Positions 1-64,000 of a stretch of DNA of 64,000 nt are shown piece after piece. The stretch is from assembly GCA_907165135.1 (NCBI GenBank), contig OU015566.1:4650001-4714000 (forward strand). The letters run 5' to 3'. A program made the position numbers and the translations under genes. This DNA comes from Oikopleura dioica. Taxonomy: Eukaryota > Animalia > Chordata. Within the stretch, counting starts at the first letter, position 1; the number at the start of each line of letters is the position of its first letter. The notes beneath the pieces were generated by a model. It ran no database searches. It worked only from the letters and a program-made list of their open reading frames with translations, and was not told the origin of the DNA.

Positions 1-500
1 AAAAAATCTTTTGTTTAGCGATCGAAAGCTCTGTTTTTGCAAGTTCCATTCTCTATTTTGTAAATAATTTTGAGTGATGTGTTGAGCCTGCTGACCTTTA
101 TATGGGCTTTGCAGTTTATGCGCGAGTAACTTGAGAAACATCGCTCTGCAAATATTTCCGGTTCTAGTTGGATTAGATTGTATATTCCATCCGGGCATTT
201 TTCTCACGGCTCGCTTTCAACTCAAGAATTATCCCTGAAAATTGTAGACCAAAGACACCGCGGGTAATCTTTTACTTCCTACAATGCCTTCGGTCTCCTA
301 CTGTGACAAATGCGACGCCCTCTTACGGAAGTAGATGCTCATTTATCCTGCAACTGCAACCCAAATAACAAGATTACAAAATGCTTCAATAGCTCTTACT
401 GCTCTTTACAGGACACTCTTCCTGTCACTTCATCTTTAAGCTTGTTACTTATATAATGACCAATAAATGACATTTTTGAAAGTTTTTTATTACAGTGAGA

Positions 501-1790
501 TTACAGAACTTCCTTTTCGACAGTGCCATGCTCATCGATCGTTATTTTAACTGAATGGCACGACCACATGACCAAAGTTTGAGCTTCCGTAGTTGGTTCT
601 TTGAAATCAAGGACGAGATTCATCCAACCTTGAGTTTCTTCTGTTCCAGAAAACTCGTGAGCAAATATGGACGATTTCTTGAATTGCTCAAGGGATAAGG
701 TGTTTGGTGAAGTCGACGAGACAAGCTTGTCCATGACATCCATCAGTCGAAAATATGGCCAAATCGGAAGTTGGTTAGTTATTCGCTAAAATAGAATTTT
801 TAATAAAATTCAAAAAATTCTTTCTACCATTGGATATCCAAGGCAAGACTGTCCATTTAATGTGAGATTGATGTTTTGCAAGTCTTGATGGAATCCAAAT
901 GCTGTCGTTTCCTTATCAATAGCACCCTGGAAGGATTTCGTATTAGTAAGCCCGAAAAAAAGAACCGCGGGTGTATTCCCTCCTTTGATATTGTGGAGAG
1001 TCAGATTCCCAGTTTTCTCAGGAATGTCTCTAGTTGAAACGGTGATTTCTTGATATTTGTACGAGATAGGCTTTGATTTTATTCGTGTAAAATAGTTTCG
1101 GATCGACGGGCTCGATACATATTCACAAACAGCATAGCAATCCTTTATCTCAAGAGGCTTGCCCTTATGGGTGGCTTGTTCAGGGGTCGAACCGATGTAA
1201 ACGGTAGAAAACTCTGATCGTAGACGGTTGAATTTAAGTTTCATTGTTGTGTTTAGTGGCAGAGGTTTATTATCCAAGCAAAATCCATTACTCGGAAAGA
1301 AAACAAGCTCATATACGTAGTGATCTCCGTCGCGAAAGCATTGCGGTCGACGAATCTGTTTGAGAACCTCTTTATCAGGTTGCGTCAAGTAGTCATAGAC
1401 TTCATGATCATAATAACCCTCAATCTGATAAGCTGATGAGACGTAGTCGCGGTTAAAGTTTCCGAATTTTGTCATGTAATCAGCAAGAAAATATTCGCAG
1501 CTAAATAAGAATTAATTTCGTCAGTCTCTTTCACGACAGCCTTACGTTGTTTTTGAGCTCGAAATGAGTTGGGAATTAATTTCAACTTCCATGACTCCAA
1601 ATTGCTTAGCGGCAAATCCATTACTTGGTATGTAATCTTCATGTAAAGATACAGACATATGAATCGCAATTTTATTTTTTAGGAGAAACAAATTCGGGTC
1701 ACTTTCAAATTCAAAAGTAAGAATTTCCGAAGACTGAAGATCTTTCGGAAAATGTTTCTTTAAAATGCGTTGGTCGTAAGCTTCATCCAT
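501..1790 (-). CDS. Polinton major capsid protein (double jelly-roll type), 3 exons, 400 aa: join(1790..1546,1500..828,785..501)
   Basis: ORFs 1542-1865, 810-1475 and 501-743 fuse in frame after removing GT-AG introns 1545..1501 (45 nt, phase 2) and 827..786 (42 nt, phase 0). Motifs LTFEFESDPNLFL, PLPLNTTMKLKFNR, PAVLFFGL, NINLTLNG and VKITIDEHGTV resemble Polinton PY/MCP. Confidence 0.85.
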
Positions 1791-1824
1791 TTTTCTAAAT
1801 AGAGAAATAAACTTAAAAACGTAT

Positions 1825-2244
1825 TCACCAAATTTTGTTGAGCTCAGAAAAAAGAATTTCGTCATTAACAGAAAGTTTGCGAGAAAATTTAGAAAGTGTT
1901 GCAGAAAAAGAATGAGATTGACGGTACAGAATAAAGAAGCATGAGTACAGCCCGCAGAGAAAAGATTTGGTTGGCTGTATTTTACGAATTTTTCGAATGG
2001 GCTTGGATGAGAGATATGATTTGATACTGTCAGGATAATTTCTGAGGTTGAGACTGTCGTAAACTTCGATCAAATTTTCGTCTTCTCGGATAGCGAGCCA
2101 GTGTGTTCCTTTTTGAGTTGACTTATCTGTGTTTAAAACAAAAAATGAAGGAAAGGAAGAGCACTTAGGGATCTCGTCACTTGGAAAAGATCCGATAAAA
2201 GTTTCGACACGTTGAAGACGTTTCACAATGAGATACTCACTCAT
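1825..2244 (-). CDS. Adenain-like cysteine (maturation) protease
   Basis: LNTD..GTHWLA (His), YDSL (Asp), IQ....FLCGLY (Gln/Cys). Probable start MSEYL at 2244 overlaps the upstream stop (ATGA). Confidence 0.9.
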   Translation of the reverse strand: MSEYLIVKRLQRVETFIGSFPSDEIPKCSSFPSFFVLNTDKSTQKGTHWLAIREDENLIEVYDSLNLRNYPDSIKSYLSSKPIRKIRKIQPTKSFLCGLYSCFFILYRQSHSFSATLSKFSRKLSVNDEILFSELNKIW

Positions 2245-2441
2245 CGTCTTCTCCTTTTGGATCGCTTCCTTGATTTTTTCGAACCGCCTATTTTTCGTGG
2301 GTTCCTTTTTTTCTTTGTTGATTTCTTGATTCCGGTTGACATTTTTGGAGACCATTTTCGCTTTTTTTTTCCCTCACCACTTTGTTGAGAAGGACACCAG
2401 ATTTTGCTTCTCGATTGAAGCGCTTTATTGATCTTCGCCAT
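2241..2441 (-). CDS. Small Lys/Arg-rich protein, 66 aa; candidate DNA-condensing core protein
   Basis: Fills the penton-protease gap exactly, overlapping both neighbours. Ends KKSRKRSKRRRR and contains IGG. Confidence 0.55.
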   Translation of the reverse strand: MAKINKALQSRSKIWCPSQQSGEGKKKRKWSPKMSTGIKKSTKKKRNPRKIGGSKKSRKRSKRRRR

Positions 2442-2802
2442 TCGATTCTCTGATAAGAATTTGGAGAAAAATATCAGAAAATTTAATTTGTCCTTTCTTC
2501 ACTTTGACTTCGAAGTAAGTGGCACCGAGTTCATTTGTTCGCAGAGGAAAGAAGAGTACTTTATAGCCTGAGGACATTCTGAATCCTTTATTGCCAGTGA
2601 GTGTCATCAACAAAGTGTACGGGTTCGGACCAGGCATTGCTTTGACTCCGTTGTAGACAAGTTCTATGAGCGAATAATTGAGTTGCTCTGTTTCAACGGT
2701 TGCACATAAGGAAGTGACCGCTATTTCATAGTTCTTGTTTTCATCTAACACGATATCCGGAAGTTTTATCTTCGGTTCAATTGCGTAAAGACTCAAAATC
2801 AT
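2425..2802 (-). CDS. Putative minor capsid protein (penton, single jelly-roll), 125 aa
   Basis: Beta-rich; N-terminal NYEIAVTSL and C-terminal FFPL...IKF..IFLQILIRE resemble Polinton PX/penton. Genomic position is consistent. Confidence 0.6.
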   Translation of the reverse strand: MILSLYAIEPKIKLPDIVLDENKNYEIAVTSLCATVETEQLNYSLIELVYNGVKAMPGPNPYTLLMTLTGNKGFRMSSGYKVLFFPLRTNELGATYFEVKVKKGQIKFSDIFLQILIRESNGEDQ

Positions 2803-3925
2803 CAGCGATCTTGTTTAATTCGTAATAGTACTTGATTCCTTCTTGTCGATTTCCTTCCAAGTCGGCAATTTTATACCAGACAACTCCTGCTATTTGCCTC
2901 ACGTCAATTATTTTGTAAAGATCTGATGACCAGTTTTGTTTGTAACCTTTATCGAAAATCTCTTTGTTGATTTTAATTCTGACAATATTTCCGATTTTAA
3001 GTCTCGGAGCTGCAACGTCGTCGATGTCCGGATAAAGACTGGCGAAAACTTCCTTGCGGTTTGACTCGTTAACATCCTCAGGCGCCATTTTTATCGACGA
3101 ATGGGGCGTTGAATTGTATCCCTTGATGATTTTTTTCAGGTAATCTATCCATCGTTTCGTCTTGTTTTTCCTCAGACATTTTTCAATTCGCCCCTTTATT
3201 GTCCGAATGGCACGCTCAGCAATGGATGCTTTTAGTTTTGTTTTGATACTATAATGATGTATTCCGTATCGCTCCAAGATCGACTTGACCTTGTCATTGT
3301 AAAATTCTTTTCCTTCGTCAGTTATCAAAGAGTTTGGCCAAGTGTCGAAATCTTGAAATATATCATTTAGACAGTTTGCGGTGGTAGTTTTTTCTTTATT
3401 TTTCATCGGTCTTGCCCAGATATATTTTGTGAAACAGTCGATGACCAATAGAATGAAGGAATTACCTCCGTTATTAAAGGAGTCCTTCTGATATTCAATA
3501 AGATCAGCCATAAAAATCTGCTTGGGATATTTGACAATAATTCTCCGCCGAGGAAATTTCTTTTTGACGATGCGTCTATGAGTACTGTGTATTTTATTCT
3601 GACGAAGAAAATCCGCTATTTTCGCTGTAAAAGCTGGAGGATTTTCGACGTTTTCGTACAATTCTTTCACCGTCAGAGTCTGACTCTTCTGAAGTGGAGG
3701 AGTCGGTTTCTGAGGAAGAACTTTCGTATTTTCTACGTTTTTTTGACTTTCTTTTTGTTCGACGTTTTTTCTTCCTTGATTTCGAGATTCTTTTTGTTCT
3801 CTTTCTTTGTTTTTCGATCGGTTCTTCAGCCGAGCTGCTCGAGTCATCGGTAAAGCTGTCGATTTCTTCCGAGGGTTCTCTCTTGCGAGATTTTTCTTGG
3901 CAATTTTGTTTGATCTGGTCTTCAT
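2777..3925 (-). CDS. Retroviral-like (rve) integrase of Polinton type; start probably at ATG 3925
   Basis: DDE triad IFMADL / LITDEGKEF / KASIAERAIRTIK. C-terminal IGNIVRI..FDKGY..NWS. No chromodomain seen. Confidence 0.92.
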   Translation of the reverse strand: MKTRSNKIAKKNLARENPRKKSTALPMTRAARLKNRSKNKEREQKESRNQGRKNVEQKESQKNVENTKVLPQKPTPPLQKSQTLTVKELYENVENPPAFTAKIADFLRQNKIHSTHRRIVKKKFPRRRIIVKYPKQIFMADLIEYQKDSFNNGGNSFILLVIDCFTKYIWARPMKNKEKTTTANCLNDIFQDFDTWPNSLITDEGKEFYNDKVKSILERYGIHHYSIKTKLKASIAERAIRTIKGRIEKCLRKNKTKRWIDYLKKIIKGYNSTPHSSIKMAPEDVNESNRKEVFASLYPDIDDVAAPRLKIGNIVRIKINKEIFDKGYKQNWSSDLYKIIDVRQIAGVVWYKIADLEGNRQEGIKYYYELNKIADDFESLRN

Positions 3926-4675
3926 TTTTAAGTTCGCTTCAAATTTACGCGATTTCTCTTCAATTTCGAAAAATCGCGAAAAATCAGTTTCGTTAACAAC
4001 GTAACCTTTCATTCCGTCGACTGAGAAAACAACTGGATACTCGCTAAATATATCGGTATAAAACCGATAGCTCGAGGCAAAAGCTCGTGGAGACTGGTCG
4101 ATTAAAAAGTACGGATATTGTTCATATTGGGTGTCAGATTCTGCCGCAGCAAGCGCTTTAGAAAGACCAAGTTGCTGGCAGACACGTTTGTTGATTCTTG
4201 TGTCGACATAATTTCTCAGTAAAATCGTGATATTACACTGATTTCGTATATCACGGGTAAATTTACCAGATGTAAAATTATTCTGTGTCATTATCATCAC
4301 GTTCAGCATATGTTTTCCGCTAGTGACTCTGAAGAGATGATCCACAGCGGTACTTTCAACTGCTCCATCGTAATTATCATCAATAACAATTGTCGTATCT
4401 TCATCCATATCCTCGATATCTTCCTGAGAAGGAATGCCAATTCGATAAGACACTGGGATCTTTAAAGTGTTCTCCCAATTCACGGGACGCTGCTTTATAA
4501 AACATGGATAGTAATAGATGACTCGCTTTGCTTTTCGTTCAAATAAATCGGTTCTCTCAAGAATTTTTCCGGCAAGATACGTCTTTCCGCTTCCGGATGC
4601 GCCACTTAGCAAAATTCTGTATGGATAAGCGAATTTTGTTTTTGGGATTATGTCTCCATTTACAGACAAACTCAT
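3594..4675 (-). CDS. A32/FtsK-like packaging ATPase, copy 1. Appears fused to the integrase in the ORF track because of a 5-A run at 3925-3929
   Basis: Walker A GASGSGKT, Walker B IVIDD, MIMTQN..RDIRNQ motif. The basic/Ser-acidic tail frame ends at TAA 3596-3594. Confidence 0.85.
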
Positions 4676-4754
4676 TTTTGTTATAATTTTAGAGAACTCA
4701 CTTGAATTTATACTTTTTAAAAATGACCTAAGGCATTTTTTGAAATTCGTTTAT

Positions 4755-5324
4755 CTTGAAATATATCATTTAGACAGTTTGCGGTGGTAGTTTTTTCTTT
4801 ATTTTTCATCGGTCTTGCCCAGATATATTTTGTGAAACAGTCGATGACCAATAGAATGAAGGAATTACCTCCGTTATTAAAGGAGTCCTTCTGATATTCA
4901 ATAAGATCAGCCATAAAAATCTGCTTGGGATATTTGACAATAATTCTCCGCCGAGGAAATTTCTTTTGACGATGCGTCTATGAGTACTGTGTATTTTATT
5001 CTGACGAAGAAAATCCGCTATTTTCGCTGTAAAAGCTGGAGGATTTTCGACGTTTTCGTACAATTCTTTCACCGTCAGAGTCTGACTCTTCTGAAGTGGA
5101 GGAGTCGGTTTCTGAGGAAGAACTTTCGTATTTTCTACGTTTTTGACTTTCTTTTTGTTCGACGTTTTTCTTCCTTGATTTCGAGATTCTTTTTGTTCTC
5201 TTTCTTTGTTTTTCGATCGGTTCTTCAGCCGAGCTGCTCGAGTCATCGGTAAAGCTGTCGATTTCTTCCGAGGGTTCTCTCTTGCGAGATTTTTCTTGGC
5301 AATTTTGTTTGATCTGGTCTTCAT
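4755..5324 (-). pseudogene. Truncated, frameshifted integrase N-terminus in the duplicate copy
   Basis: Matches the copy-1 integrase up to CLNDIFQD and then meets the duplication junction. Homopolymer frameshifts are present. Confidence 0.85.
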
Positions 5325-6075
5325 TTTTTAAGTTCGCTTCAAATTTACGCGATTTCTCTTCAATTTCGAAAAATCGCGAAAAATCAGTTTCGTTAACAAC
5401 GTAACCTTTCATTCCGTCGACTGAGAAAACAACTGGATACTCGCTAAATATATCGGTATAAAACCGATAGCTCGAGGCAAAAGCTCGTGGAGACTGGTCG
5501 ATTAAAAAGTACGGATATTGTTCATATTGGGTGTCAGATTCTGCCGCAGCAAGCGCTTTAGAAAGACCAAGTTGCTGGCAGACACGTTTGTTGATTCTTG
5601 TGTCGACATAATTTCTCAGTAAAATCGTGATATTACACTGATTTCGTATATCACGGGTAAATTTACCAGATGTAAAATTATTCTGTGTCATTATCATCAC
5701 GTTCAGCATATGTTTTCCGCTAGTGACTCTGAAGAGATGATCCACAGCGGTACTTTCAACTGCTCCATCGTAATTATCATCAATAACAATTGTCGTATCT
5801 TCATCCATATCCTCGATATCTTCCTGAGAAGGAATGCCAATTCGATAAGACACTGGGATCTTTAAAGTGTTCTCCCAATTCACGGGACGCTGCTTTATAA
5901 AACATGGATAGTAATAGATGACTCGCTTTGCTTTTCGTTCAAATAAATCGGTTCTCTCAAGAATTTTTCCGGCAAGATACGTCTTTCCGCTTCCGGATGC
6001 GCCACTTAGCAAAATTCTGTATGGATAAGCGAATTTTGTTTTTGGGATTATGTCTCCATTTACAGACAAACTCAT
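4996..6075 (-). CDS. Packaging ATPase, copy 2, reading into a basic/Ser-acidic tail
   Basis: Same first ~250 aa as copy 1. A 6-A run at 5324-5329 puts it in the tail frame. Confidence 0.8.
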   Translation of the reverse strand: MSLSVNGDIIPKTKFAYPYRILLSGASGSGKTYLAGKILERTDLFERKAKRVIYYYPCFIKQRPVNWENTLKIPVSYRIGIPSQEDIEDMDEDTTIVIDDNYDGAVESTAVDHLFRVTSGKHMLNVMIMTQNNFTSGKFTRDIRNQCNITILLRNYVDTRINKRVCQQLGLSKALAAAESDTQYEQYPYFLIDQSPRAFASSYRFYTDIFSEYPVVFSVDGMKGYVVNETDFSRFFEIEEKSRKFEANLKNEDQIKQNCQEKSRKREPSEEIDSFTDDSSSSAEEPIEKQRKRTKRISKSRKKNVEQKESQKRRKYESSSSETDSSTSEESDSDGERIVRKRRKSSSFYSENSGFSSSE

Positions 6076-6347
6076 TTTTGTTATAATTTTAGAGAACTCA
6101 CTTGAATTTATACTTTTTAAAAATGACCTAAGGCATTTTTTTTTTGAAATTCGTTTATTAAATCCCTGATTTGCAGTGGGTTTCAGCGAAGTTAAGCATC
6201 ATTTTAAGAACAGTATATCGTCAATAATTTTTGAATAAATTGTCTTCGTTTGATGATATCGGTATCGTTTCTTGTGATGATTACGCCTTCATTTTATGAT
6301 TTCCTCATTTTGTGAAGAGTGATCCCCGCCGCCAAGCTAAGTAAGAG

Positions 6348-6440
6348 CACGTGACCAAAAGATGTCGCTAATACGTTCTCGGTATGAGCTCACGTGTCCT
6401 ACTTAGAAACTAGGCAACCTCAGCGTGAAGTCAGCACGTG
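6348..6440. promoter_or_regulatory. Three CACGTG E-boxes upstream of the ATPase-integrase-capsid block
   Basis: CACGTG at 6348, 6391 and 6435, in a gap between ORFs. Confidence 0.4.
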
Positions 6441-6460
6441 GCTCCCTCTTTTGGATCAGT

Positions 6461-6767
6461 TCAGCTTAAAACGCTGGCAACAAGAATGTCCATCACCAAC
6501 TTTTGAAATGAATCAAAATATATTTGAATTTTTTCTTTTTCCAAATCCTTAAAATGAGTCAATAGGGACTTACAGTGATCGACGAATACTAGCAGTTTTT
6601 GTGAAATAATGCGATAAAATGACAACCAGAGAAGATAAAAATACTGCAAAGAAAACGGCCTTTTTATAAAATGCTGCCTGATATTTATTAATTGTCATTG
6701 TCATTGGCTTTAATAAAACGAAAAGAGAATTGAGTTGGTAGTTTATTTTTTGACAGTTGATTGGCAC
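6461..6767 (-). CDS. Two small overlapping hydrophobic ORFs (6570-6767 and 6461-6649), possible viral membrane proteins
   Basis: AVFFAVFLSSLVVILSHYF is transmembrane-like. Both ORFs are co-oriented and overlap neighbours like other genes of the element. No family recognised. Confidence 0.3.
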
Positions 6768-7180
6768 AATGGACAGTTATTTTTTTGTTCGAGCCATCTT
6801 TTTATACAGGAAAGGTGAAATTCATGTTGGCAGGAGGGGATCGTCCCAATAAGAGTGTTTTCCATTTTCTCCAAGCAGATTGGACAGGGATCGGTATGTC
6901 TTGCGATACTTTGTGACAGAGCGGCGCAGCGCTGCTCAACTTCTTCAGAAGGAGCGCGTCTTGGCCAAATTAACGGAGGAACGATTCGCCCGTCTGGGGT
7001 GATGTAGATTCCAGAACGTCGTCTCGGATCTCCTGGTGAAGGAAAAGTTGACGCAATGAATTGATCTTTTCCAAATACAAAGTTCCGCTCGACAAACTCG
7101 CTTCCACATCTGATGCAACAATATGGACGGCAGATAAAATTGCTGTCGGACCCGCATGCAATACATGAATAAAGCGGCAT
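6743..7180 (-). CDS. RING-H2 E3 ubiquitin ligase with N-terminal zinc ribbon (RNF115/RNF126-like architecture), intronless, 145 aa
   Basis: CIAC..CCIRCGSEFVE, then CPIC..C.HEFH..CI..W..CPLC. Confidence 0.85.
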   Translation of the reverse strand: MPLYSCIACGSDSNFICRPYCCIRCGSEFVERNFVFGKDQFIASTFPSPGDPRRRSGIYITPDGRIVPPLIWPRRAPSEEVEQRCAALSQSIARHTDPCPICLEKMENTLIGTIPSCQHEFHLSCIKRWLEQKNNCPLCQSTVKK

Positions 7181-7331
7181 TCTTAAAATTTCTAAGGGTG
7201 TATTTGGTTACTAGCAAGAAAGAGAAAATTGGTTATCAGAATATGACAGTAAGTAAGTAGAGAGAGTAAGAAAGTAGCTGGGAATCACCAGGAAAAGTCG
7301 CAAAGAAAGGCAAAAAGCATTACTGAAAAAG

Positions 7332-8043
7332 TTACTGAAAGAAACCAGCGAAGAGATGTCTGTTCTCTCTTATGTCCACACCATGGTAGCGGAATCGTAT
7401 GTTGCAAGTAACACATTTTTTCTTCAGCGTTTTTGTTTTCTCCACGCAAGATGCGCAATAGTAATGGCGGCATGGCATCTATTAAAGGGTTAATCATAAG
7501 CGTATTTTTTTGACGAACAGGTAATAGTCAAAGAAGGCAAAATGACTCTATTTTTAATATAAGAAGAAAACATAGTTATCATTTCGCCGTCTTTGAAAAT
7601 CACAGCTTCAATTTTATCTCTCATAGTATGAATAACCCTACCTCTAAAGTCGGACCTTTCTCGAGACAAATAAGACAGGTATTTTTCTCTTCGTCGGTTA
7701 TTTCCTGTTCTCGAGCCATTCGCAAATCGGCTTTCCGAATAATTGAGCCGGAAGGTTCAGCCCAATGATATTCTAATGGTCCCCAGTCGCGAAAAGCTCT
7801 GTGAAAATCGCGTATGTAGACTTTTTTCCTTGTAACGAGAGCATGTTTTAGAAGTTGCTCCCATTCCAAAGGGGAGAAGGGTCGATAGAAGTGATCTCCA
7901 CACTTGTCGCAGCAATCTTCAACATCGAGAATGGGACCTTCCGCGGGGAATCTTTTTGAAAGAAGTCGAGTCTCTGTATCGCAAGCCATGCAGTAGATAT
8001 GAGCATGGCGAGTTGTCACAACATATTTTTCTTTAAGAGCCAT
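7332..8043 (-). CDS. RING-HC E3 ligase with N-terminal zinc ribbon, 2 exons, 182 aa: join(8043..7642,7478..7332)
   Basis: CLIC in exon 1. After the GT-AG intron 7641..7479, exon 2 reads MPCRHYYCASC...KCVTC and completes C3HC4 in frame. Confidence 0.85.
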
Positions 8044-8194
8044 TTTTTTCGAACTGATATTTTTTTGACAGTGAGAGTACTTATATATCTTCAGCGAGGT
8101 TCTCAAGCGTAAATTTTTATAGAGCAGAACATCCGACCTAATTCTACAACCTTAATCCAATTTCTTGTCAAGAGATAAAAACGACCAGCCAGTC

Positions 8195-8314
8195 TGTCTT
8201 CCGGAAGTGCGGTAATCCTACTGATAAGCCGAAAGTGTGAAATTGATCAGTCAGTACTTCCGGTATAGTACTTCCGGTGACCTTTCCGGAAACATGGGCT
8301 TTTTTATTACTACT
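8195..8314 (-). repeat. Putative Polinton terminal inverted repeat end
   Basis: AGTAGT terminus. Short direct repeats AGTACTTCCGGT and palindromes CTTCCGGAAG and TTTCCGGAAA. The partner TIR is outside the window. Confidence 0.65.
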
Positions 8315-8447
8315 AAGGTTCAATTTTTGGCGGCTTTTTTGTTAAAAAATGACAAATTTCCGTCTCGAAAAAGCTCTTATTACAGATTTTCAGTCAAAAA
8401 TTGGCAGTTTTTCGGAGATTTTTGAGCAACTTCGAGGATTTTCGAAC

Positions 8448-9020
8448 CCTTTTCCTAACAATTACAGCCGTAACCAGCGAATAAATCGTCCAAATCACCA
8501 GAAATCGTTTAAAACCCGCGCTAATAGCCCAAATGACTGGAATTATCAGCATTCCAAGAAGAGTAGCGGCGTTATAACTTCTTTTGTGGCGCTTCTGCCA
8601 GACGAATAGAATAATTTGAGCGGCAAAAAGGGTTCCAAAAAGCACAAGCACCATTTTCGTATGCATATCTTCATGACCTTAGGAATTGTGTTTGGGTAAG
8701 ATTGTCGATTTTGACAGGAAAAAAGCGTTTTCGATGCAACTTAAATGGTCTTGCTCCCTATTTTTGTGTCAAAAATACCTATGAAAAGTGATTTTTGACA
8801 GAAAAAATTAATTCTTATCATTTGAACATCTTTTGTTCGCTAATTTTCGCTCAATATAAAGGAATTTTCCCCTGAAAATCGCATTTTCGAGTGAAACTTG
8901 ACAGAAAAGGTAAACTCCTTTGAAAAATTTGAATAATTATAACTAACCTTCATGTTCTTTCAAATATTTTTTCTGCTCTTCTATTCTTTTCATTCTTTCT
9001 TCTACCGTTTCTATTCCCAT
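8448..9020 (-). CDS. RNF121: RNF121/RNF175-like gene, exons 1-2 only: join(9020..8948,8677..8448)
   Basis: MGIETVEE..KEHE-GHEDMHTKMVLVLFGTLFAAQ..WQKRHKRSYN..RFLVIW matches the RNF121 N-terminal TM region. The RING-coding exons are not in the window. Confidence 0.85.
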
Positions 9021-9090
9021 TTTCTTCAAATTTCTCTCTCTTCAATAAATAATTCGTCTTTTTCAAATTTTCCTTTTTCTCGCTGAAAAA

Positions 9091-9132
9091 TGACTCATCG
9101 CGCGCTCCACCGCAGCTGGCACCGCTGAGTCA
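9091..9132. promoter_or_regulatory. Inverted pair of AP-1-type sites upstream of RNF121
   Basis: TGACTCA 9091-9097 and TGAGTCA 9126-9132 flank a GC-rich spacer. Confidence 0.3.
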
Positions 9133-9254
9133 TCGTTTTCTCAAGTGATTCACTTTTCGGAAAGAAAAAATTGTATTTTAACCCTATTCTAGAGTTCACG
9201 ATTTCAACCAATGAGAAGTCAAAGAAACGGAATTGATTAAAAGTTAAAAATTAA

Positions 9255-9947
9255 GGGTAGGGTCCCCGTACAGGCCCAAAGCAGCGAGACTCTCCTCCGA
9301 ACCTATCAATGCTGGGAAGGCGTGTAATGGCTCAAATGAAATTTCAATCTTAGATCTTCTGATTGACACGAGCTTTTTTTGAAATTCCAAGAGAAAATTC
9401 ACGTGCGGTTCGCTCAAAGTTGTCGTCTCACCCAAAAATCGCGAAAATAGCCAATATTCAGGGCGACTCTCCTCCAAAGTGAGCAATGAAAACCCCCTCG
9501 ACTCTTTTGTAGGGTAAAGTTTGGACCCTAATCTTAAAAATGACACGAGCTTTTTTCGATTGGTCAAAATTTTCAATGTTAAAAATTTTAAAGTACGAAG
9601 GTACCCATTTTCCGTCCCTCTGACTCCGTGAATTGCCTTGCGGGCATAGCCCAAAAGCCGCCGTTCTCATCTCAAATAGATGTCCTGAACGTGGGCTTTC
9701 CAAAATATGACACCCTAACATATGACACCCTAACATAACGACTAAAAATTGTAAAAATTTTAATTAATATTTCCGCCTTTTAGCCAAAATGCACTAATTT
9801 TCGCCATTTTCGATTGCAATTTGTGCGAAAATGGGTTGAGATAGAGATAATACTCATAGGGAGTTTTTTGCTCAGAATTTCATGGAGATTCAGAAAAAGT
9901 GGTCAAAAACCGATTCTGAGACTTGACCCTGTACGGGGACCCTACCC
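9255..9947. mobile_element. TTAA-flanked MITE (Kolobok-like)
   Basis: Perfect 20-bp TIR GGGTAGGGTCCCCGTACAGG with TTAA on both sides. Confidence 0.85.
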
Positions 9948-11001
9948 TTAAAGTCCGACAAAATTTTTGCGCTAATCAAAAACCAACATTCAGGCTGAAT
10001 TATTCAGCCAATCTCTCAATCAGGGGTCTAAATTCGCAGTGCGAATTCGCATTATTGCGAAGCGATTGCGATAGCTTTTTGTTTGCACTTTCAATTTCCT
10101 TTAGCTTCTTCTGCTTTTGGCTAATTCCTGAAAATAAAATGTATAAAGTTTACTTCCAAAGAAAATGGTCCAAGGATCAAACAAAGAAAGCATCGAAAGA
10201 AAAGCCCTTTTTCGCCTCAATTTCTTTAATCTACCTGTTATTGCTAAAACTGGTAACAAGTTTCTTTCGAATGTGTAGGGCTTGATGATCTTGAGCATGC
10301 ATCAATTTATGAATAACATCCTTCAAATCTACCCCAGCCGTCCATAAAAACCCTTTGACTCCGGAAATCACTGCTTTAATTAAAATCAATTTGAGCTTTA
10401 AGCTCTCATTTTCTTTTGAAAGGTCCAAAACAACTCCCGAAACTCATTCTCTCCTATTGTAGAATCTTTATAATCTAAAGAGTTTTTATCCTAGCAGGGT
10501 TCGAAATGTAGCAATATATTGCTGCTACATGCTACACGTGCTACATCCCTCAAAAAAAGTCCCTGCTACATGCTACATGTGCTACACCCCCCAAGATAAA
10601 GGAGCAAGCAGATGCGCACGCGGCTTGGCGAAAACAGAAAGGAATTGAGTTTCGCTTCGCAGAAGAGCAGCATCTCTTGGCGCAGAAAGATCAAAAGACC
10701 AAGTCTGAAGAGGCAAAACGGAAGAAAGCAGCGTAAGTCCACGATTTCTCAGTCTTTTTCACCGATTTTAAAGGACAAAAGCAGCGAATATCGCGCGTCA
10801 AGAAGCAAGAAGCCACCCAAAAGTGCACTTGGACCTTCGATCGGCCGAGGACAGATGCTCCAGCAAGCTCGCCAGAGAAACAACCCACTGGACAATTTGG
10901 CGTCCGGGAAGCTCCAGCTCCTGAGCTGAGAAAAAAACAGGAAGAACAAGCCTGGAATCTAGAAAATCACGTCCACAAGGAGCAGCGCAAGAAGGACAAA
11001 T

Positions 11002-11610
<609 letters not shown>

Positions 11611-11835
11611 AACCAGAACTGACAACCTTTTAGTGAAAATTTTACTCATGAACCGATTACCACTGCCTAAAGATCCTTCAGTTGATCCCCTCTTAGATTT
11701 AACCCTTATTGATCTGTCCTATTCTAAGTTCCTGAAATTTAATTTTGGAAAACGTCCGCTGAAAAGCGTTGAGTACTGTAAATATTTTACCTTCAAAATA
11801 TTGAATTAAGAATAGTCGCTGCTACTGATAATGGC

Positions 11836-12162
11836 AAGAAAGTCTTTCGACAGGTCGAGTACTATTTCGGCGACCTGAATCTCCAGCGAGATAGATTTCT
11901 CATGGACGAAATGAAAAAGGACGAAGGCTGGATTTCACTTGATACCATGATGAAGGTGTGCAGCTATCTCTATCCGAAACGCTTTTCTTTTTTTTAGTTC
12001 AAAAGGTTAACCAAAATCGTTGACAACAAGAAGGAAGGTGTCACCGCCGCTCTCGAATAGATCAGAACTGATTTGATTGAGGTTTCTGAATATAAAACCA
12101 AGATCCGACGAGTCACCAGCAAACCCATCCCAGTCTACGATGATAACGACAAACGACTTCAG
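11836..12162 (+). pseudogene. SSB: La/SSB La-motif fragment, 42-nt intron retained
   Basis: RQVEYYFGDLNLQRDRFL..DEGWISL..FKRL..LIEVSEYKTKIRR. In-frame TAG 12058-12060; no RRM follows. Confidence 0.85.
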
Positions 12163-12989
12163 AAAAATTTCGGATCTTGATTTCTACGTGAATAAACCTT
12201 CAGATGTTCCAACAAGTATCTTCTCAAAAATGTAGAAGATGCTCTGGCCGGAGCCTTAAAAACGTCTCTCAACTCGTAAGGTCCCTGAGGAAATCTTCTG
12301 CCACGTCTTCAACCGTCCTCAATTGTCACCCACCGACCCAGTCGCATCCCTCGATCGCCTTGACAACTGGCTAATCGACCCCTACCAAAGCATTCTTTAC
12401 ACCTTGTGAATCACAAGTCTTAAAACGTTTACGAAACTTTTAACTGTATAAAACTCTGTATCTTGTGCAATATGTCAACTTCTACGTTTGAACCCTTTTT
12501 GGACATCGGGATTCTTAGAAAATATAAATACAACTCATATTCTTGAAAATATATGGAAACAGATTTCTTCGACGAAATTTGCTTCTCATTTTTTCTATGA
12601 AACCAAAAAGTTTTTCGATCTCTTTGAAAGCATGAGCATATTTTTCTCACCATGGTATCCGCATTAATATTTCATAATCATTGTGCAAGGACTCGTTATC
12701 AATTGTCAAAAATCGAATACTCAGAAGCGATATGCACAAACTTCCGCAGGTGCTTGAGATGCATAAGTAAATATCTTTTTCTCACTTAAATTTTCCGGAT
12801 CTTCATGGCAGTTCGGAATCCAAACCGTCTCTGAAGATAAAGAATCATGTTACATGTATCCTAATAATAAAATCTAATTATAAAATCTGTTTCGGTAAGA
12901 ATTAAAATGTTTCAATCTGCACACGGAATTCGAAAAAATGTAAATCGCAGTGAATAGTCAAGAATCGTGATACTGAGTCAGTAAAATAT

Positions 12990-13550
12990 TTATCTAAAGC
13001 CGGAAAATTCCTTTCCGGAAAATTGATTTTTCTGTTGCTGCGCGAAGCGACCAAATCCACCCAAACCACGTCCGAAGCCGCCTCCGAAGTCACCGCCAGA
13101 ATTGTTGCCAGAACCAAATGAGCTGCTTTGTTGGTTGCTAGTACCAAAAGCGGATGAGCCGAAAGCTGAGCCACCGAATGCAGTGGGGCCAAAGCCACTT
13201 CCGCCGCTGCTACCGAAGGCGCTGCCTCCAAATCCGCCACTTGAACCTAAATAAACTTCGTTTCTGATGTCTATTTAAAACTTTGATACCTCCACCTGAA
13301 CCGGAGAAAGGAATAGTTGCCCCGCTTCCTCCAGAAAAAGGACCAGAAGATGATTGTTGATGACTAGAATTCGAGAAGTTCGAATTCTTACAAGTTTAAG
13401 TTTAAAAAAATCGATATCTGAATAACATACATTTGCTGACATTGAGTCCAAGGTGGCATTGGGAGCCAGTGGATTCTCGGCCAACTGAAGAGAGGCTGTT
13501 CTCGTTCGGCGCGTTTTCACTTGACCAATTTCAGGCGGCTCTTCGTCGTT
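12990..13550 (-). CDS. Three 3-prime exons of an FG-repeat protein (Nup214-like C-terminus): join(13550..13431,13386..13290,13246..12990)
   Basis: GT-AG introns in frame. GGFGGSAFGSS..FGGGFGRGLGGFGRFAQ..FSGFR-stop. No start or upstream exons found. Confidence 0.55.
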
Positions 13551-13752
13551 CTATATTATTTTACCATATTTTTTAAAATTGTTATTCAAACCCCGATATA
13601 TCGCGCGCCCTCTTCCCAATTTTCGTTGCTGTGTCCGTGACTCATGATTAAGTGCTAATATAGTTTGGAATTTTTTCACAATCCTTATCTTTTAGGAAAG
13701 CCTTAGTTTGTATAAAGGGAGTTAAGCTCTGCAAGTTTTGTAAAGATTTATC

Positions 13753-14066
13753 TAAAATAGGGGACTGCCTTAATCGTCGTTAAAGCGTTGCATCGGCTGC
13801 CTTAATCGTCGTTAAAACGTTGCATCGGACTGCTTTAGTCGTCGCTAAAACGATGCATGGGCTGCCTTAGTCGCCGTCTGACTCATCTTGCCTTTTTCAA
13901 TTTCAAGATAGGTAGGGGCGCGCCAACCAGCGCTTTCAGAGTGTTTCTAGACTTTCCAGATTCTCCCAAGACGACGATTAAGGCAGCCCAATGCAACGTT
14001 TTAACGACGACGATTAAGGCAGCCGATGCAACGTTTTAACGACGATTAAGGCAGTCTCCTATTTTA
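13753..14066. mobile_element. Small fold-back MITE; arms built from ~30-bp sub-repeats
   Basis: GCTGCCTTAATCGTCGTTAAAACGTTGCATC units on the left, reverse complements on the right. Confidence 0.8.
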
Positions 14067-14290
14067 TGATACTTGAAGAGCAGACCAAAAGAATGATTTT
14101 GAAGGATGAACAAATTAGAGGATTTTGAAGGATAAAAAAAACTGTATACAGAATTCGGCAGAATCGCTCAAGCTTCGGAATTCTAGAATATAAGCTACGA
14201 TTACAGAGAATGGCAGACTCGAACTCTTGCGGAGGAAAATATGATTGAAGAACTCGCAAGTTGAAAAGTAAAATCAGTTTATTTTAATTA

Positions 14291-16405
14291 CAGTTTGTTT
14301 CCAAATTTCCGGACTAATTTTGTCCCCAGATTTCTGAAAAATGTCCGGAAATTCGGGTCACCTGAAAAAATGCATGTCCTACCAACGATCCTTAAAATTT
14401 TTCAAAATAAGGTGAGTTCCTCGTATAGGACTCGTCTTTACGCAAAAACAGACGAGAACAAAGTGGGTAGGATAGGAGAACTCAAGGATAAGCACAAGAA
14501 AGTCAATATAGGACAAAATAAATCCAATTTAGACAAAAGTGTAAAATTTTTCCAATCAAGTTTATTTTGCCATAAATGAATTCAGCGTGTTCGAAAACCC
14601 CGGAAAACCTTTATTTCCGTCTTCCGGTACCAAAAAGTGATAAGCGCGGCGCTTCAAAGTGCCGAAATCGGAAATTTTCGAAGTTTAGTTTTGGGAAGAA
14701 GTAGAGTAGATATCAAAATTCTAATTTAACAGAGTTTTAGATAATCGTTTGAACCGCCAGGCAAACGTTTAAAAATATAAAATGTTTATGTTTAACTCCT
14801 TTTTCTAGCGCTCAAAGTTGACCTTATTTTTGTGAGCGCGCGCAACACTCATCTTCGCCGATCGACTCGCTCAAAATACTTGGATTTTCATGAGAATTAG
14901 TAGACATACGTAACTTTTTCTCCTCTTTTCAAATCAATTCGAATTTTTATTTAAGCTTATTTTGGGGAGAGTTACAGCGGTACATAGAAGCTCAAGTTCA
15001 AGCACGCTAAAAGGCATCAAATATTATCCATTTCATAATAAAACTAAGCTCATTAAAAAGCTCGTGTTTTTATGGAAGAAAAATTCATTGGGGCGCATAA
15101 AGACATTATCGAGACATAATGATAAAAATCGGTCTGTTTATCTGTTTGCGCGCAAAAACTCAGCGGGAATCCACCTCTCTTTAAACAGGGCCGGGCGCAC
15201 CGGGGTGTCAACTAAAATCTCTCGATTATTCGCAAAGTCAATATTTCTGAGACAAATTTTTACATTCAGTTTTGTAGAGAATTAAACGGGCTTTTTAATG
15301 AGCTTAGTTTTATTGTGAAATGGATAATATTTGATGCACTTTAGTGTGCTTGAACTTGAGCTTCTATGTACCGCTGTAACTCTCCCCAAAATAAGCTTAA
15401 ATAAAAATTCGAATTGATTTGAAAAGAGGAGAAAAAGTTACGTATGTCTACTAATTTTCATGAAAATCCAAGTCTTTTGAGCGAGTCGATCGGCGAAGAT
15501 GAGTGTTGCGTGCGCTCACAAAAATAAGGTCAACTTTGAGCGCTAGAAAAAGGAGTTAAACGTAAACATTTTATAATTTTGAAACGTTTGCCCGGCGGTT
15601 CAAACGAAATTAGAATTTTGATATCTATTCTACTTCTTCCCAAAACTAAGGAACACTCCACTTTGTGTCGCGGTCAAAACTTCGCACCTGGAAAACACGA
15701 GCAGGATGAGCCATTGAGTAAATATGATCACATGGCACATTGAGCCCACGCACGGACCAAAATCGTGATAACCGGGGTTAAGAGTATTTTAGAGTAAATT
15801 AGGCAAGATTTGACCAATTTATATTTTTGGCGTTTTGAGGCTTATACGCCGCTGAGCTTGATCTTGGACTGAATGTGCCCTGTACTCATACTTACTCAAT
15901 GGCTCACACATCTCGTGCCGAGAGAGCAGTCTCTGCAGGAGTTAGCACATGTCGTCGAACTCTTGCATCCTATTTGCTCGGCTGGAGATCCTACCCGTAC
16001 TTTCCAGGTGCGAAGTTATGACCCCGACACAAAGTGGACAGCCCCAAAACTAAACGTCGAAAATTTCCGATTTCGGCACTTTGAAGCTCCGCGCTTATCA
16101 CTTTTCGGTACCGGAAGACGGAAATAAAGGTTTTTCCGGGGTTTTCGAACACGCTTAATTCATTTATGGCAAATAAACTTGATTGGAAAAATTTTACACT
16201 TTTGTCTAAATTGGATTTAATTTGTCCATATTCAACCTTTGGTTCCATTTTTAGAAGAAAATATATGAATAACAGTCAAAATTTTTCTGAATTTAAAAAA
16301 GTCCGGAAATTTAGGTCATCGTCAACTTGGCAGTGTCTCACTCAAACCCCTTAAAATCTGAAAAGTGTCCGGAAATTTTGACTCCGGAAATTGGGCAACA
16401 AACTG
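14291..16405. mobile_element. Tc1/mariner-type non-autonomous element with nested internal palindromes
   Basis: TA|CAGTTTGTT...AACAAACTG|TA ends. 14500-14697 is inverted at ~16045-16230, and ~14690-15062 is inverted at ~15290-15650. Confidence 0.75.
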
Positions 16406-17004
16406 TAATCGATGTTTCGATTATTCCTAAATTAATGACACGAATCGCACCGTGCTAAAAATAAGCTAGCGGTGGATTTACTTCTTATTTGTCATTTGAA
16501 AAAACTTTTGCGAGCTCGAGACCTTCACAAAGCTGATGATTTGGGATTTCACGCCAGCGCCCATTTCATCAAACTTATATTCCCCGGTGGACTTTTTAAA
16601 AAATTAAAAATTCGGGCTGACACTGACAATGTCGCCGAATGTCGCTGAATTTCACTGAATGTTGCCGAATGTCGCCGAAAAAACACCATGTTCTAGAACT
16701 TAGATTCTTGGTCATAATATCGTTTTCCTTAAAAAGATACTGCTCCGATCGGTAAAATTACATTTTTAATAAGCATAAAACTAGCCATAAGAAACCTCAA
16801 CTAATCATCCCTCAAGAAACCCACGTGCTCTTCGCACCTGGATAGTAGGAAACTCAAAGAGTGAGTATGCCAATTTTTGCGTTTCCGTCACTTCATAGAA
16901 CAAATTTATTTTGATAACAAACCATTTTTTAAATTTGAGGCTATTTTTAAGAAAATGGCGAAATTCGGCGACATTCGGCGACAAAGTCAGTGCGTCCCAA
17001 AATT

Positions 17005-17330
17005 CGAGCCGATTATGAACGATGAGAGCTACCCAGTTTCATTCAGATTCTTGGACAAGTCGGCAAAACGAGTAGATTACTTTATTGACGTCTGTCAAGA
17101 CGAATAAGCTCTACGATTAGATTTTACAAGTCGAGTTAGCCTGCAATTAAAGGAGCCTACCGACGCCCATTATAAAGGTGTTGCTTTTCTGAAGAGCACT
17201 GGAGAGAACAATCATGAAAGCAACAGTGTTGATCTCTACGCCCAGAAAAAACGAACAGGCTTTGCGCTAAAGCAGTCAAAAGAGTTCTTCCTGAGCTGGG
17301 AAAACTCGACTGACGTACGAACTCAAACAC
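17005..17330 (+). pseudogene. Unidentified coding remnant with an internal stop
   Basis: About 105 protein-like codons interrupted by TAA at 17105-17107. No family recognised. Confidence 0.25.
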
Positions 17331-18089
17331 TTTTCCTATTCAAATCAGGAACAAATTTCTAGAAGAAATCTTTGAATTTTTAAAAGGCGGATATCAGATA
17401 GGTTATCTTCAAAATCAGGAAAAACTCAAAGCTCTTTTTTGAGATCCCGCTTCAAATACTGCTCCTATTTTTTCTTTCACAAGAATTATCAATTGTCCCA
17501 AATTTTTATTCGACTTTTTCTGATAAAAAGTAATAAGGTATCTGGAGAGACCAACATGGGAGAAATGAAGGAAAAATCCGATGTTTGAGAAAATTAGCGT
17601 CAAAGACGACCCTAAGGATTCCGGCCAAACCCTCAGAAATTTCAAAAATTTTACTGATGGAAAAAATTGTTGAGATGAATATTTTGAGGCCAACGTGGAA
17701 TAAATAAGGTTTCTATGTAGATATACATTGAAATAGCCGTTTTTCCGAACGTTTTTTTGTCAAAAATTTTAATTTTCAATGAAATTTTTGAAAAAATAAG
17801 AAAATTCGGAATTTTGAAGCTTTGATTACTCAGATCTGCTACATTTACAAACATCTCTTAATAAAATTATTTGTTTGTTTAAGTGCGAAAAAGATATTTG
17901 AAATTGTGAAAATCTCGACTTCTTGACCTAAAGTCAATTTTTTATTGATTTAATTTAATTTTTAGAAAGCAAAATTGCAAAGCTTTTTATGCGGACTTTG
18001 CCTACTTATGGCTATGGACCATAGCCTATGGTTTTTTCGATTTGCTTTCGATAATACTAGTCAAAAATGTATTACAGTCGTGTATTACA

Positions 18090-19110
18090 GTTTTGAGCGG
18101 AGTGGAGCGGTGAGTGGATGCCCAAAAAAATGGTTGAGCGACTGGAGTGGGTGAGCGGAGTGGATTTTGAGTGGATTTTGAGCGGATTTTTAGGGACGTT
18201 TGAGCGATTAAAAAATATTTTTGCATTTCATGCACCCTACAATTCACTCAAAAAAGAGTCCAGAGGCCGGGTTTTTTCATTCTCATATTTTTAGTCAATT
18301 TACAATTATATTCTCGGAAGCATTAACTAATGGAAGATATATTCTTAGCAACCTTGAAGTTCATGAGGTACTGAGGAACAAACAGGTTCGTTTCATTCTT
18401 AAACGCTTAGGTTAAACCCATTATAATGGGTGGTTGGGGGGAGGGTTTAGTTATCAAAAAGGTTGAAAGAGAGCAGAGGAACAAAAAAGGTTCGACCCCC
18501 ACGAGCAGACAGAAACCGAAGTCATCTTTGCACGCCGTGAGCAAGCCTTTCCTTTTCTGAAAAAGGGGTTTTAAGAAAGAGGGGGGTTGAAAGAAAAAGA
18601 AAGAGGGTCGTTAAGAAGAGAGGTTGAAAAGGTCGGGCCCCCACGAGCAGACAGAAACCGAAGTCTTCTTTGCACGCCGTGAGCAAGCCTTTTATTTTTC
18701 GAGATAAAAGGGTTTTAGAGGGGGTCTGATCATCAATATCTTATGAAAAAGTTGGTCCTAAATTAAAGGTTGATCCTGAAATTATATCAGTGATTTATTC
18801 TCTTGATTATCCCCTGAGAGAATGTGATTCTTTATTTAAAAATAGACAAAACTCGGTCTCCAATCAGAATACGAGAGAAGGGGCGCTGAAGACAAAAATC
18901 CACTCCATCCGCTCAATATCCACTCCATCCACTCAAAATCCACTCCATCCACTCAAAATCCATTCCAAAGTAGATTTTACAGGTTGGAGTGGAGTGGAGC
19001 GAATGAGTGGATACTAAATATAGGCTGAGCGAGTGGAGTGAAGTGGATCCACTCCGCTCACGCTCCACTCCACTCCGCTCAAAATCCACTCCATCGCTCA
19101 GCAAAATTGG
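18090..19110. repeat. GAGTGGA/TCCACTC simple-repeat blocks in inverted arrangement around a ~60-bp direct duplication
   Basis: Blocks at ~18090-18190 and ~18895-19095. Duplicate CCCCCACGAGCAGACAGAAACCGAAGTC at ~18498 and ~18638. Confidence 0.6.
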
Positions 19111-19234
19111 AACCCTGATTTCAGGAAGTATTAAATTTCCAATAATTAAGGCCATTTCGACCTCCGGATCCGTTTCACTCCAAGTCAACTTATTAGAGCC
19201 AGTCACTACTCATTTTGAATTGAAAATCATTTAA

Positions 19235-20358
19235 GGGACACGGGCGAGCAGCGCGGAGCTGAATTTCACGCGCTCGCCATCATTCTTGAAAATGAGATTT
19301 TTCAAAATTTCTTTTTGCAAATATCATCTATAACTATTCAGCTTTCTATTCCAGTTCTCAGTTTGTCTCTATCACCACTGACTGACGAGCTAGCGAGAAA
19401 AAGAGAGGCGCAATTTCAAAAGGCATCAAGTCCTTCAATCTTCATCCTATTTTCATTAAATTAGCACCATTGAAAAGCCCATTAAGGGATCACCCCCCGA
19501 TTTTTCAAAACTTTGGCACCGGTCATTATTGCCTATGATTAGATTCCTCGTTTTCTGAGGATCATTTTGACATATGATTGTACCCCTTTAAATAAATGCA
19601 TCCCCAAAATTTTGGCTCCCAAAGTTTGGGAAAATGCATATGAATTGTACTTAGCGTGAAAATCGCAATATTTTTCGAATTTTCATTGCCATCGAAATAA
19701 GACAAGCAAGGGGTCTTACGAAAGCTTAGAATGGGTAGATTACGAATATAATAACCGCACTAGAATTTTCGGCCAAGTTTTGGCGCTAGAGAGCATTTAA
19801 ACAACCAAAAAACGGCAAAAATGGGTTCAAAAAGTTTTACAACTAGAATTTTTTTATTTACTTATCCAATCATGCTGATTCTGAGCAGATCATACCTATA
19901 GCGCTTAGCTGAAAATGTACTCATTGCGCAGGACGCGCTGATTTACCTAGGAACTTAGTGCGCGGCCGCACGGCGGGGCGCTCCGATTTAACTATTTTGG
20001 GCTTCTTTGACATGATTCCCGCTGGGCGCGCGCTAGGTTACCTTGTTTATCTGCTCTTTATCGTCAATAAGAACACTTTCAGCTTAGCGCTATACGTATG
20101 ATCTGCTCAGAATTTAATGGGCTTTTCAATGGTGCTTATTTCATGAAATAATAATGAAGATTGAAGGACTTGATGCCTTTGGAAGTTGCGCGTCTCTTTT
20201 TCTCGCTTGCTCGTCAGTTAGTAATGATAGAGAGAAACTGAGAAGTGGAATACAAAGCTGAAGAGTTGTAGATGATATTTAAAAAATTTGAAAAATATCA
20301 TTTTCAAGAATAATGTCGAGCGCGTCAAGTTCGGCTCCGCGCACCTCGACCGTGTCCC
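19235..20358. mobile_element. TTAA-flanked MITE with long imperfect TIRs; secondary insertion at internal TTAA 19482-19485
   Basis: TTAA|GGGACACGG ... CCGTGTCCC|TTAA. The arms match over ~250 bp. Confidence 0.8.
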
Positions 20359-20362
20359 TTAA

Positions 20363-21679
20363 GGGGAGTATCACGGATTTTGGGCTAAAGGGGGTCGGAG
20401 ATTTTCTCATATTTCTATATCAGCTTAGCTAACGCTAAAATTCCGATAGATATGACCAATATCTAGTGCCTTTTTTGGAATTTCAATTAACTCAATCGAG
20501 TATTGCAGAAGAGAGCCAAGAGTTAAACCCGTTTTTGAAAAATCGCGATTTTCGCCTCTCGGAGAATTAAAATTTTCTTAAGGAGGGGGTCGACGAGAAA
20601 AATTTTTCGCTTTTTCAAAATTTTGGTTATATTTTTGGATTCCTTAATAAAAAAGGAGCATTTTTGGCCTCCAGCTTTTTTGCATTTGTTAACTTTTTTA
20701 ACAAAATTTACGATTTTGTGTTTGGAATTCGAGATTTTACAAAATTTAAAAGTTGGTTATTTCACCCAAAAACAATCTAAATCCGATTTTTATTGACTAG
20801 ATATTGTTTTTAAATGGTTTAATTATTATTTTCAGTAAAAATTCCGAGTCTCGGCGCTTTTGGTGAAATTCTCCGTGAAAATGAGCAAAAATGACGATTT
20901 TTAGGAAAATCGCATATTTTTAGTCAACAGAAAAAATTTTTTAGTAAAAGCAGCCCGTTTTATATTGTCGCCGCTGTATTTTTAAGGGTTTCAACTTACT
21001 ATTTATTTAATTTGACGAAGAAAAAAATCCCGTTTTCGAGATTTTTTGGTTACGAGTAACCCCACTTTGACCCAATTTTTGAAAATTTTTCCAAAAATAA
21101 TTTTTCTAGTTTTCGCCGCTGTATTTTTCAAACACTTTTATTTCTACCTGAAAAGTCAGAATTTGCCTATCTAAGCAGGTTTTTCCGGATTTTTGGTTAC
21201 AGAAATCCCGATTCTCGTCGACCTCCCCTTAAGAAAAATAAGTCTGATCATGGAATTCTCAGTGGATAAAGGTAGATCATCCCCTTATCTAATGTCGTTT
21301 TGGAGGAAATTTTGTTTGCCCAAAAATTCTTAACAAAATAATTTTTGAAGAAGTGGTTCCAACAATAAAGATTTTCATGAAATCAATCGTTAGTAAAAAG
21401 AGACGCTTGGGATATTTTTTTTCTATTTTCTTGTGAGAACAATCATCTCTGATTAAAAAATCATAAAAATGAAAATAAAGTCTACTATTCTGGACAAAAA
21501 AATTATCCAGAATGTCGCGGAAAAATTTCACTAGGTGCAGGTTAACAACTCATTTTTAGGGTATTTTTTCTGAATAATACGAAAAAATTTGAATATCTTT
21601 TTTGTTAGTCGAGGCGAAAGCTACAAGAATCTTGAGAGAGATTATTAAAAACCAACTTTCAAAAAAGCGTGATACCCCC
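20363..21679. mobile_element. TTAA-type MITE sharing the TTAA of the previous element
   Basis: GGGGAGTATCACG versus CGTGATACCCCC. The right TTAA is degenerate (TTTAG). Confidence 0.5.
20582..21228. mobile_element. Nested TTAA-flanked MITE
   Basis: GGAGGGGGTCGACGAGAA / TTCTCGTCGACCTCCCC with TTAA on both sides. Confidence 0.8.
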
Positions 21680-21829
21680 TTTAGAGACGCGGTTGTACAC
21701 TTTACGCTCCCAGATTAAGAAAAGGATTTTGAAAAAAATATGATTATTGGTTTAAATTCTCAATAATGATTATTATGACCGCTTTCCTCACCGTTTAATC
21801 AATTAAAAAAGCATAAAAAATTTTAAAGT

Positions 21830-22063
21830 TCATATTTCCAACCATTCCTTCTTCATATCATACTTATCCCTAAGCCGGCGCCGGCAATGAAGACATTCAT
21901 GTCTTCGCACAGCATCATGGGCGATTTGGTGACGTGCCGCCTTCGTTTTTGTGGGGAATCGGCGCTCGCAATAAGAGCATCCGAAGCGCTCATTCTCATT
22001 CCCGATTCTCATCCCGAATCCGAGAGTCTCGTTGAGAGTCGTGTCCTGGAGCCTAAATATCAT
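21830..22063 (-). CDS. C2H2 zinc-finger exon or fragment
   Basis: FGCSYCERRF......RHQIAH, followed by a partial second finger HECLHC. The rest of the gene was not found. Confidence 0.5.
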   Translation of the reverse strand: MIFRLQDTTLNETLGFGMRIGNENERFGCSYCERRFPTKTKAARHQIAHDAVRRHECLHCRRRLRDKYDMKKEWLEI

Positions 22064-22869
22064 TATAAAAATTTAATTTCAAAAAATCAATAGAGTTAGA
22101 ACTGGAATTTATAATGTGGATCAAAAATGAAAATGTTCAAAAATTATTTTTTCTTTATTGTGTAAATGTAACAATGAAATATTCTGATAGAACAGGTCCG
22201 AAACTTTGCGGAATGATTCTTATTTCATCAAAAAATATATCTACGCGTTCTATCAGCGTAATATTCTAATAAGATCTGAGGAAGGTTTTGGAAACATTTT
22301 GTTTCATGTTTCATACGTATTCATTGGTAAGTAAACATAAATGCGACGCAGTATTCCTTGTAGCACCGGATTTACAGGTGAAATCGGTCAATTGATAAAT
22401 TTTCTACACTGCGTCACCTTACAATTATCACCCTATAAAGCTGGAATTGTTCTCACTAAAGACGAACACCTAATACAGACACGACCTAAAATACTGTACA
22501 CCCAAAATAATGTACATTTTGGCGAAAATGCAAAACAAAAATTTTTCAAAGGATTTTTATTTCCCTGGTGCTATCACTTTTTCGTAAAGAAAGAAGTTCT
22601 TTGACAATTTCCATTATCGCTAAGTGTAATGGTAGAAAGATTAATCCTATGATTGACCTTTTAAGGGACCTGGCCGAGCAGCGCGCGCCCGAAATTCAGG
22701 CGGACGCAGTACCTGATAAAAATACGATATTTTAAAAAATTTTTTGGTAAAGATATCTACAGTCTCTCAGCTTTCTTCTAGTGTTTTTATTTTTCACTAG
22801 CATATATAAAAGACTCAAAAATTTAGAAAAAGAGCAATAAAACTTTAAATTGCATCAGTTTCTTTAGTA

Positions 22870-23262
22870 CAGTTAATTATGAAATTTTTGGACATTTTTT
22901 GTCCCACGATTATCCCAAAAATGTCCAAAAATTTGATACACGCTGCCGAAAATGTCCCATCCAAATTGCTTAAAAAATTTTTTGAAGATAATCTCAATCA
23001 TCATGTGTTTCCTCCTTCTTCCAAAGACAAAAGATATTCTAGGGGTACGAGATTAACCTCCAATCTTATCTTTCTCAAAGAAAAAGTAAGATTTTTGATA
23101 AGAAAAACGTCATATCTGACAAAAAAGCAGAAAATTAATAATTTTGGCGTAGAAAATGTCCAAAAATTTGATACAAGCACTTCTTAAAAGTGTCCCAAGA
23201 GAACCCCTTAAAATTACAAAAATGTCCGAAAATTTGATGTCCAAAAATTCCATAAAAAACTG
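22870..23262. mobile_element. Tc1/mariner-type MITE
   Basis: TA|CAGTT..ATG.AATTTTTGGACAT TIRs, ending AACTG|TA. Confidence 0.7.
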
Positions 23263-23599
23263 TAACAACAATCAGATCACGAAAATTAGATCATTGAAAA
23301 GCCCATTCAATTCTCTACAAATCTTATAGACTTAGCATTTATGAATTGTTGTATTTTGGTTCGTGCGCGCTGATAAGTCCGGGAACGTAGCGCAGTCACA
23401 GCGTGAATCTCCCGCATTTGCACTATTTTGGCTCGATCGAGGCTCAAAATCGCACCACATGGGGGCAAAATCGAAGCAATATCGTTACTCTGAGTTCTCG
23501 GAAGCCAAACTTGGCGTTGATTTTGCCCCTTTTTGGGGCTTCTTTCGGCGCTCGTCCTCACCTGTTCTACAAACTGGGACTATGGGTTCAATGACTTAA

Positions 23600-25305
23600 G
23601 GGATCCTCCCCGGAATCGGCAACTTTCACTTGAAATAACTTTCGTTTGGCCTTATGGATTAATGTAATTCAAACTGCATATAGAAGTTTATATCTTCATT
23701 GCAATTCGCAAGTAGCTTTAGCTCATTTTGAAATGTCAAACATGCACTCAAGGGCTCTTGAAAAATTCGAATTTTTGAAAAACGCCTTTTAGGGGTATTT
23801 TCAACGCGAAATAACTTTTTATTGGGCTTTTGATTTGCTCTAAAAACAAGAGGTTCAAGAAGAATGGACGCTAAACTACAGTTGCAAGTAGCTTTAGCAT
23901 GATTGATCAAGTTATAGAAATTTTTCCCATGAAAAACTTTTCAAGTCAATTTATGCCAATTTTCGGCATTAAATTGCTCTCTAGCGGAAAATAACGGCCG
24001 AAAAATTTTGTGCGGTCATTATATTCTAAATCGATACATTCTAAGCTTTCTATAGAACCCTTATTTGTCTATTTTCGATGACATTGAAAAGTCGAAAAAA
24101 TTACGATTTTCACGCTAAGTACAATTTACATGCATTTTTGCAATTTTCGAAGGCCAAAATTTCGGTTTAGATGTTTGTTAGGGGCAGGGTGTCAAATCGC
24201 GGGGGAGCGAGAAGGGATCGCGCGAAAACGCTCACGCTCGATCCCACGAGCGAAGGGATCGCTCGGGCGCCTCTGTGAACGAGAAGGGATCGCGGCAAAA
24301 AGCAAGCCAAAGGCCGTGGGCTAGCGCCAGAGTTCATGCGCGAGATTTGCTACAACCGAGTTCGCGCCGCTTTTTAAAATCTTCGTTATTGTCTCAAATT
24401 TTATGAATTTTCCAGATCTAATGTAGTTTTTCTCCTCTTTTTTCTCAAACAACAAAATTTTATTCAAATTTATTTTTTGAATTTAAATGAATATTCAATT
24501 TGTAAGTTTGAATAGATAAAATTTTGAATAATTTGCCCGTAATGATAGTCACTCTCCCTTAATCTAATTTCAAAAAAAATAAGTCATATCATAGTAATAA
24601 GTTTCGCTTATTTTTCCAGCCGGAAAACTACTAAAAACACTAGCGCTTTATCCCCTCCCCGGGACACTCGAAAAGCCGTATAATCTCGGTGGGTGCACAC
24701 TCTGACCTACTGTAGGTCTGTCGTCGAGTAACGACGACTGTAAATCTGGGTCACCTAAAAATAAACAGTTCTCGGAAGTGGTAAGCCATCTGTTTGCGAC
24801 AAAAATATTGAATTTACGGTCAAGGATAACCTCTAGAAGTGACAGTTATTAGAGCTCACTTTTTGGGACTTAATCAGTTACAAGTCGTTAATTACTCCGA
24901 GACTCAAAATATTTTCTACGTATTCGGAATGAGCGGAAAATGTTCCATGTGGAGTCCATATTTCACTGAAATGGACTATATTGAAACATTTTGACAGTTT
25001 ACAAAGTTCGCTTGTCCTCAGAAAATTTTGATCCCTTGCGCGAAGGGATATCCCACGCGCGAAGGGATCGGGGCGATCCCTTTGTTTTTGTGAGCGCTCC
25101 CTTCTCGTTGCCTCTCGCTGCTGGGCGATCCCTTTCACTCTGGGAGCGAAATGGCGCTGCGGCGCGCGATCCCTTTTCGTTCCCCGCGATTCGACACCCT
25201 GGTTAGGGGTACTATAATTTATAAAAATGATCCTCAGATAACGAGGAATCTAAATATGCGACAAAGAGACCCGTTATTAAGATTTGAAATTCCGGGGAGG
25301 ACCCC
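23600..25305. mobile_element. TTAA-flanked MITE hosting a hAT insertion
   Basis: 17-bp TIR GGG(A/G)TCCTCCCCGGAAT with TTAA on both sides. Confidence 0.8.
24185..25201. mobile_element. hAT-type MITE
   Basis: CAGGGTGTC...GACACCCTG termini. 8-bp TSD GTTAGGGG at 24177-24184 and 25202-25209. Confidence 0.9.
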
Positions 25306-25928
25306 TTAATGAAGTATTTATCCCTTTCTGGGCGCTCGAAAATTTCCAGCGCTATTTTTTCCTTTATATTGAAAATTGGTAAAAACCCAAAATAATGTTT
25401 ATTTTCTCCAATTTCTTTTACAAAATTATGTTCAGTATTTTGGGTCGTGCCCGTAAGCACAAAATCCACAGTGAGATGCACACGCTTGCTCTATGTACAG
25501 CCAAGGTTCTAAATTTGACAAAATCTCAAGTCTAGTCTGTCCGTGTCCGGTTGGAAAAAATGGATTTTTCTCCGGTCTAGTCCCGGACATGTCAGTTCTA
25601 GTCATTTTTCGTCCGTAAAATCCGGACATATTTTTAAAAGTCTGGTCTAGTCTGGTCTTTGCCGTGAGTTTCCGTAAAATTTAATGGAAAAAACTGGAAA
25701 AAATTTAAATGGAAGTAAAGCTCGACAAGACCAAAAAAAATCTTTTAGAAATAAATTCGACAGACAATACATCAAAGAACTGAATTTTTCTCAAGCCAAT
25801 TTTAGAAAATCAAAGGACTGGCCAGGGACAAGAGACTTAAATTTAATGAGCGACTGTTTTTCAGGAGAGGCTAGGCTTAGCCCAAAGAATTCATAAAATT
25901 GCTAGCTTAGCTCAGCATCAGCTGTTAA

Positions 25929-26602
25929 GGAGGTGTGGGGGTTTTCGGGAAATTGGCCATTTTCAAACAGCCCTCAGGCTCAGATGGGTAAGAAAAATTT
26001 TAAAAACTCTTCTTCTGCTTGTAGAATTGACCTTGAACTAGAGTTGAAAAATTTTTCAAAAAATTATCAAGGGATTTTGGCTTTAGAGAGCTCAACATCG
26101 AGTGACCACGGTGAAAATCCCAATTTTGCGTCATTTTTGAACGCGATTTTTTGATAAAAATATTTTTATTTTTAAAAACTGAGATGATGGAAAGAAACTT
26201 CCATCAATGTTCTAGGGTTGAATTAAAGGAATTAAATTTTAGGGAAAAAATGCTTATTTAAAAACTTCAATCGAAAATTGGGTTTCAAAATGTCATAAAA
26301 ATGAAATTTTAAATTGCGCTAACTCGAAATACAGTAAGATGACTGAGTTACTGTAGTGATAAAAATACTCAGCGAGTCGTGAGCTCTCTAAAAATATAAA
26401 AATTATTCCATTTTTGAGACTTTGAAAAATATGATTTAACGAATTTTCAGAAAAATCCCGATTTTCAATCCCGTTTTTCACCATGTTTCGCTATCGTTGA
26501 GACAAAAACCTAGGGACCTTTTTGACGCTCTTGACGTGGGCTATGTGAAAATAGAAAGAAAAATTAGAAATTCGACTTTTTGCCCTACCGCCCCACACCT
26601 CC
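25929..26602. mobile_element. TTAA-flanked MITE
   Basis: Perfect 12-bp TIR GGAGGTGTGGGG with TTAA on both sides. Confidence 0.8.
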
Positions 26603-27579
26603 TTAAAAACCAGCTCTTCTCTGTCTTTTGATGATACATTTTCGAAATAGATCACTTCCAATTATTATTAGCTGCTTGAATCAAAGTAACAATCTTCGAA
26701 AAAGATTGTGGTTAACAAACGATTTCTTCTAGCTGAATTTACGAACAAGAAGGGCCTGTCTGTTTTTGCTGTTTTCCAAATCTTCATTTTTGAAGATCAT
26801 CCAGGCTGAGCTTGATCATGATCTCTGGCTCAAGATGCCCCGACTTTATGTTTACTCAAGGAGTCACACCGAGACTTGCTCCAACTTTGGCCCAGGAGCA
26901 GTCTCTGCAGGAGTTCACACCGGCGGCGTGGTCCCTTGCATCTCTTTTACTTGGCTTGACACCTCGGAGGTGACATTCATACTCGGCGGGAGTTGGGCCA
27001 ACCGAATCCGTTCTCCCCCAAAGAATACCTCTCAAGCTGAGCTTAGCTGTATGTAAATTTGCTAAACTGAGCTAAGCTTGCCTATTCTTGATGTCAGCGA
27101 GCTGAGCTGAGCTGCTCAGCCTGAGCAGACCCTTTTACAGCTGGTGTTATCCAAGCTGATCTTAGCTGGCTTTTTGAAGAAAATCTTGGTCTGAGCTGAG
27201 TTCTCTCAGAAATGATTGAGCTGAATGCCTGAGCGGGCTAGCCCAATCGCTGACTCCTCTACATCTTGAACTAGCCTTTTTCGAAGATTGCTGAGCTGAA
27301 AGATGGCTAATTTCGCTCCGCTCAATAAATTTGCAACACCAGTCCAAAATAAGGAATTCCAATTTATAAGCGGAATAAATAAAGTCCTAATGTTCTTATT
27401 TTAACCAATTTTCCTTGAGAATCGGTCCTCAAAGTTCCGGCTTCGCAACTTCAAAAGACTTATCAGTTAAAATTTATCATCGATATTATTTAGGGAAAAG
27501 TCAAAAATTTTGATAATATAAATTTTTAACCAAAAACCTGGTTCATTTCAACAAAGAATCACCTTGGGTTACGCTTTTA

Positions 27580-27855
27580 GGGAGACGGACGGTGCCGGTA
27601 CCAAATTGGTACCCGGTACCAAAATTAGTACCCGGTACCAAAAATTTGGTACCCGGTACCAAAGTCAAGCCTTTCATCTGACTCATCAAAAAACTAATGT
27701 CCGCTCCGCGGCTGAAGTGTGAGGAAACCTCATTTATTGACCGAATACACCTTTTAAAACAATTTTGGCATGTTATCCTGAGATTTTTGGCACCGGGTAC
27801 CAAAAATTTGGTACCGGGTACCAATTTTGGATTGGTACCGGCAACGTCCGTCCCC
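27580..27855. mobile_element. Fold-back MITE with GGTACC sub-repeats
   Basis: GACGGACGGTGCCGGTACC versus GGTACCGGCAACGTCCGTC, with multiple GGTACCCGGTACC units. Confidence 0.75.
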
Positions 27856-28209
27856 GCGCTTTTATGAAACAGATTCGAATCCGAATCGTGCTTAGGGTTC
27901 GCACGCAAATAAATTTCTTGATTTTCAAGTTTCTTTAAACTCGTTGATATGAAAATTTACAATAGTAATATTGCCATTTTGAAGAAGTTAAAATTCTTTA
28001 AAAATATAAAAAAGTTTTTTCAACCCTTTTTGCTAAAAATATTTAATTCGTCTTTAGGCACATTTCTAGTGAAGCGGCACTAACGAGTACTCGATATATT
28101 GTAGTAAATGCCGTAACGAACAATCTATGAAAGTTTGGTTAAAATCGGTTGGTACTCCTAGGCGCCGTGGCTCTTGAAAATATGAAGCCTGCAAGTCTTT
28201 GTTATTGTC

Positions 28210-28510
28210 TTGGAGGACCCCCTTGGAGGACTTCATCTGCTGGAAGACCAATATTATGAATATTCAATATATGGCCGTGCTCGGCCGGTATATGGCCACC
28301 CATGGTCAACTTTGGTCAAGTTCGGCCGGAGGACCCCGGAGGACCTCCTTGGTGGAAGACCATCAGCTGGAAGACCAATATTCAAAATTTTCAATATATG
28401 GCTGTGCTTGGCCAATATATTGCCACCTCTGGTCAACATTGGTCTAGTTCGGCCGGAGGACCCCGGAGGACCTCCCTGGTGGAAGACTATCAGCTGGAAA
28501 ACCAAAATTA
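28210..28510. repeat. Degenerate ~125-bp tandem repeat, about 2.5 copies
   Basis: Recurring GGAGGACCCCGGAGGACCTCC..TGGAAGACCAATATT. Confidence 0.7.
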
Positions 28511-28686
28511 TATAATGAAATCAAATGTCTTACTAGGCTAAGAATTGAAACTTTTGCAAAATTTGGTCACTTTTTGCCGAAGGACCCCGGACAACCCCTT
28601 TTGCCGCAAGACAATCTACTGGTAGACCAACATATAAATAAATAAAAATCAATCACCGTCAATTCAGTGATTGATCATTGGGCCAC

Positions 28687-28968
28687 GCCGACCCCAAGGG
28701 GAGGCCACGCCCGTTCATTCTTTTCAATCATATTCAGGGCGAAGCCGACCCGAAGGGGAGACCACGGCCGTTCATTCTGCTCAATCAGAGTCAGGGCGAA
28801 GCCGACCCGAAGGGGAGACCACGGCCGTTCATTCTGTTCAATCAGAGTCAGGGCGAAGCCGACCCGAAGGGGAGGCCAAGCCCCGTTCCTTGATTTTTAA
28901 TTTAAGGAGCTTGACGGCCCTTCGGGCCGTCTCAGCCCCGTTCCTTGATTTTTAATTTAAGGGGCTTG
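28687..28968. repeat. 57-bp tandem (about 3.5 units), then about 1.7 reverse-oriented units of the 55-bp hairpin satellite
   Basis: GCCGACCCGAAGGGGAGACCACGGCCGTTC units, then GACGGCCCTTCGGGCCGTCTCAGCCCCGTTCC. Confidence 0.8.
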
Positions 28969-31619
28969 AGATCGGCGTTGGACTCTGAGGTGATCAATCT
29001 CAGTTATGTCCCCAACCCCACCCACACCCATTCAAGGTTTAAATACAAATTATTCAAGTTTTTCTTTTATTATGGTTTTTATTTAGTTTTTATTTGCGGA
29101 TTTATCATCTTGCTTCGACTTTTTCGACTCGAAAAATCATTTTTGAGCTTTTAAAATGATAGTCTAAGTTTTCTCAGGCTTAATTTTGCAAAAATGAAAA
29201 ATCGATTTTTCGACCCTATACCCTCAATTTTTCGAAAATTTTTTTGATTTTTTCTTGATTAGGACCTCAGAAATATGTCCACAAAATTTCATCACCCAGG
29301 TCAAGTGCAAAAAGTCCATTTTTCCACTGGCGCAACCCCACTGATAAGACTTTCAGGAGTGATAAAGAAGGGTTCCTGCGTTTTGATTAAGTTAATTTTT
29401 TAAGAATGGCCCATTTACGTTGATTTGATTTATCTGCGAAAATTTCAAAATCAGGGTCGAAAAAATTTTTCGAAAAAGTTACTTGAGCCAAGATCTTGGC
29501 GAGCGGCGGCACTTCAGCACACGAGCGCCACCCATCCATCGCGGCGCGGCGCGCACACCGGCGATTTTTCGCCATTTTCTCGACTCTAGAACTCGGGTTC
29601 TAGTAGAGATTTTTAAATTCTGATTTCAGATTTGAAATCAGTGGAATGAATAAGGGGGGGACTCTAAAAATGGTTATTTGTTAAGCATTTTAAAATTTTA
29701 AAATTATTTGGGTGCGAACCCTAATCGTGCTTTTTTACAGATTTTTCGAACTCTGTCCGCCATTAACAGACACGGATAAAGGTCTGGAGTTGTCAGGATT
29801 TCACGGACAAATACGGACAAGTACGGATTTTGTCCGGATCGTGACAAAAGTCCGGGCTAGTCTGTCAAAAAGTTGAGAAATACAATAACGAAAGATCGTT
29901 TTTTCGGGGCAAACTTTAGAGCTCTTTAAAAGATTTTTGACTTTGACGGATTATGAGAATTAAAAAATTGCGTCTAACCAATCGAGGAAATTTTCAAATA
30001 AGGAGGGGATCCGGCAAGTCAAATTTTGTCTACTTTTAAGGACATTGAAAAGTCGATAAAATTTGCAATATTTACGCTAAGTACAATTTACATGTATTTT
30101 CCCGATTTTGAAGTGCCGAAATTTTGGACATAGATGTTTTCTATGTGGTACTATAAATTATAGTCTTTAATTTGATGTATTCTAGTCTATAATACATATA
30201 AGATATTAATTTATAAAATTATGATCTAGGAAACACTAGGCGTCATAAGGCGGTTCATTCTGGAAACTCAAATGTAGCACCGTGAAGGGTTTGTCAATAA
30301 AAAGTGAAGATATAGTTGTCAAACCTACTGAAGACTACAGTAAGAAACTAAATATACAGATTTTTCCTCTTTTTAAGGGGTTTTTAAGGGGTTTTAGTGG
30401 GGCACTTTTAAAAGATAATGTTTCACTTTTGTGGACATTTGTTCAGCCGAGAAAATTTAAAAGGAAGAAATAGAGTGTTTTTTCAAAAATAAAGATGTTT
30501 TTGATAAGAAATCAATGGCTTATGCAGTTTATTTGACCAAAAATGGTAAAAGGGGCAGAAAAAGGCGTTTTGATGATGAAATTTTCCCATTTTTGAAGAA
30601 AATTTTATCGAAGAAAAATTTTAAGGCCCTACGGCGGGACAATTTTTTGAAGACTCTAGCCCACTTTTGTAGACATTTTTATGAAAATTTGCGACAAAAA
30701 ATGTCCACAATAGAGGAAAATAACTGAACTCGATATTCGATGCAATTTTGAAACTGAAAAGCGGCGGAACTGCGGATTTTACAAAAATAATTCCAATTTT
30801 TTGTGAGCTGATTCTCAAAATTTTTCGAAATTTGACCAAAAACTCCCAAATTGCCCACTCCCAAATTGACCACCCCTACTGTAATATTAAATTTTAAATA
30901 AACAAATCGAATTGCAAATAAGTCGATTTTTAAAAATTACCTTGCCATCTCCGCGTCGGAGCAATCTCCTAGGTAGTTAACAGGCATTTCTCTATCTGAA
31001 TAAAAATATAATTTAACCGTTATTTTCATAAAATTTTGTTACAGTCTGTCTTCGGATAAATTACAGTTTTCTCTCAATTTTTTCAAAATTTTGCGGCAGG
31101 CGGAAAACACCGGATTTCGAAGATTTCTATCGCGTGCGCGCGATCTAAAAATGAATCAGAAGCCTTTCGAAATTTTGTGACAGTCTTCCTTGATTTCCAA
31201 TTTTGTCAAGTCGAAGAGCCTGTGTGCGCACCGAGCCTGTTTGGTAGTATACGTTTTGGAGTTATTTACGTATTTTTGAGCGAAAAATATTATTGAAAAA
31301 TAATATTGAAAAAATTGGTAATAGATTACCAGTTTTTGGTTATTCATTACCAAAAATCTTTGTTAATTTAGACGAGCGTCCCCGTTCAGAACCGACCCAA
31401 TCCAGAAACAACGACGGCACTGAAAATGTCACGAATGTCACGAAATTGACCTATTCATTAGTGACATCGTTAGTAAGAGCGGCCGAAAAATTTGAGTTTT
31501 GCGTGCAGTAAGAGTTGGGCCCCGCCAACACAATGAGTTATCTATCAAAAAATGCACGACGTTGCCCCTCGTGAAGCTACAGTCAAATTTAGCTAAAATT
31601 CCTTCTTGCCATTCCCTTT

Positions 31620-31850
31620 CCCTGTTTTGTCCATTCTTAACATTGCTGACAAACTCGACGTCAAGAATCTCAACAAGAAACTTAGGACTCACTTCGCTCA
31701 ACTTCAAGCCAGAGACGACAAGGGTACTTTCCGAAATAACACCGCAATCTGCCTCGGGAAGATCTTCAAGTATCTGAACAAAGAAACTCGTCAGAAAGTT
31801 GCACTCTCCGCCTTCGCGAGAGCTCTGAAGGATCCTTCCCTCACGCTCGA
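31620..31850 (+). pseudogene. SCYL1: SCYL1-like HEAT-region fragment
   Basis: [36 protein letters not shown] corresponds to SCYL1 HFARLQAKD..IRCNTTVCLGKI..SAFSRA.RDP. Isolated from the rest of the gene. Confidence 0.75.
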
Positions 31851-31958
31851 TCAGCTCGTTTAGAAGCAATCATGAAAAACGCAAAATTTTAAAGGCCACA
31901 AGAAATTGCTGAAAGAATACTTCCGGCTGTCTCACAGTCTTTATGTGACGCAGAAAAA

Positions 31959-32255
31959 ATGGTTCCGAGATTTGAAGTTTTGGAAACTTTTGTGAAGAAA
32001 CTGAAGATTATCTCGGATAACACGGAAAAAGCTGCTCAGTACTTGCCAAAAGAAGCGAGACAGGCGACGCCGAATAAAACTGCCGTGCTAATTGCTCTCG
32101 CTGGGGTCGCTTTGATTCTAGCGCTCGTTTCCCTGCTGCTCATTAGAAGGACAAAGTCGAAAGAAGCGAAGTTTTCAAAAACAGTTTGTCGGGCGCCGAA
32201 TTTTTATGCAGCGAACAATATATTTCTTGAAAGCTTAAAAATTCCTTTTCAATGA
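31959..32255 (+). pseudogene. Isolated single-TM coding fragment
   Basis: TAVLIALAGVALILALVSLLLIRR. No flanking exons identified. Confidence 0.25.
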
Positions 32256-32881
32256 TACCCATTAGAATATCCCATTATATATATATTAACCCATTAGAAT
32301 CTAGTATGGAAACCCCGATGGAATGGTTCAGTAACAGCCTCGTTTGCGGCTTCGCCAAAAATCCTTGTTCTTTTTGAACCAGATTTTGATAAACTTGACT
32401 TCTCGAATACTCAAGTGTTCAAAAAGGATTTTAAAAAGCTAACGATAAAGCCTTGATTGAGGACAAGGGCCCTTACGAACGGAAAATTGAAGAAAGCGAC
32501 ACTTCATTTATTTTACATGAGACAGAAAAAGCAGTCTAGCAATGGTCTTCCAAAGCAAAACCGATGTCAAAAATCTTCGAAGCCGGGGTCTTCCATTTCA
32601 TCCATGTTCTCTTCGGAAGCTCATGAGTCATAGACTATTCTGAATTGATGGTTGTTCTATGCATCTGTATCGCTGGATTACGAGCATTCTCTGCATCTAA
32701 CAGCAAGCAAATTTGCGTCAAATGGCCCTGGCTAGGAAAAAGTGTGGCCTTTTAGCAGTTTTTAAATTGATTTTTATGAAGTAGTGCATTTCTGAAGCGA
32801 AAAGGCAAATTTCAGAGTTTCACTTTTTATTTTTCATAAAAATTTTTCATTAAAAATTGCACAGTAAACAAGAAAGGTTCA

Positions 32882-35800
32882 TTATCTTAGCCAGCTTCTG
32901 ACAGTTTCTTCTGGAAATTCAACGTCATTTTCGCGGAAGAATTCGATATACTCTCTGATGTATGAGTTGATCATCTCGATTTCGTCTGAAAACAAATTCA
33001 ACCCCATTGCCAATAAGATTAGTTAATTCATCAAGAGGTTCTTTTTGACTGTTTTGTCCAAAATAGATCGAGAAATCTTACCTGGTTTGTAGATTTCAAA
33101 GTCGAGTTCAACTTTTTTCTTTTAAATTTGTCCAAATTATCGTTTTTGATGCAATTTAGTCGCTGATCGATGTCTTCCACTTCGAATTTTCCATGCGGAG
33201 CCGCCTCGTTTTCCAAGAAACTGTAAACTTCCCTCATTTGCGCTTCTTTCTCTGTTTTCAGCAAATCGTACCAGAGAAAATGAAAGTTTTTCTTGCTGTT
33301 GACGGCCAGATGGACCGCGTCTTTGTAGTACTGTCGCCACATTTCCGCGGTGTTTTGAATGTATCGTCGCCATTTTAGCGATTTGAAGAGCGCTGGGTCG
33401 ATGGTGCCAGTGTGCGCGCCCTGGCCGTCGCCGGTTTCTTTTTCCGCCATGATTCGGTTGAAATTTGCTTTGATGGTGTCGTAGGGGTTGCGGATGACGA
33501 GGACGACGGCGTGGGCTTTTCGGATGTGTCCTCGAGCGTGGGACTTGATTCCTGAAAAATGATTTCTTTGGCGATAAGGGTATGTATGATTGATTTATGA
33601 AAACAAAGTGTGGGATGACTAAGTTCGTGGGGACTAGGTTCGTGGGACTAGGTTCGTGGGTGGCTGGCTGGAAAACGTGGTTCGTGGGACTAGGTTCGTG
33701 AGTTTTTGATTTTATATGTATATTTTTATTTATAATGATTAAGTGTTATTTATATGTATATATTTATTTATATATATTTATATATATGTATTGTAATTAT
33801 ATGATCATATAATATAATATTGCTATCTAAATATAGGTTCGATGGTTTTTGATTGGTTAGAATTTTTATTCTATAAGGAAAAATATGTGCGACTAGGTTC
33901 GTGGGACAAGGTTCGTGGGTTTTTAATTGGTTATTATTTTTATTCTATAAGGAGAAATTATGTGCGACTAGGTTCGTGGGACTAGGTTCGTGGGTTTTGA
34001 AATTTTTAATAAGGAAAAGTGGGGTGCGACTAGGTTCGTGAGACTAGGTTCGTGGGTTTTGAAATTTTTATAAGGAAAAGGGAGGTGCGACTAGGTTCGT
34101 GGGACTAGGTTCGTGGCTTTTAAAAATTTTTTTATTTAAGGAAAATGGGGTGCGACTAGGTTCGTGGGACTAGGTTCGTGGGTTTCTATTTTTAAAGGAC
34201 GTGCGACTAAGTTCGTGAGGCTTAGTTCGTGAGACTAAGTTCGTGGCGACTAAGTTCGTGAGACTAAGTTCGTGAAATTTAAAATTTGAGAAATTTAAAT
34301 TTATTGAGTTCTCAAGCCTTAAATACTTTAAGAAAAAGTTAGCTTGCTAAATAATTCCGTTATAGTTATCACCAACTCTTCTAAGGCAACCATTGTTATT
34401 CAGCGCTAACATAGAAATTCAGTTAAAGAGCCTAGCGGCTTATTTTGGGGGTGGGGGTGGGAAAGTCATTTTTACCATTCAACTTTACCCAATTTTACAA
34501 TCCACGAACCTAGTCCCACGAACCTAGTCGCACTCAACTGTTCCTTATAAAAAAATTTCAAAACCCACGAACCTAGTCCCACGAACCTAGTCTCACGAAC
34601 CTAGTCTTCACGAACCTAATCTTCACGAACCTAGTCCCACGAACCTAGTCTTCACGAACCTAGTCTTCACGAACCTAGTCCCACGAACCTAGTCGCACCC
34701 CCATTTTCCTTATAAAAAAATTTCCAAACCCACGAAACTAGTCCCACGAACCTAGTCGCACTCAATTGTTTCTTATAAAAAAATTTCAAAACCCACGAAC
34801 CAAGTCCCACGAACCTAGTCGCACTCAATTGTTCCTTATAAAAAAATTTATAATTTTTATAATACTTATAATACTTATAGAAAAATCTCTAATTTCAAAA
34901 CCCACGAACCTAGCACCCCTACGAACCTAGTCCCACGAACCTAGTCGCACCACATTGTTCCTTATAGAAAGGAAACCATACCCCATCTTGCATACTTTGG
35001 CATAACCACCTACGAACCTAGTCCCACGAACCTAGTCCCCACGAACTTAGTCATCAATCCCAAAACAAAGCTAACAACTTTTTGGAGCACTTGAATCATC
35101 ATGTTTAATTGACCTCTCCGATTGGATTCCCGTTTGGAAGTCTTTGTATTCACTAAATATTCGTACAACCAAGAGCTATTGACTATTGCGTTTTTCTCGA
35201 AAATATTATCATTCCCGAATGAGCACAAAAAAGGAGGATTTTAAAAAGGAAAACAAACATGCGCGTCTTTTCTTTTCTGTTTTTGAGCTCAATTTTCGAA
35301 AGGCAGAAAAAATAAAAGCATCAGTATGGAAGAAATTTCGTCAACCCTTCTCTTTCCCGACTCATTCTTCGGGTCAAAAATTGGAAAACGCTTGATCCAG
35401 GAATAGTTATCTAGGCCCTAAGTTTGAGGTTCTTAAAGACCAGGTTATACAATAACGTAGCGTGCTTACGCCATCATAATTATTATCGTAACAGTTCTCT
35501 TCTTGTTTCATTTAGATAATTTATTTTCACTTCACGCTCACATTTTCGGCCTTACACAAAAGTCTCGCTTTACCTAAAACTCTGCCGGACTCAGGAGAAA
35601 AATGCTCTCCCGGAAAAGGCGATTGTTCGTACAGATCGTCATTATCGAGTTCGTCTTGTATCTCGTGATAGACTCCTCCCGCGTAGTAGCCCGTCAGCGA
35701 CTGAAAAAGCTGCCTCGTCCAGGTGTTTCCAGATCCTTGCACCGAAAGAATCAGAATCCAGTTGAACTGGCCCGGTTCTCCGATTTTTACGTCGTTTTTG

Positions 35801-35925
35801 CAGTCGTTGTTTTTTCTCTCTAGCTCTTTAGTGATTTCGTCAAATCCATGCGATGAAAAATAACCGACTAAAAAGTACGTAAAAAGAAGAAAAACTGAAA
35901 AACAAATATTTTTAATCGTGATCAT
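32882..35925 (-). CDS. WSCD1/2-like type II membrane sulfotransferase: exons 35925..35574, 33551..33082, ~33010..32882
   Basis: N-terminal TM. SVQGSGNTWTR (PAPS-binding), KSH, LVIRNPYD..ANFNR, RLNCI. The last acceptor is not resolved. Confidence 0.82.
33614..35055. mobile_element. Fold-back element of GACTAGGTTCGTGG sub-repeats filling sulfotransferase intron 1
   Basis: Direct arrays 33614-34275 and inverted arrays ~34500-35055. Ends GATGACTAAG / CTTAGTCATC. Confidence 0.85.
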
Positions 35926-36308
35926 TTTGTACCGTTTTCGGTTCTGGATTGGGGAAAAGTGGCTCAGAGAGTCAGGAGCACGGAGTGTTTAGACTTCAAA
36001 CATCAATGAACAAATTGCGTCTTTCATAATAATTCCGATCGTTCAAAAACGGCCATGTTTCTGGAAAAGGTTCCATCAAATATTTTAATTCAAACATGAC
36101 CTTCTGGTGAATGTTACTAAGAAGAAAATTCAACATTTTTATCTCTGGTTGTTCGACGTCGAGTTTGATATTTCTGTTTTGTTATTGTTAATCTTTCGGT
36201 CTACTGGAGACCATCCTCTCAACTAGCACTTCTTCACCTTACTAATTGCCAATTAGTAATTGGTTAGAAAAAGGAGCTTGAAGAGACAGTAGGGAGTTAT
36301 CATACAAG

Positions 36309-36470
36309 CTAACCCTAACCCTAAACCTAACCCCTTACCCTTAACGGTTTAGGCTAAACCTAACCCAGGGGCTAAGACCCCGGGATCCCCCTAAGGCCTA
36401 AGCCAGGGGGCGTCGCCCCCCACCGACTTCTCGTTATGAGTTCCCAGTCCCTTACCCTTACCTAGCCTAG
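36309..36470. repeat. Interstitial CCCTAA-like repeats with a GC hairpin; related to the arms of the 50-kb palindrome
   Basis: TAACCCTAACCCTAAACCTAACCCC followed by GGGGGCGTCGCCCCC. Confidence 0.5.
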
Positions 36471-37201
36471 ATTCTAGAGATATTGGATGGCTTGAATCAT
36501 AGGCTCGAATAATAGTCCCTCTCTAAATTTGAAGATGGAGGCAATCTGGTTGAATGCTGGTTGAATGCTAAGTGTGAGGAGGAAATAATTTTCTTTATCA
36601 CAAAAATGATTATAGTCATCAACTTATGATAGAAAGATACCGGGAAATCCGGGTTCATATTAGAAATTTCATCAATAGCAAACTTGGTTGGTTCACGGAT
36701 GTGTTCCATGAAGCACGCAAGTTCTTAGATAATCCAATAGGGACGGGGATGTTGCAAAATCCGCTTGAATGCGTCCATTTCCACATTGGCTTCGTAACAA
36801 AGAAGTTCAATTTTGCAAGTTTAACGAAATCGAAAAATAACGAAAAACGACAAAAGATAAATTTCTCAAACTTGTTCTCGTCAATCATCATCACTTTTTA
36901 TTTAATTATGATTTTTTATCGTCAACTTTAAAATATTTAAAAAATTTTTCTGACAAAATTTTGCTCCCGAAAAATCAAAACATTTTTTATATTAAAAAAA
37001 GAGACGCTCTTCCTCTTGAAAATCTGAAATTTCCGATCAATCAAGTTATGTAACGAAAAGTTGAAGTTTATAAATAAATAATTGGATTACGATGCAATTA
37101 AGCCGCGTTCGCTCCCCGGCTGCCATGATGTTTGACTGTTTTCGACCATAACAAGCCTCAAGCTTGGTTACGGATCGAAAATTGTAGCGTTTTTAAACAA
37201 A

Positions 37202-39497
37202 ATGGCGGCAAAAAATGAAATAAAGAGAAAAATGAGATCAATTTTTAATTTACCGACTTTATACGTGCTTTTTGTTTGCTTGTGTTTTATGATTTTTAAT
37301 GATCAATTCAAAAGAGATGAAAATTTGGAACTTTCAAAAGAGGAAATTCAAGAAGTCGTCGATGAGATGAGAGAAGCCCTAGAAGTAGTAGATTATAACG
37401 AAGAAGAAGAAGATTGTAAATCAACTTCACCCAGAAAAATCCGCGAAAAACAGCCAAAATACAATTTGAATCAGGAAAAATTCTTGAGCGCGTTTGTGGC
37501 GAGAGGGCCAAACAATCAAATTTATTCGCTGCGAGAAACGATTTATGTTGCGATTGCTTTGAATAGGACGCTCATTTTGCCGCCTTTCTTCAAGCATGAT
37601 CGAGGCGATCCGACTTCGAATGGGTCAAATACGGCGATAGGAAACGGCTCATATTTGTTGATATTTTCCGAGAATTTATAGATTTTATAATTATAAATAA
37701 AATATTATCATTATTATTATTATAGTTATATTACATTATGAATAATTATTATATTAATAATAATATAATTTGATTAAATATTATGTCTAACAAAAATTAA
37801 AATTTGATCAAAATTTTATATTATTAAATTAAATTTTTAAACATCTTTATAACTCAAATAAATAATTAAAATTATTATGATTATTTATTTTATTAATTAT
37901 TTGTTTTTATAAAATAGATAGATACTTTCTTATAAATTCGATATTTAAATATAATAATAAATAATTTATTAAAAATATAGTAATAATATACTAGTAATCA
38001 AAAACATTATTTATAATAATATAAATTATATTATTTTATTATATAACATAATATTATATAAAATGAAATTACCGTATAATGAGCGCTTTGGCAGTTGATT
38101 TCGAGCAACGAATCGACATCCAAAAACTCACCAAGCTCATCCCCGTCGTTTTCACATCCGAAGCCGCGGAGAAATGCCCAGAAGGATTCGACAATATTTT
38201 TGGCGTTCACAATGTCTGCCATTCAAAAGAAAATCCCCGCGAATGGCAGTGACTCAAGAAGAAATGCGACTTCCCATCAACTTCGACAGCGCTGGACTTT
38301 GCAAGGACCACAGCCAGGTTTCGAAAATCGTCCCAAATCCGATCGAGCTTCGAGAAGAGTTTGGAGAGTTGAATGAAAGAGACAAGCTGAAAATGTTTCG
38401 ACTGAACGATCCGGAAAAAGCAAGAGAAATTTTGAGCCCGGGGAAGGAGCAAAATGTGCAGTTACTGGATTTTTTACGAAAGTGTCGAGTTGATGAAATT
38501 GGTAAAAAATGAGGATGAAAAAGGAGAATTAGCGAGAGAAATAATCAGGTAAGAAATAGATTTTTACGTGTTTTTTATTTTTGCTTTTTAGATATACAGT
38601 GAGACCGAAACACATCAGAAATTTGATCGAAAAATTCGTGACAAAGTACTCGGGCGAAAAAGAAGATCCTTATTATATGGCGATTCATTGGAGATATGAC
38701 GAGAAGGACTGGAAAGATGAGCAGTGCAGGAGAAGACCGGACTTCAAAATTTGCAAGGACTTTGAATTGATGAGGGATCCGGAGCGATTGTCTGATGAAC
38801 TAGGAATGTGATCACTTTCACTGAAATACAGAGTTATTAAAGGGGTGGCGTCTGGAACCGACAAAAATTCGACAAATTTTGCGTGGGCGGCTCTTTGGAT
38901 AGTGATTGGCCAATTTGTTGAATCCGGGCTTCTGATTGGTTTAAAATTTCCTCGCAAAATTTGTCGAAATTTTTGTCGGTACCCCGATTTTAGACCCTAT
39001 TTTCCAGACGAAAATCAGTAATCTTCAACCCAGAAACTTAAGTCCTTTGAAATAAAATGATCGCTCAAAAGAAAACTACCTCTCAAATCGCGACGAAAAC
39101 TTCGACTTCATCTACATCGCCGCTCCGCCATCAGAACTAGCGGTCATCGACGGCGTTGCAAAATCCTTCGCTCGCAAAGGCTTGATTCCGATCGTCACTC
39201 AAGTCCAAATGAGCGAACTGATGGAGGAAGAATTCAAAGACAGCTGCGGGGAGAAATTCGAAGATTTGCGATTCGAGGTGCTGTCGATGCTGGATAGCGA
39301 AATCTGCACCGTTGCTCCGGTTTTTTATTACTCGATTATGTCGAGTTATTCGATGAATATTCAACAGGAGCGATTTGTGAGGACCGATCCGACGGATGCT
39401 TCAACTCGATTTGTAAGATTTTTGAAAAATTGTTTTTCAAAAAAAATTCTAGAACGGAAATCTCTTCGGCGATGGAAGATATGCTGATGTTCACTGA
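37202..39497 (+). CDS. O-fucosyltransferase family (O-FucT) type II membrane protein, at least 5 exons, with one frameshift at ~38225-38238
   Basis: TM anchor. RGPNNQ..LRE....ALNRTLILPPF.KH, YMAIHWRY, LDSEIC..APVF.YS.MSSYS. Intron 1 (37641..38094) is GA-AG. Confidence 0.8.
38841..38985. mobile_element. ~150-bp MITE, copy 1 of 3 (others at ~40789-40944 and ~53592-53740); all intronic
   Basis: TIR GTCTGGAACCGACAAAAATTTCGAC with a shared internal GCTGATTGGC core. Confidence 0.75.
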
Positions 39498-40554
39498 AAA
39501 GCAAAGACTCTCAAAAATTTATCTTCAAAAACAACTTTTAAATAAATAACTTTAAAAAAAGAAAGAATTGTTTTAAGACCAAGAGTTCGCGAAAAACTGT
39601 ATCGCAAGTCAAATTTCACGAGATCAAATAGATAGCAGGGCAAGATTGAGTGGTTCGATGACATTTGAAATCTGTCCGCAAAGCGGTCGATTTTACGATT
39701 TTCTTGAGTGCCCGTGAGATTCTGGTTATATAATATAATAATAATAATAATATAATATATAACTTATATTCTCTTATCCTGGCCGTTTGGGGGTCCTTAT
39801 CGGCTGATTTTGATGAAAAAATGAAAAAGTCCTTATATTTAATTTTCAAAATAGACAATTTTAAATTGAAAATTTTGATAAAAATAATTTTAAAATTATA
39901 AATTTCAGGCCTCAATAAGAAATTTCAGAGTCTGAACTTCAGACAAATTAAATTTTTTTTTATCAAAATTTTTATCTGAACTTCAGACTCTGATATTTCT
40001 TATTGAGGCCTGAAATTTATAATTTTAATATTATTTTTATCAAAATTTTCAATTAAAAAATTGGCTATTTTGAAAATTTGCTGTAAGGACTCCTTCATTT
40101 TTTCAGACTCTGAACAATAATTTCTTGGAAAAAATAAGGGTGGTGCTTCGTTATTTTTTGGGTTAGGCGAGGGATAAGATTCTTCTTCGTTCGTCAATCA
40201 GCGCTGCTCTTTAGATGATTTTTCTTTCTTTTTGAACTTTCGCAATCAGGCTTCTTGTTTTATCATCCGCCATAAATAACATTTCGGAACAGCTTAAAAT
40301 TACGGTCAGCGGAAGAATTTAATTTATTTCCACTTGAGTCAATCGACGCAGATCGCGCTTCTTCTGAGATTTGCCCAGATCGCGCTGTTTGCTCGATCAC
40401 TGTCTGCTTTTATAAATCCACTCTTGACGCGACTGAAATTGCATTTCCATCGTTTTATATTTTTTCTGCTTTGGAGACATCAAAAATACTCATTTTTATA
40501 AAGAGAAAAATCATTAAAGAATCAGAAAGCTAAGAAACAGAAAAAAGAAGAGAC

Positions 40555-42195
40555 ATGGCTTTTCGCCTGACGAGAAATTCTAGCAACAGAAAAATCAGAA
40601 AACCAGAAGAAGTTGAATGCATAGGAAAGTTTTTCTTTCTCTTTTAATGTGTTCTTATTGTTTTGTTGCCCTCGACCAACTATCGGGCGATACAATGAGC
40701 GAAAAATTTTTCGAAAATCTTAAGGGGATCACTCCAAAATCGCTGTTTGAAAAAGTTTGTCCCACATGACGGAGGGGTCCTTAAATTTGGGTGTTGTCTG
40801 GAACCGACGAAAAATTTCGACGAATTTCGCGTGGGCGGCTTCTCAGCTGCTGATTGGCCGGTTTGCCAAATCTAGGTTTTTGATTGATTGAAATTTCCCA
40901 GCAAAATTTGTCGAAATTTTTTGTCGGTTCCAGAAACCTCCCCCTTAAATCCGAATTTCAGAAATTCATGCGTTTAAATGGGGAATCATTTTTATAATCC
41001 TTTTTTTCTTCTTATAAAAAAGAGTAAAACTTAGTAAGGCGTCCAAAAACGACTGAAGGAATACTTCTTCATATTTTCAGGAAAATGTCATCTCCTCCAA
41101 ATTCTCTATCGCCCGAGCGATAAATTTCACAATGGATTTGACATTATAAAAAAAGTGCGCTGGAATGACGAGTCAAAGTTGACCATTTTCAGAAGCTGGC
41201 ACGAAACTCATGATTTAGCCAAACAAATCAAAAATGAAACGGTTTCAAAATCGGAGCCATTCGAAGTTGCCAAGGAGCTGGAAAAAATTGTCAAACCGCC
41301 GGGTTGCTTGAATTTTGCGAAGAGGAGTGCTTACGATGTTTGCGAAAAACTTCAAGGTAGGGCAGTTTAAATAGCTTCCTTCTCATAAAAAAAAAATTCT
41401 AGAAATTTTGACACCGAAGTTCCCAATCAACCTTTTTCATTCATCCTTCGCCCTTGATTTTTTCCACCTTACTCCCGAAGATCGCAACAGCGCCGCCTAC
41501 AGAAACTTCACTTCCTTCCATATCGGTAAAATTAAATCTCCCTCGCACATTTCATTACGATTTCTAGTGAAAGAATCGAGCCAAAAGTCGATAAAAATCC
41601 GTCCAGCGACGATGATGGCGACCAAAACTTACAACGTCCGGGAGAGCTACAAATGCAGCGATGACTCAGCAGGAGAAGTCGAGATTCACACTGGAGAAAA
41701 GATAAGAGTTCTTATCAAGAAACGGTTTTCAGCCGAAATGGATTTTTTAGCCAAAAACCCCTGAAAACCCTTAAAAATGGACGAATCCGGCTGGTGGTTT
41801 ATTCAAAAAGATCAGAGCGAAGAAGAAGGATGGGTGCCAGCTTCTCACGTGAGAAAAATCTTTGAAAAAGTATTCAATTGTGAAATCTTAGATTGAATTT
41901 TCCAACAACACAAAATCCATGAAAAAGCTGCAAAAATCGACGAACGAGACATATTTGATGATTGAGTCTCACAAGGCTGAAAATGATGAGGAGCTCTCTG
42001 TCCCAGCTAATGCTACTGTTCAAGGTAACGGGCTCGAAAAAGCAAGGAAACGCTAAAAATCTGTTCTCAGTGACTCATACTTATGCGAATGGCTGGTGGA
42101 AAGTGCTGTATTTGGAGGAAGAAGGGCTGGTTCCTCGGGCGAAAATGCAAAAATACGAAGCTCAAAATCGAGCTGATTTTATTAACAGTCAATAA
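40555..42195 (+). CDS. NOXO1/NCF1(p47phox)-like NADPH oxidase organizer (PX-SH3-SH3), multi-exon
   Basis: Spliced PX: ECIGVQKRLKEYFFIFSVRWNDES..FRSW..DFFHLTPED. SH3-1 ESGWWF..GWVPASH; SH3-2 NDEELS..NGWW..GLVP. One intron near 41720-41775 is unresolved. Confidence 0.78.
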
Positions 42196-42211
42196 ACTTA
42201 CAGTATCCTTT

Positions 42212-42657
42212 TCAATGCAGATATTCTTTCGAAGGAAAGTCCCCACAGTCTGATAGACACTGAGAGCCCTCAATCTAGCAAAACAGGGTTGAAAGTGGGA
42301 AAATGAAAGAGTACTTACAGATGCAGTCATAAGACAGCTCAAGTACTCTCGTTCCGAAATTTCCCCACTGTAATAGGCCTCTTCACACGCCCAGGCCTCT
42401 TCAAGCATGTCAGGAACGCAAGCATCCCAGCACTCTTCCATACTTGTGCAGCCATCAACACGGAGGCATTGGACGAACTCTTCAGTGTAGTTTTCTAGGC
42501 AACGCTGGAAGTCGTCGGAGTCGGGCTCCCAAGTCAAGGAACAGAAGATATCGCCCTGGATGTAGTCTCGGAGACAGCTTTTATTAAAATTCGCGAAACT
42601 TTCTCTAAATTTGGATTGATTTCTTTTTGAAAAATTTTCCTGAAAATACAGCTCCAT
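42212..42657 (-). CDS. Small acidic Cys-rich protein, 3-prime exons; 44-nt intron 42318..42275; start not resolved
   Basis: Regularly spaced Cys with helical spacing. Splicing gives LMTAS-IEGSQCLSDCGDFPSKEYLH-stop. Confidence 0.55.
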
Positions 42658-43101
42658 GATTTTTCTTTCTGAGAATAAACTCCGGCAAAAAATAAATAAA
42701 AGAAATTCCTCATTTTTGATTGTATTCTGCGCTAAGTTCTAATTATAATTTCAGAATTTAAGCAGATGGTGCTGTCTCAAGAAGTTCAGAATGAAAATTG
42801 ACTTCTTCTGATTATTAAAAGCAAGAAAGAAATGATAAGCCGCGCCCCTTTTTTGCTCTCTTTTCCGAAGTTTCCCAGACATTTTCGCCGGGTTGAGAAT
42901 GACAGACCGTGAAATTCTGCTGTTTTAACATAACCCTCTGACGCGAAGATGATCCGATTTCCTTTCAAAACTTTTCAGAATTTCATAATTTGCGAAAACC
43001 GCTCCGCATTTTCTTGACATCTGTTGAATTATCTCTTGACATGTCGGTTATAAAGACCGGTGCGGGCCGCGTTCGAAGTCGGTTAGCAGATCACTTCTAG
43101 A

Positions 43102-46100
43102 ATGAAGGTAATTTTTCCTTTTTGCGGATATTTTTGATGATTTTTGTGTCTCAAAAAGCTAGAGAATATTATTCAAAGAGATAAAGAGGAATTTCATTTG
43201 CAATTTATAGGAGATAATTATCATAAATTATCTTTTATAATAAGAAAACAGCTAGAAATTCTAATAGATCCTTAAGATTTTTTGTTTTATTTTATTTCAA
43301 AAATATTTTCAGCTTCTGGCGACCATCAGCTCCGCCCTTGCCGGGTCGCCCGGTATTGACTTTTACCTCAACGACGGTGACTACTGGCCGATTGGTGCAT
43401 GCAGTTCTGATAAGGCCTGTTCCGCCTGGAGAATCAGCACCAAGCCTGGGTGGGAAAAAACTTGGGCCGCAAACTTGAAGTGTGATCTCAGCGTCGAAAA
43501 GTGCACTTGCGCCGATGGTTGGGTCGATCTCGACGGAAAGCCAGAAAATGGCTGCGAATCAAAGGCCGGTGAATCTCTTCTCGGCGGTATGTGCTATTAC
43601 AGTAGCTGTTTTCTAGAAGATAAGTGCAATGAGTTCCATCCTGGGCTCGTCTGCTCTAAGATAACTGGCTGCTGCGAGTGTGAAGGAGAAGAACCCCTTC
43701 GACCAACAATTTTTGGTCAAAATAAGGGTTGTCTGGACAAGAATTGCCCAGAAGGAGCTGTTTGGGATAAGGAAATAAAATGGTGCCTCTGCGAAGATGG
43801 AAGACTTCCCCAGTACAACTTGCCTGACCTCGATGATAGTGTCTGTTGTCCACCAGGACTTTGGGGAAATCCATGTGGTTGCTCGAACGGAGTGATTCCG
43901 GACCTTACTGCCGAAGATCCTTGCGACCCTGGGTGTCCGGAGAATCTGTATTGGGATCCAAGCACGAAACGTTGCGAGTGTCCTGGGAATCTTGTCTACG
44001 ATCCAAGTACTGGACAATGCGAATGCCCGGAAGGTATGCTACCCGGAGTAACAGGAAATTGTTTCTGCCCGACAGGAACTTACGAGGTAACTGGCGTTGA
44101 GCCGACTAAGTGCTGCCCTATCGGAACCTGGTACAACCCCCAAACAGAAAGATGCGAAGAAAATGATCATGACAACTGCCCCCCAAATATGTACACAGTA
44201 CCAAATGTGATTCCACACCAGTGCTGTCCTGATGACAGTGTTTGGGATCCCGTGACACAAGAGTGTGACTGTCCAGAAGGACATTATCTAACAACCGATC
44301 CTTTGTATGTTTCTATTGAAAGAAACGTTTGCTGTCCTGATGGAACTGTTTACATTCCTTCGTTGGATAGTTGTGATTGTCCAAATGGTTCCTATGCGGT
44401 TCCTGACGAAAGTCCGACACAGTGTTGTCCAGACGGGTCTCAATGGCAAGCCAACACGCGTACTTGCGAATGTCCTGAGGGAACCTATCTAACAACTGAT
44501 GATTACGACCGAGAAGTTTGCTGTCCGGAAGGAACTAAGTGGATTCCACACTTGGACCGATGCGACTGCCCTCCTGGTACTTACGCTGCCAGCATCAATC
44601 CTATTCGATGCTGCCCAGACGGTTACAATTGGAATGAAGATTTCAATGACTGTGTTCCAGATGACGGGCTTTCTCATTGCCCAGAAGGAACTTATGCTGT
44701 TGCTGGAATCACCCCACTCCAATGCTGTCCCGAGGGAACCGAATGGGATCATGATAAAAACATGTGTGTCGATCCATCTGATCCAACTGACCCGACTGGA
44801 TCCCCTTGCCCAGAAGGAACCTACCCAGTTGCTGGAACAAATCCTGTTGAATGCTGTCCTGAGGGAAGCCATTGGGATTTTGAGAAGAAAACCTGCCTCG
44901 ATCCAACTGATCCAGTTGACTGTCCTCCAGGACATTACCCCGTTGCCGGAACAGACCCTGTCGAGTGTTGCCCTGATGGTACCCACTGGGATTTTGAAAA
45001 GAAAGCCTGCGTTGATCCAGTCGATCCTATTGAGAAATGCCCTGAAGGAACATACCAAATTCTTGGGATTGTCCCTCTTAAATGTTGTAAAATCGGCACT
45101 TTCTGGGATCCTGATCGAGAAATTTGCGGTGATCCTACCGATCCAGTTGATCCAATCGAGGAATGTCCAAAAGGCTTCTATCAAGTTGCTGGAGTAACTC
45201 CTCTTCAATGCTGCCCAGAAGGAACAAAATGGATTCCAGAGCTCAAGCAGTGCATGTGCCCAGACGGATCTGACCCAGTCGCCGGCCAATTCCCTCCATG
45301 CGAAGACCCTGAGCAATGTCCAAAGGGAACCTACCTTGTTGAATTTGTCTTGCCACAAATTGTCTGTTGTCCACTTGGTACCAAATACGTCCCTGATCGT
45401 GACGAATGCCTCTGCCCAGACGGCAATCCAGTCGACGACCTTGGCCTCTGTGTTGACTGTCCAGAAGGAGAATACGCTGTTTCACGATTCCCTGAACTCA
45501 TTTGCTGCCCAGAAGGAACATGGTTCGATAAGGAGATGAAAGAATGCCTCTGTCCTGATAAAACGAAGCCGGACGAGAATGGCGATTGCGTCGATCCTTC
45601 CGATAAATGCTTAAGACCATTAAAATACGATTTTATCACTGGAATGTGCGTTTGCTGGAATGGAGAACCACCAATTGAAGGCGAAGCTACCGTCCCCGTT
45701 GACGAATTTGGCTGTCCACCAAATGACTGCCCTGAAGGTCAGAACGCGTTCTTCGACAAGAAAGGAAACCTCCAATGCTGCCGAGAAGGACTTGTCTACA
45801 ATATCCAAAAAGACACTTGCGTTTGCAAAGACGGAACCCTTCCAACCGCCACTGGCGATTGTGGATCTTGCGAAAAGTGGCAAAACGCATTCTACATCGA
45901 AGATCAGATCATTTGCTGCGGAGTTAATGAATACTACGCTGCTGATCATAAACACTGCATGTGCACTGACGGTACGCATGTAGAAAAATGTCCTTTTCCA
46001 TGCAAAGACAACGAGATTCATGAAGTTGATCCGACTGGAATGACCGCTGGCGAGTGTGTCCCGATGTGCGATGATGGACACGTTTTCAACAAGCTCACTA

Positions 46101-48720
46101 AGACTTGCCACTGCACTGATGGCCGACCAATCGACGAGGGATACCCTGGCGGATGTCCTCCTATTGTCGTCGATTGCAGCAAGTTTTTCGGTGACGAAAT
46201 TCATTTCTTTGGTGATGAGATTCATGGCCAATGGGTTTTTGTCCCATGGGATACAAAAGACGGTCCAGTCTGCTGCCATATCGAAGCTCATTACAATCCT
46301 GAAATTGGCCAATGTGTCTGCAACGACGGATCCAAACCGGATGAACGAGGTTTCTGCGGAAAATCCTGCCCAGAAGAGCTCGTCTTTGCTCCTTATCCAC
46401 CAACTGGAGAGATGGCTTGTCTTTGCCCCGAAACTTTCAAGTTCCCCAACGCCGATGGTGTTTGCATGGACAATCCATGTGAAAAGGGTCTAAACCCATT
46501 CAAGCTTCCTGATGGTTCCGTCGCTTGCTGCCCAGAAGGATCATATTTCGATTACGAGATGAAGTCATGTATTTGCTTCTCTACCAAGCGAGCTCCAGAT
46601 GAAAACGACGAGTGCCCAGAGAAATGCCCAGATGACACTATTCCAGTTATCGATGATGAGACTGGCGATCTCAACTGTGTCGCCGTCGACTGTGCTCCTG
46701 GATTCTACCTTGCTTACAAAGAGATCTGTTGCCGAGAAGACAAGATCTTCGATAAAGAGCGATTCCAGTGCGTCTGCCCACCTGGACTTGCCGATTTCGA
46801 AGGACGATGCCAGGAGAAATGCCCTCTCGGATCCACTTATGACGGAGAAGAATGCGTTTCAAAATGCCCCGAGGGACAGATTTTCCGAGAAGGAGCTTGC
46901 TACTGTGCTCTTGATGGATCTCTTGCTTCTCTAGACAAACCTTGCTGCGAATTCGGACAAAGCTGGGATGCTAAGAAGGGTATTTGCACTTGCGATGGCG
47001 ATCTTTTCTGCGAAAAAGCTTGTCCAAAAGACCGACCGAATTTGTTCATCGACAAGTTTGGCGATCGACAGTGCTGTCCCGAGGATATGGTCTTTGACGT
47101 CATCAACCATGCTTGCATGTGCAGCGGTGGTGTCGACAAGCCAGCGTTCAAGCCTCTTGATGGAAGCTGCAGATGTCCCGATGGCGAGCGACAAATGATG
47201 AACGCCGACATGACTTCTTTCGTCTGCGTTGATGGAGGCTGCCCCAACGGACTTGTCGTTGATGAGATCACCAGCAACTGTGTCTGCCCCAAGGACTCCT
47301 GGCAATTCATCAACTCGATCGGCGTTCCAGTTTGCTGCAAACGAGACCAGAAGTGGTCCGAAGAGCTCCAGGAATGCATCTGCGTCGAAACCAATCTGCC
47401 AGCTCTCGATGATGGAACATGCGAAGATCTTGGCGACGAAAAATGCCCACCTGGATGGACTTTTGTCAAAGAAACCATGCTTTTCAATGATCAGCCTTTT
47501 CGTTGCATGCCAATTTGCCCTGAACCATCGATCGCCTATGTCAAGCCACTTGATTGTTTCAGCGTTGTTAACGCCGCTGAATGTCTTGCTACCGCTGCTG
47601 TTGAGTGCATGTGCAAGGGTGATTACAGATACAACGGAACAGCTGACAACATGATCGACTACATCCTCTACGGAAGCTGCGAGATGGAAGAGTGTCCGCC
47701 AGGCCTTGTCCGATCTGATGACATTTTGACCTTCAACGAATGTACTTGCCCATACAAGTGGCAGAAGCAAATCCAAACGGCTTCCATCCCCCCTCAGATA
47801 AAGTGCACTTGTGATGATCCAAAATACCAGGTCAACGAGGAGACCGGCATGTGCGAGTGTAAACCACAAATTGCTGAATACAGCGTCACCGGATTCGATG
47901 GATCCTGTGATTGCCCACGAAACATGCTTTTCAATGCCGAAAAGGATGTCTGCGAGGAGATCAACACTGGAACTGTGGTTGAGATTGACGAAAACTGCTG
48001 GTACTACGATTTCGAAACTGAAGCTTGCTTGACGAAGGAGGAATTCGAAAACCAGTTTGATGCTAAGCCTACTGAGGTAAACTTTTCGAAGTTGCTTGAA
48101 TGAATCATTCTTTTTAGAACCCCTTCACTCAAAACGACAAGGACTGTCCCGGCTTTGAAGTTGGCTGGAAGGGACTCAAGAGCTCCAAGATCCAGTACAA
48201 GTCTCCAACTGGCTACCTGATCCTCGTAAACATCCTGAACAACCAGGGCAATGTCGATGTCACAGTCGATGATTACATTGGTTTCATCATTTTCAGCAAG
48301 CGATATTGCGGAATCGACTTTATCAAGGAGCTCGACAATGGCAACGTTACCGTCTCTTTCTATGATAAGACGCCTTCTTACGACAGATCAGATGTCTACG
48401 TCCGATTGGACAAGGGCCAGTCGCAGACTGCTATTCAATTCACGTGAGTTCAATAACAATCTGCAATTATTTCATGATTTTTCAGGACGAAACACGATCG
48501 AGACGCAGCTGGCAAACCCGACTACCATTTAGGTAACACGAAGAAGGATCAGTTCCTCCTCCACGTCGAGTTTGATCATGAAATCAACTTCGTCGACACG
48601 CCTGAAAATTGCTTGACCCGATTCAACATCGGTGTCATGAAATCCGAGATGGACTTTACCCAGGACTACACCCACTGCGTCGCCAACTCTCTTTGGTGGA
48701 GCGCTCCAGTTTTCAACTAA
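43102..48720 (+). CDS. Large secreted Cys-rich repeat glycoprotein, 1776 aa, oikosin-like: join(43102..43107,43313..48076,48118..48443,48486..48720)
   Basis: Signal MKLLATISSALA. Dozens of CPxG..CCPxG..W..C.C modules, then a non-repetitive C-terminal domain (FSKRYCG.DF..GNTKKDQ..DYTHC). All introns GT-AG and in frame. The oikosin label is from recall. Confidence 0.85.
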
Positions 48721-49989
48721 ACTGAAGACAAAATTCTCATTTCTTTATATTCTTTCCTGCAAATAAAATGGAATTCTCCATAGAAAGCCATTAATCAGAA
48801 CCAGGGGTCGAAATCCGTTTTAAAAATTGAAAGTCTAGTCTAGGCTGGGCTGGGCGATTTTCCAGCCTTTTTAGGCTGCTAGTCTGGGCTGGGTATTTCG
48901 GGAAAATGAAAAGTCTAGGCTGGCCAAGGCTGACAGACTTAGTCTGTTTTAGGCTGAAAGTCTGCAACCTAAAAATTCATAAATTTGGTCAAGTCTGCGA
49001 CTTTAGTCTTGAGACTACCTTTTCTAGGCTCGTTAAAAATGGCCCATTTTAAAGAGGGTTAATATTCTAATTAATAATAGACTCGTTATTTGTCGAGGAT
49101 TTTTCTCAAATAAGCACTAGGTTACCTAGTCTAGGTAGAGAAATGTCCGAATTTTTCAGAAAAGTGAAAATTTTTACATATCGCTAAGTTATTCGTAGAG
49201 AAATCAGGATTATTTCGCGTACATGTAGGTAGGAAACATGGTCAATACTGAAAATGGCACGAATGGCACGAATGGCACGAATGGCACGAAATCACTGAAA
49301 ATGGCACGAAAACAGAGACACATTTTTTTGCGAATTAACCTTGAGGAATATTATGAATTAAACGGATTTATTTGAAACGATAGTTATTAAACAACTTAAA
49401 AAGTTCATTAATCATGATCAAAATCAAAAAAAAAAAATTTGAAAATTTTTTAAATTGACCGCAAATTCAGGCCCAAAGAGATTATTTTTTGAGTGAAATT
49501 CCTCAATTTTGCCATTGTCATTGATAAAAAATTGAAATAATAGTGATTTTAGCATAAATGATCAATTTTTCATTGAATATTCAAGTAATAAACGCCCGCT
49601 CCGCGGGTTTAATGGGAGGAAACTCAAGGGTTGAAAAACAATAACAAAAAAGTCTCTAGAATTCTACTGAAAATGGCACGATGAAAAGACATGTTTTCGT
49701 GCCATTCGTGCCGTTCGTGCCATTCGTGCCATTTTCAGTACTGTCGGGAAACATCCCTGTATGATAAAAATCATGTCTGGTGCTTTCAAGGACTTTTCAA
49801 ATTTTCTTCCACCATTCATGCTTTGCCGCGAATTCCCAATGAATGGCGTCATTACTCCACCAACAGTGATGCTGCCGACGAGTGGAGGACTCTCGCCCAA
49901 GTGGACTCTCGCCCAAGTGGACTCTCGCCCAAGTGGACTCCCGCCCAAGATGGACTCCCGCCCAAGTTGGGCGAGAGTCCTTTGGGCAA

Positions 49990-50857
49990 GAGTCCATGTA
50001 GAAATTTTCAACAATGAGAAACAGAAAGTTGGGCGAGAGTCCATCTTGGGCGAGAGTCCTCCACTCCAATTGTTAATGACTATTCAATGACAAAAGAAAG
50101 CAATGAGCTGTATGTAATAAATATGCAATGTACTTTATATAAATTAAAGTTAGGGTTAGGGGCACTGGGCAAAATGACAGAACAACCTTACCCGAGGGGG
50201 ATAGACTAGGGTTAGTTAGGGTTACTGAAGGTAACCCTAAGTAACGTAGACTAGACCCCGGCATCTTAGGACCTAAGGGGCGAAGCCCCGTAGTAAGGGC
50301 AATTAGATTTGATAATTTCTGATGAAAAGTGGTGCAGTAGGACTGACCTTCTCTTTCAACCTAGTCGAGGATTAGCACTTTTTGAGAGTTCCAGTTTTAT
50401 TAGCGAAGCGCAATATTTTTTCACATCAAAGAATTTATGCTTTCGTTTATCTTGCTGAACAAACCGAAACTGGAACTCTCGAAAAAGTGCTAATCTTCGA
50501 TAAGGTTGAAAGAGAAGGTCAGTCCTACTGCACCTCTTTTCAGCCAAAATTATCAAATCTAATTGCCTTACCGGGGCTTCGCCCTTAGGTCCTAAGATTC
50601 CGGGGTCTAGTCTAGGGTTACTTAGGGTTACCCTCGGGTAAGGTTGTTCTGTCATTTTGCCCAGTGCCCCTAACCCTAACTTAATTTATATAAAGTTCAT
50701 TGCATATATATTATATACAGCTCATTGCTTTCTTCTGTCATTGAATAGTCATTAACAATTGGAGTGGAGGACTCTCGCCCAAGTGGACTCTCGCCCAAGA
50801 TGGACTCTCGCCCAACTTTCTGTTTCTCATGGTTGAAAATTACCACATGGACTCTCG
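49990..50857. repeat. ~870-bp near-perfect palindrome (loop ~60 bp) with TTAGGG-like motifs and 16-bp GTGGACTCTCGCCCAA repeats at the ends
   Basis: ~50030-50400 is the reverse complement of ~50460-50815. Confidence 0.85.
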
Positions 50858-51047
50858 ACCAAAAGCTTATTTAACATACTAAAGACACTCCCTACATGGT
50901 TCAAAAGAGATAACCAAAATAGCTCAACTCTTAGACTAACCCGCTGAAAAGCGCTCCACAATAATGATGCAACGTCAAAAACCTGTGAATATTAAAAATT
51001 GATCATAAAAAATGAAAAATATTCGCCGGCATTTCGATAGTCTAGAT

Positions 51048-52858
51048 TAGGGTCAGGCATTTTCACGTGATCACCGCTGTACACGCTAAATTTTTTGGTT
51101 AGTAGCCTAGGGGTACTGATTACAAAAACATAGCGGCCCTCGCTTAACCCCACAACACCCTTACCATTTTAACCCATTTTCTGTTTTACTCGTTTTTTGC
51201 CAATTTGAAGGAGAAAAGGTATTTTTTCTCAATTTTATGCGTACAGAAATAATTATTTTATAATTTTTATAGAGCTAAAAGTTAAAAAATAATTTAACTT
51301 GGGATGCCTAAGGAAAAAACGACTTTTTTCCATAATAAAGACCATAAATAGGCAAAAAACAAGAATTATTTGACTTTTAATAACGATGGGTGTGGGTGGG
51401 GTTGGGGACATAATTGAGATTGATCAACTCAGTGTTCCAAGCCTTTGTCAAGCCCCTTAAATTTAAAAATAAAGGAACGGGGCTGAGACGGCCCGAAGGG
51501 CCGTCAAGCCCTTAAATTTAAAAATAAAGGAACGGGGCTGAGACGGCCCGAAGGGCCGTCAAGCCCCTTAAATTGAAAAATAAAGGAACGGGGCTGAGAC
51601 GGCCCGAAGGGCCGTCAAGCCCCTTAAATTTAAAAATAAAGGAACGGGGCTGAGACGGCCCGAAGGGCCGTCAAGCCCTTAAATTTAAAAATAAAGGAAC
51701 GGGGCTGAGACGGCCCGAAGGGCCGTCAAGCCCTTAAATTGAAAAATAAAGGAACGGGGCTGAGACGGCCCGAAGGGCCGTCAAGCCCTTAAATTGAAAA
51801 ATAAAGGAACGGGGCTGAGACGGCCCGAAGGGCCGTCAAGCCCTTAAATTGAAAAATAAAGGAACGGGGCTGAGACGGCCCGAAGGGCCGTCAAGCCCCT
51901 TAAATTGAAAAATAAAGGAACGGGGCTGAGACGGCCCGAAGGGCCGTCAAGCCCTTAAATTGAAAAATAAAGGAACGGGACTGAGACGGCCCGAAGGGCC
52001 GTCAAGCCCTTAAATTGAAAAATAAAGGAACGGGGCTGAGACGGCCCGAAGGGCCGTCAAGCCCTTAAATTGAAAAATAAAGGAACGGGGCTGAAACGGC
52101 CCGAAGGGCCGTCAAGCCCCTTAAATTGAAAAATAAAAGAACGGGGCTGAGACGGCCCGAAGGGCCGTCAAGCCCTTAAATTGAAAAATAAAGGAACGGG
52201 GCTGAGACGGCCCGAAGGGCCGTCAACCCCCTTAAATTGAAAAATAAAGGAACGGGGCTGAGACGGCCCGAAGGGCCGTCAAGCCCCTTAAATTGAAAAA
52301 TAAAGGAACGGGGCTGAGACGGCCCGAAGGGCCGTCAAGCCCCTTAAATTGAAAAATAAAGGAACGGGGCTGAGACGGCCCGAAGGGCCGTCAAGCCCTT
52401 AAATTGAAAAATAAAGGAACGGGGCTGAGACGGCCCGAAGGGCCGTCAAGCCCTTAAATTGAAAAATAAAGGAACGGGGCTGAGACGGCCCGAAGGGCCG
52501 TCAAGCCCTTAAATTGAAAAATAAAGGAACGGGGCTGAGACGGCCCGAAGGGCCGTCAAGCCCTTAAATTGAAAAATAAAGGAACGGGGCTGAGACGGCC
52601 CCCAGATATTGGTTGAGAATATATTTTTACTTATTTTTTTTATTTTTTTTTATTTTTGACACGTAAAAAACAATATTTACACTGAAAAAATCATTATTTT
52701 TATGAAAAATAGGGATTTTAGCAAATGGGTTAAAATATATAGGACGTTTTTTGGTTAAGTGAGGGCCGCTATGTTTTTTGTGATCAGTACCCCCCAGGCT
52801 ATCACCCAAAAAAATATTAGCGTGTACAGCGGTGATCACGTGAAAATGCCTGACCCTA
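51048..52858. mobile_element. hAT-type MITE nested in the composite element and carrying the satellite
   Basis: TAGGGTCAGGCATTTTCACGTGATC TIRs (over 100 bp, imperfect). 8-bp TSD GTCTAGAT at 51040-51047 and 52859-52866. Confidence 0.9.
51447..52601. repeat. 55-56 bp tandem satellite, about 21 units
   Basis: Unit CTGAGACGGCCCGAAGGGCCGTCAAGCCCTTAAATTGAAAAATAAAGGAACGGGG; 20 complete hairpin cores. Confidence 0.95.
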
Positions 52859-53346
52859 GTCTAGATAAAAACCAAAAAAAAAGTCTGGAAAAGGACAATT
52901 TAAGTCTCCGCAAGGCTGACAGCCTTAACAGCCTAATTTGATTTAGTCTGTAGTCTGCAGACTTTTAAGTCTAGGCTGGGCTGAAAACGAGCCTAATTTA
53001 GGATGCGATTTTTGGTAGTCTGTTAGTCTGGCAGCCTTAACCTAGACAGACTAAGACTTTAGGCTGGACAGACTAGTCTGTTTCGACCCCTGATCAGAAC
53101 GTCTTCAAAATTTCCTCAATTTTCTTTTTTTCTCTAATTTAAGAGCTTAGGTGTCTATTTTCCACGATTCTCGTGCTCTTGAAACCGATAAGAGATTATG
53201 CTCTAGAATTTCAGCCGGCAATCAATTTCAAGCACGCGCTTATCATGCGCTCTCGGAGTATAAAAAGGGAAGATAAATTTTGAACCTCACTTTTTCTATT
53301 CGAAAGTCAATTTTGATAATTCGAGAGAATTGAATAAAAATAAAAA

Positions 53347-53975
53347 ATGAAGATCTTTGCCTTCCTTTATGCTTCCGCCTTGGCGTACCCTCAGCTTTCG
53401 AACCAAACTGAGCAAGTCTCGAACCAGGTCGAACAAGAAACGAATCAAGTTGAGCAAGTTTCGGACCAAATCGAACAGGTAAAAGCTTCTTAAAAGAAAT
53501 ATTTGCTGATAAGATTAAGATTTCGAACCAAACTGAACAAGAATCGAACCAAGTCGAGCAAGTGAGCAATCAAGTTCCCCAGGTAAAATAAGGATGGTGT
53601 CTGGAAACGACAAAAATTTCGACAAATTTTGCGTGGGGGCTACTTGGCTGCTGATTGGCTTGTTTGCCAAATCAAGGCTTCTGATTCGTTTAAAATTTAC
53701 ACGCAAAATTGGTCGAAATTTTTGTCGGTTCCAGACACCTTACCGTAAAATTTTTCGTAAAAACAAATTTCAGAATTTTTGATTAATTCATCATTTTTTC
53801 CTATAAAAATCGATAATTTGACTCTTCAACTCATGAAAAAATCTAGATCTCGAACCAAACGGAACAAGAAACCAACCAGGTGGAACAAGTCAGCGACCAA
53901 TATCCACAAGAATCTGACCAAGTCGAGTACTACGAACAGCAGTACCCACAAGGAAATGGAACTCAAGGTTATTAA
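53347..53975 (+). CDS. Secreted Gln/Glu-rich repeat protein, 107 aa: join(53347..53478,53520..53582,53847..53975)
   Basis: Signal MKIFAFLYASALA, then (S/T)NQ(T/V)EQ(V/E)-type 7-residue repeats. Two phase-0 GT-AG introns. Absent from the ORF track. Confidence 0.8.
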
Positions 53976-54034
53976 CTTCATCTTCCAAGAAATAAATAAA
54001 TAAAGAATTTCAAAAAACTATCTGAATTTTATTT

Positions 54035-55000
54035 CTACTTAAAAAGTGCTAAGATAATCATGAAAACAGTAGTGCTGAAAATTGATTTTGTTGCATCACT
54101 TTTAATTGTCTCTGTCTTCTTCGTTGTCTTTTCAGGCTTTGTTTTGGCAATATTTTCCTCTTCGCAAATACCATGAGATGTCATTGGAGCATTTCGTCGT
54201 CCTCGGTACTCGTAAAGATCGTAGCCGTCGTCTTAAAGGTCAATTATAAACAATCACGATTAAGGACCCCCGTCAACAATTTTCCTCAAAAAATCTAAAA
54301 TTTCAAAAAGCCATATTTTGGCTTCATAGTGCGCGGCGCACTATGCGCCTTAAAGTTCAATTTATCATAAAAACTTGTTCGGAGCATTTTTTGACCAATA
54401 AAAACCTAAATTTTTAGCAAAATCGGGACTTTTTCGTCATTTTTCGTCAGAAAGTCCGATTTTCAAACGCGATTTTGAGGGTGTTAGAGTCGAGATAGAC
54501 CCCCAAAAATGAAGCCTCAAAATCGTTCTTTTGACTTGTAGAGTCCTTTTCCGGGGTCAAAATTTCGAAATTCCGAAAATAGATTTTTCGAAAATTGTTG
54601 ACGGGGGCCCTTAAAGCTTTTTTTGCTTACTCAAGCTGTTTTTGCTGTTTTCCATGTCAAGCCAGGATTGATAGGATTCCCAAGAATCGAAAGTCTGGCA
54701 CCTCCACATTCCATCATTTGTTGTGCATAGGTCCCCATCTGCATCAGTCGTCGATTGTTGTTCAGTCGTCACTGCGGCGGCTTCCGTTGTCGTTGTTGTT
54801 GTTGGCTTGCCTGTTGTTGCCGGAATGATTTCTTGGGAAATCTCATGAGTGCAGTTTTGAACCCTTTTTTGAGTTTTCGATCGAATAAAAATTTCTCTAC
54901 GAAAAAATTAAACTCATTTCCTATCGAGATAATCCGCTAAATGATCGTGAGCTCGAACAAGAACAAGAAAAGTTATCACGAAAATCGACGCTTTCAACAT
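54035..55000 (-). CDS. Putative GPI-anchored Thr-rich (mucin-like) protein: join(55000..54921,54863..54631,54231..54035)
   Basis: Signal MLKASIFVITFLVLVRA, PTTTTTTE stalk and hydrophobic C-terminus FSTTVFMIILALFK. Intron 1 is GA-AG, intron 2 is GT-AG; frames are consistent. Confidence 0.7.
54264..54610. mobile_element. TTAA-flanked MITE in mucin intron 2; inverted second copy at 56239-56573 and a partial copy at ~55590-55790
   Basis: TIR GG(A/G)CCCCCGTCAACAATTTT with TTAA flanks. The internal sequence of copy 2 is the reverse complement of copy 1. Confidence 0.85.
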
Positions 55001-56138
55001 TTTTTTCGCGAAAAATGAAGACCCAACTGAAATCTTGGTTAGGTTTTTTACAACTCAGGAAAAGTCAGCTTATCAAAAATGACAGCTTTTGAAAATGGCG
55101 CGATTTTCAAGCCAAAACTGAGTTCCCTCAAGAATGTTAAGAACTGAACTTTGAATATTTGCGGCTAAAAGTGATGATTTTTTGAATCACGTATTAGCAA
55201 TTAGAATTTATTTCCTAATTTCAAATAATTTTGTTCAAAACTCCATTAGTTATTGTCCAAACAGTTCAAACTATCGTGCAAGCAGAGTGGCGACATAATT
55301 CTTTGAACGTGATCAAGTACTGGGTATCCAGTCTTGCTAAAATCATTGATTAGCCCGAAGCTACGGAAGCAGACCCTCTCTCTTGTTATAGAAGCGTCGA
55401 TTCGGTATTCGGCTTAAGAAAGAAAAAGACGGGATTTCGTAGAAGAACTCATTAATAATAACAAGAATAAATGATATAAATAAATTAAAGGATAAATCAA
55501 AAATGGAAATTTTTACAAAAACCATAGTTCTGGTTGTTTATGCGTCCTAAGAGCTTCAAAAACTTGATAAAAAATTTTAAACCAAGAAAAGTCAATATTT
55601 TTGCCAAAATCTCGAAGAATTTCTTTCCGGGGTCAAAATTTCGAAATACTGAATTTTGATTTCGAAAAATCAGATCTCGGAATTTTAAAATTTCGACCCC
55701 GGAAATGGATTCAACGGATAAAAAAAAAAAGATTTTGAGGCGCCATTCTTTTGGGGTCTTTCTCGACTCCTTCACCCCCAAAATCGCATTTGAAAGAAAT
55801 AAGATAATATATATATTGTATATATAATATATCTAGTAGAAAAAAAGTGTTATAAAGAAAAACTTCCGGAATTGTCCGTTTTGTCTTATTCATATTATGA
55901 TGATTCATAGACGTTGAGGATAATGTAAGTTTTAATAATTTTGAATAATTCACACGCACATTTTTTTTCTTGACCGAATTACGAAATTTACCCTTCTACG
56001 TGAGTAGCAGAATTCTCATAAAATAACGTAGAAAATACGAAAACGGCGCTATAGAGCTCACCACGCGGTTGATTACTTGCTGTTTAAATACCGCTCTCAC
56101 TCGATAAATTTATCTTTTGAGAGAAAAGCTAAAAAAAG

Positions 56139-58258
56139 ATGAAGGTAAGATTTATTATCGCAAGGCGAATGAAAAATTGATTTGTGAAAAAAAATTATTT
56201 TATTAATCGCAATTTTTACGAAAAAATCAGAAATTATGGACCCCCCCGTCAACAATTTTGGAAAAATCTATTTTCGGAAATTCAGAATTTTGACCCCGGA
56301 AATGGATTCTACAGGTCAAAAAACGATTTTGAGGCTTCAATTTTTGGGGGTCTATCTCGACTCTAAGACCCTCAAAATCGCGTTTGAAAATCGGACTTTT
56401 TGACGAAAAATGACGAAAAAGTCCCAATTTTGCTATAATTTGAGATTTTTACTGGTCAAAAAGTGCTCCGAACAAGTTTTTATGATGTATTGAACTTCCA
56501 GTTACACTAAGAAGCAAAAATATGGCTATTTTGAAATTTTCGATTTTTCGAGAAAAATTGTTGACGGGGGTCCTTAAAAACTCCCTAAGTGAACCATGTT
56601 TAAATTTTCATTAAGATTCTTGCGACAGCTCTTGGCACAGCCGCCACTGCCCAATCCTTGGATGATCGAGGTTCGGTCACTGCTTGGGTCGCGATCGAAG
56701 ATGCCTACAGCAGTCTCTACGACGCGATTTTGAGCGCGTACTCGGGTACAAACATTGGTTCCAGGAAGGCCAATCGTTTTCGTGATTTCTACAACAAAGT
56801 GAACAATTTTCCTTCCCGAGTTTCCGATTCCTGCGCCAATTTCGCTGGCTCTGGCGATCCAAACGCTTTCGTCTTTCCACACTACGACGAGAACGACATC
56901 TGTCACTCCCTCAACAATCTCATTGCATCTATCATGAGCTTTCACGATGCGTTTGTGTGCATGGACGGTCTCAGCGGATATGCTCCGCAAAGAATGATCC
57001 ATCTCATTCATCGCCAGCGCTCGATGCTCTTCAATAGAAAATTCAAGCAGCTCAATTGCGATCTTCCTCTCGCACCCACCCCTGCTCCTTGCGAATCCGA
57101 TCCTTGTGACGGCCTCGAAAACTGCGAAACTTTCATCAACGGCTGCACCTTCTTCCCCGTCCGAAACAATCTTGTTTCCACTGTCCAATCGGCACTCGAC
57201 TACAAGTTCTCTGCTGAAGTACTTTGCAACGCGGAGCCTAATGGAAGCTTCTACAATCTTTTCCACGTCACACGAGGTGGAGATTATGGAGAAGTTGGCG
57301 ATCGAACATTCGCTCTTTGGCAAAACTTCTTTGGCGGCCTCCAATTGAGTGTCAACGATGCTGACAGCAGCTATGGTCAAAGATTAGACGCTTTCTCTTG
57401 CAGCTATGGCGAATGGGAAACGTACTCGGTGGAAGTGAGACAGATTTCCGGAAGTGGAGATGTTGAGTACGTTACGAAAATTGGAGATACGACACTTCAC
57501 TCGTCGCGGTACAGCGCTTCCGCGCTTCCAGCTGGTTTGGATCTCCAAGTCTTCGTCGCCAGTGACTTCAACAATGCCGCCACTAACTACGGCCTCCGCA
57601 ATTTCTACTACCAGACTTTCGATCCCTGCGCAACCAGAACCGATCCATGCACCGATCTCGCCAGCTGCACCACAGTTGTCGATAGCTGCGAATTCAACCC
57701 AGTCGACAATGTTGCGAAGACCGTCGTTAGCGCTGCTGCGAATTACAAGGTTTCCGCCGACATTTTGTGCCCTGATAGAAACGCATGGACTAACATGGTT
57801 CATCTCACCAGCGATCCAGGCGCATTCGACGACACAAGCTATGCTGGAAATCGACAATTTACGGTGAAAAAATCGCCAGATGCTGGATCCATGGAAGTCA
57901 GTTTCCACGACCCGAATTGGACGAACAAGAGGTATTACTTCAGGCAACTATGCACTGTTGGCGAATGGAATACATACTCGCTGGAAGTGAATCAAGTCGA
58001 AGGTGATCCATCGACGCTGCGTTGGATTTTCAGATTTGACGGCACACAGAGCAGGGTTCTCGATAAAGCAAAGCTCTTGATTGAGTCAATCGAGGATTGA
58101 TTAAGCACGTTAATTATTCGTCGAAAACCCTGATAAAGATAAGGACGGGCACAAACACCCTCAGCGGAGCGTACACAAGCGGCGATCTCAACGCTTTTGT
58201 TTACGATCTCCTACCGAACTCTGTTCGAAACTTCTCCTACCAAACCTTCGACAATTGA
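56139..58258 (+). CDS. Secreted 521-aa protein with two tandem beta-sandwich (ConA/LamG-like lectin candidate) domains: join(56139..56144,56616..58055,58139..58258)
   Basis: Signal MKILATALGTAATA and linker PLAPTPAPC. The two repeats each end RNF.YQTFD. GT-AG introns in frame. Confidence 0.78.
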
Positions 58259-58999
58259 AGATCCAGCCGTCGACCGGTCAAACTTCTGACCAACCGCGAT
58301 CTCAGCGCGATCGTCTCTCATAAAATTTTTTGTGCTGTTCCCTTGTTTCGGAGTTTTCAATTTCTGAATTTGAAAAAAGATCAAATTCTTGAAAATTCTT
58401 TCTCCTGTTTTCTCTTTAAATCAAAATATAATCTCTGTTTTATCAATTTCTCAAAAAGTGACACCCTTAAGTTTTTTTATTCGAGAGATAATTTAAGTTG
58501 ATCTCCTTCTTTTCGACCAAATTTTTGTATAAAATTATTCTTTAAAATGGCTGAAAATGCTAAAAAAAACCTTAAGGGTGTCACTGTGAAAACTCAAAAA
58601 CGGAGTAATCTCGTCGTTTTTTAATTTAAAAAAAAAAGTTCTCTGCTTCATTTATCTTATAATCAATACATTTAAACCTTAAGGCTAGGGTGGTCGATTT
58701 GGCCCAAAGCAGGGCTCATAAACTCTGGACTTGTGAATGCCAGAGTACCCCATAATAGCTTTAAATAGAGATCCATCCTAGATCTTATGAACTTATGAAG
58801 GAATTTTTTTATTCTTTATCAAGTATTCCAAAATTTCAAGGCATTTTATTTCATAAATCTGGTTTAATCAATCAGTTCCATCTATACATTTCTCCGCAGC
58901 AAATAATAATAATCCATCTCATCTCTTCTGATCCACTCTTAGACGAGCAGCCATTATCGCTCCCGACCTCCTTTTTCGTTTCAATCTGAGAAATGAAAG

Positions 59000-59266
59000 A
59001 TGAGAGACACGCTCCTTTCGAACGAAAATCTTTTTCTGCTCCAGAATTTTACTTTTGCACTGATTTTAGCCACGGTTTCAATTACGGTATCAAAATTTCT
59101 GTTAAAAAAATACTTGCGAAGCCGGGAAAGCAATCTTTTTCTGCGTCTTTATGCTGATGAACTACCTAAGAATGACAGTAAGCGACGTCTTGAAATTTCT
59201 TCTCGAAATCGCGCGGATCAGCCGTCAAAAGACATTTCTTGCAAGTTCACTTCAGCCACGTTATGA
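59000..59266 (+). CDS. Possible small single-TM protein
   Basis: ATG-started 88-aa ORF with FTFALILATVSITVSKFLL. No family recognised. Confidence 0.25.
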   Translation: MRDTLLSNENLFLLQNFTFALILATVSITVSKFLLKKYLRSRESNLFLRLYADELPKNDSKRRLEISSRNRADQPSKDISCKFTSATL

Positions 59267-59369
59267 GCTCATTTTCTGAGAATAAAGAAATGGATCGATA
59301 ACCAATTTATTAAAACACAAGTTGAGGTAAGAATGGAAACAGCTCAAACAATAAATAAACATTCAAACT

Positions 59370-62260
59370 TTACACATAAACAAATCTTGAGTCCGGCTGG
59401 GGACTGCTCGTGACCGGCTGAACTGGCTCAAACGATTCCGCTCTAGAATCTCCAGCCAGAGAAGATTTTTCTTCAATCAAATTCGATTTTATACAGCTTG
59501 AAGAAGTTGTCGTTGAATTATCCGACTTCCAGCTCCAGTTTTTGATCGTTTTCGCTAAAAATGGAATTTGAGAGATTCTCTTCCTTGATTTCAATTCGCT
59601 TACAATTAGCGATCCAGACGAGTGGGGCAAGACCAGGCGCTAGAACCACAAAATACTTGAAAATTATCAGTCCAGTCGAAGCAGGCTCGATTTCTGACTT
59701 TTCCATTGGGCAAGGGACGATTAGTTCCATGCAGTTGTCTTCGTAAAACTTCTTTTCCCAGGATCGTTGATGATCTGCTTCGTAGAACTTTAACAGAAGC
59801 TGGATGAAACTCGGGATGAGAATGGACAACGAAAAGACCGTCAATCGCAAGACGAAGATTTGAAGCTTCTTGTTCGAATTTTTGTCGATTTTGATTGTGT
59901 CTTTTACTTTTCTTAGAGCACAGAGGCCGATCGCGAATGCGAGGGTTCCAAAGATAGAGCAGAAGGCAAGAGGGAGGAAGGTCATGGTCCAGCGGGAGAA
60001 ATCAGAGTTGGAGAGAACGCAGATTTCGAGAAAGGGATCCCCCTGGATCTATGAAGAAAAATTGAATAATAAGCCGGTGATACAATTTTTACCTCGTGTT
60101 TTGAGACGCCAACCATGGTAAAAAGCGCTGGAAGTCCCCAACCAAACACATGCAACAGCGTACTGCTCGTAGCAATCGCCTCAGAAGACCACTGAAAGAC
60201 CGAAGAAAGACCCCATGACATCGTCAAGGAAAACCACCAACAAAGAGCGGCCACTAAAAAAAGCTCATTAGCCAGAGTTTGAGATGGAATGATGACGTTT
60301 GTGAATTTTGGTAAATTTTTATTTGTTTGACGTCGCTGGATTGTCAAAATACTGTCAATATCTGTTACTACGCCGTTTTTGAAAGAGAAATTTTTGATGA
60401 AATTTTTGCTGAATACAAAATTCTGAAAGAAAAACTATTTTTTTTTTGTTTCGAAAATAGGCTTTTCGCGCGTTGCCAAAATTGAAGTGCACTTTTGCGC
60501 CATCAAGTGTGTAAAGCCAGTCTTTGGCGAAGTGCCCTTGAGATTGTTGAGAGTGGCCTCTCTTTTTTTGCAAAATTGATATTTTCGTGGCTTATAAAAT
60601 TCCGTCCGCGCGCCAAGTCAAGATGATATTTTGGGAAAAAGAAAAGAAGAAAACAAGCACTTACTGGAAAAGTAGAAGAAAAGCATGAACATGATGGTGC
60701 AGGGCCGATGGGTGGATCCTTGAATTAGTCCTGTTCCTTGGACAATCGTCTTTTTCAAGGTTGAAAATTCTATATTTTCGGGATCGTTTGAGAAAAAAAT
60801 TTCAAAAAAATGACCCGAAATTATGAGATTTTGGTGAAAATCGACTATTTTCGGTCAAAAATTGGTTCAGAAATTTTTGAACCAATCAGATTTTCGCATT
60901 GAGCGGCTAGGCAAATCAGATTTAAAAAAAAAATTCTCGAAATTTTAGTCAAAATATCGGCCGAAAATTGTCGAATCTTGCCGAAAGCCCAATTTTTCGG
61001 ATTATTTTTCGAAATTTTTCCCTTCTAGAAATTTCCATTTTCAACCCTTCCTGATCCTCATTGACTTCCCTTTCCGAGCAAACGATGCTCTCCGGCGAAA
61101 CCAATCCGACAACACATATCAGCGAAATCACCAAATAGCACATCGCAAAAAAACAGCGTCGGCCGCTCTGGATATTGAAATCGTTTCTCATCTCGCGAAA
61201 ACACAAAGATCGAGAAGCCGGAAACCACTGCTGTCAAGCTGGCGAAAAGACCAACGACGATTCTGATCAGCTTCGTTTCTTTTTCGCTCTTGTTCATTGG
61301 CTCGCAAGGTTGAGAGCAGCTTGGAAGATCCATGAAGCTCCAGGAGGAGTATTTAGCCCGCTGAGTTGTCGGACATTGAGGCTGATGCTCGACAAGAGAG
61401 GATGAGTCATCGTTGTTCCAGCTCAGCGTTCCGTCTGGAAGAGGGAGGGATTCGGACTGGAGGGGAATGCAACTGTGCCCGTCGTTTTCTCGCGGGAAAT
61501 TGAGGCAGTGGAATTGTGGAGGGAGGAAAATGTCGAATTCCTCAAGGATGGAAGCGCAGTCGGACAGGGATTTTTCGCAAAGTTCTCGGCATGGAGGAAC
61601 GGGGATGAGAAACGGAAGCGTTCCTGAAATATTTTTTAAAGATTTTTTATTTTTAATAAAAAATTGTTATTTTTTTATAAAAAAAAATTATTACTTTTTA
61701 TAAAAAAAATATCTTATTTGTAAAAAATATCTATTTATTTAAAAAAAATTCTTTTAATGAAAAATAACTATTAATTATTTATAAAAAAATATTTATTTTT
61801 TCCTTCAAAAAGATCACCGAAAGCAAGAAAAATGAAGGAATTGCATCAAAAACGAAAAATCATCTTATCTCGAAAAATCAACAAACGATTAGTCTTAACA
61901 AGCCCGTAAAGCAAATTTCCTAAAATCTCCATATCACTCATTTCCAAATCCGGTTCCCACGGATTCGTTTTTTACCTGAAAGATTTTCGTCCACACAAGC
62001 AGGCGACAAAACGGAGCAAAGAAACAGGTTGATGTATTTTGAGCATTGCATCATTTTCAAAGGATAAAACTTGGCGAATGACTCGTTGGATTCTTCTGCT
62101 GACCATTCGCCCAAGAGATTTGGGTAGAAAGTCGAGTTGTAGGCCTGGAAATTGGAGCCGCATTGGGCGTGAATGGAGTTGATGCAGCGAGCGGATTCGG
62201 AGGAGTAGATCAGCAGAAAGAGAAGAAATAGCCTTAAAAGAGCGTCAGAATTCGAGCGAC
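59370..62260 (-). CDS. FZD: Divergent Frizzled receptor, multi-exon; first coding exon not located; 1-nt frameshift at 61147-61153
   Basis: CRD (TFYPNLLG..CSKYINLFLCS / PPCRELCE..C), RFQYPERP, WWFSLT.SW, LHVFGWGLP, FYE..R.W, IVPCP, KY, and the KTxxxW motif (SKTIKNW) after splicing. Confidence 0.9.
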
Positions 62261-62269
62261 ACTGGGAAA

Positions 62270-62428
62270 GTCGCTGAATGTCGCTGAATGTCGCCAAATG
62301 TCCCCGAATGTCGCTAAATGTCGCCGAATGTCGTTAAATATCGCGACATTTACCGACATTCGGGGACATTCGGCGACATTCGGCGACATTGAGCGACATT
62401 CGGCGACATTTAGCGACATTTGGCGATT
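62270..62428. repeat. Palindrome of 10-bp TGTCGCCGAA units; the same unit occurs at ~16630-16680 and ~16965-16985
   Basis: About 7 forward units followed by about 8 reverse units. Confidence 0.8.
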
Positions 62429-62808
62429 TTAGGCGATTTTCCCAAAGACGCCCTAGAATTTAATCTTATAGAAATTAGTTTTGGTGATGAACGAAAAAGT
62501 TTGTTACTTGACTTTTTCGGCCAGCCTGTTCAAACATTCAAATATTTTCTTTGCCCCATCAAGTTGCCCCTCTTGCCCGGGCGGGTCATGGGTTAGTTAT
62601 TCTGACTGGCGAAACGTTCTATTGTTCAATGTCTTCGGATGTGTTTCTAAGGAGCGATGGGATTCACGGTCACTTGGCCAAAGATCCGCTGCTGAATTAA
62701 CTCAACTCAAAGTTAATCAAACAGAAATAAAACAACCACCGTTTTATGATCTTCAAAAGACTCTCGATTATCGTTCCCAGGGCTAGGGTTCGGCAACCTG
62801 TGAAGAAG

Positions 62809-63144
62809 ACCTGAGTCAGGAATCTGAGTTTTTAATGTTTTCTTAGGATCCTGGCTCAGGTTTTCATAAGACAAAATATGCCCGGAAACCTGAGTCATGG
62901 TTCTGAGTTTTTAATTACTCTTTAGGACCCTGACTCAGGTTTTCAGAAGCGAAAATCAACCCTGATCACGGACCTGTGTAAAATCCTGAGTCAGGGTCAT
63001 GAGTTTCTAGTGTTCTTTAAGGACCCTGACTCAGGTTTTCTGAGAACGAAATTAACCCTTGTTTTGACTCAAAAACCTGTGAAAAAACCTGCGTCAGGGT
63101 CCTGAGTCTTTTTTGTCAAAGCTTTTTCAGGACCCTGACTCAGG
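62809..63144. repeat. Array of CCTGAGTCAGG/CCTGACTCAGG motifs
   Basis: About 9 degenerate copies, mostly paired about 40 bp apart. Confidence 0.65.
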
Positions 63145-63669
63145 TGACCTACACACGTTTCTTTCGTATCGGGTCATTCTTATGTAATTATGAGCTTTTA
63201 ATGAAGATAATCCTGAAAAAAAAGCGGCGATGATTGTTTACCAAATTCGAAAATAATCTGCGGCCGGTTGGTGTCAACTCATCAAAGGGAAAACACCGCG
63301 CGTCAATCAAGTTTCTAAAATTTTCGCCAAAACAGTGCCAACTCGGATTATGCCGCATTTGTGGATCATCGCTCCTCCAAGAATAAATAAATCCGCTTTT
63401 AAATAATAACTCCAGTCAACAAAATCGCAAAACCAGCGCTCAGTTTCTTCAAAATGACAGTAATGGACGAAATTAAGCTCCAGTATAATTTCGAGAGCTT
63501 GTTGCATAAATCGCAGCCAGGAAAAAAGTCGGGTCCGAAAATGTTAATTTCCTGGCTCATACAACTCAAAAGGTCAAACCCAGCCGATGGGAAGTTTTGA
63601 CAGCGGGCGAATTTCGCGTTCGAAATTGGACATTTTCCAAAAAAGAATTTTCAATATTTTTTTAATTAA

Positions 63670-63985
63670 AATTTTTTTCACTTCCACATGCTTGAATTCA
63701 ATCTTAGTATTTTGAATTGTCGGATCAATTTTTCGAAGGTTACCCCCTTAAGACCATCATCGCCCACTTTTGAGAATAAGGGTCTGACTGTATAAAACAT
63801 ACAGTATCATATGTCACATATGATACTGTATTTCACATATGCTACCGTATGTTTTATACAGTCAGACATTTATTTTCAAGAATCGGCGATGATGGTCTTA
63901 AGGGGGTAACGTTCGATAAAACGATCCGACAAATTGAAATACCAAGATTCAATTCAAACATGTGGAAGTGGTAAAAAATTCGCAT
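63670..63985. mobile_element. Palindromic structure with an inner 146-bp TTAA-flanked element (63752-63897)
   Basis: TTAA|GACCATCATCGCC ... GGCGATGATGGTC|TTAA. The outer flanks are also mutual reverse complements. Confidence 0.7.
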
Positions 63986-64000
63986 CAAAGCGGAAATTTC

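Follow-up and report, generated by a model that had tools for sequence, protein, structure and literature searches.

The window analysed here is a 64,000-nucleotide stretch of the Oikopleura dioica genome (contig OU015566.1, positions 4,650,001 to 4,714,000). We read its left-hand part as a Maverick/Polinton-like element that is inserted in a host intron. The likely left terminus of the element is an AGTAGT motif at 8314-8309 on the minus strand, the only minus-strand copy in positions 1-12000, and short CCGGAAG repeats are situated inside this end at 8277, 8263, and 8204. One AGTAGT end lies within the window, and the element continues past base 1, beyond which its second terminus and a protein-primed DNA polymerase B gene would lie. 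All of the element genes seen are on the minus strand, with a two-exon gene for a RING-HC protein upstream of the core genes. Elsewhere in the window, positions 43589-48103 of the plus strand contain a 1504-aa open reading frame with spaced cysteine-rich repeats, and MITE-like inverted repeats with a 55-56-nt tandem array are found at 33621-35054, 14594-16144, 51398-52638, and 54353-56497, with an inverted relative at 28860.

Exon 1 of the RING-HC gene (8043-7642, minus strand) comprises 402 nt, or 134 codons, from an ATG at 8043. It encodes an N-terminal CxxC...CxxC pair that is predicted to form a zinc ribbon, a helical linker, and the first CxxC of the RING, and it ends eight residues past that CxxC. 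The intron (7641-7479, minus strand) is 163 nt long and interrupts the first RING loop in phase 0. It starts with GTAGGG, ends with TTAATAG, and contains stops in all three frames; its GC content is 30%, compared with 44% and 43% for the exons. When the frame is read on unspliced past exon 1, a stop is reached after six codons. Exon 2 (7478-7332, minus strand; 147 nt, 48 codons and the stop) supplies the remaining six RING ligands, C-H-C-C-C-C, and a conserved tail, so that the spliced product is 182 aa long. The coordinates, phase, intron boundaries, and RING motif all agree with the first-pass annotation of this DNA, as does its statement that removal of the intron yields a complete C3HC4 motif, with ligands 1-2 in exon 1 and the other six in exon 2. 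The open reading frame 7621-8106 from which it started does end at 7621, but its extent has to be corrected: the frame that starts with ATG covers 7621-8043, and the frame from stop to stop covers 7621-8151.

There are six GT dinucleotides between 7700 and 7601, and the one at 7641 alone is in phase 0; six AG dinucleotides occur between 7600 and 7401, and the one at 7479 opens exon 2 directly. The alternative donors at 7676, 7667, 7655, 7636, and 7603 give no full RING because of their phase or a stop just upstream of exon 2, and the alternative acceptors at 7591, 7548, 7546, 7440, and 7422 fail because of phase or a stop before exon 2. When the 462 nt behind the donor were shuffled with dinucleotide composition preserved, an AG followed by the in-phase rest of a RING was obtained in 0 of 20,000 shuffles. 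The donor at 7641 and the acceptor at 7479 unite two open frames across a GT-AG boundary of the spliceosomal type. The exon-intron anatomy of the gene is real and beyond chance. At the level of sequence the intron is very probably genuine, and the host spliceosome likely removes it, which would complete the RING.

The eight ligands of the spliced product follow the order C-C, C-H, C-C, C-C at RING spacing, as in a RING-HC (C3HC4) domain. Exon 1 alone has no match in Pfam. Exon 2 by itself covers positions 18-44 of the 49 in zf-C3HC4_3 (E 5e-05), and in several RING profiles it aligns with the final two thirds. In a public O. dioica gene model, P0003, residues 5-134 of exon 1 run straight into exon 2, and the sequence is identical throughout; the model may stem from the same assembly and is therefore a second prediction rather than independent data. 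In this spliced model the RING expected from the first-pass annotation was recovered over profile positions 1-43 (E 5.5e-06), but the score of 26.5 bits lies just under the Pfam cut-off of 27. The cut-offs are exceeded by exon 2 of two related loci described below, L005 (27.7 versus 27) and L003 (24.7 versus 21), and by an intronless paralogue at L005:2290-2784 (PF00097, 23.6 bits versus 21).

The structure prediction for P0003 is of middling quality, with a pLDDT of 66 overall and about 75 at residues 191-220. In the Protein Data Bank its top Foldseek matches are to RING domains (RNF141) with a probability of 0.97, although E is 0.11-0.15, and nothing was found at E <= 0.001 among PDB or viral structures. 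In a wide VIA structure search with the same model the matches were taken up by the host-derived helices 1-81, and atlas searches with the N-terminal domain and the host exon gave no usable lead. The N-terminal CxxC pairs are invariant across the eight sequences of alignment A4, and the N-terminal domain is without an assigned family.

The product shares with the C3HC4 RING E3 domain (PF13920, PF00097) the same eight ligands in RING-HC order. It differs in its score just under the Pfam cut-off, in the family-less N-terminal domain, and in the Asn that follows the last Cys and presumably sits at the linchpin position in place of the usual Arg. This Asn may mean weak, dimer-dependent, or decoy activity. 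In RING E3 enzymes as outlined in the accessible text of PMC12326332, the RING recruits an E2 and another part of the protein binds the substrate. The balance tips slightly toward the RING-HC product being a true ubiquitin ligase in activity.

Relatives of the gene are few. A protein search of 1.84 billion representatives gave five matches, namely P0001, P0015, and the raw gene calls P0016-P0018, which are 32-36% identical; word-indexed searches gave two relatives. Metagenome contigs were scanned with a pattern derived from the raw-call alignment, and relatives were encoded at 5 of the 104 matches. These five loci fall into three sequence types (L003/L004, L005/L006, and L007). P0018 and P0017 are encoded by L004 and L007 and are therefore not further evidence. 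The loci L001 and L002 were dropped as relatives, their matches of 18-19 residues being at chance level. No relative was found when viral and metagenome contigs were scanned with the exon 1 protein, or when viral contigs were scanned with P0016, alignment A4, and the capsid model P0010.

A phase-0 GT..AG intron lies between RING ligands 2 and 3 in all five related loci (sites picked by eye), with a length of 38, 45, or 114 nt. The exon behind the intron completes the RING in each of them, and the RINGs have matches in Pfam. The introns themselves are unlike that of the window, as 345-407 of 500 shuffles score as high. In the window gene and its relatives the intron follows ligand 2 by 8, 7, or 11 residues and precedes ligand 3 by 2, 4, or 19, so that the loop and the phase are the same, but not the codon; this may reflect a sliding intron or independent gains within a loop that varies.

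Exon 2 is conserved between L005 and L007, with a dN of 0.20 and a dS of 1.59 (dN/dS about 0.13). P0015, an O. dioica model and a paralogue, is collinear over the junction, and 29 of 47 residues of exon 2 are identical (62%). Across the junction, the intronless paralogue at L005:2290-2784 has 34% identity in 139 residues, and it encodes the zinc-ribbon cysteines and the RING in one frame, in the same domain order as the window gene. The same-loop introns in homologues, the conservation of exon 2, and the intronless paralogue together support the reading of an intron within a RING-HC gene. The raw-call pairs P0016/P0019 and P0017/P0020/P0021 are alike up to the donor and different behind it. 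At L005:1284-2784 an intron-bearing family member is followed in tandem by an intronless one, an arrangement that echoes the corresponding RING pair of the window. The open reading frames upstream in L005/L006 have no family match.

The closest relative is P0001, with 128 of 134 residues of exon 1 identical. The donor codon reads Glu in P0001 and Gly in P0002, so there is no phase-0 GT at this place, and from the sequence the donor of these two may be non-canonical, shifted, or lost. For O. dioica introns, the accessible text of PMC8008620 gives 11% as non-canonical and a median length of 49 nt.

The RING-HC gene is followed toward the core by a second accessory gene (6743-7180, minus strand), which is intronless and encodes a RING-H2 protein of 145 aa (Pfam zf-RING_2, 46 bits, cut-off 27.3) with its own N-terminal CxxC...CxxC. 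Paralogy of the two RING genes was considered and is not claimed: the pairwise match (E 1e-04) is weak and driven by cysteines, and the hhalign probability for the N-terminal parts is 1.7%. Then follow two copies of a 1.4-kb tandem duplication, all on the minus strand. The first copy (4745-6200) contains a putative P-loop ATPase gene and the start of an integrase, and in the second (2777-4750) the ATPase and the rve integrase share a single uninterrupted frame in the assembly. The copies, within window positions 3300-6200, are 99.4% identical over 1410 nt with 5 gap openings; the duplication may be real or an assembly artefact. The candidate packaging ATPase has a Walker A motif and weak P-loop matches, and the integrase matches Pfam rve (PF00665) with 46.1 bits against a cut-off of 32.6, as is characteristic of Maverick/Polinton elements. 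Further along the minus strand are a 125-aa open reading frame without a family match (2425-2802) and a putative adenain-like, adenovirus-type cysteine protease (1825-2355; Peptidase_C5, PF00770, E 0.0023, 18.1 bits, under the cut-off of 21.3). The gene order ATPase-integrase-capsid is also seen in model P0013.

The major capsid protein gene consists of three exons (1790-1546, 1500-828, and 785-501, minus strand) that encode 400 aa. Its two introns are 45 nt (1545-1501, phase 2) and 42 nt long (827-786, phase 0); both are bounded by GT..AG, both contain an in-frame stop, and the length of both is a multiple of three. The first-pass annotation had called the RING-HC gene the second intron-bearing gene of the element, and the capsid gene with these two gaps bears this out. 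Over their full length, the capsid exons align with O. dioica models at 43-77% identity, among them P0004 (77%) and P0010. For P0010, which is 43-53% identical to the exons of the window, 76 viral Foldseek matches were obtained at E <= 0.001, and the top structural matches are mostly major capsid proteins, although the model is weak (pLDDT 42, TM 0.2-0.3). On the predicted structure, the protein would be the double jelly-roll major capsid protein of a Maverick/Polinton. A sequence search with the capsid family gave no match to a solved structure or a phage protein. Models P0005-P0014 of the public O. dioica annotation include at least two additional capsid families, with 5 and 3 named models, and the source labels none of these as viral. 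Downstream of the capsid gene, window positions 1-490 (minus strand) hold a gene in several short GT..AG-bounded pieces that has stops in each of its reading frames and may be one more element gene with multiple introns; a polymerase-like start around 490 was without support.

A related element family with 80-90% nucleotide identity matches the window up to the GT at 1545-1544. It keeps 237 letters across 1310-1544, a stretch of about 233, and one joint in this family begins at 790, beside the second capsid acceptor. Judging from these alignments, both capsid introns seem to be retained in the DNA-like contigs of the related family. A spliced capsid intron is absent from the 6 joints listed on 1-4740, where the RNA is from a diverged population. 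The raw call P0012, from a family whose protein is about 53% identical, ends at the place of capsid intron 1, and this intron appears to be common to the window and both families.

The RNA data bear on both the element and its surroundings. Four RNA runs placed 102 reads on 6150-10500, all on host sequence and 0 on the element part. The host exons are matched mostly at less than 90% identity, so that the runs stem from a diverged population, and since this population is 10-20% diverged, read placements on 6150-10500 and on 1-4740 are weak evidence either way. Neither RING gene has reads, and the host exons are read at 85-90% identity. A run search for 6700-8320 gave no RNA run. On 1-4740, the poly(A) run X5 contributed 139 reads from the related element family, on both strands, of which 129 are less than 90% alike. 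They span the capsid, the protease, the 125-aa open reading frame, the integrase, and the tail of the ATPase, with DNA carry-over being possible, and hint that related elements are transcribed in another population.

These data are relevant to the idea that the RING-HC gene is a decayed or unexpressed passenger, with an ancestral intron, a silent or damaged element, and no protein produced. The ATPase-integrase region, with its tandem duplication and small indels, would fit, as would the lack of reads on the RING genes and the missing GT donor in P0001. However, both exons are open, all eight ligands are present, the splice sites are canonical, and the duplication may be an artefact of assembly; the poly(A)-run reads on the core genes of the related family, although on both strands and open to DNA carry-over, point the same way. 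We consider such a passenger distinctly improbable.

The host gene is represented by its 5' exons at 8447-9013, on the same strand as the element, and we take it to be RNF121-like. Its intron 8947-8678 is used in RNA, with the joint 8676-8947 present in 8 reads of run X4 and in 15 reads each of X5 and X6. The element is apparently situated downstream of these exons in the next host intron, where we infer the 3' end of the exon to be near 8447. The 3' part of the host gene was not recognised within the window. In P0003 the host exons are joined to residue 5 of exon 1 of the RING gene, which raises the question of whether the RING exons have been exonised into the host gene to give a chimeric, membrane-anchored RING protein of 256 aa. 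The shared strand of the element genes and the host gene would permit this, and the source annotation used RNA hints, according to the accessible text of PMC8008620. Against it, loose read ends at 8539 (12, 25, and 18 reads) continue the host exon past the donor of the model, as judged by eye, although this population may lack the insertion; moreover, P0001 and P0002 start with their own Met at the place equal to 8043. The fusion in P0003 is probably wrong, and exonisation appears very unlikely.

The first-pass annotation had also placed the RING-HC gene inside the AGTAGT terminus, and the motif at 8314-8309 does lie beyond the ATG at 8043. Because the gene is inside one AGTAGT end and the host gene is interrupted there, we hold with good confidence that it is element cargo. 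The patchy distribution of the family, and the lack of reads on the element where the host exons of the diverged population are read, add to this. On the related contigs, five short ones of 1.1-3.4 kb, the surroundings of the gene contain neither a Maverick core gene nor an AGTAGT end, so that linkage to an element is shown for the window copy only. The same five contigs, together with the relative that is in tandem with a paralogue, would suit an ordinary host gene with a real intron that stands beside the element or was recently engulfed by it. A single end motif is seen in the window, and from base composition a hexamer would occur by chance in a 400-nt stretch with an estimated probability of roughly 0.1-0.15. 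The gene nevertheless has AGTAGT on one side and the ATPase on the other, within a host gene with expressed upstream exons, the 3' part of which is not recognised in the window. Reads of the diverged population fall on the host exons but on neither RING gene, and a family with five matches among 1.84 billion representatives and two in word-indexed searches is patchy for a host gene. An ordinary host gene is thus unlikely, if somewhat less so than a decayed passenger. Our main reading, to which we assign a probability of roughly 70%, is that of a two-exon accessory gene inside the AGTAGT end of a Maverick/Polinton-like element, likely spliced, that encodes a 182-aa zinc-ribbon and RING-HC protein predicted to be a ubiquitin ligase or adaptor.

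Nematode Mavericks carry intron-bearing cargo genes, wasp proteases and krma kinases, between terminus and integrase (bioRxiv 10.1101/2022.07.12.499685, accessible text). Similarly, the present element has an intron-containing gene of host style within the 2-5 kb that separate terminus and integrase, and an intron in a Maverick cargo gene as such is of a known kind. The cargo differs, being zinc-ribbon and RING-HC and RING-H2 proteins instead of proteases and kinases. The nematode core genes are called intronless in that text, whereas the capsid gene here has two introns, and the nematode cargo is defined by several copies or host-to-host movement, whereas the cargo here is known from one copy. 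With intact vertebrate Mavericks, as described in the accessible text of PMC8097293, the element shares the AGTAGT motif at its likely end, which is their commonest end motif, the integrase and capsid genes, putative ATPase and protease genes, and an accessory region that flanks the core. No introns are seen in the vertebrate elements in that text, in contrast to at least three here; the two stop-bearing GT..AG gaps in the capsid gene set the element apart from the intact vertebrate type with intronless core frames.

RING finger proteins occur in virophages and Polinton-like viruses of Halocafeteria (bioRxiv 10.64898/2026.07.28.741278), and adintoviruses have accessory "Oncoid"/IAP genes (PMC8502044), so that RING or paired-CxxC accessory proteins are found on other Polinton-type elements as well. 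The likeness drawn here is one of description, and the accessible parts of both sources mention no spliceosomal intron in these genes. Spliceosomal introns do occur inside dinoflagellate Maverick/Polinton-like proviruses (PMC11957031), where, in the text accessible, they are mostly young introner insertions acquired after integration. Here, in contrast, unrelated introns at shared or nearly shared places in proteins that are 28-53% identical point to old introns. The accessible texts of PMC10748475, PMC8502044, PMC12220804, and PMC5240408 make no mention of spliceosomal introns in such genes. A literature search, with supplements, Repbase, and key older papers outside its scope, turned up no account of introns in the capsid gene of an animal Maverick and none of this RING family, and titles and abstract beginnings on Oikopleura together with Maverick or Polinton contained nothing on the gene structure of these elements. 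What is new is an undescribed zinc-ribbon/RING-HC family and the capsid introns in a chordate Maverick.

In the mechanism we propose, the RING-HC gene would have been taken up, intron included, from a host-like gene family and would travel with the element. Because Mavericks replicate through DNA and no spliced RNA intermediate is involved, the intron would persist. The element would be transcribed in the nucleus and the intron removed by the host spliceosome to give the 182-aa product with its predicted N-terminal zinc ribbon and C-terminal RING-HC domain. The RING would bring in an E2, with the substrate bound by the N-terminal part, so that the protein could act on host proteins as a ubiquitin ligase or a ligase adaptor. 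From viral accessory RING proteins, our guess is that the protein would serve in the control of host defence or the cell cycle.

Mavericks are usually found and annotated as clusters of intron-free open reading frames. The RING was halved by ORF calling in all five raw gene calls (P0001, P0002, and P0016-P0018), and the capsid gene is split in three; as a consequence, annotation overlooks such elements with their accessory ligases or models them wrongly. As a tentative and rather speculative extension, larvacean Mavericks may form an old, splicing-dependent lineage in which the introns of the capsid and the zinc-ribbon/RING ligase genes have been kept down to 30-50% identity, in which the elements are mobile and transcribed, and in which the ligases disarm host control. 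Should the introns be both old and in use, a chordate Maverick would need the host spliceosome even to make its capsid, and it would provide candidate ubiquitin ligases in a laboratory animal where their expression and function are testable.

Follow-up and report, generated by a model that had tools for sequence, protein, structure and literature searches.

A Polinton/Maverick-type element in intron 2 of Oikopleura dioica RNF121 and the likely capture of the exon 2 splice donor by the element

The stretch of DNA analysed here, hereafter the window, comprises 64,000 nucleotides of Oikopleura dioica contig OU015566.1 (assembly GCA_907165135.1, positions 4,650,001 to 4,714,000), and it was found to contain one end of a Polinton/Maverick-type element inserted into intron 2 of the host gene RNF121, where copies of a 6-bp target flank it on either side and exon 3 follows at a distance of 15 bases. 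The first splice acceptor of this element appears to capture the exon 2 donor, by which the window allele would likely be disabled, and we assign a probability of roughly 0.7 to this reading as a whole. The insertion itself, for which direct observation was joined by the confirmation of three structural predictions, can be regarded as practically certain. The window was compared with assembled contigs from five (X1 to X5) of the 24 listed public runs, of which X1 to X4 belong to one study and X5 to a second one; X1 may be the source of the window. The coordinates of the features are given in Table 1.

Table 1. Features of RNF121, the insertion site and the visible part of the element, in window positions
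Feature	Position	Strand	Support
RNF121 exon 1, coding part	8948..9020	-	tblastn 87% to O. dioica P0001; open frame
RNF121 intron 1, 270 nt, GT-AG	8678..8947	-	joint skips 270 nt in X3 and X4
RNF121 exon 2, phase 2 end	8455..8677	-	80% to P0001; open frame
RNF121 intron 2, 5′ part, GA donor at 8454	8315..8454	-	joint 8455/8088, GA..AG ends, X3
100-nt intron segment absent from one X5 contig	8339..8438		joint 8338/8439, side of 24 letters
6-bp target-site duplication	8315..8320	-	AACCTT (AAGGTT on plus); repeated past second element end in X1, X3, X4
Terminal inverted repeat, at least 90 bp	8225..8314	-	(AGT)2 end at 8314; X3 record 9
Element splice acceptor (AG) joined to RNF121 exon 2 donor	8089..8090	-	X3 record 8, depth 8.89
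Element gene 1, exon 1	7642..8043	-	ORF; ends with first two Cys of RING-like motif
163-nt GT-AG intron in element gene 1	7479..7641	-	joint 7478/7642 in X3 and X4
Element gene 1, exon 2	7332..7478	-	remaining RING-like motif; zf-C3HC4_3 E 5e-5, below curated cut-off
Element RING-H2 gene	6743..7180	-	Pfam zf-RING_2 E 6.6e-12
A32-like packaging ATPase, first copy	4996..6075	-	Atlas 0.99, Pox_A32 clusters
Tandem duplication, 1.4-kb, ATPase and integrase start	3350..6158		five indels of 1-4 nt between the copies, which show no substitutions
Second ATPase copy, continuing into retroviral-type integrase	2777..4675	-	Pfam rve E 2e-11, 44.5 bits vs cut-off 32.6
125-aa ORF	2425..2802	-	no Pfam match
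Probable adenain-like cysteine protease	1825..2355	-	Pfam Peptidase_C5 E 0.0023, below cut-off
Probable major capsid gene, two GT..AG inserts	501..1790	-	Atlas 0.97, DJR-like clusters

The minus strand reads aacctt followed by AGTAGTAATAAAAAAGCCC (8320-8315 and 8314-8296), and this arrangement, described in the initial annotation as the terminus of a Polinton inserted in intron 2 of RNF121, occurs once only in the window. The same annotation had predicted a mirror terminus beyond the left edge, the plus-strand duplication AAGGTT and a 3′ exon of RNF121 on the far side, all of which were recovered in contigs of X1, X3 and X4, so that both junctions and the exon beyond are represented. The second flank, found in three of the four runs compared and lacking in X5, consists of AACCTT, nine bases ending in CAG and the codons K-A-T-R-K-P; its last 13 letters, which the window lacks, match exactly the exon 3 start of the orthologous locus L018. 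This flank is thus the mirror terminus, the 6-bp duplication and RNF121 exon 3. The background frequency of the target-site 6-mer is 3e-4. The near junction is exact in contigs of X1 (8287-8577) and X2 (8287-8534), each including 28 element letters against the 31-letter threshold of the read-contig comparison; these contigs break there because the contig graph forks after 8316, where a common piece (8256-8316) leads either to the window flank or to the second flank. X3 record 9 follows 8225-8316 without mismatch and continues into the far flank. In X1, the depth was 85 at the far junction versus 45 at the near one, an excess to which words common to the exon 3 of the other haplotype could contribute, and no contig of X1 to X5 carried the whole element. 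A second type of end was observed in X1 (record 3, depth 88.6), sharing 8256-8285 and then differing, with its own flank, which probably marks a related element at a different place in that sample. The 19-base terminus was also searched among viral contigs, and its 15 exact matches were attributed to chance, none exceeding 21 bases against the terminus.

Regarding the host gene, RNF121 exons 1 and 2 had been described as intact and the gene as lost thereafter, and this held true: both exons are open and resemble the O. dioica protein P0001, whose residues after 104 had no real tblastn match in the window, where no later RNF121 exon was found. P0001 is 39-49% identical to named RNF121/175 proteins, mostly over 92-100% of its length, and, judged by this full-length similarity, the host gene belongs to the RNF121/RNF175 family. 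RNF121 has been reported in human cells as an E3 ligase of the Golgi that acts in NF-kB signalling (PMC4232610). RNA covers the gene upstream to at least 9280 (X3 record 17, 8946-9280), a point inside the end of a MITE-like element (9251-9951) that has 29-bp inverted ends, lies directly upstream of RNF121 and reaches an X1 depth of 1100-2500 versus ~50 for single-copy DNA. Decay of exon 2 after the insertion was considered and none was seen, since 15 of its 17 variant letters, considered one by one, are synonymous.

The RNA leaves exon 2 at a non-canonical GA donor (8454), as observed in the X3 joint between exon 2 and the element. The donor context of intron 2, AG/GAA at 8456-8452, is the one published for O. 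dioica GA-AG introns (PMC7072748), and the phase 2 GA donor together with the CAG acceptor restores V-R-K-A, as in homologues. The GT at 8447 was rejected as donor, given that it would insert a codon absent from homologues and that the RNA uses 8454. Accordingly, the 134 bp initially given as separating exon 2 and the element have to be corrected to 140 nt from the GA, or 133 nt from that GT. At L018, intron 2 (89-131) is in phase 0 with GT-AG ends, whereas here it is in phase 2 with a GA donor, so that its position differs by 4 bases between the lineages, an apparent case of intron sliding. A gene model starting at exon 3 (P0002) was set aside as support, since a missed GA donor gives the same start.

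The consequences of the insertion for splicing were followed in X3 and X4, which are labelled 'DNA?' yet are RNA-like, with intron 1 skipped and no cover over 8330-8449. The 3′ end of exon 2 is represented in four X3 contigs, of which three proceed to exon 3, all carrying 8472T and 8481G (8472A and 8481A in the window), and the remaining one (record 8, depth 8.89) agrees letter for letter with the window over 8455-8514, is spliced with GA..AG ends to 8088 in the element and, further on, skips the intron at 7479-7641. In X4, both contigs over the exon 2 end go to exon 3 and neither has the window-type exon 2. Transcripts splicing across the element, which the initial annotation had proposed to look for, were therefore not seen in these RNA-like runs (window-type exon 2 joined to exon 3 in none of the four X3 and neither of the two X4 contigs), the window allele being spliced into the element instead in X3. 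After the joint, the frame meets a stop 24 codons past the junction and does not coincide with that of the element ORF starting at 8043, by which an in-frame RNF121-RING fusion is ruled out. RNA also covers the far inverted repeat, the unspliced acceptor and the start of exon 3 (depth 23.7 in X3 and 17.9 in X4), in contigs that carry neither strand nor start; read outwards, this stretch has a single ATG, out of frame with exon 3, and a search for an in-frame start gave none. Altogether, these data point to a likely, though thinly supported, splice trap that truncates RNF121 ahead of its RING, resting on one contig of depth 8.89 in one of the two RNA-like runs; contigs lose rare variants, and a normal splice form of the window allele could have dropped out. 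The contig joining exon 2 to the element differs from the window at seven places within 7642-8029 and may be a mosaic with another element copy.

In the mechanism proposed, the element integrase would have produced the 6-bp duplication, and host transcription would enter the co-oriented element, where the first acceptor would take over the exon 2 donor. The trapped mRNA would encode a product of ~122 aa, corresponding to the membrane part without the RING, and would be a target for decay, while the RNA over the far inverted repeat and exon 3 would represent transcription exiting the element.

It could be argued that the insertion is tolerated, with the element mostly removed as one giant intron, RNF121 normally produced and the chimera representing a minor leak. 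Both the donor and the acceptor are intact, the depth of the chimera (8.89) is below that of the normal joins (21-39), an assembly can lose a parallel path, and the element end together with the duplication forms a TACTAAC-like sequence, a candidate branch motif, just before the acceptor. This explanation is nevertheless unlikely, considering that window-type exon 2 never continued into exon 3 in the contigs counted above, that the far-junction RNA retains the unspliced acceptor in both runs, and that the median intron of this species measures 49 bp (PMC8008620). That the insertion is real and the chimeric contig a library or assembly artefact is improbable: the contig is single, comes from a single run, has two letters fitting both sides of the joint, and X3 also holds a strand-change contig at a nearby hairpin; however, the ends of the joint form a GA..AG pair, the donor phase of which fits exon 3 independently, and the 163-nt GT-AG intron skipped in X4 is skipped in this contig as well. 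Very improbable, finally, is a useful rewiring, in which the host promoter would drive the element RING gene or the RNF121 halves would work as separate proteins. The chimeric RNA does include the entire first exon of the RING-like gene of the element and the far-end RNA does cover exon 3, but the RING ORF does not share the reading frame of RNF121, nor does the sole outward ATG of the inverted repeat share that of exon 3, and the insertion is apparently absent from other haplotypes. Donor capture with likely truncation of RNF121 is the reading favoured here.

The empty-site allele that the initial annotation had suggested looking for has a likely counterpart in X5. Record 24 of this run follows exon 2, lacks the 100-nt segment of the intron listed in Table 1, matches 8338-8315 and has nothing below 8315, the empty site being likely as judged from a match that ends at 8315 on a side of only 24 letters. 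The bin depths of this record are 40.4, equal to 53.8 x 15/20, and 24.2, equal to 53.8 x 9/20. Intron 2 without the element and without these 100 bases would measure 49 nt, the same as the published median O. dioica intron (49 bp; PMC8008620), and the orthologous introns have 43 nt in L018 and 49 nt in L019. Close relatives of the element end are present in X5, one variant of which stops at ACTACT, at a place equivalent to 8314, and a second haplotype of X1 departs from the window sequence at 8439. Since the X5 flank, from another study, is exact to 8315 without the junction, the insertion is likely polymorphic, and we infer that it is also recent; the element family is likely multi-copy. The introns of RNF121 were observed to be strongly haplotype-variable, X1 containing a second version of intron 1 with 191 bases replaced by 204, and intron 2 appearing in three versions.

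The window includes 8.3 kb of the element, which extends beyond its left edge, and all of the element genes are on the minus strand. The packaging ATPase had a weak P-loop match by Pfam alone, and in the Atlas comparison its ten best named matches all belonged to one family or clan, with Pox_A32 on 34-57% of members. The capsid-like protein was placed at 0.97 with clusters in which a DJR-like domain is found on 10% of members and at 0.94 with NCLDV capsid clusters; its predicted fold (pLDDT 34) was unusable. The probable protease matched the PDB cysteine protease S273R with an E of 0.48. The ATPase, the capsid-like protein and the integrase had no relatives among the viral contigs, and no pPolB was found in the 8.3 kb of the element within the window. 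The idea that the RING-H2 gene is a captured RNF121 RING was rejected, the match extending over 33 aa only, at 42% (E 0.01). Polishing errors may account for the five small indels that distinguish the copies of the tandem duplication, and a long X1 contig ending at 6129, exactly 30 bases inside the 1.4-kb repeat, hints that the duplication junction is present in the reads. Two subterminal hairpins were noticed at 8201-8291, the inner of which has an arm longer by 7 bases in an X5 variant; a flip-flop hairpin of the inverted repeat was considered unsupported, that variant involving nothing more than the longer arm. The terminal 125 nt fold weakly (z -1.88).

Introns within the element were also recognized. 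The 163-nt intron of element gene 1 was spliced in both RNA-like runs and separates the two halves of the RING-like motif. In the RNAs over this gene, each piece shows 5-7 mismatches with the window, and other element copies may therefore contribute to these RNAs. The GT..AG inserts of the capsid-like gene, at 1501-1545 (45 nt) and 786-827 (42 nt), contain stops; the 42-nt one is a gap relative to all three O. dioica gene models, as is the 45-nt one relative to both models that cover it. These models may themselves be spliced predictions, and from this alignment both inserts are likely introns. Operon-style trans-splicing occurs in O. dioica, and the acceptor-like TTTAAG/TTTAG sequences that immediately precede the start codons of the RING-H2 (7182) and capsid-like (1795) genes would fit with it.

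Other features were observed in the window. A single ORF of 1504 aa (43589-48103) contains cysteine-containing repeats without a Pfam match, arrays of a 14-15-bp repeat that face each other, together with a 55-56-bp tandem array, occupy 33600-35050 and 51400-52640, and the latter array has an inverted relative at 28680-29030. Host exons at 11175-11486, 33031-33450 and 59518-59985 gave family matches to arginine methyltransferase, sulfotransferase and Frizzled, respectively.

The insertion is of a known class and, taken alone, ordinary, and what is unusual is the presence of spliced genes, together with a probable splice-trap effect. A Polinton insertion is thereby defined to the base in a chordate model; both of its ends are known, it is apparently polymorphic and an empty allele is likely, so that the consequences of a Polinton for a host gene become directly measurable. 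If the trap holds, the allele would be a natural candidate for RNF121 loss of function, and if splicing of the capsid-like introns takes place, surveys based on ORFs would take such elements for degraded ones and overlook them. A broader and tentative proposal, to which we would give somewhat less than even odds, is that Oikopleura harbours a still-mobile lineage of intron-bearing Polintons, capsid gene included, that depends on the spliceosome of the host. Because the first gene of such elements would open with a splice acceptor, a co-oriented insertion would act as a natural gene trap that splits the host gene, linking the host promoter to the RING ligase gene and the transcription of the element to the 3′ exons of the host.

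The element works like a Polinton and very likely is one, no pPolB having been seen in its visible 8.3 kb. Its ends are of the (AGT)2 ... (ACT)2 type, at 8314 and at the second end in X1, X3 and X4; AACCTT stands on both sides, in agreement with duplications of 5-8 bp, usually 6; and a retroviral-like integrase above the Pfam cut-off is accompanied by an A32-like packaging ATPase. The inverted repeat is identical over at least 90 bp in X3 record 9, versus a Polinton/Maverick range of 100-1500 bp, and the 8.3 kb are the visible part only of an element class ranging from 13 to 25 kb. Maverick ends have been reported as (AGT)2//(ACT)2 or of the (AG)3 type, with a 6-bp duplication (PMC8097293). 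Vertebrate Mavericks resemble the element in their (AGT)2//(ACT)2 ends, perfect 6-bp duplication, integrase, ATPase and probable protease and capsid genes; however, intact ones are described as intronless (PMC8097293), whereas the element has one RNA-confirmed intron in an accessory gene and two likely ones in the capsid-like gene, besides two RING-type accessory genes beside the terminus. Nematode and general Polintons share the inverted repeat, the 5-8-bp duplication and the core gene set, the repeat being known here only as at least 90 bp (PMC10748475).

Within O. dioica, the element can be compared with the other Polinton-like gene models P0017-P0019, nameless in databases, whose capsid-like proteins are 45-72% identical and whose integrase is 71% identical to those of the element. 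A 'MAV' class is mentioned in the legend of a transposable element figure for this species (PMC5240408); in the portions of the Oikopleura literature on Maverick/Polinton that were accessible, supplements aside, this element is not described, and the repeat libraries in the supplements may already list its family. Introns in Polinton-like elements have a parallel in the dinoflagellate maverick-polinton-like proviruses, which are reported to carry introners (PMC11957031); in contrast with these, the host here is an animal and the splicing of one intron was seen in RNA. Splice capture of host transcripts, in which a splice site of the element is joined to a host exon, has been described for DNA transposons in general (PMC9341512). 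Unlike the fusion proteins of DNA transposons, the junction between RNF121 and this element is out of frame, uses a GA donor and would lead to truncation.
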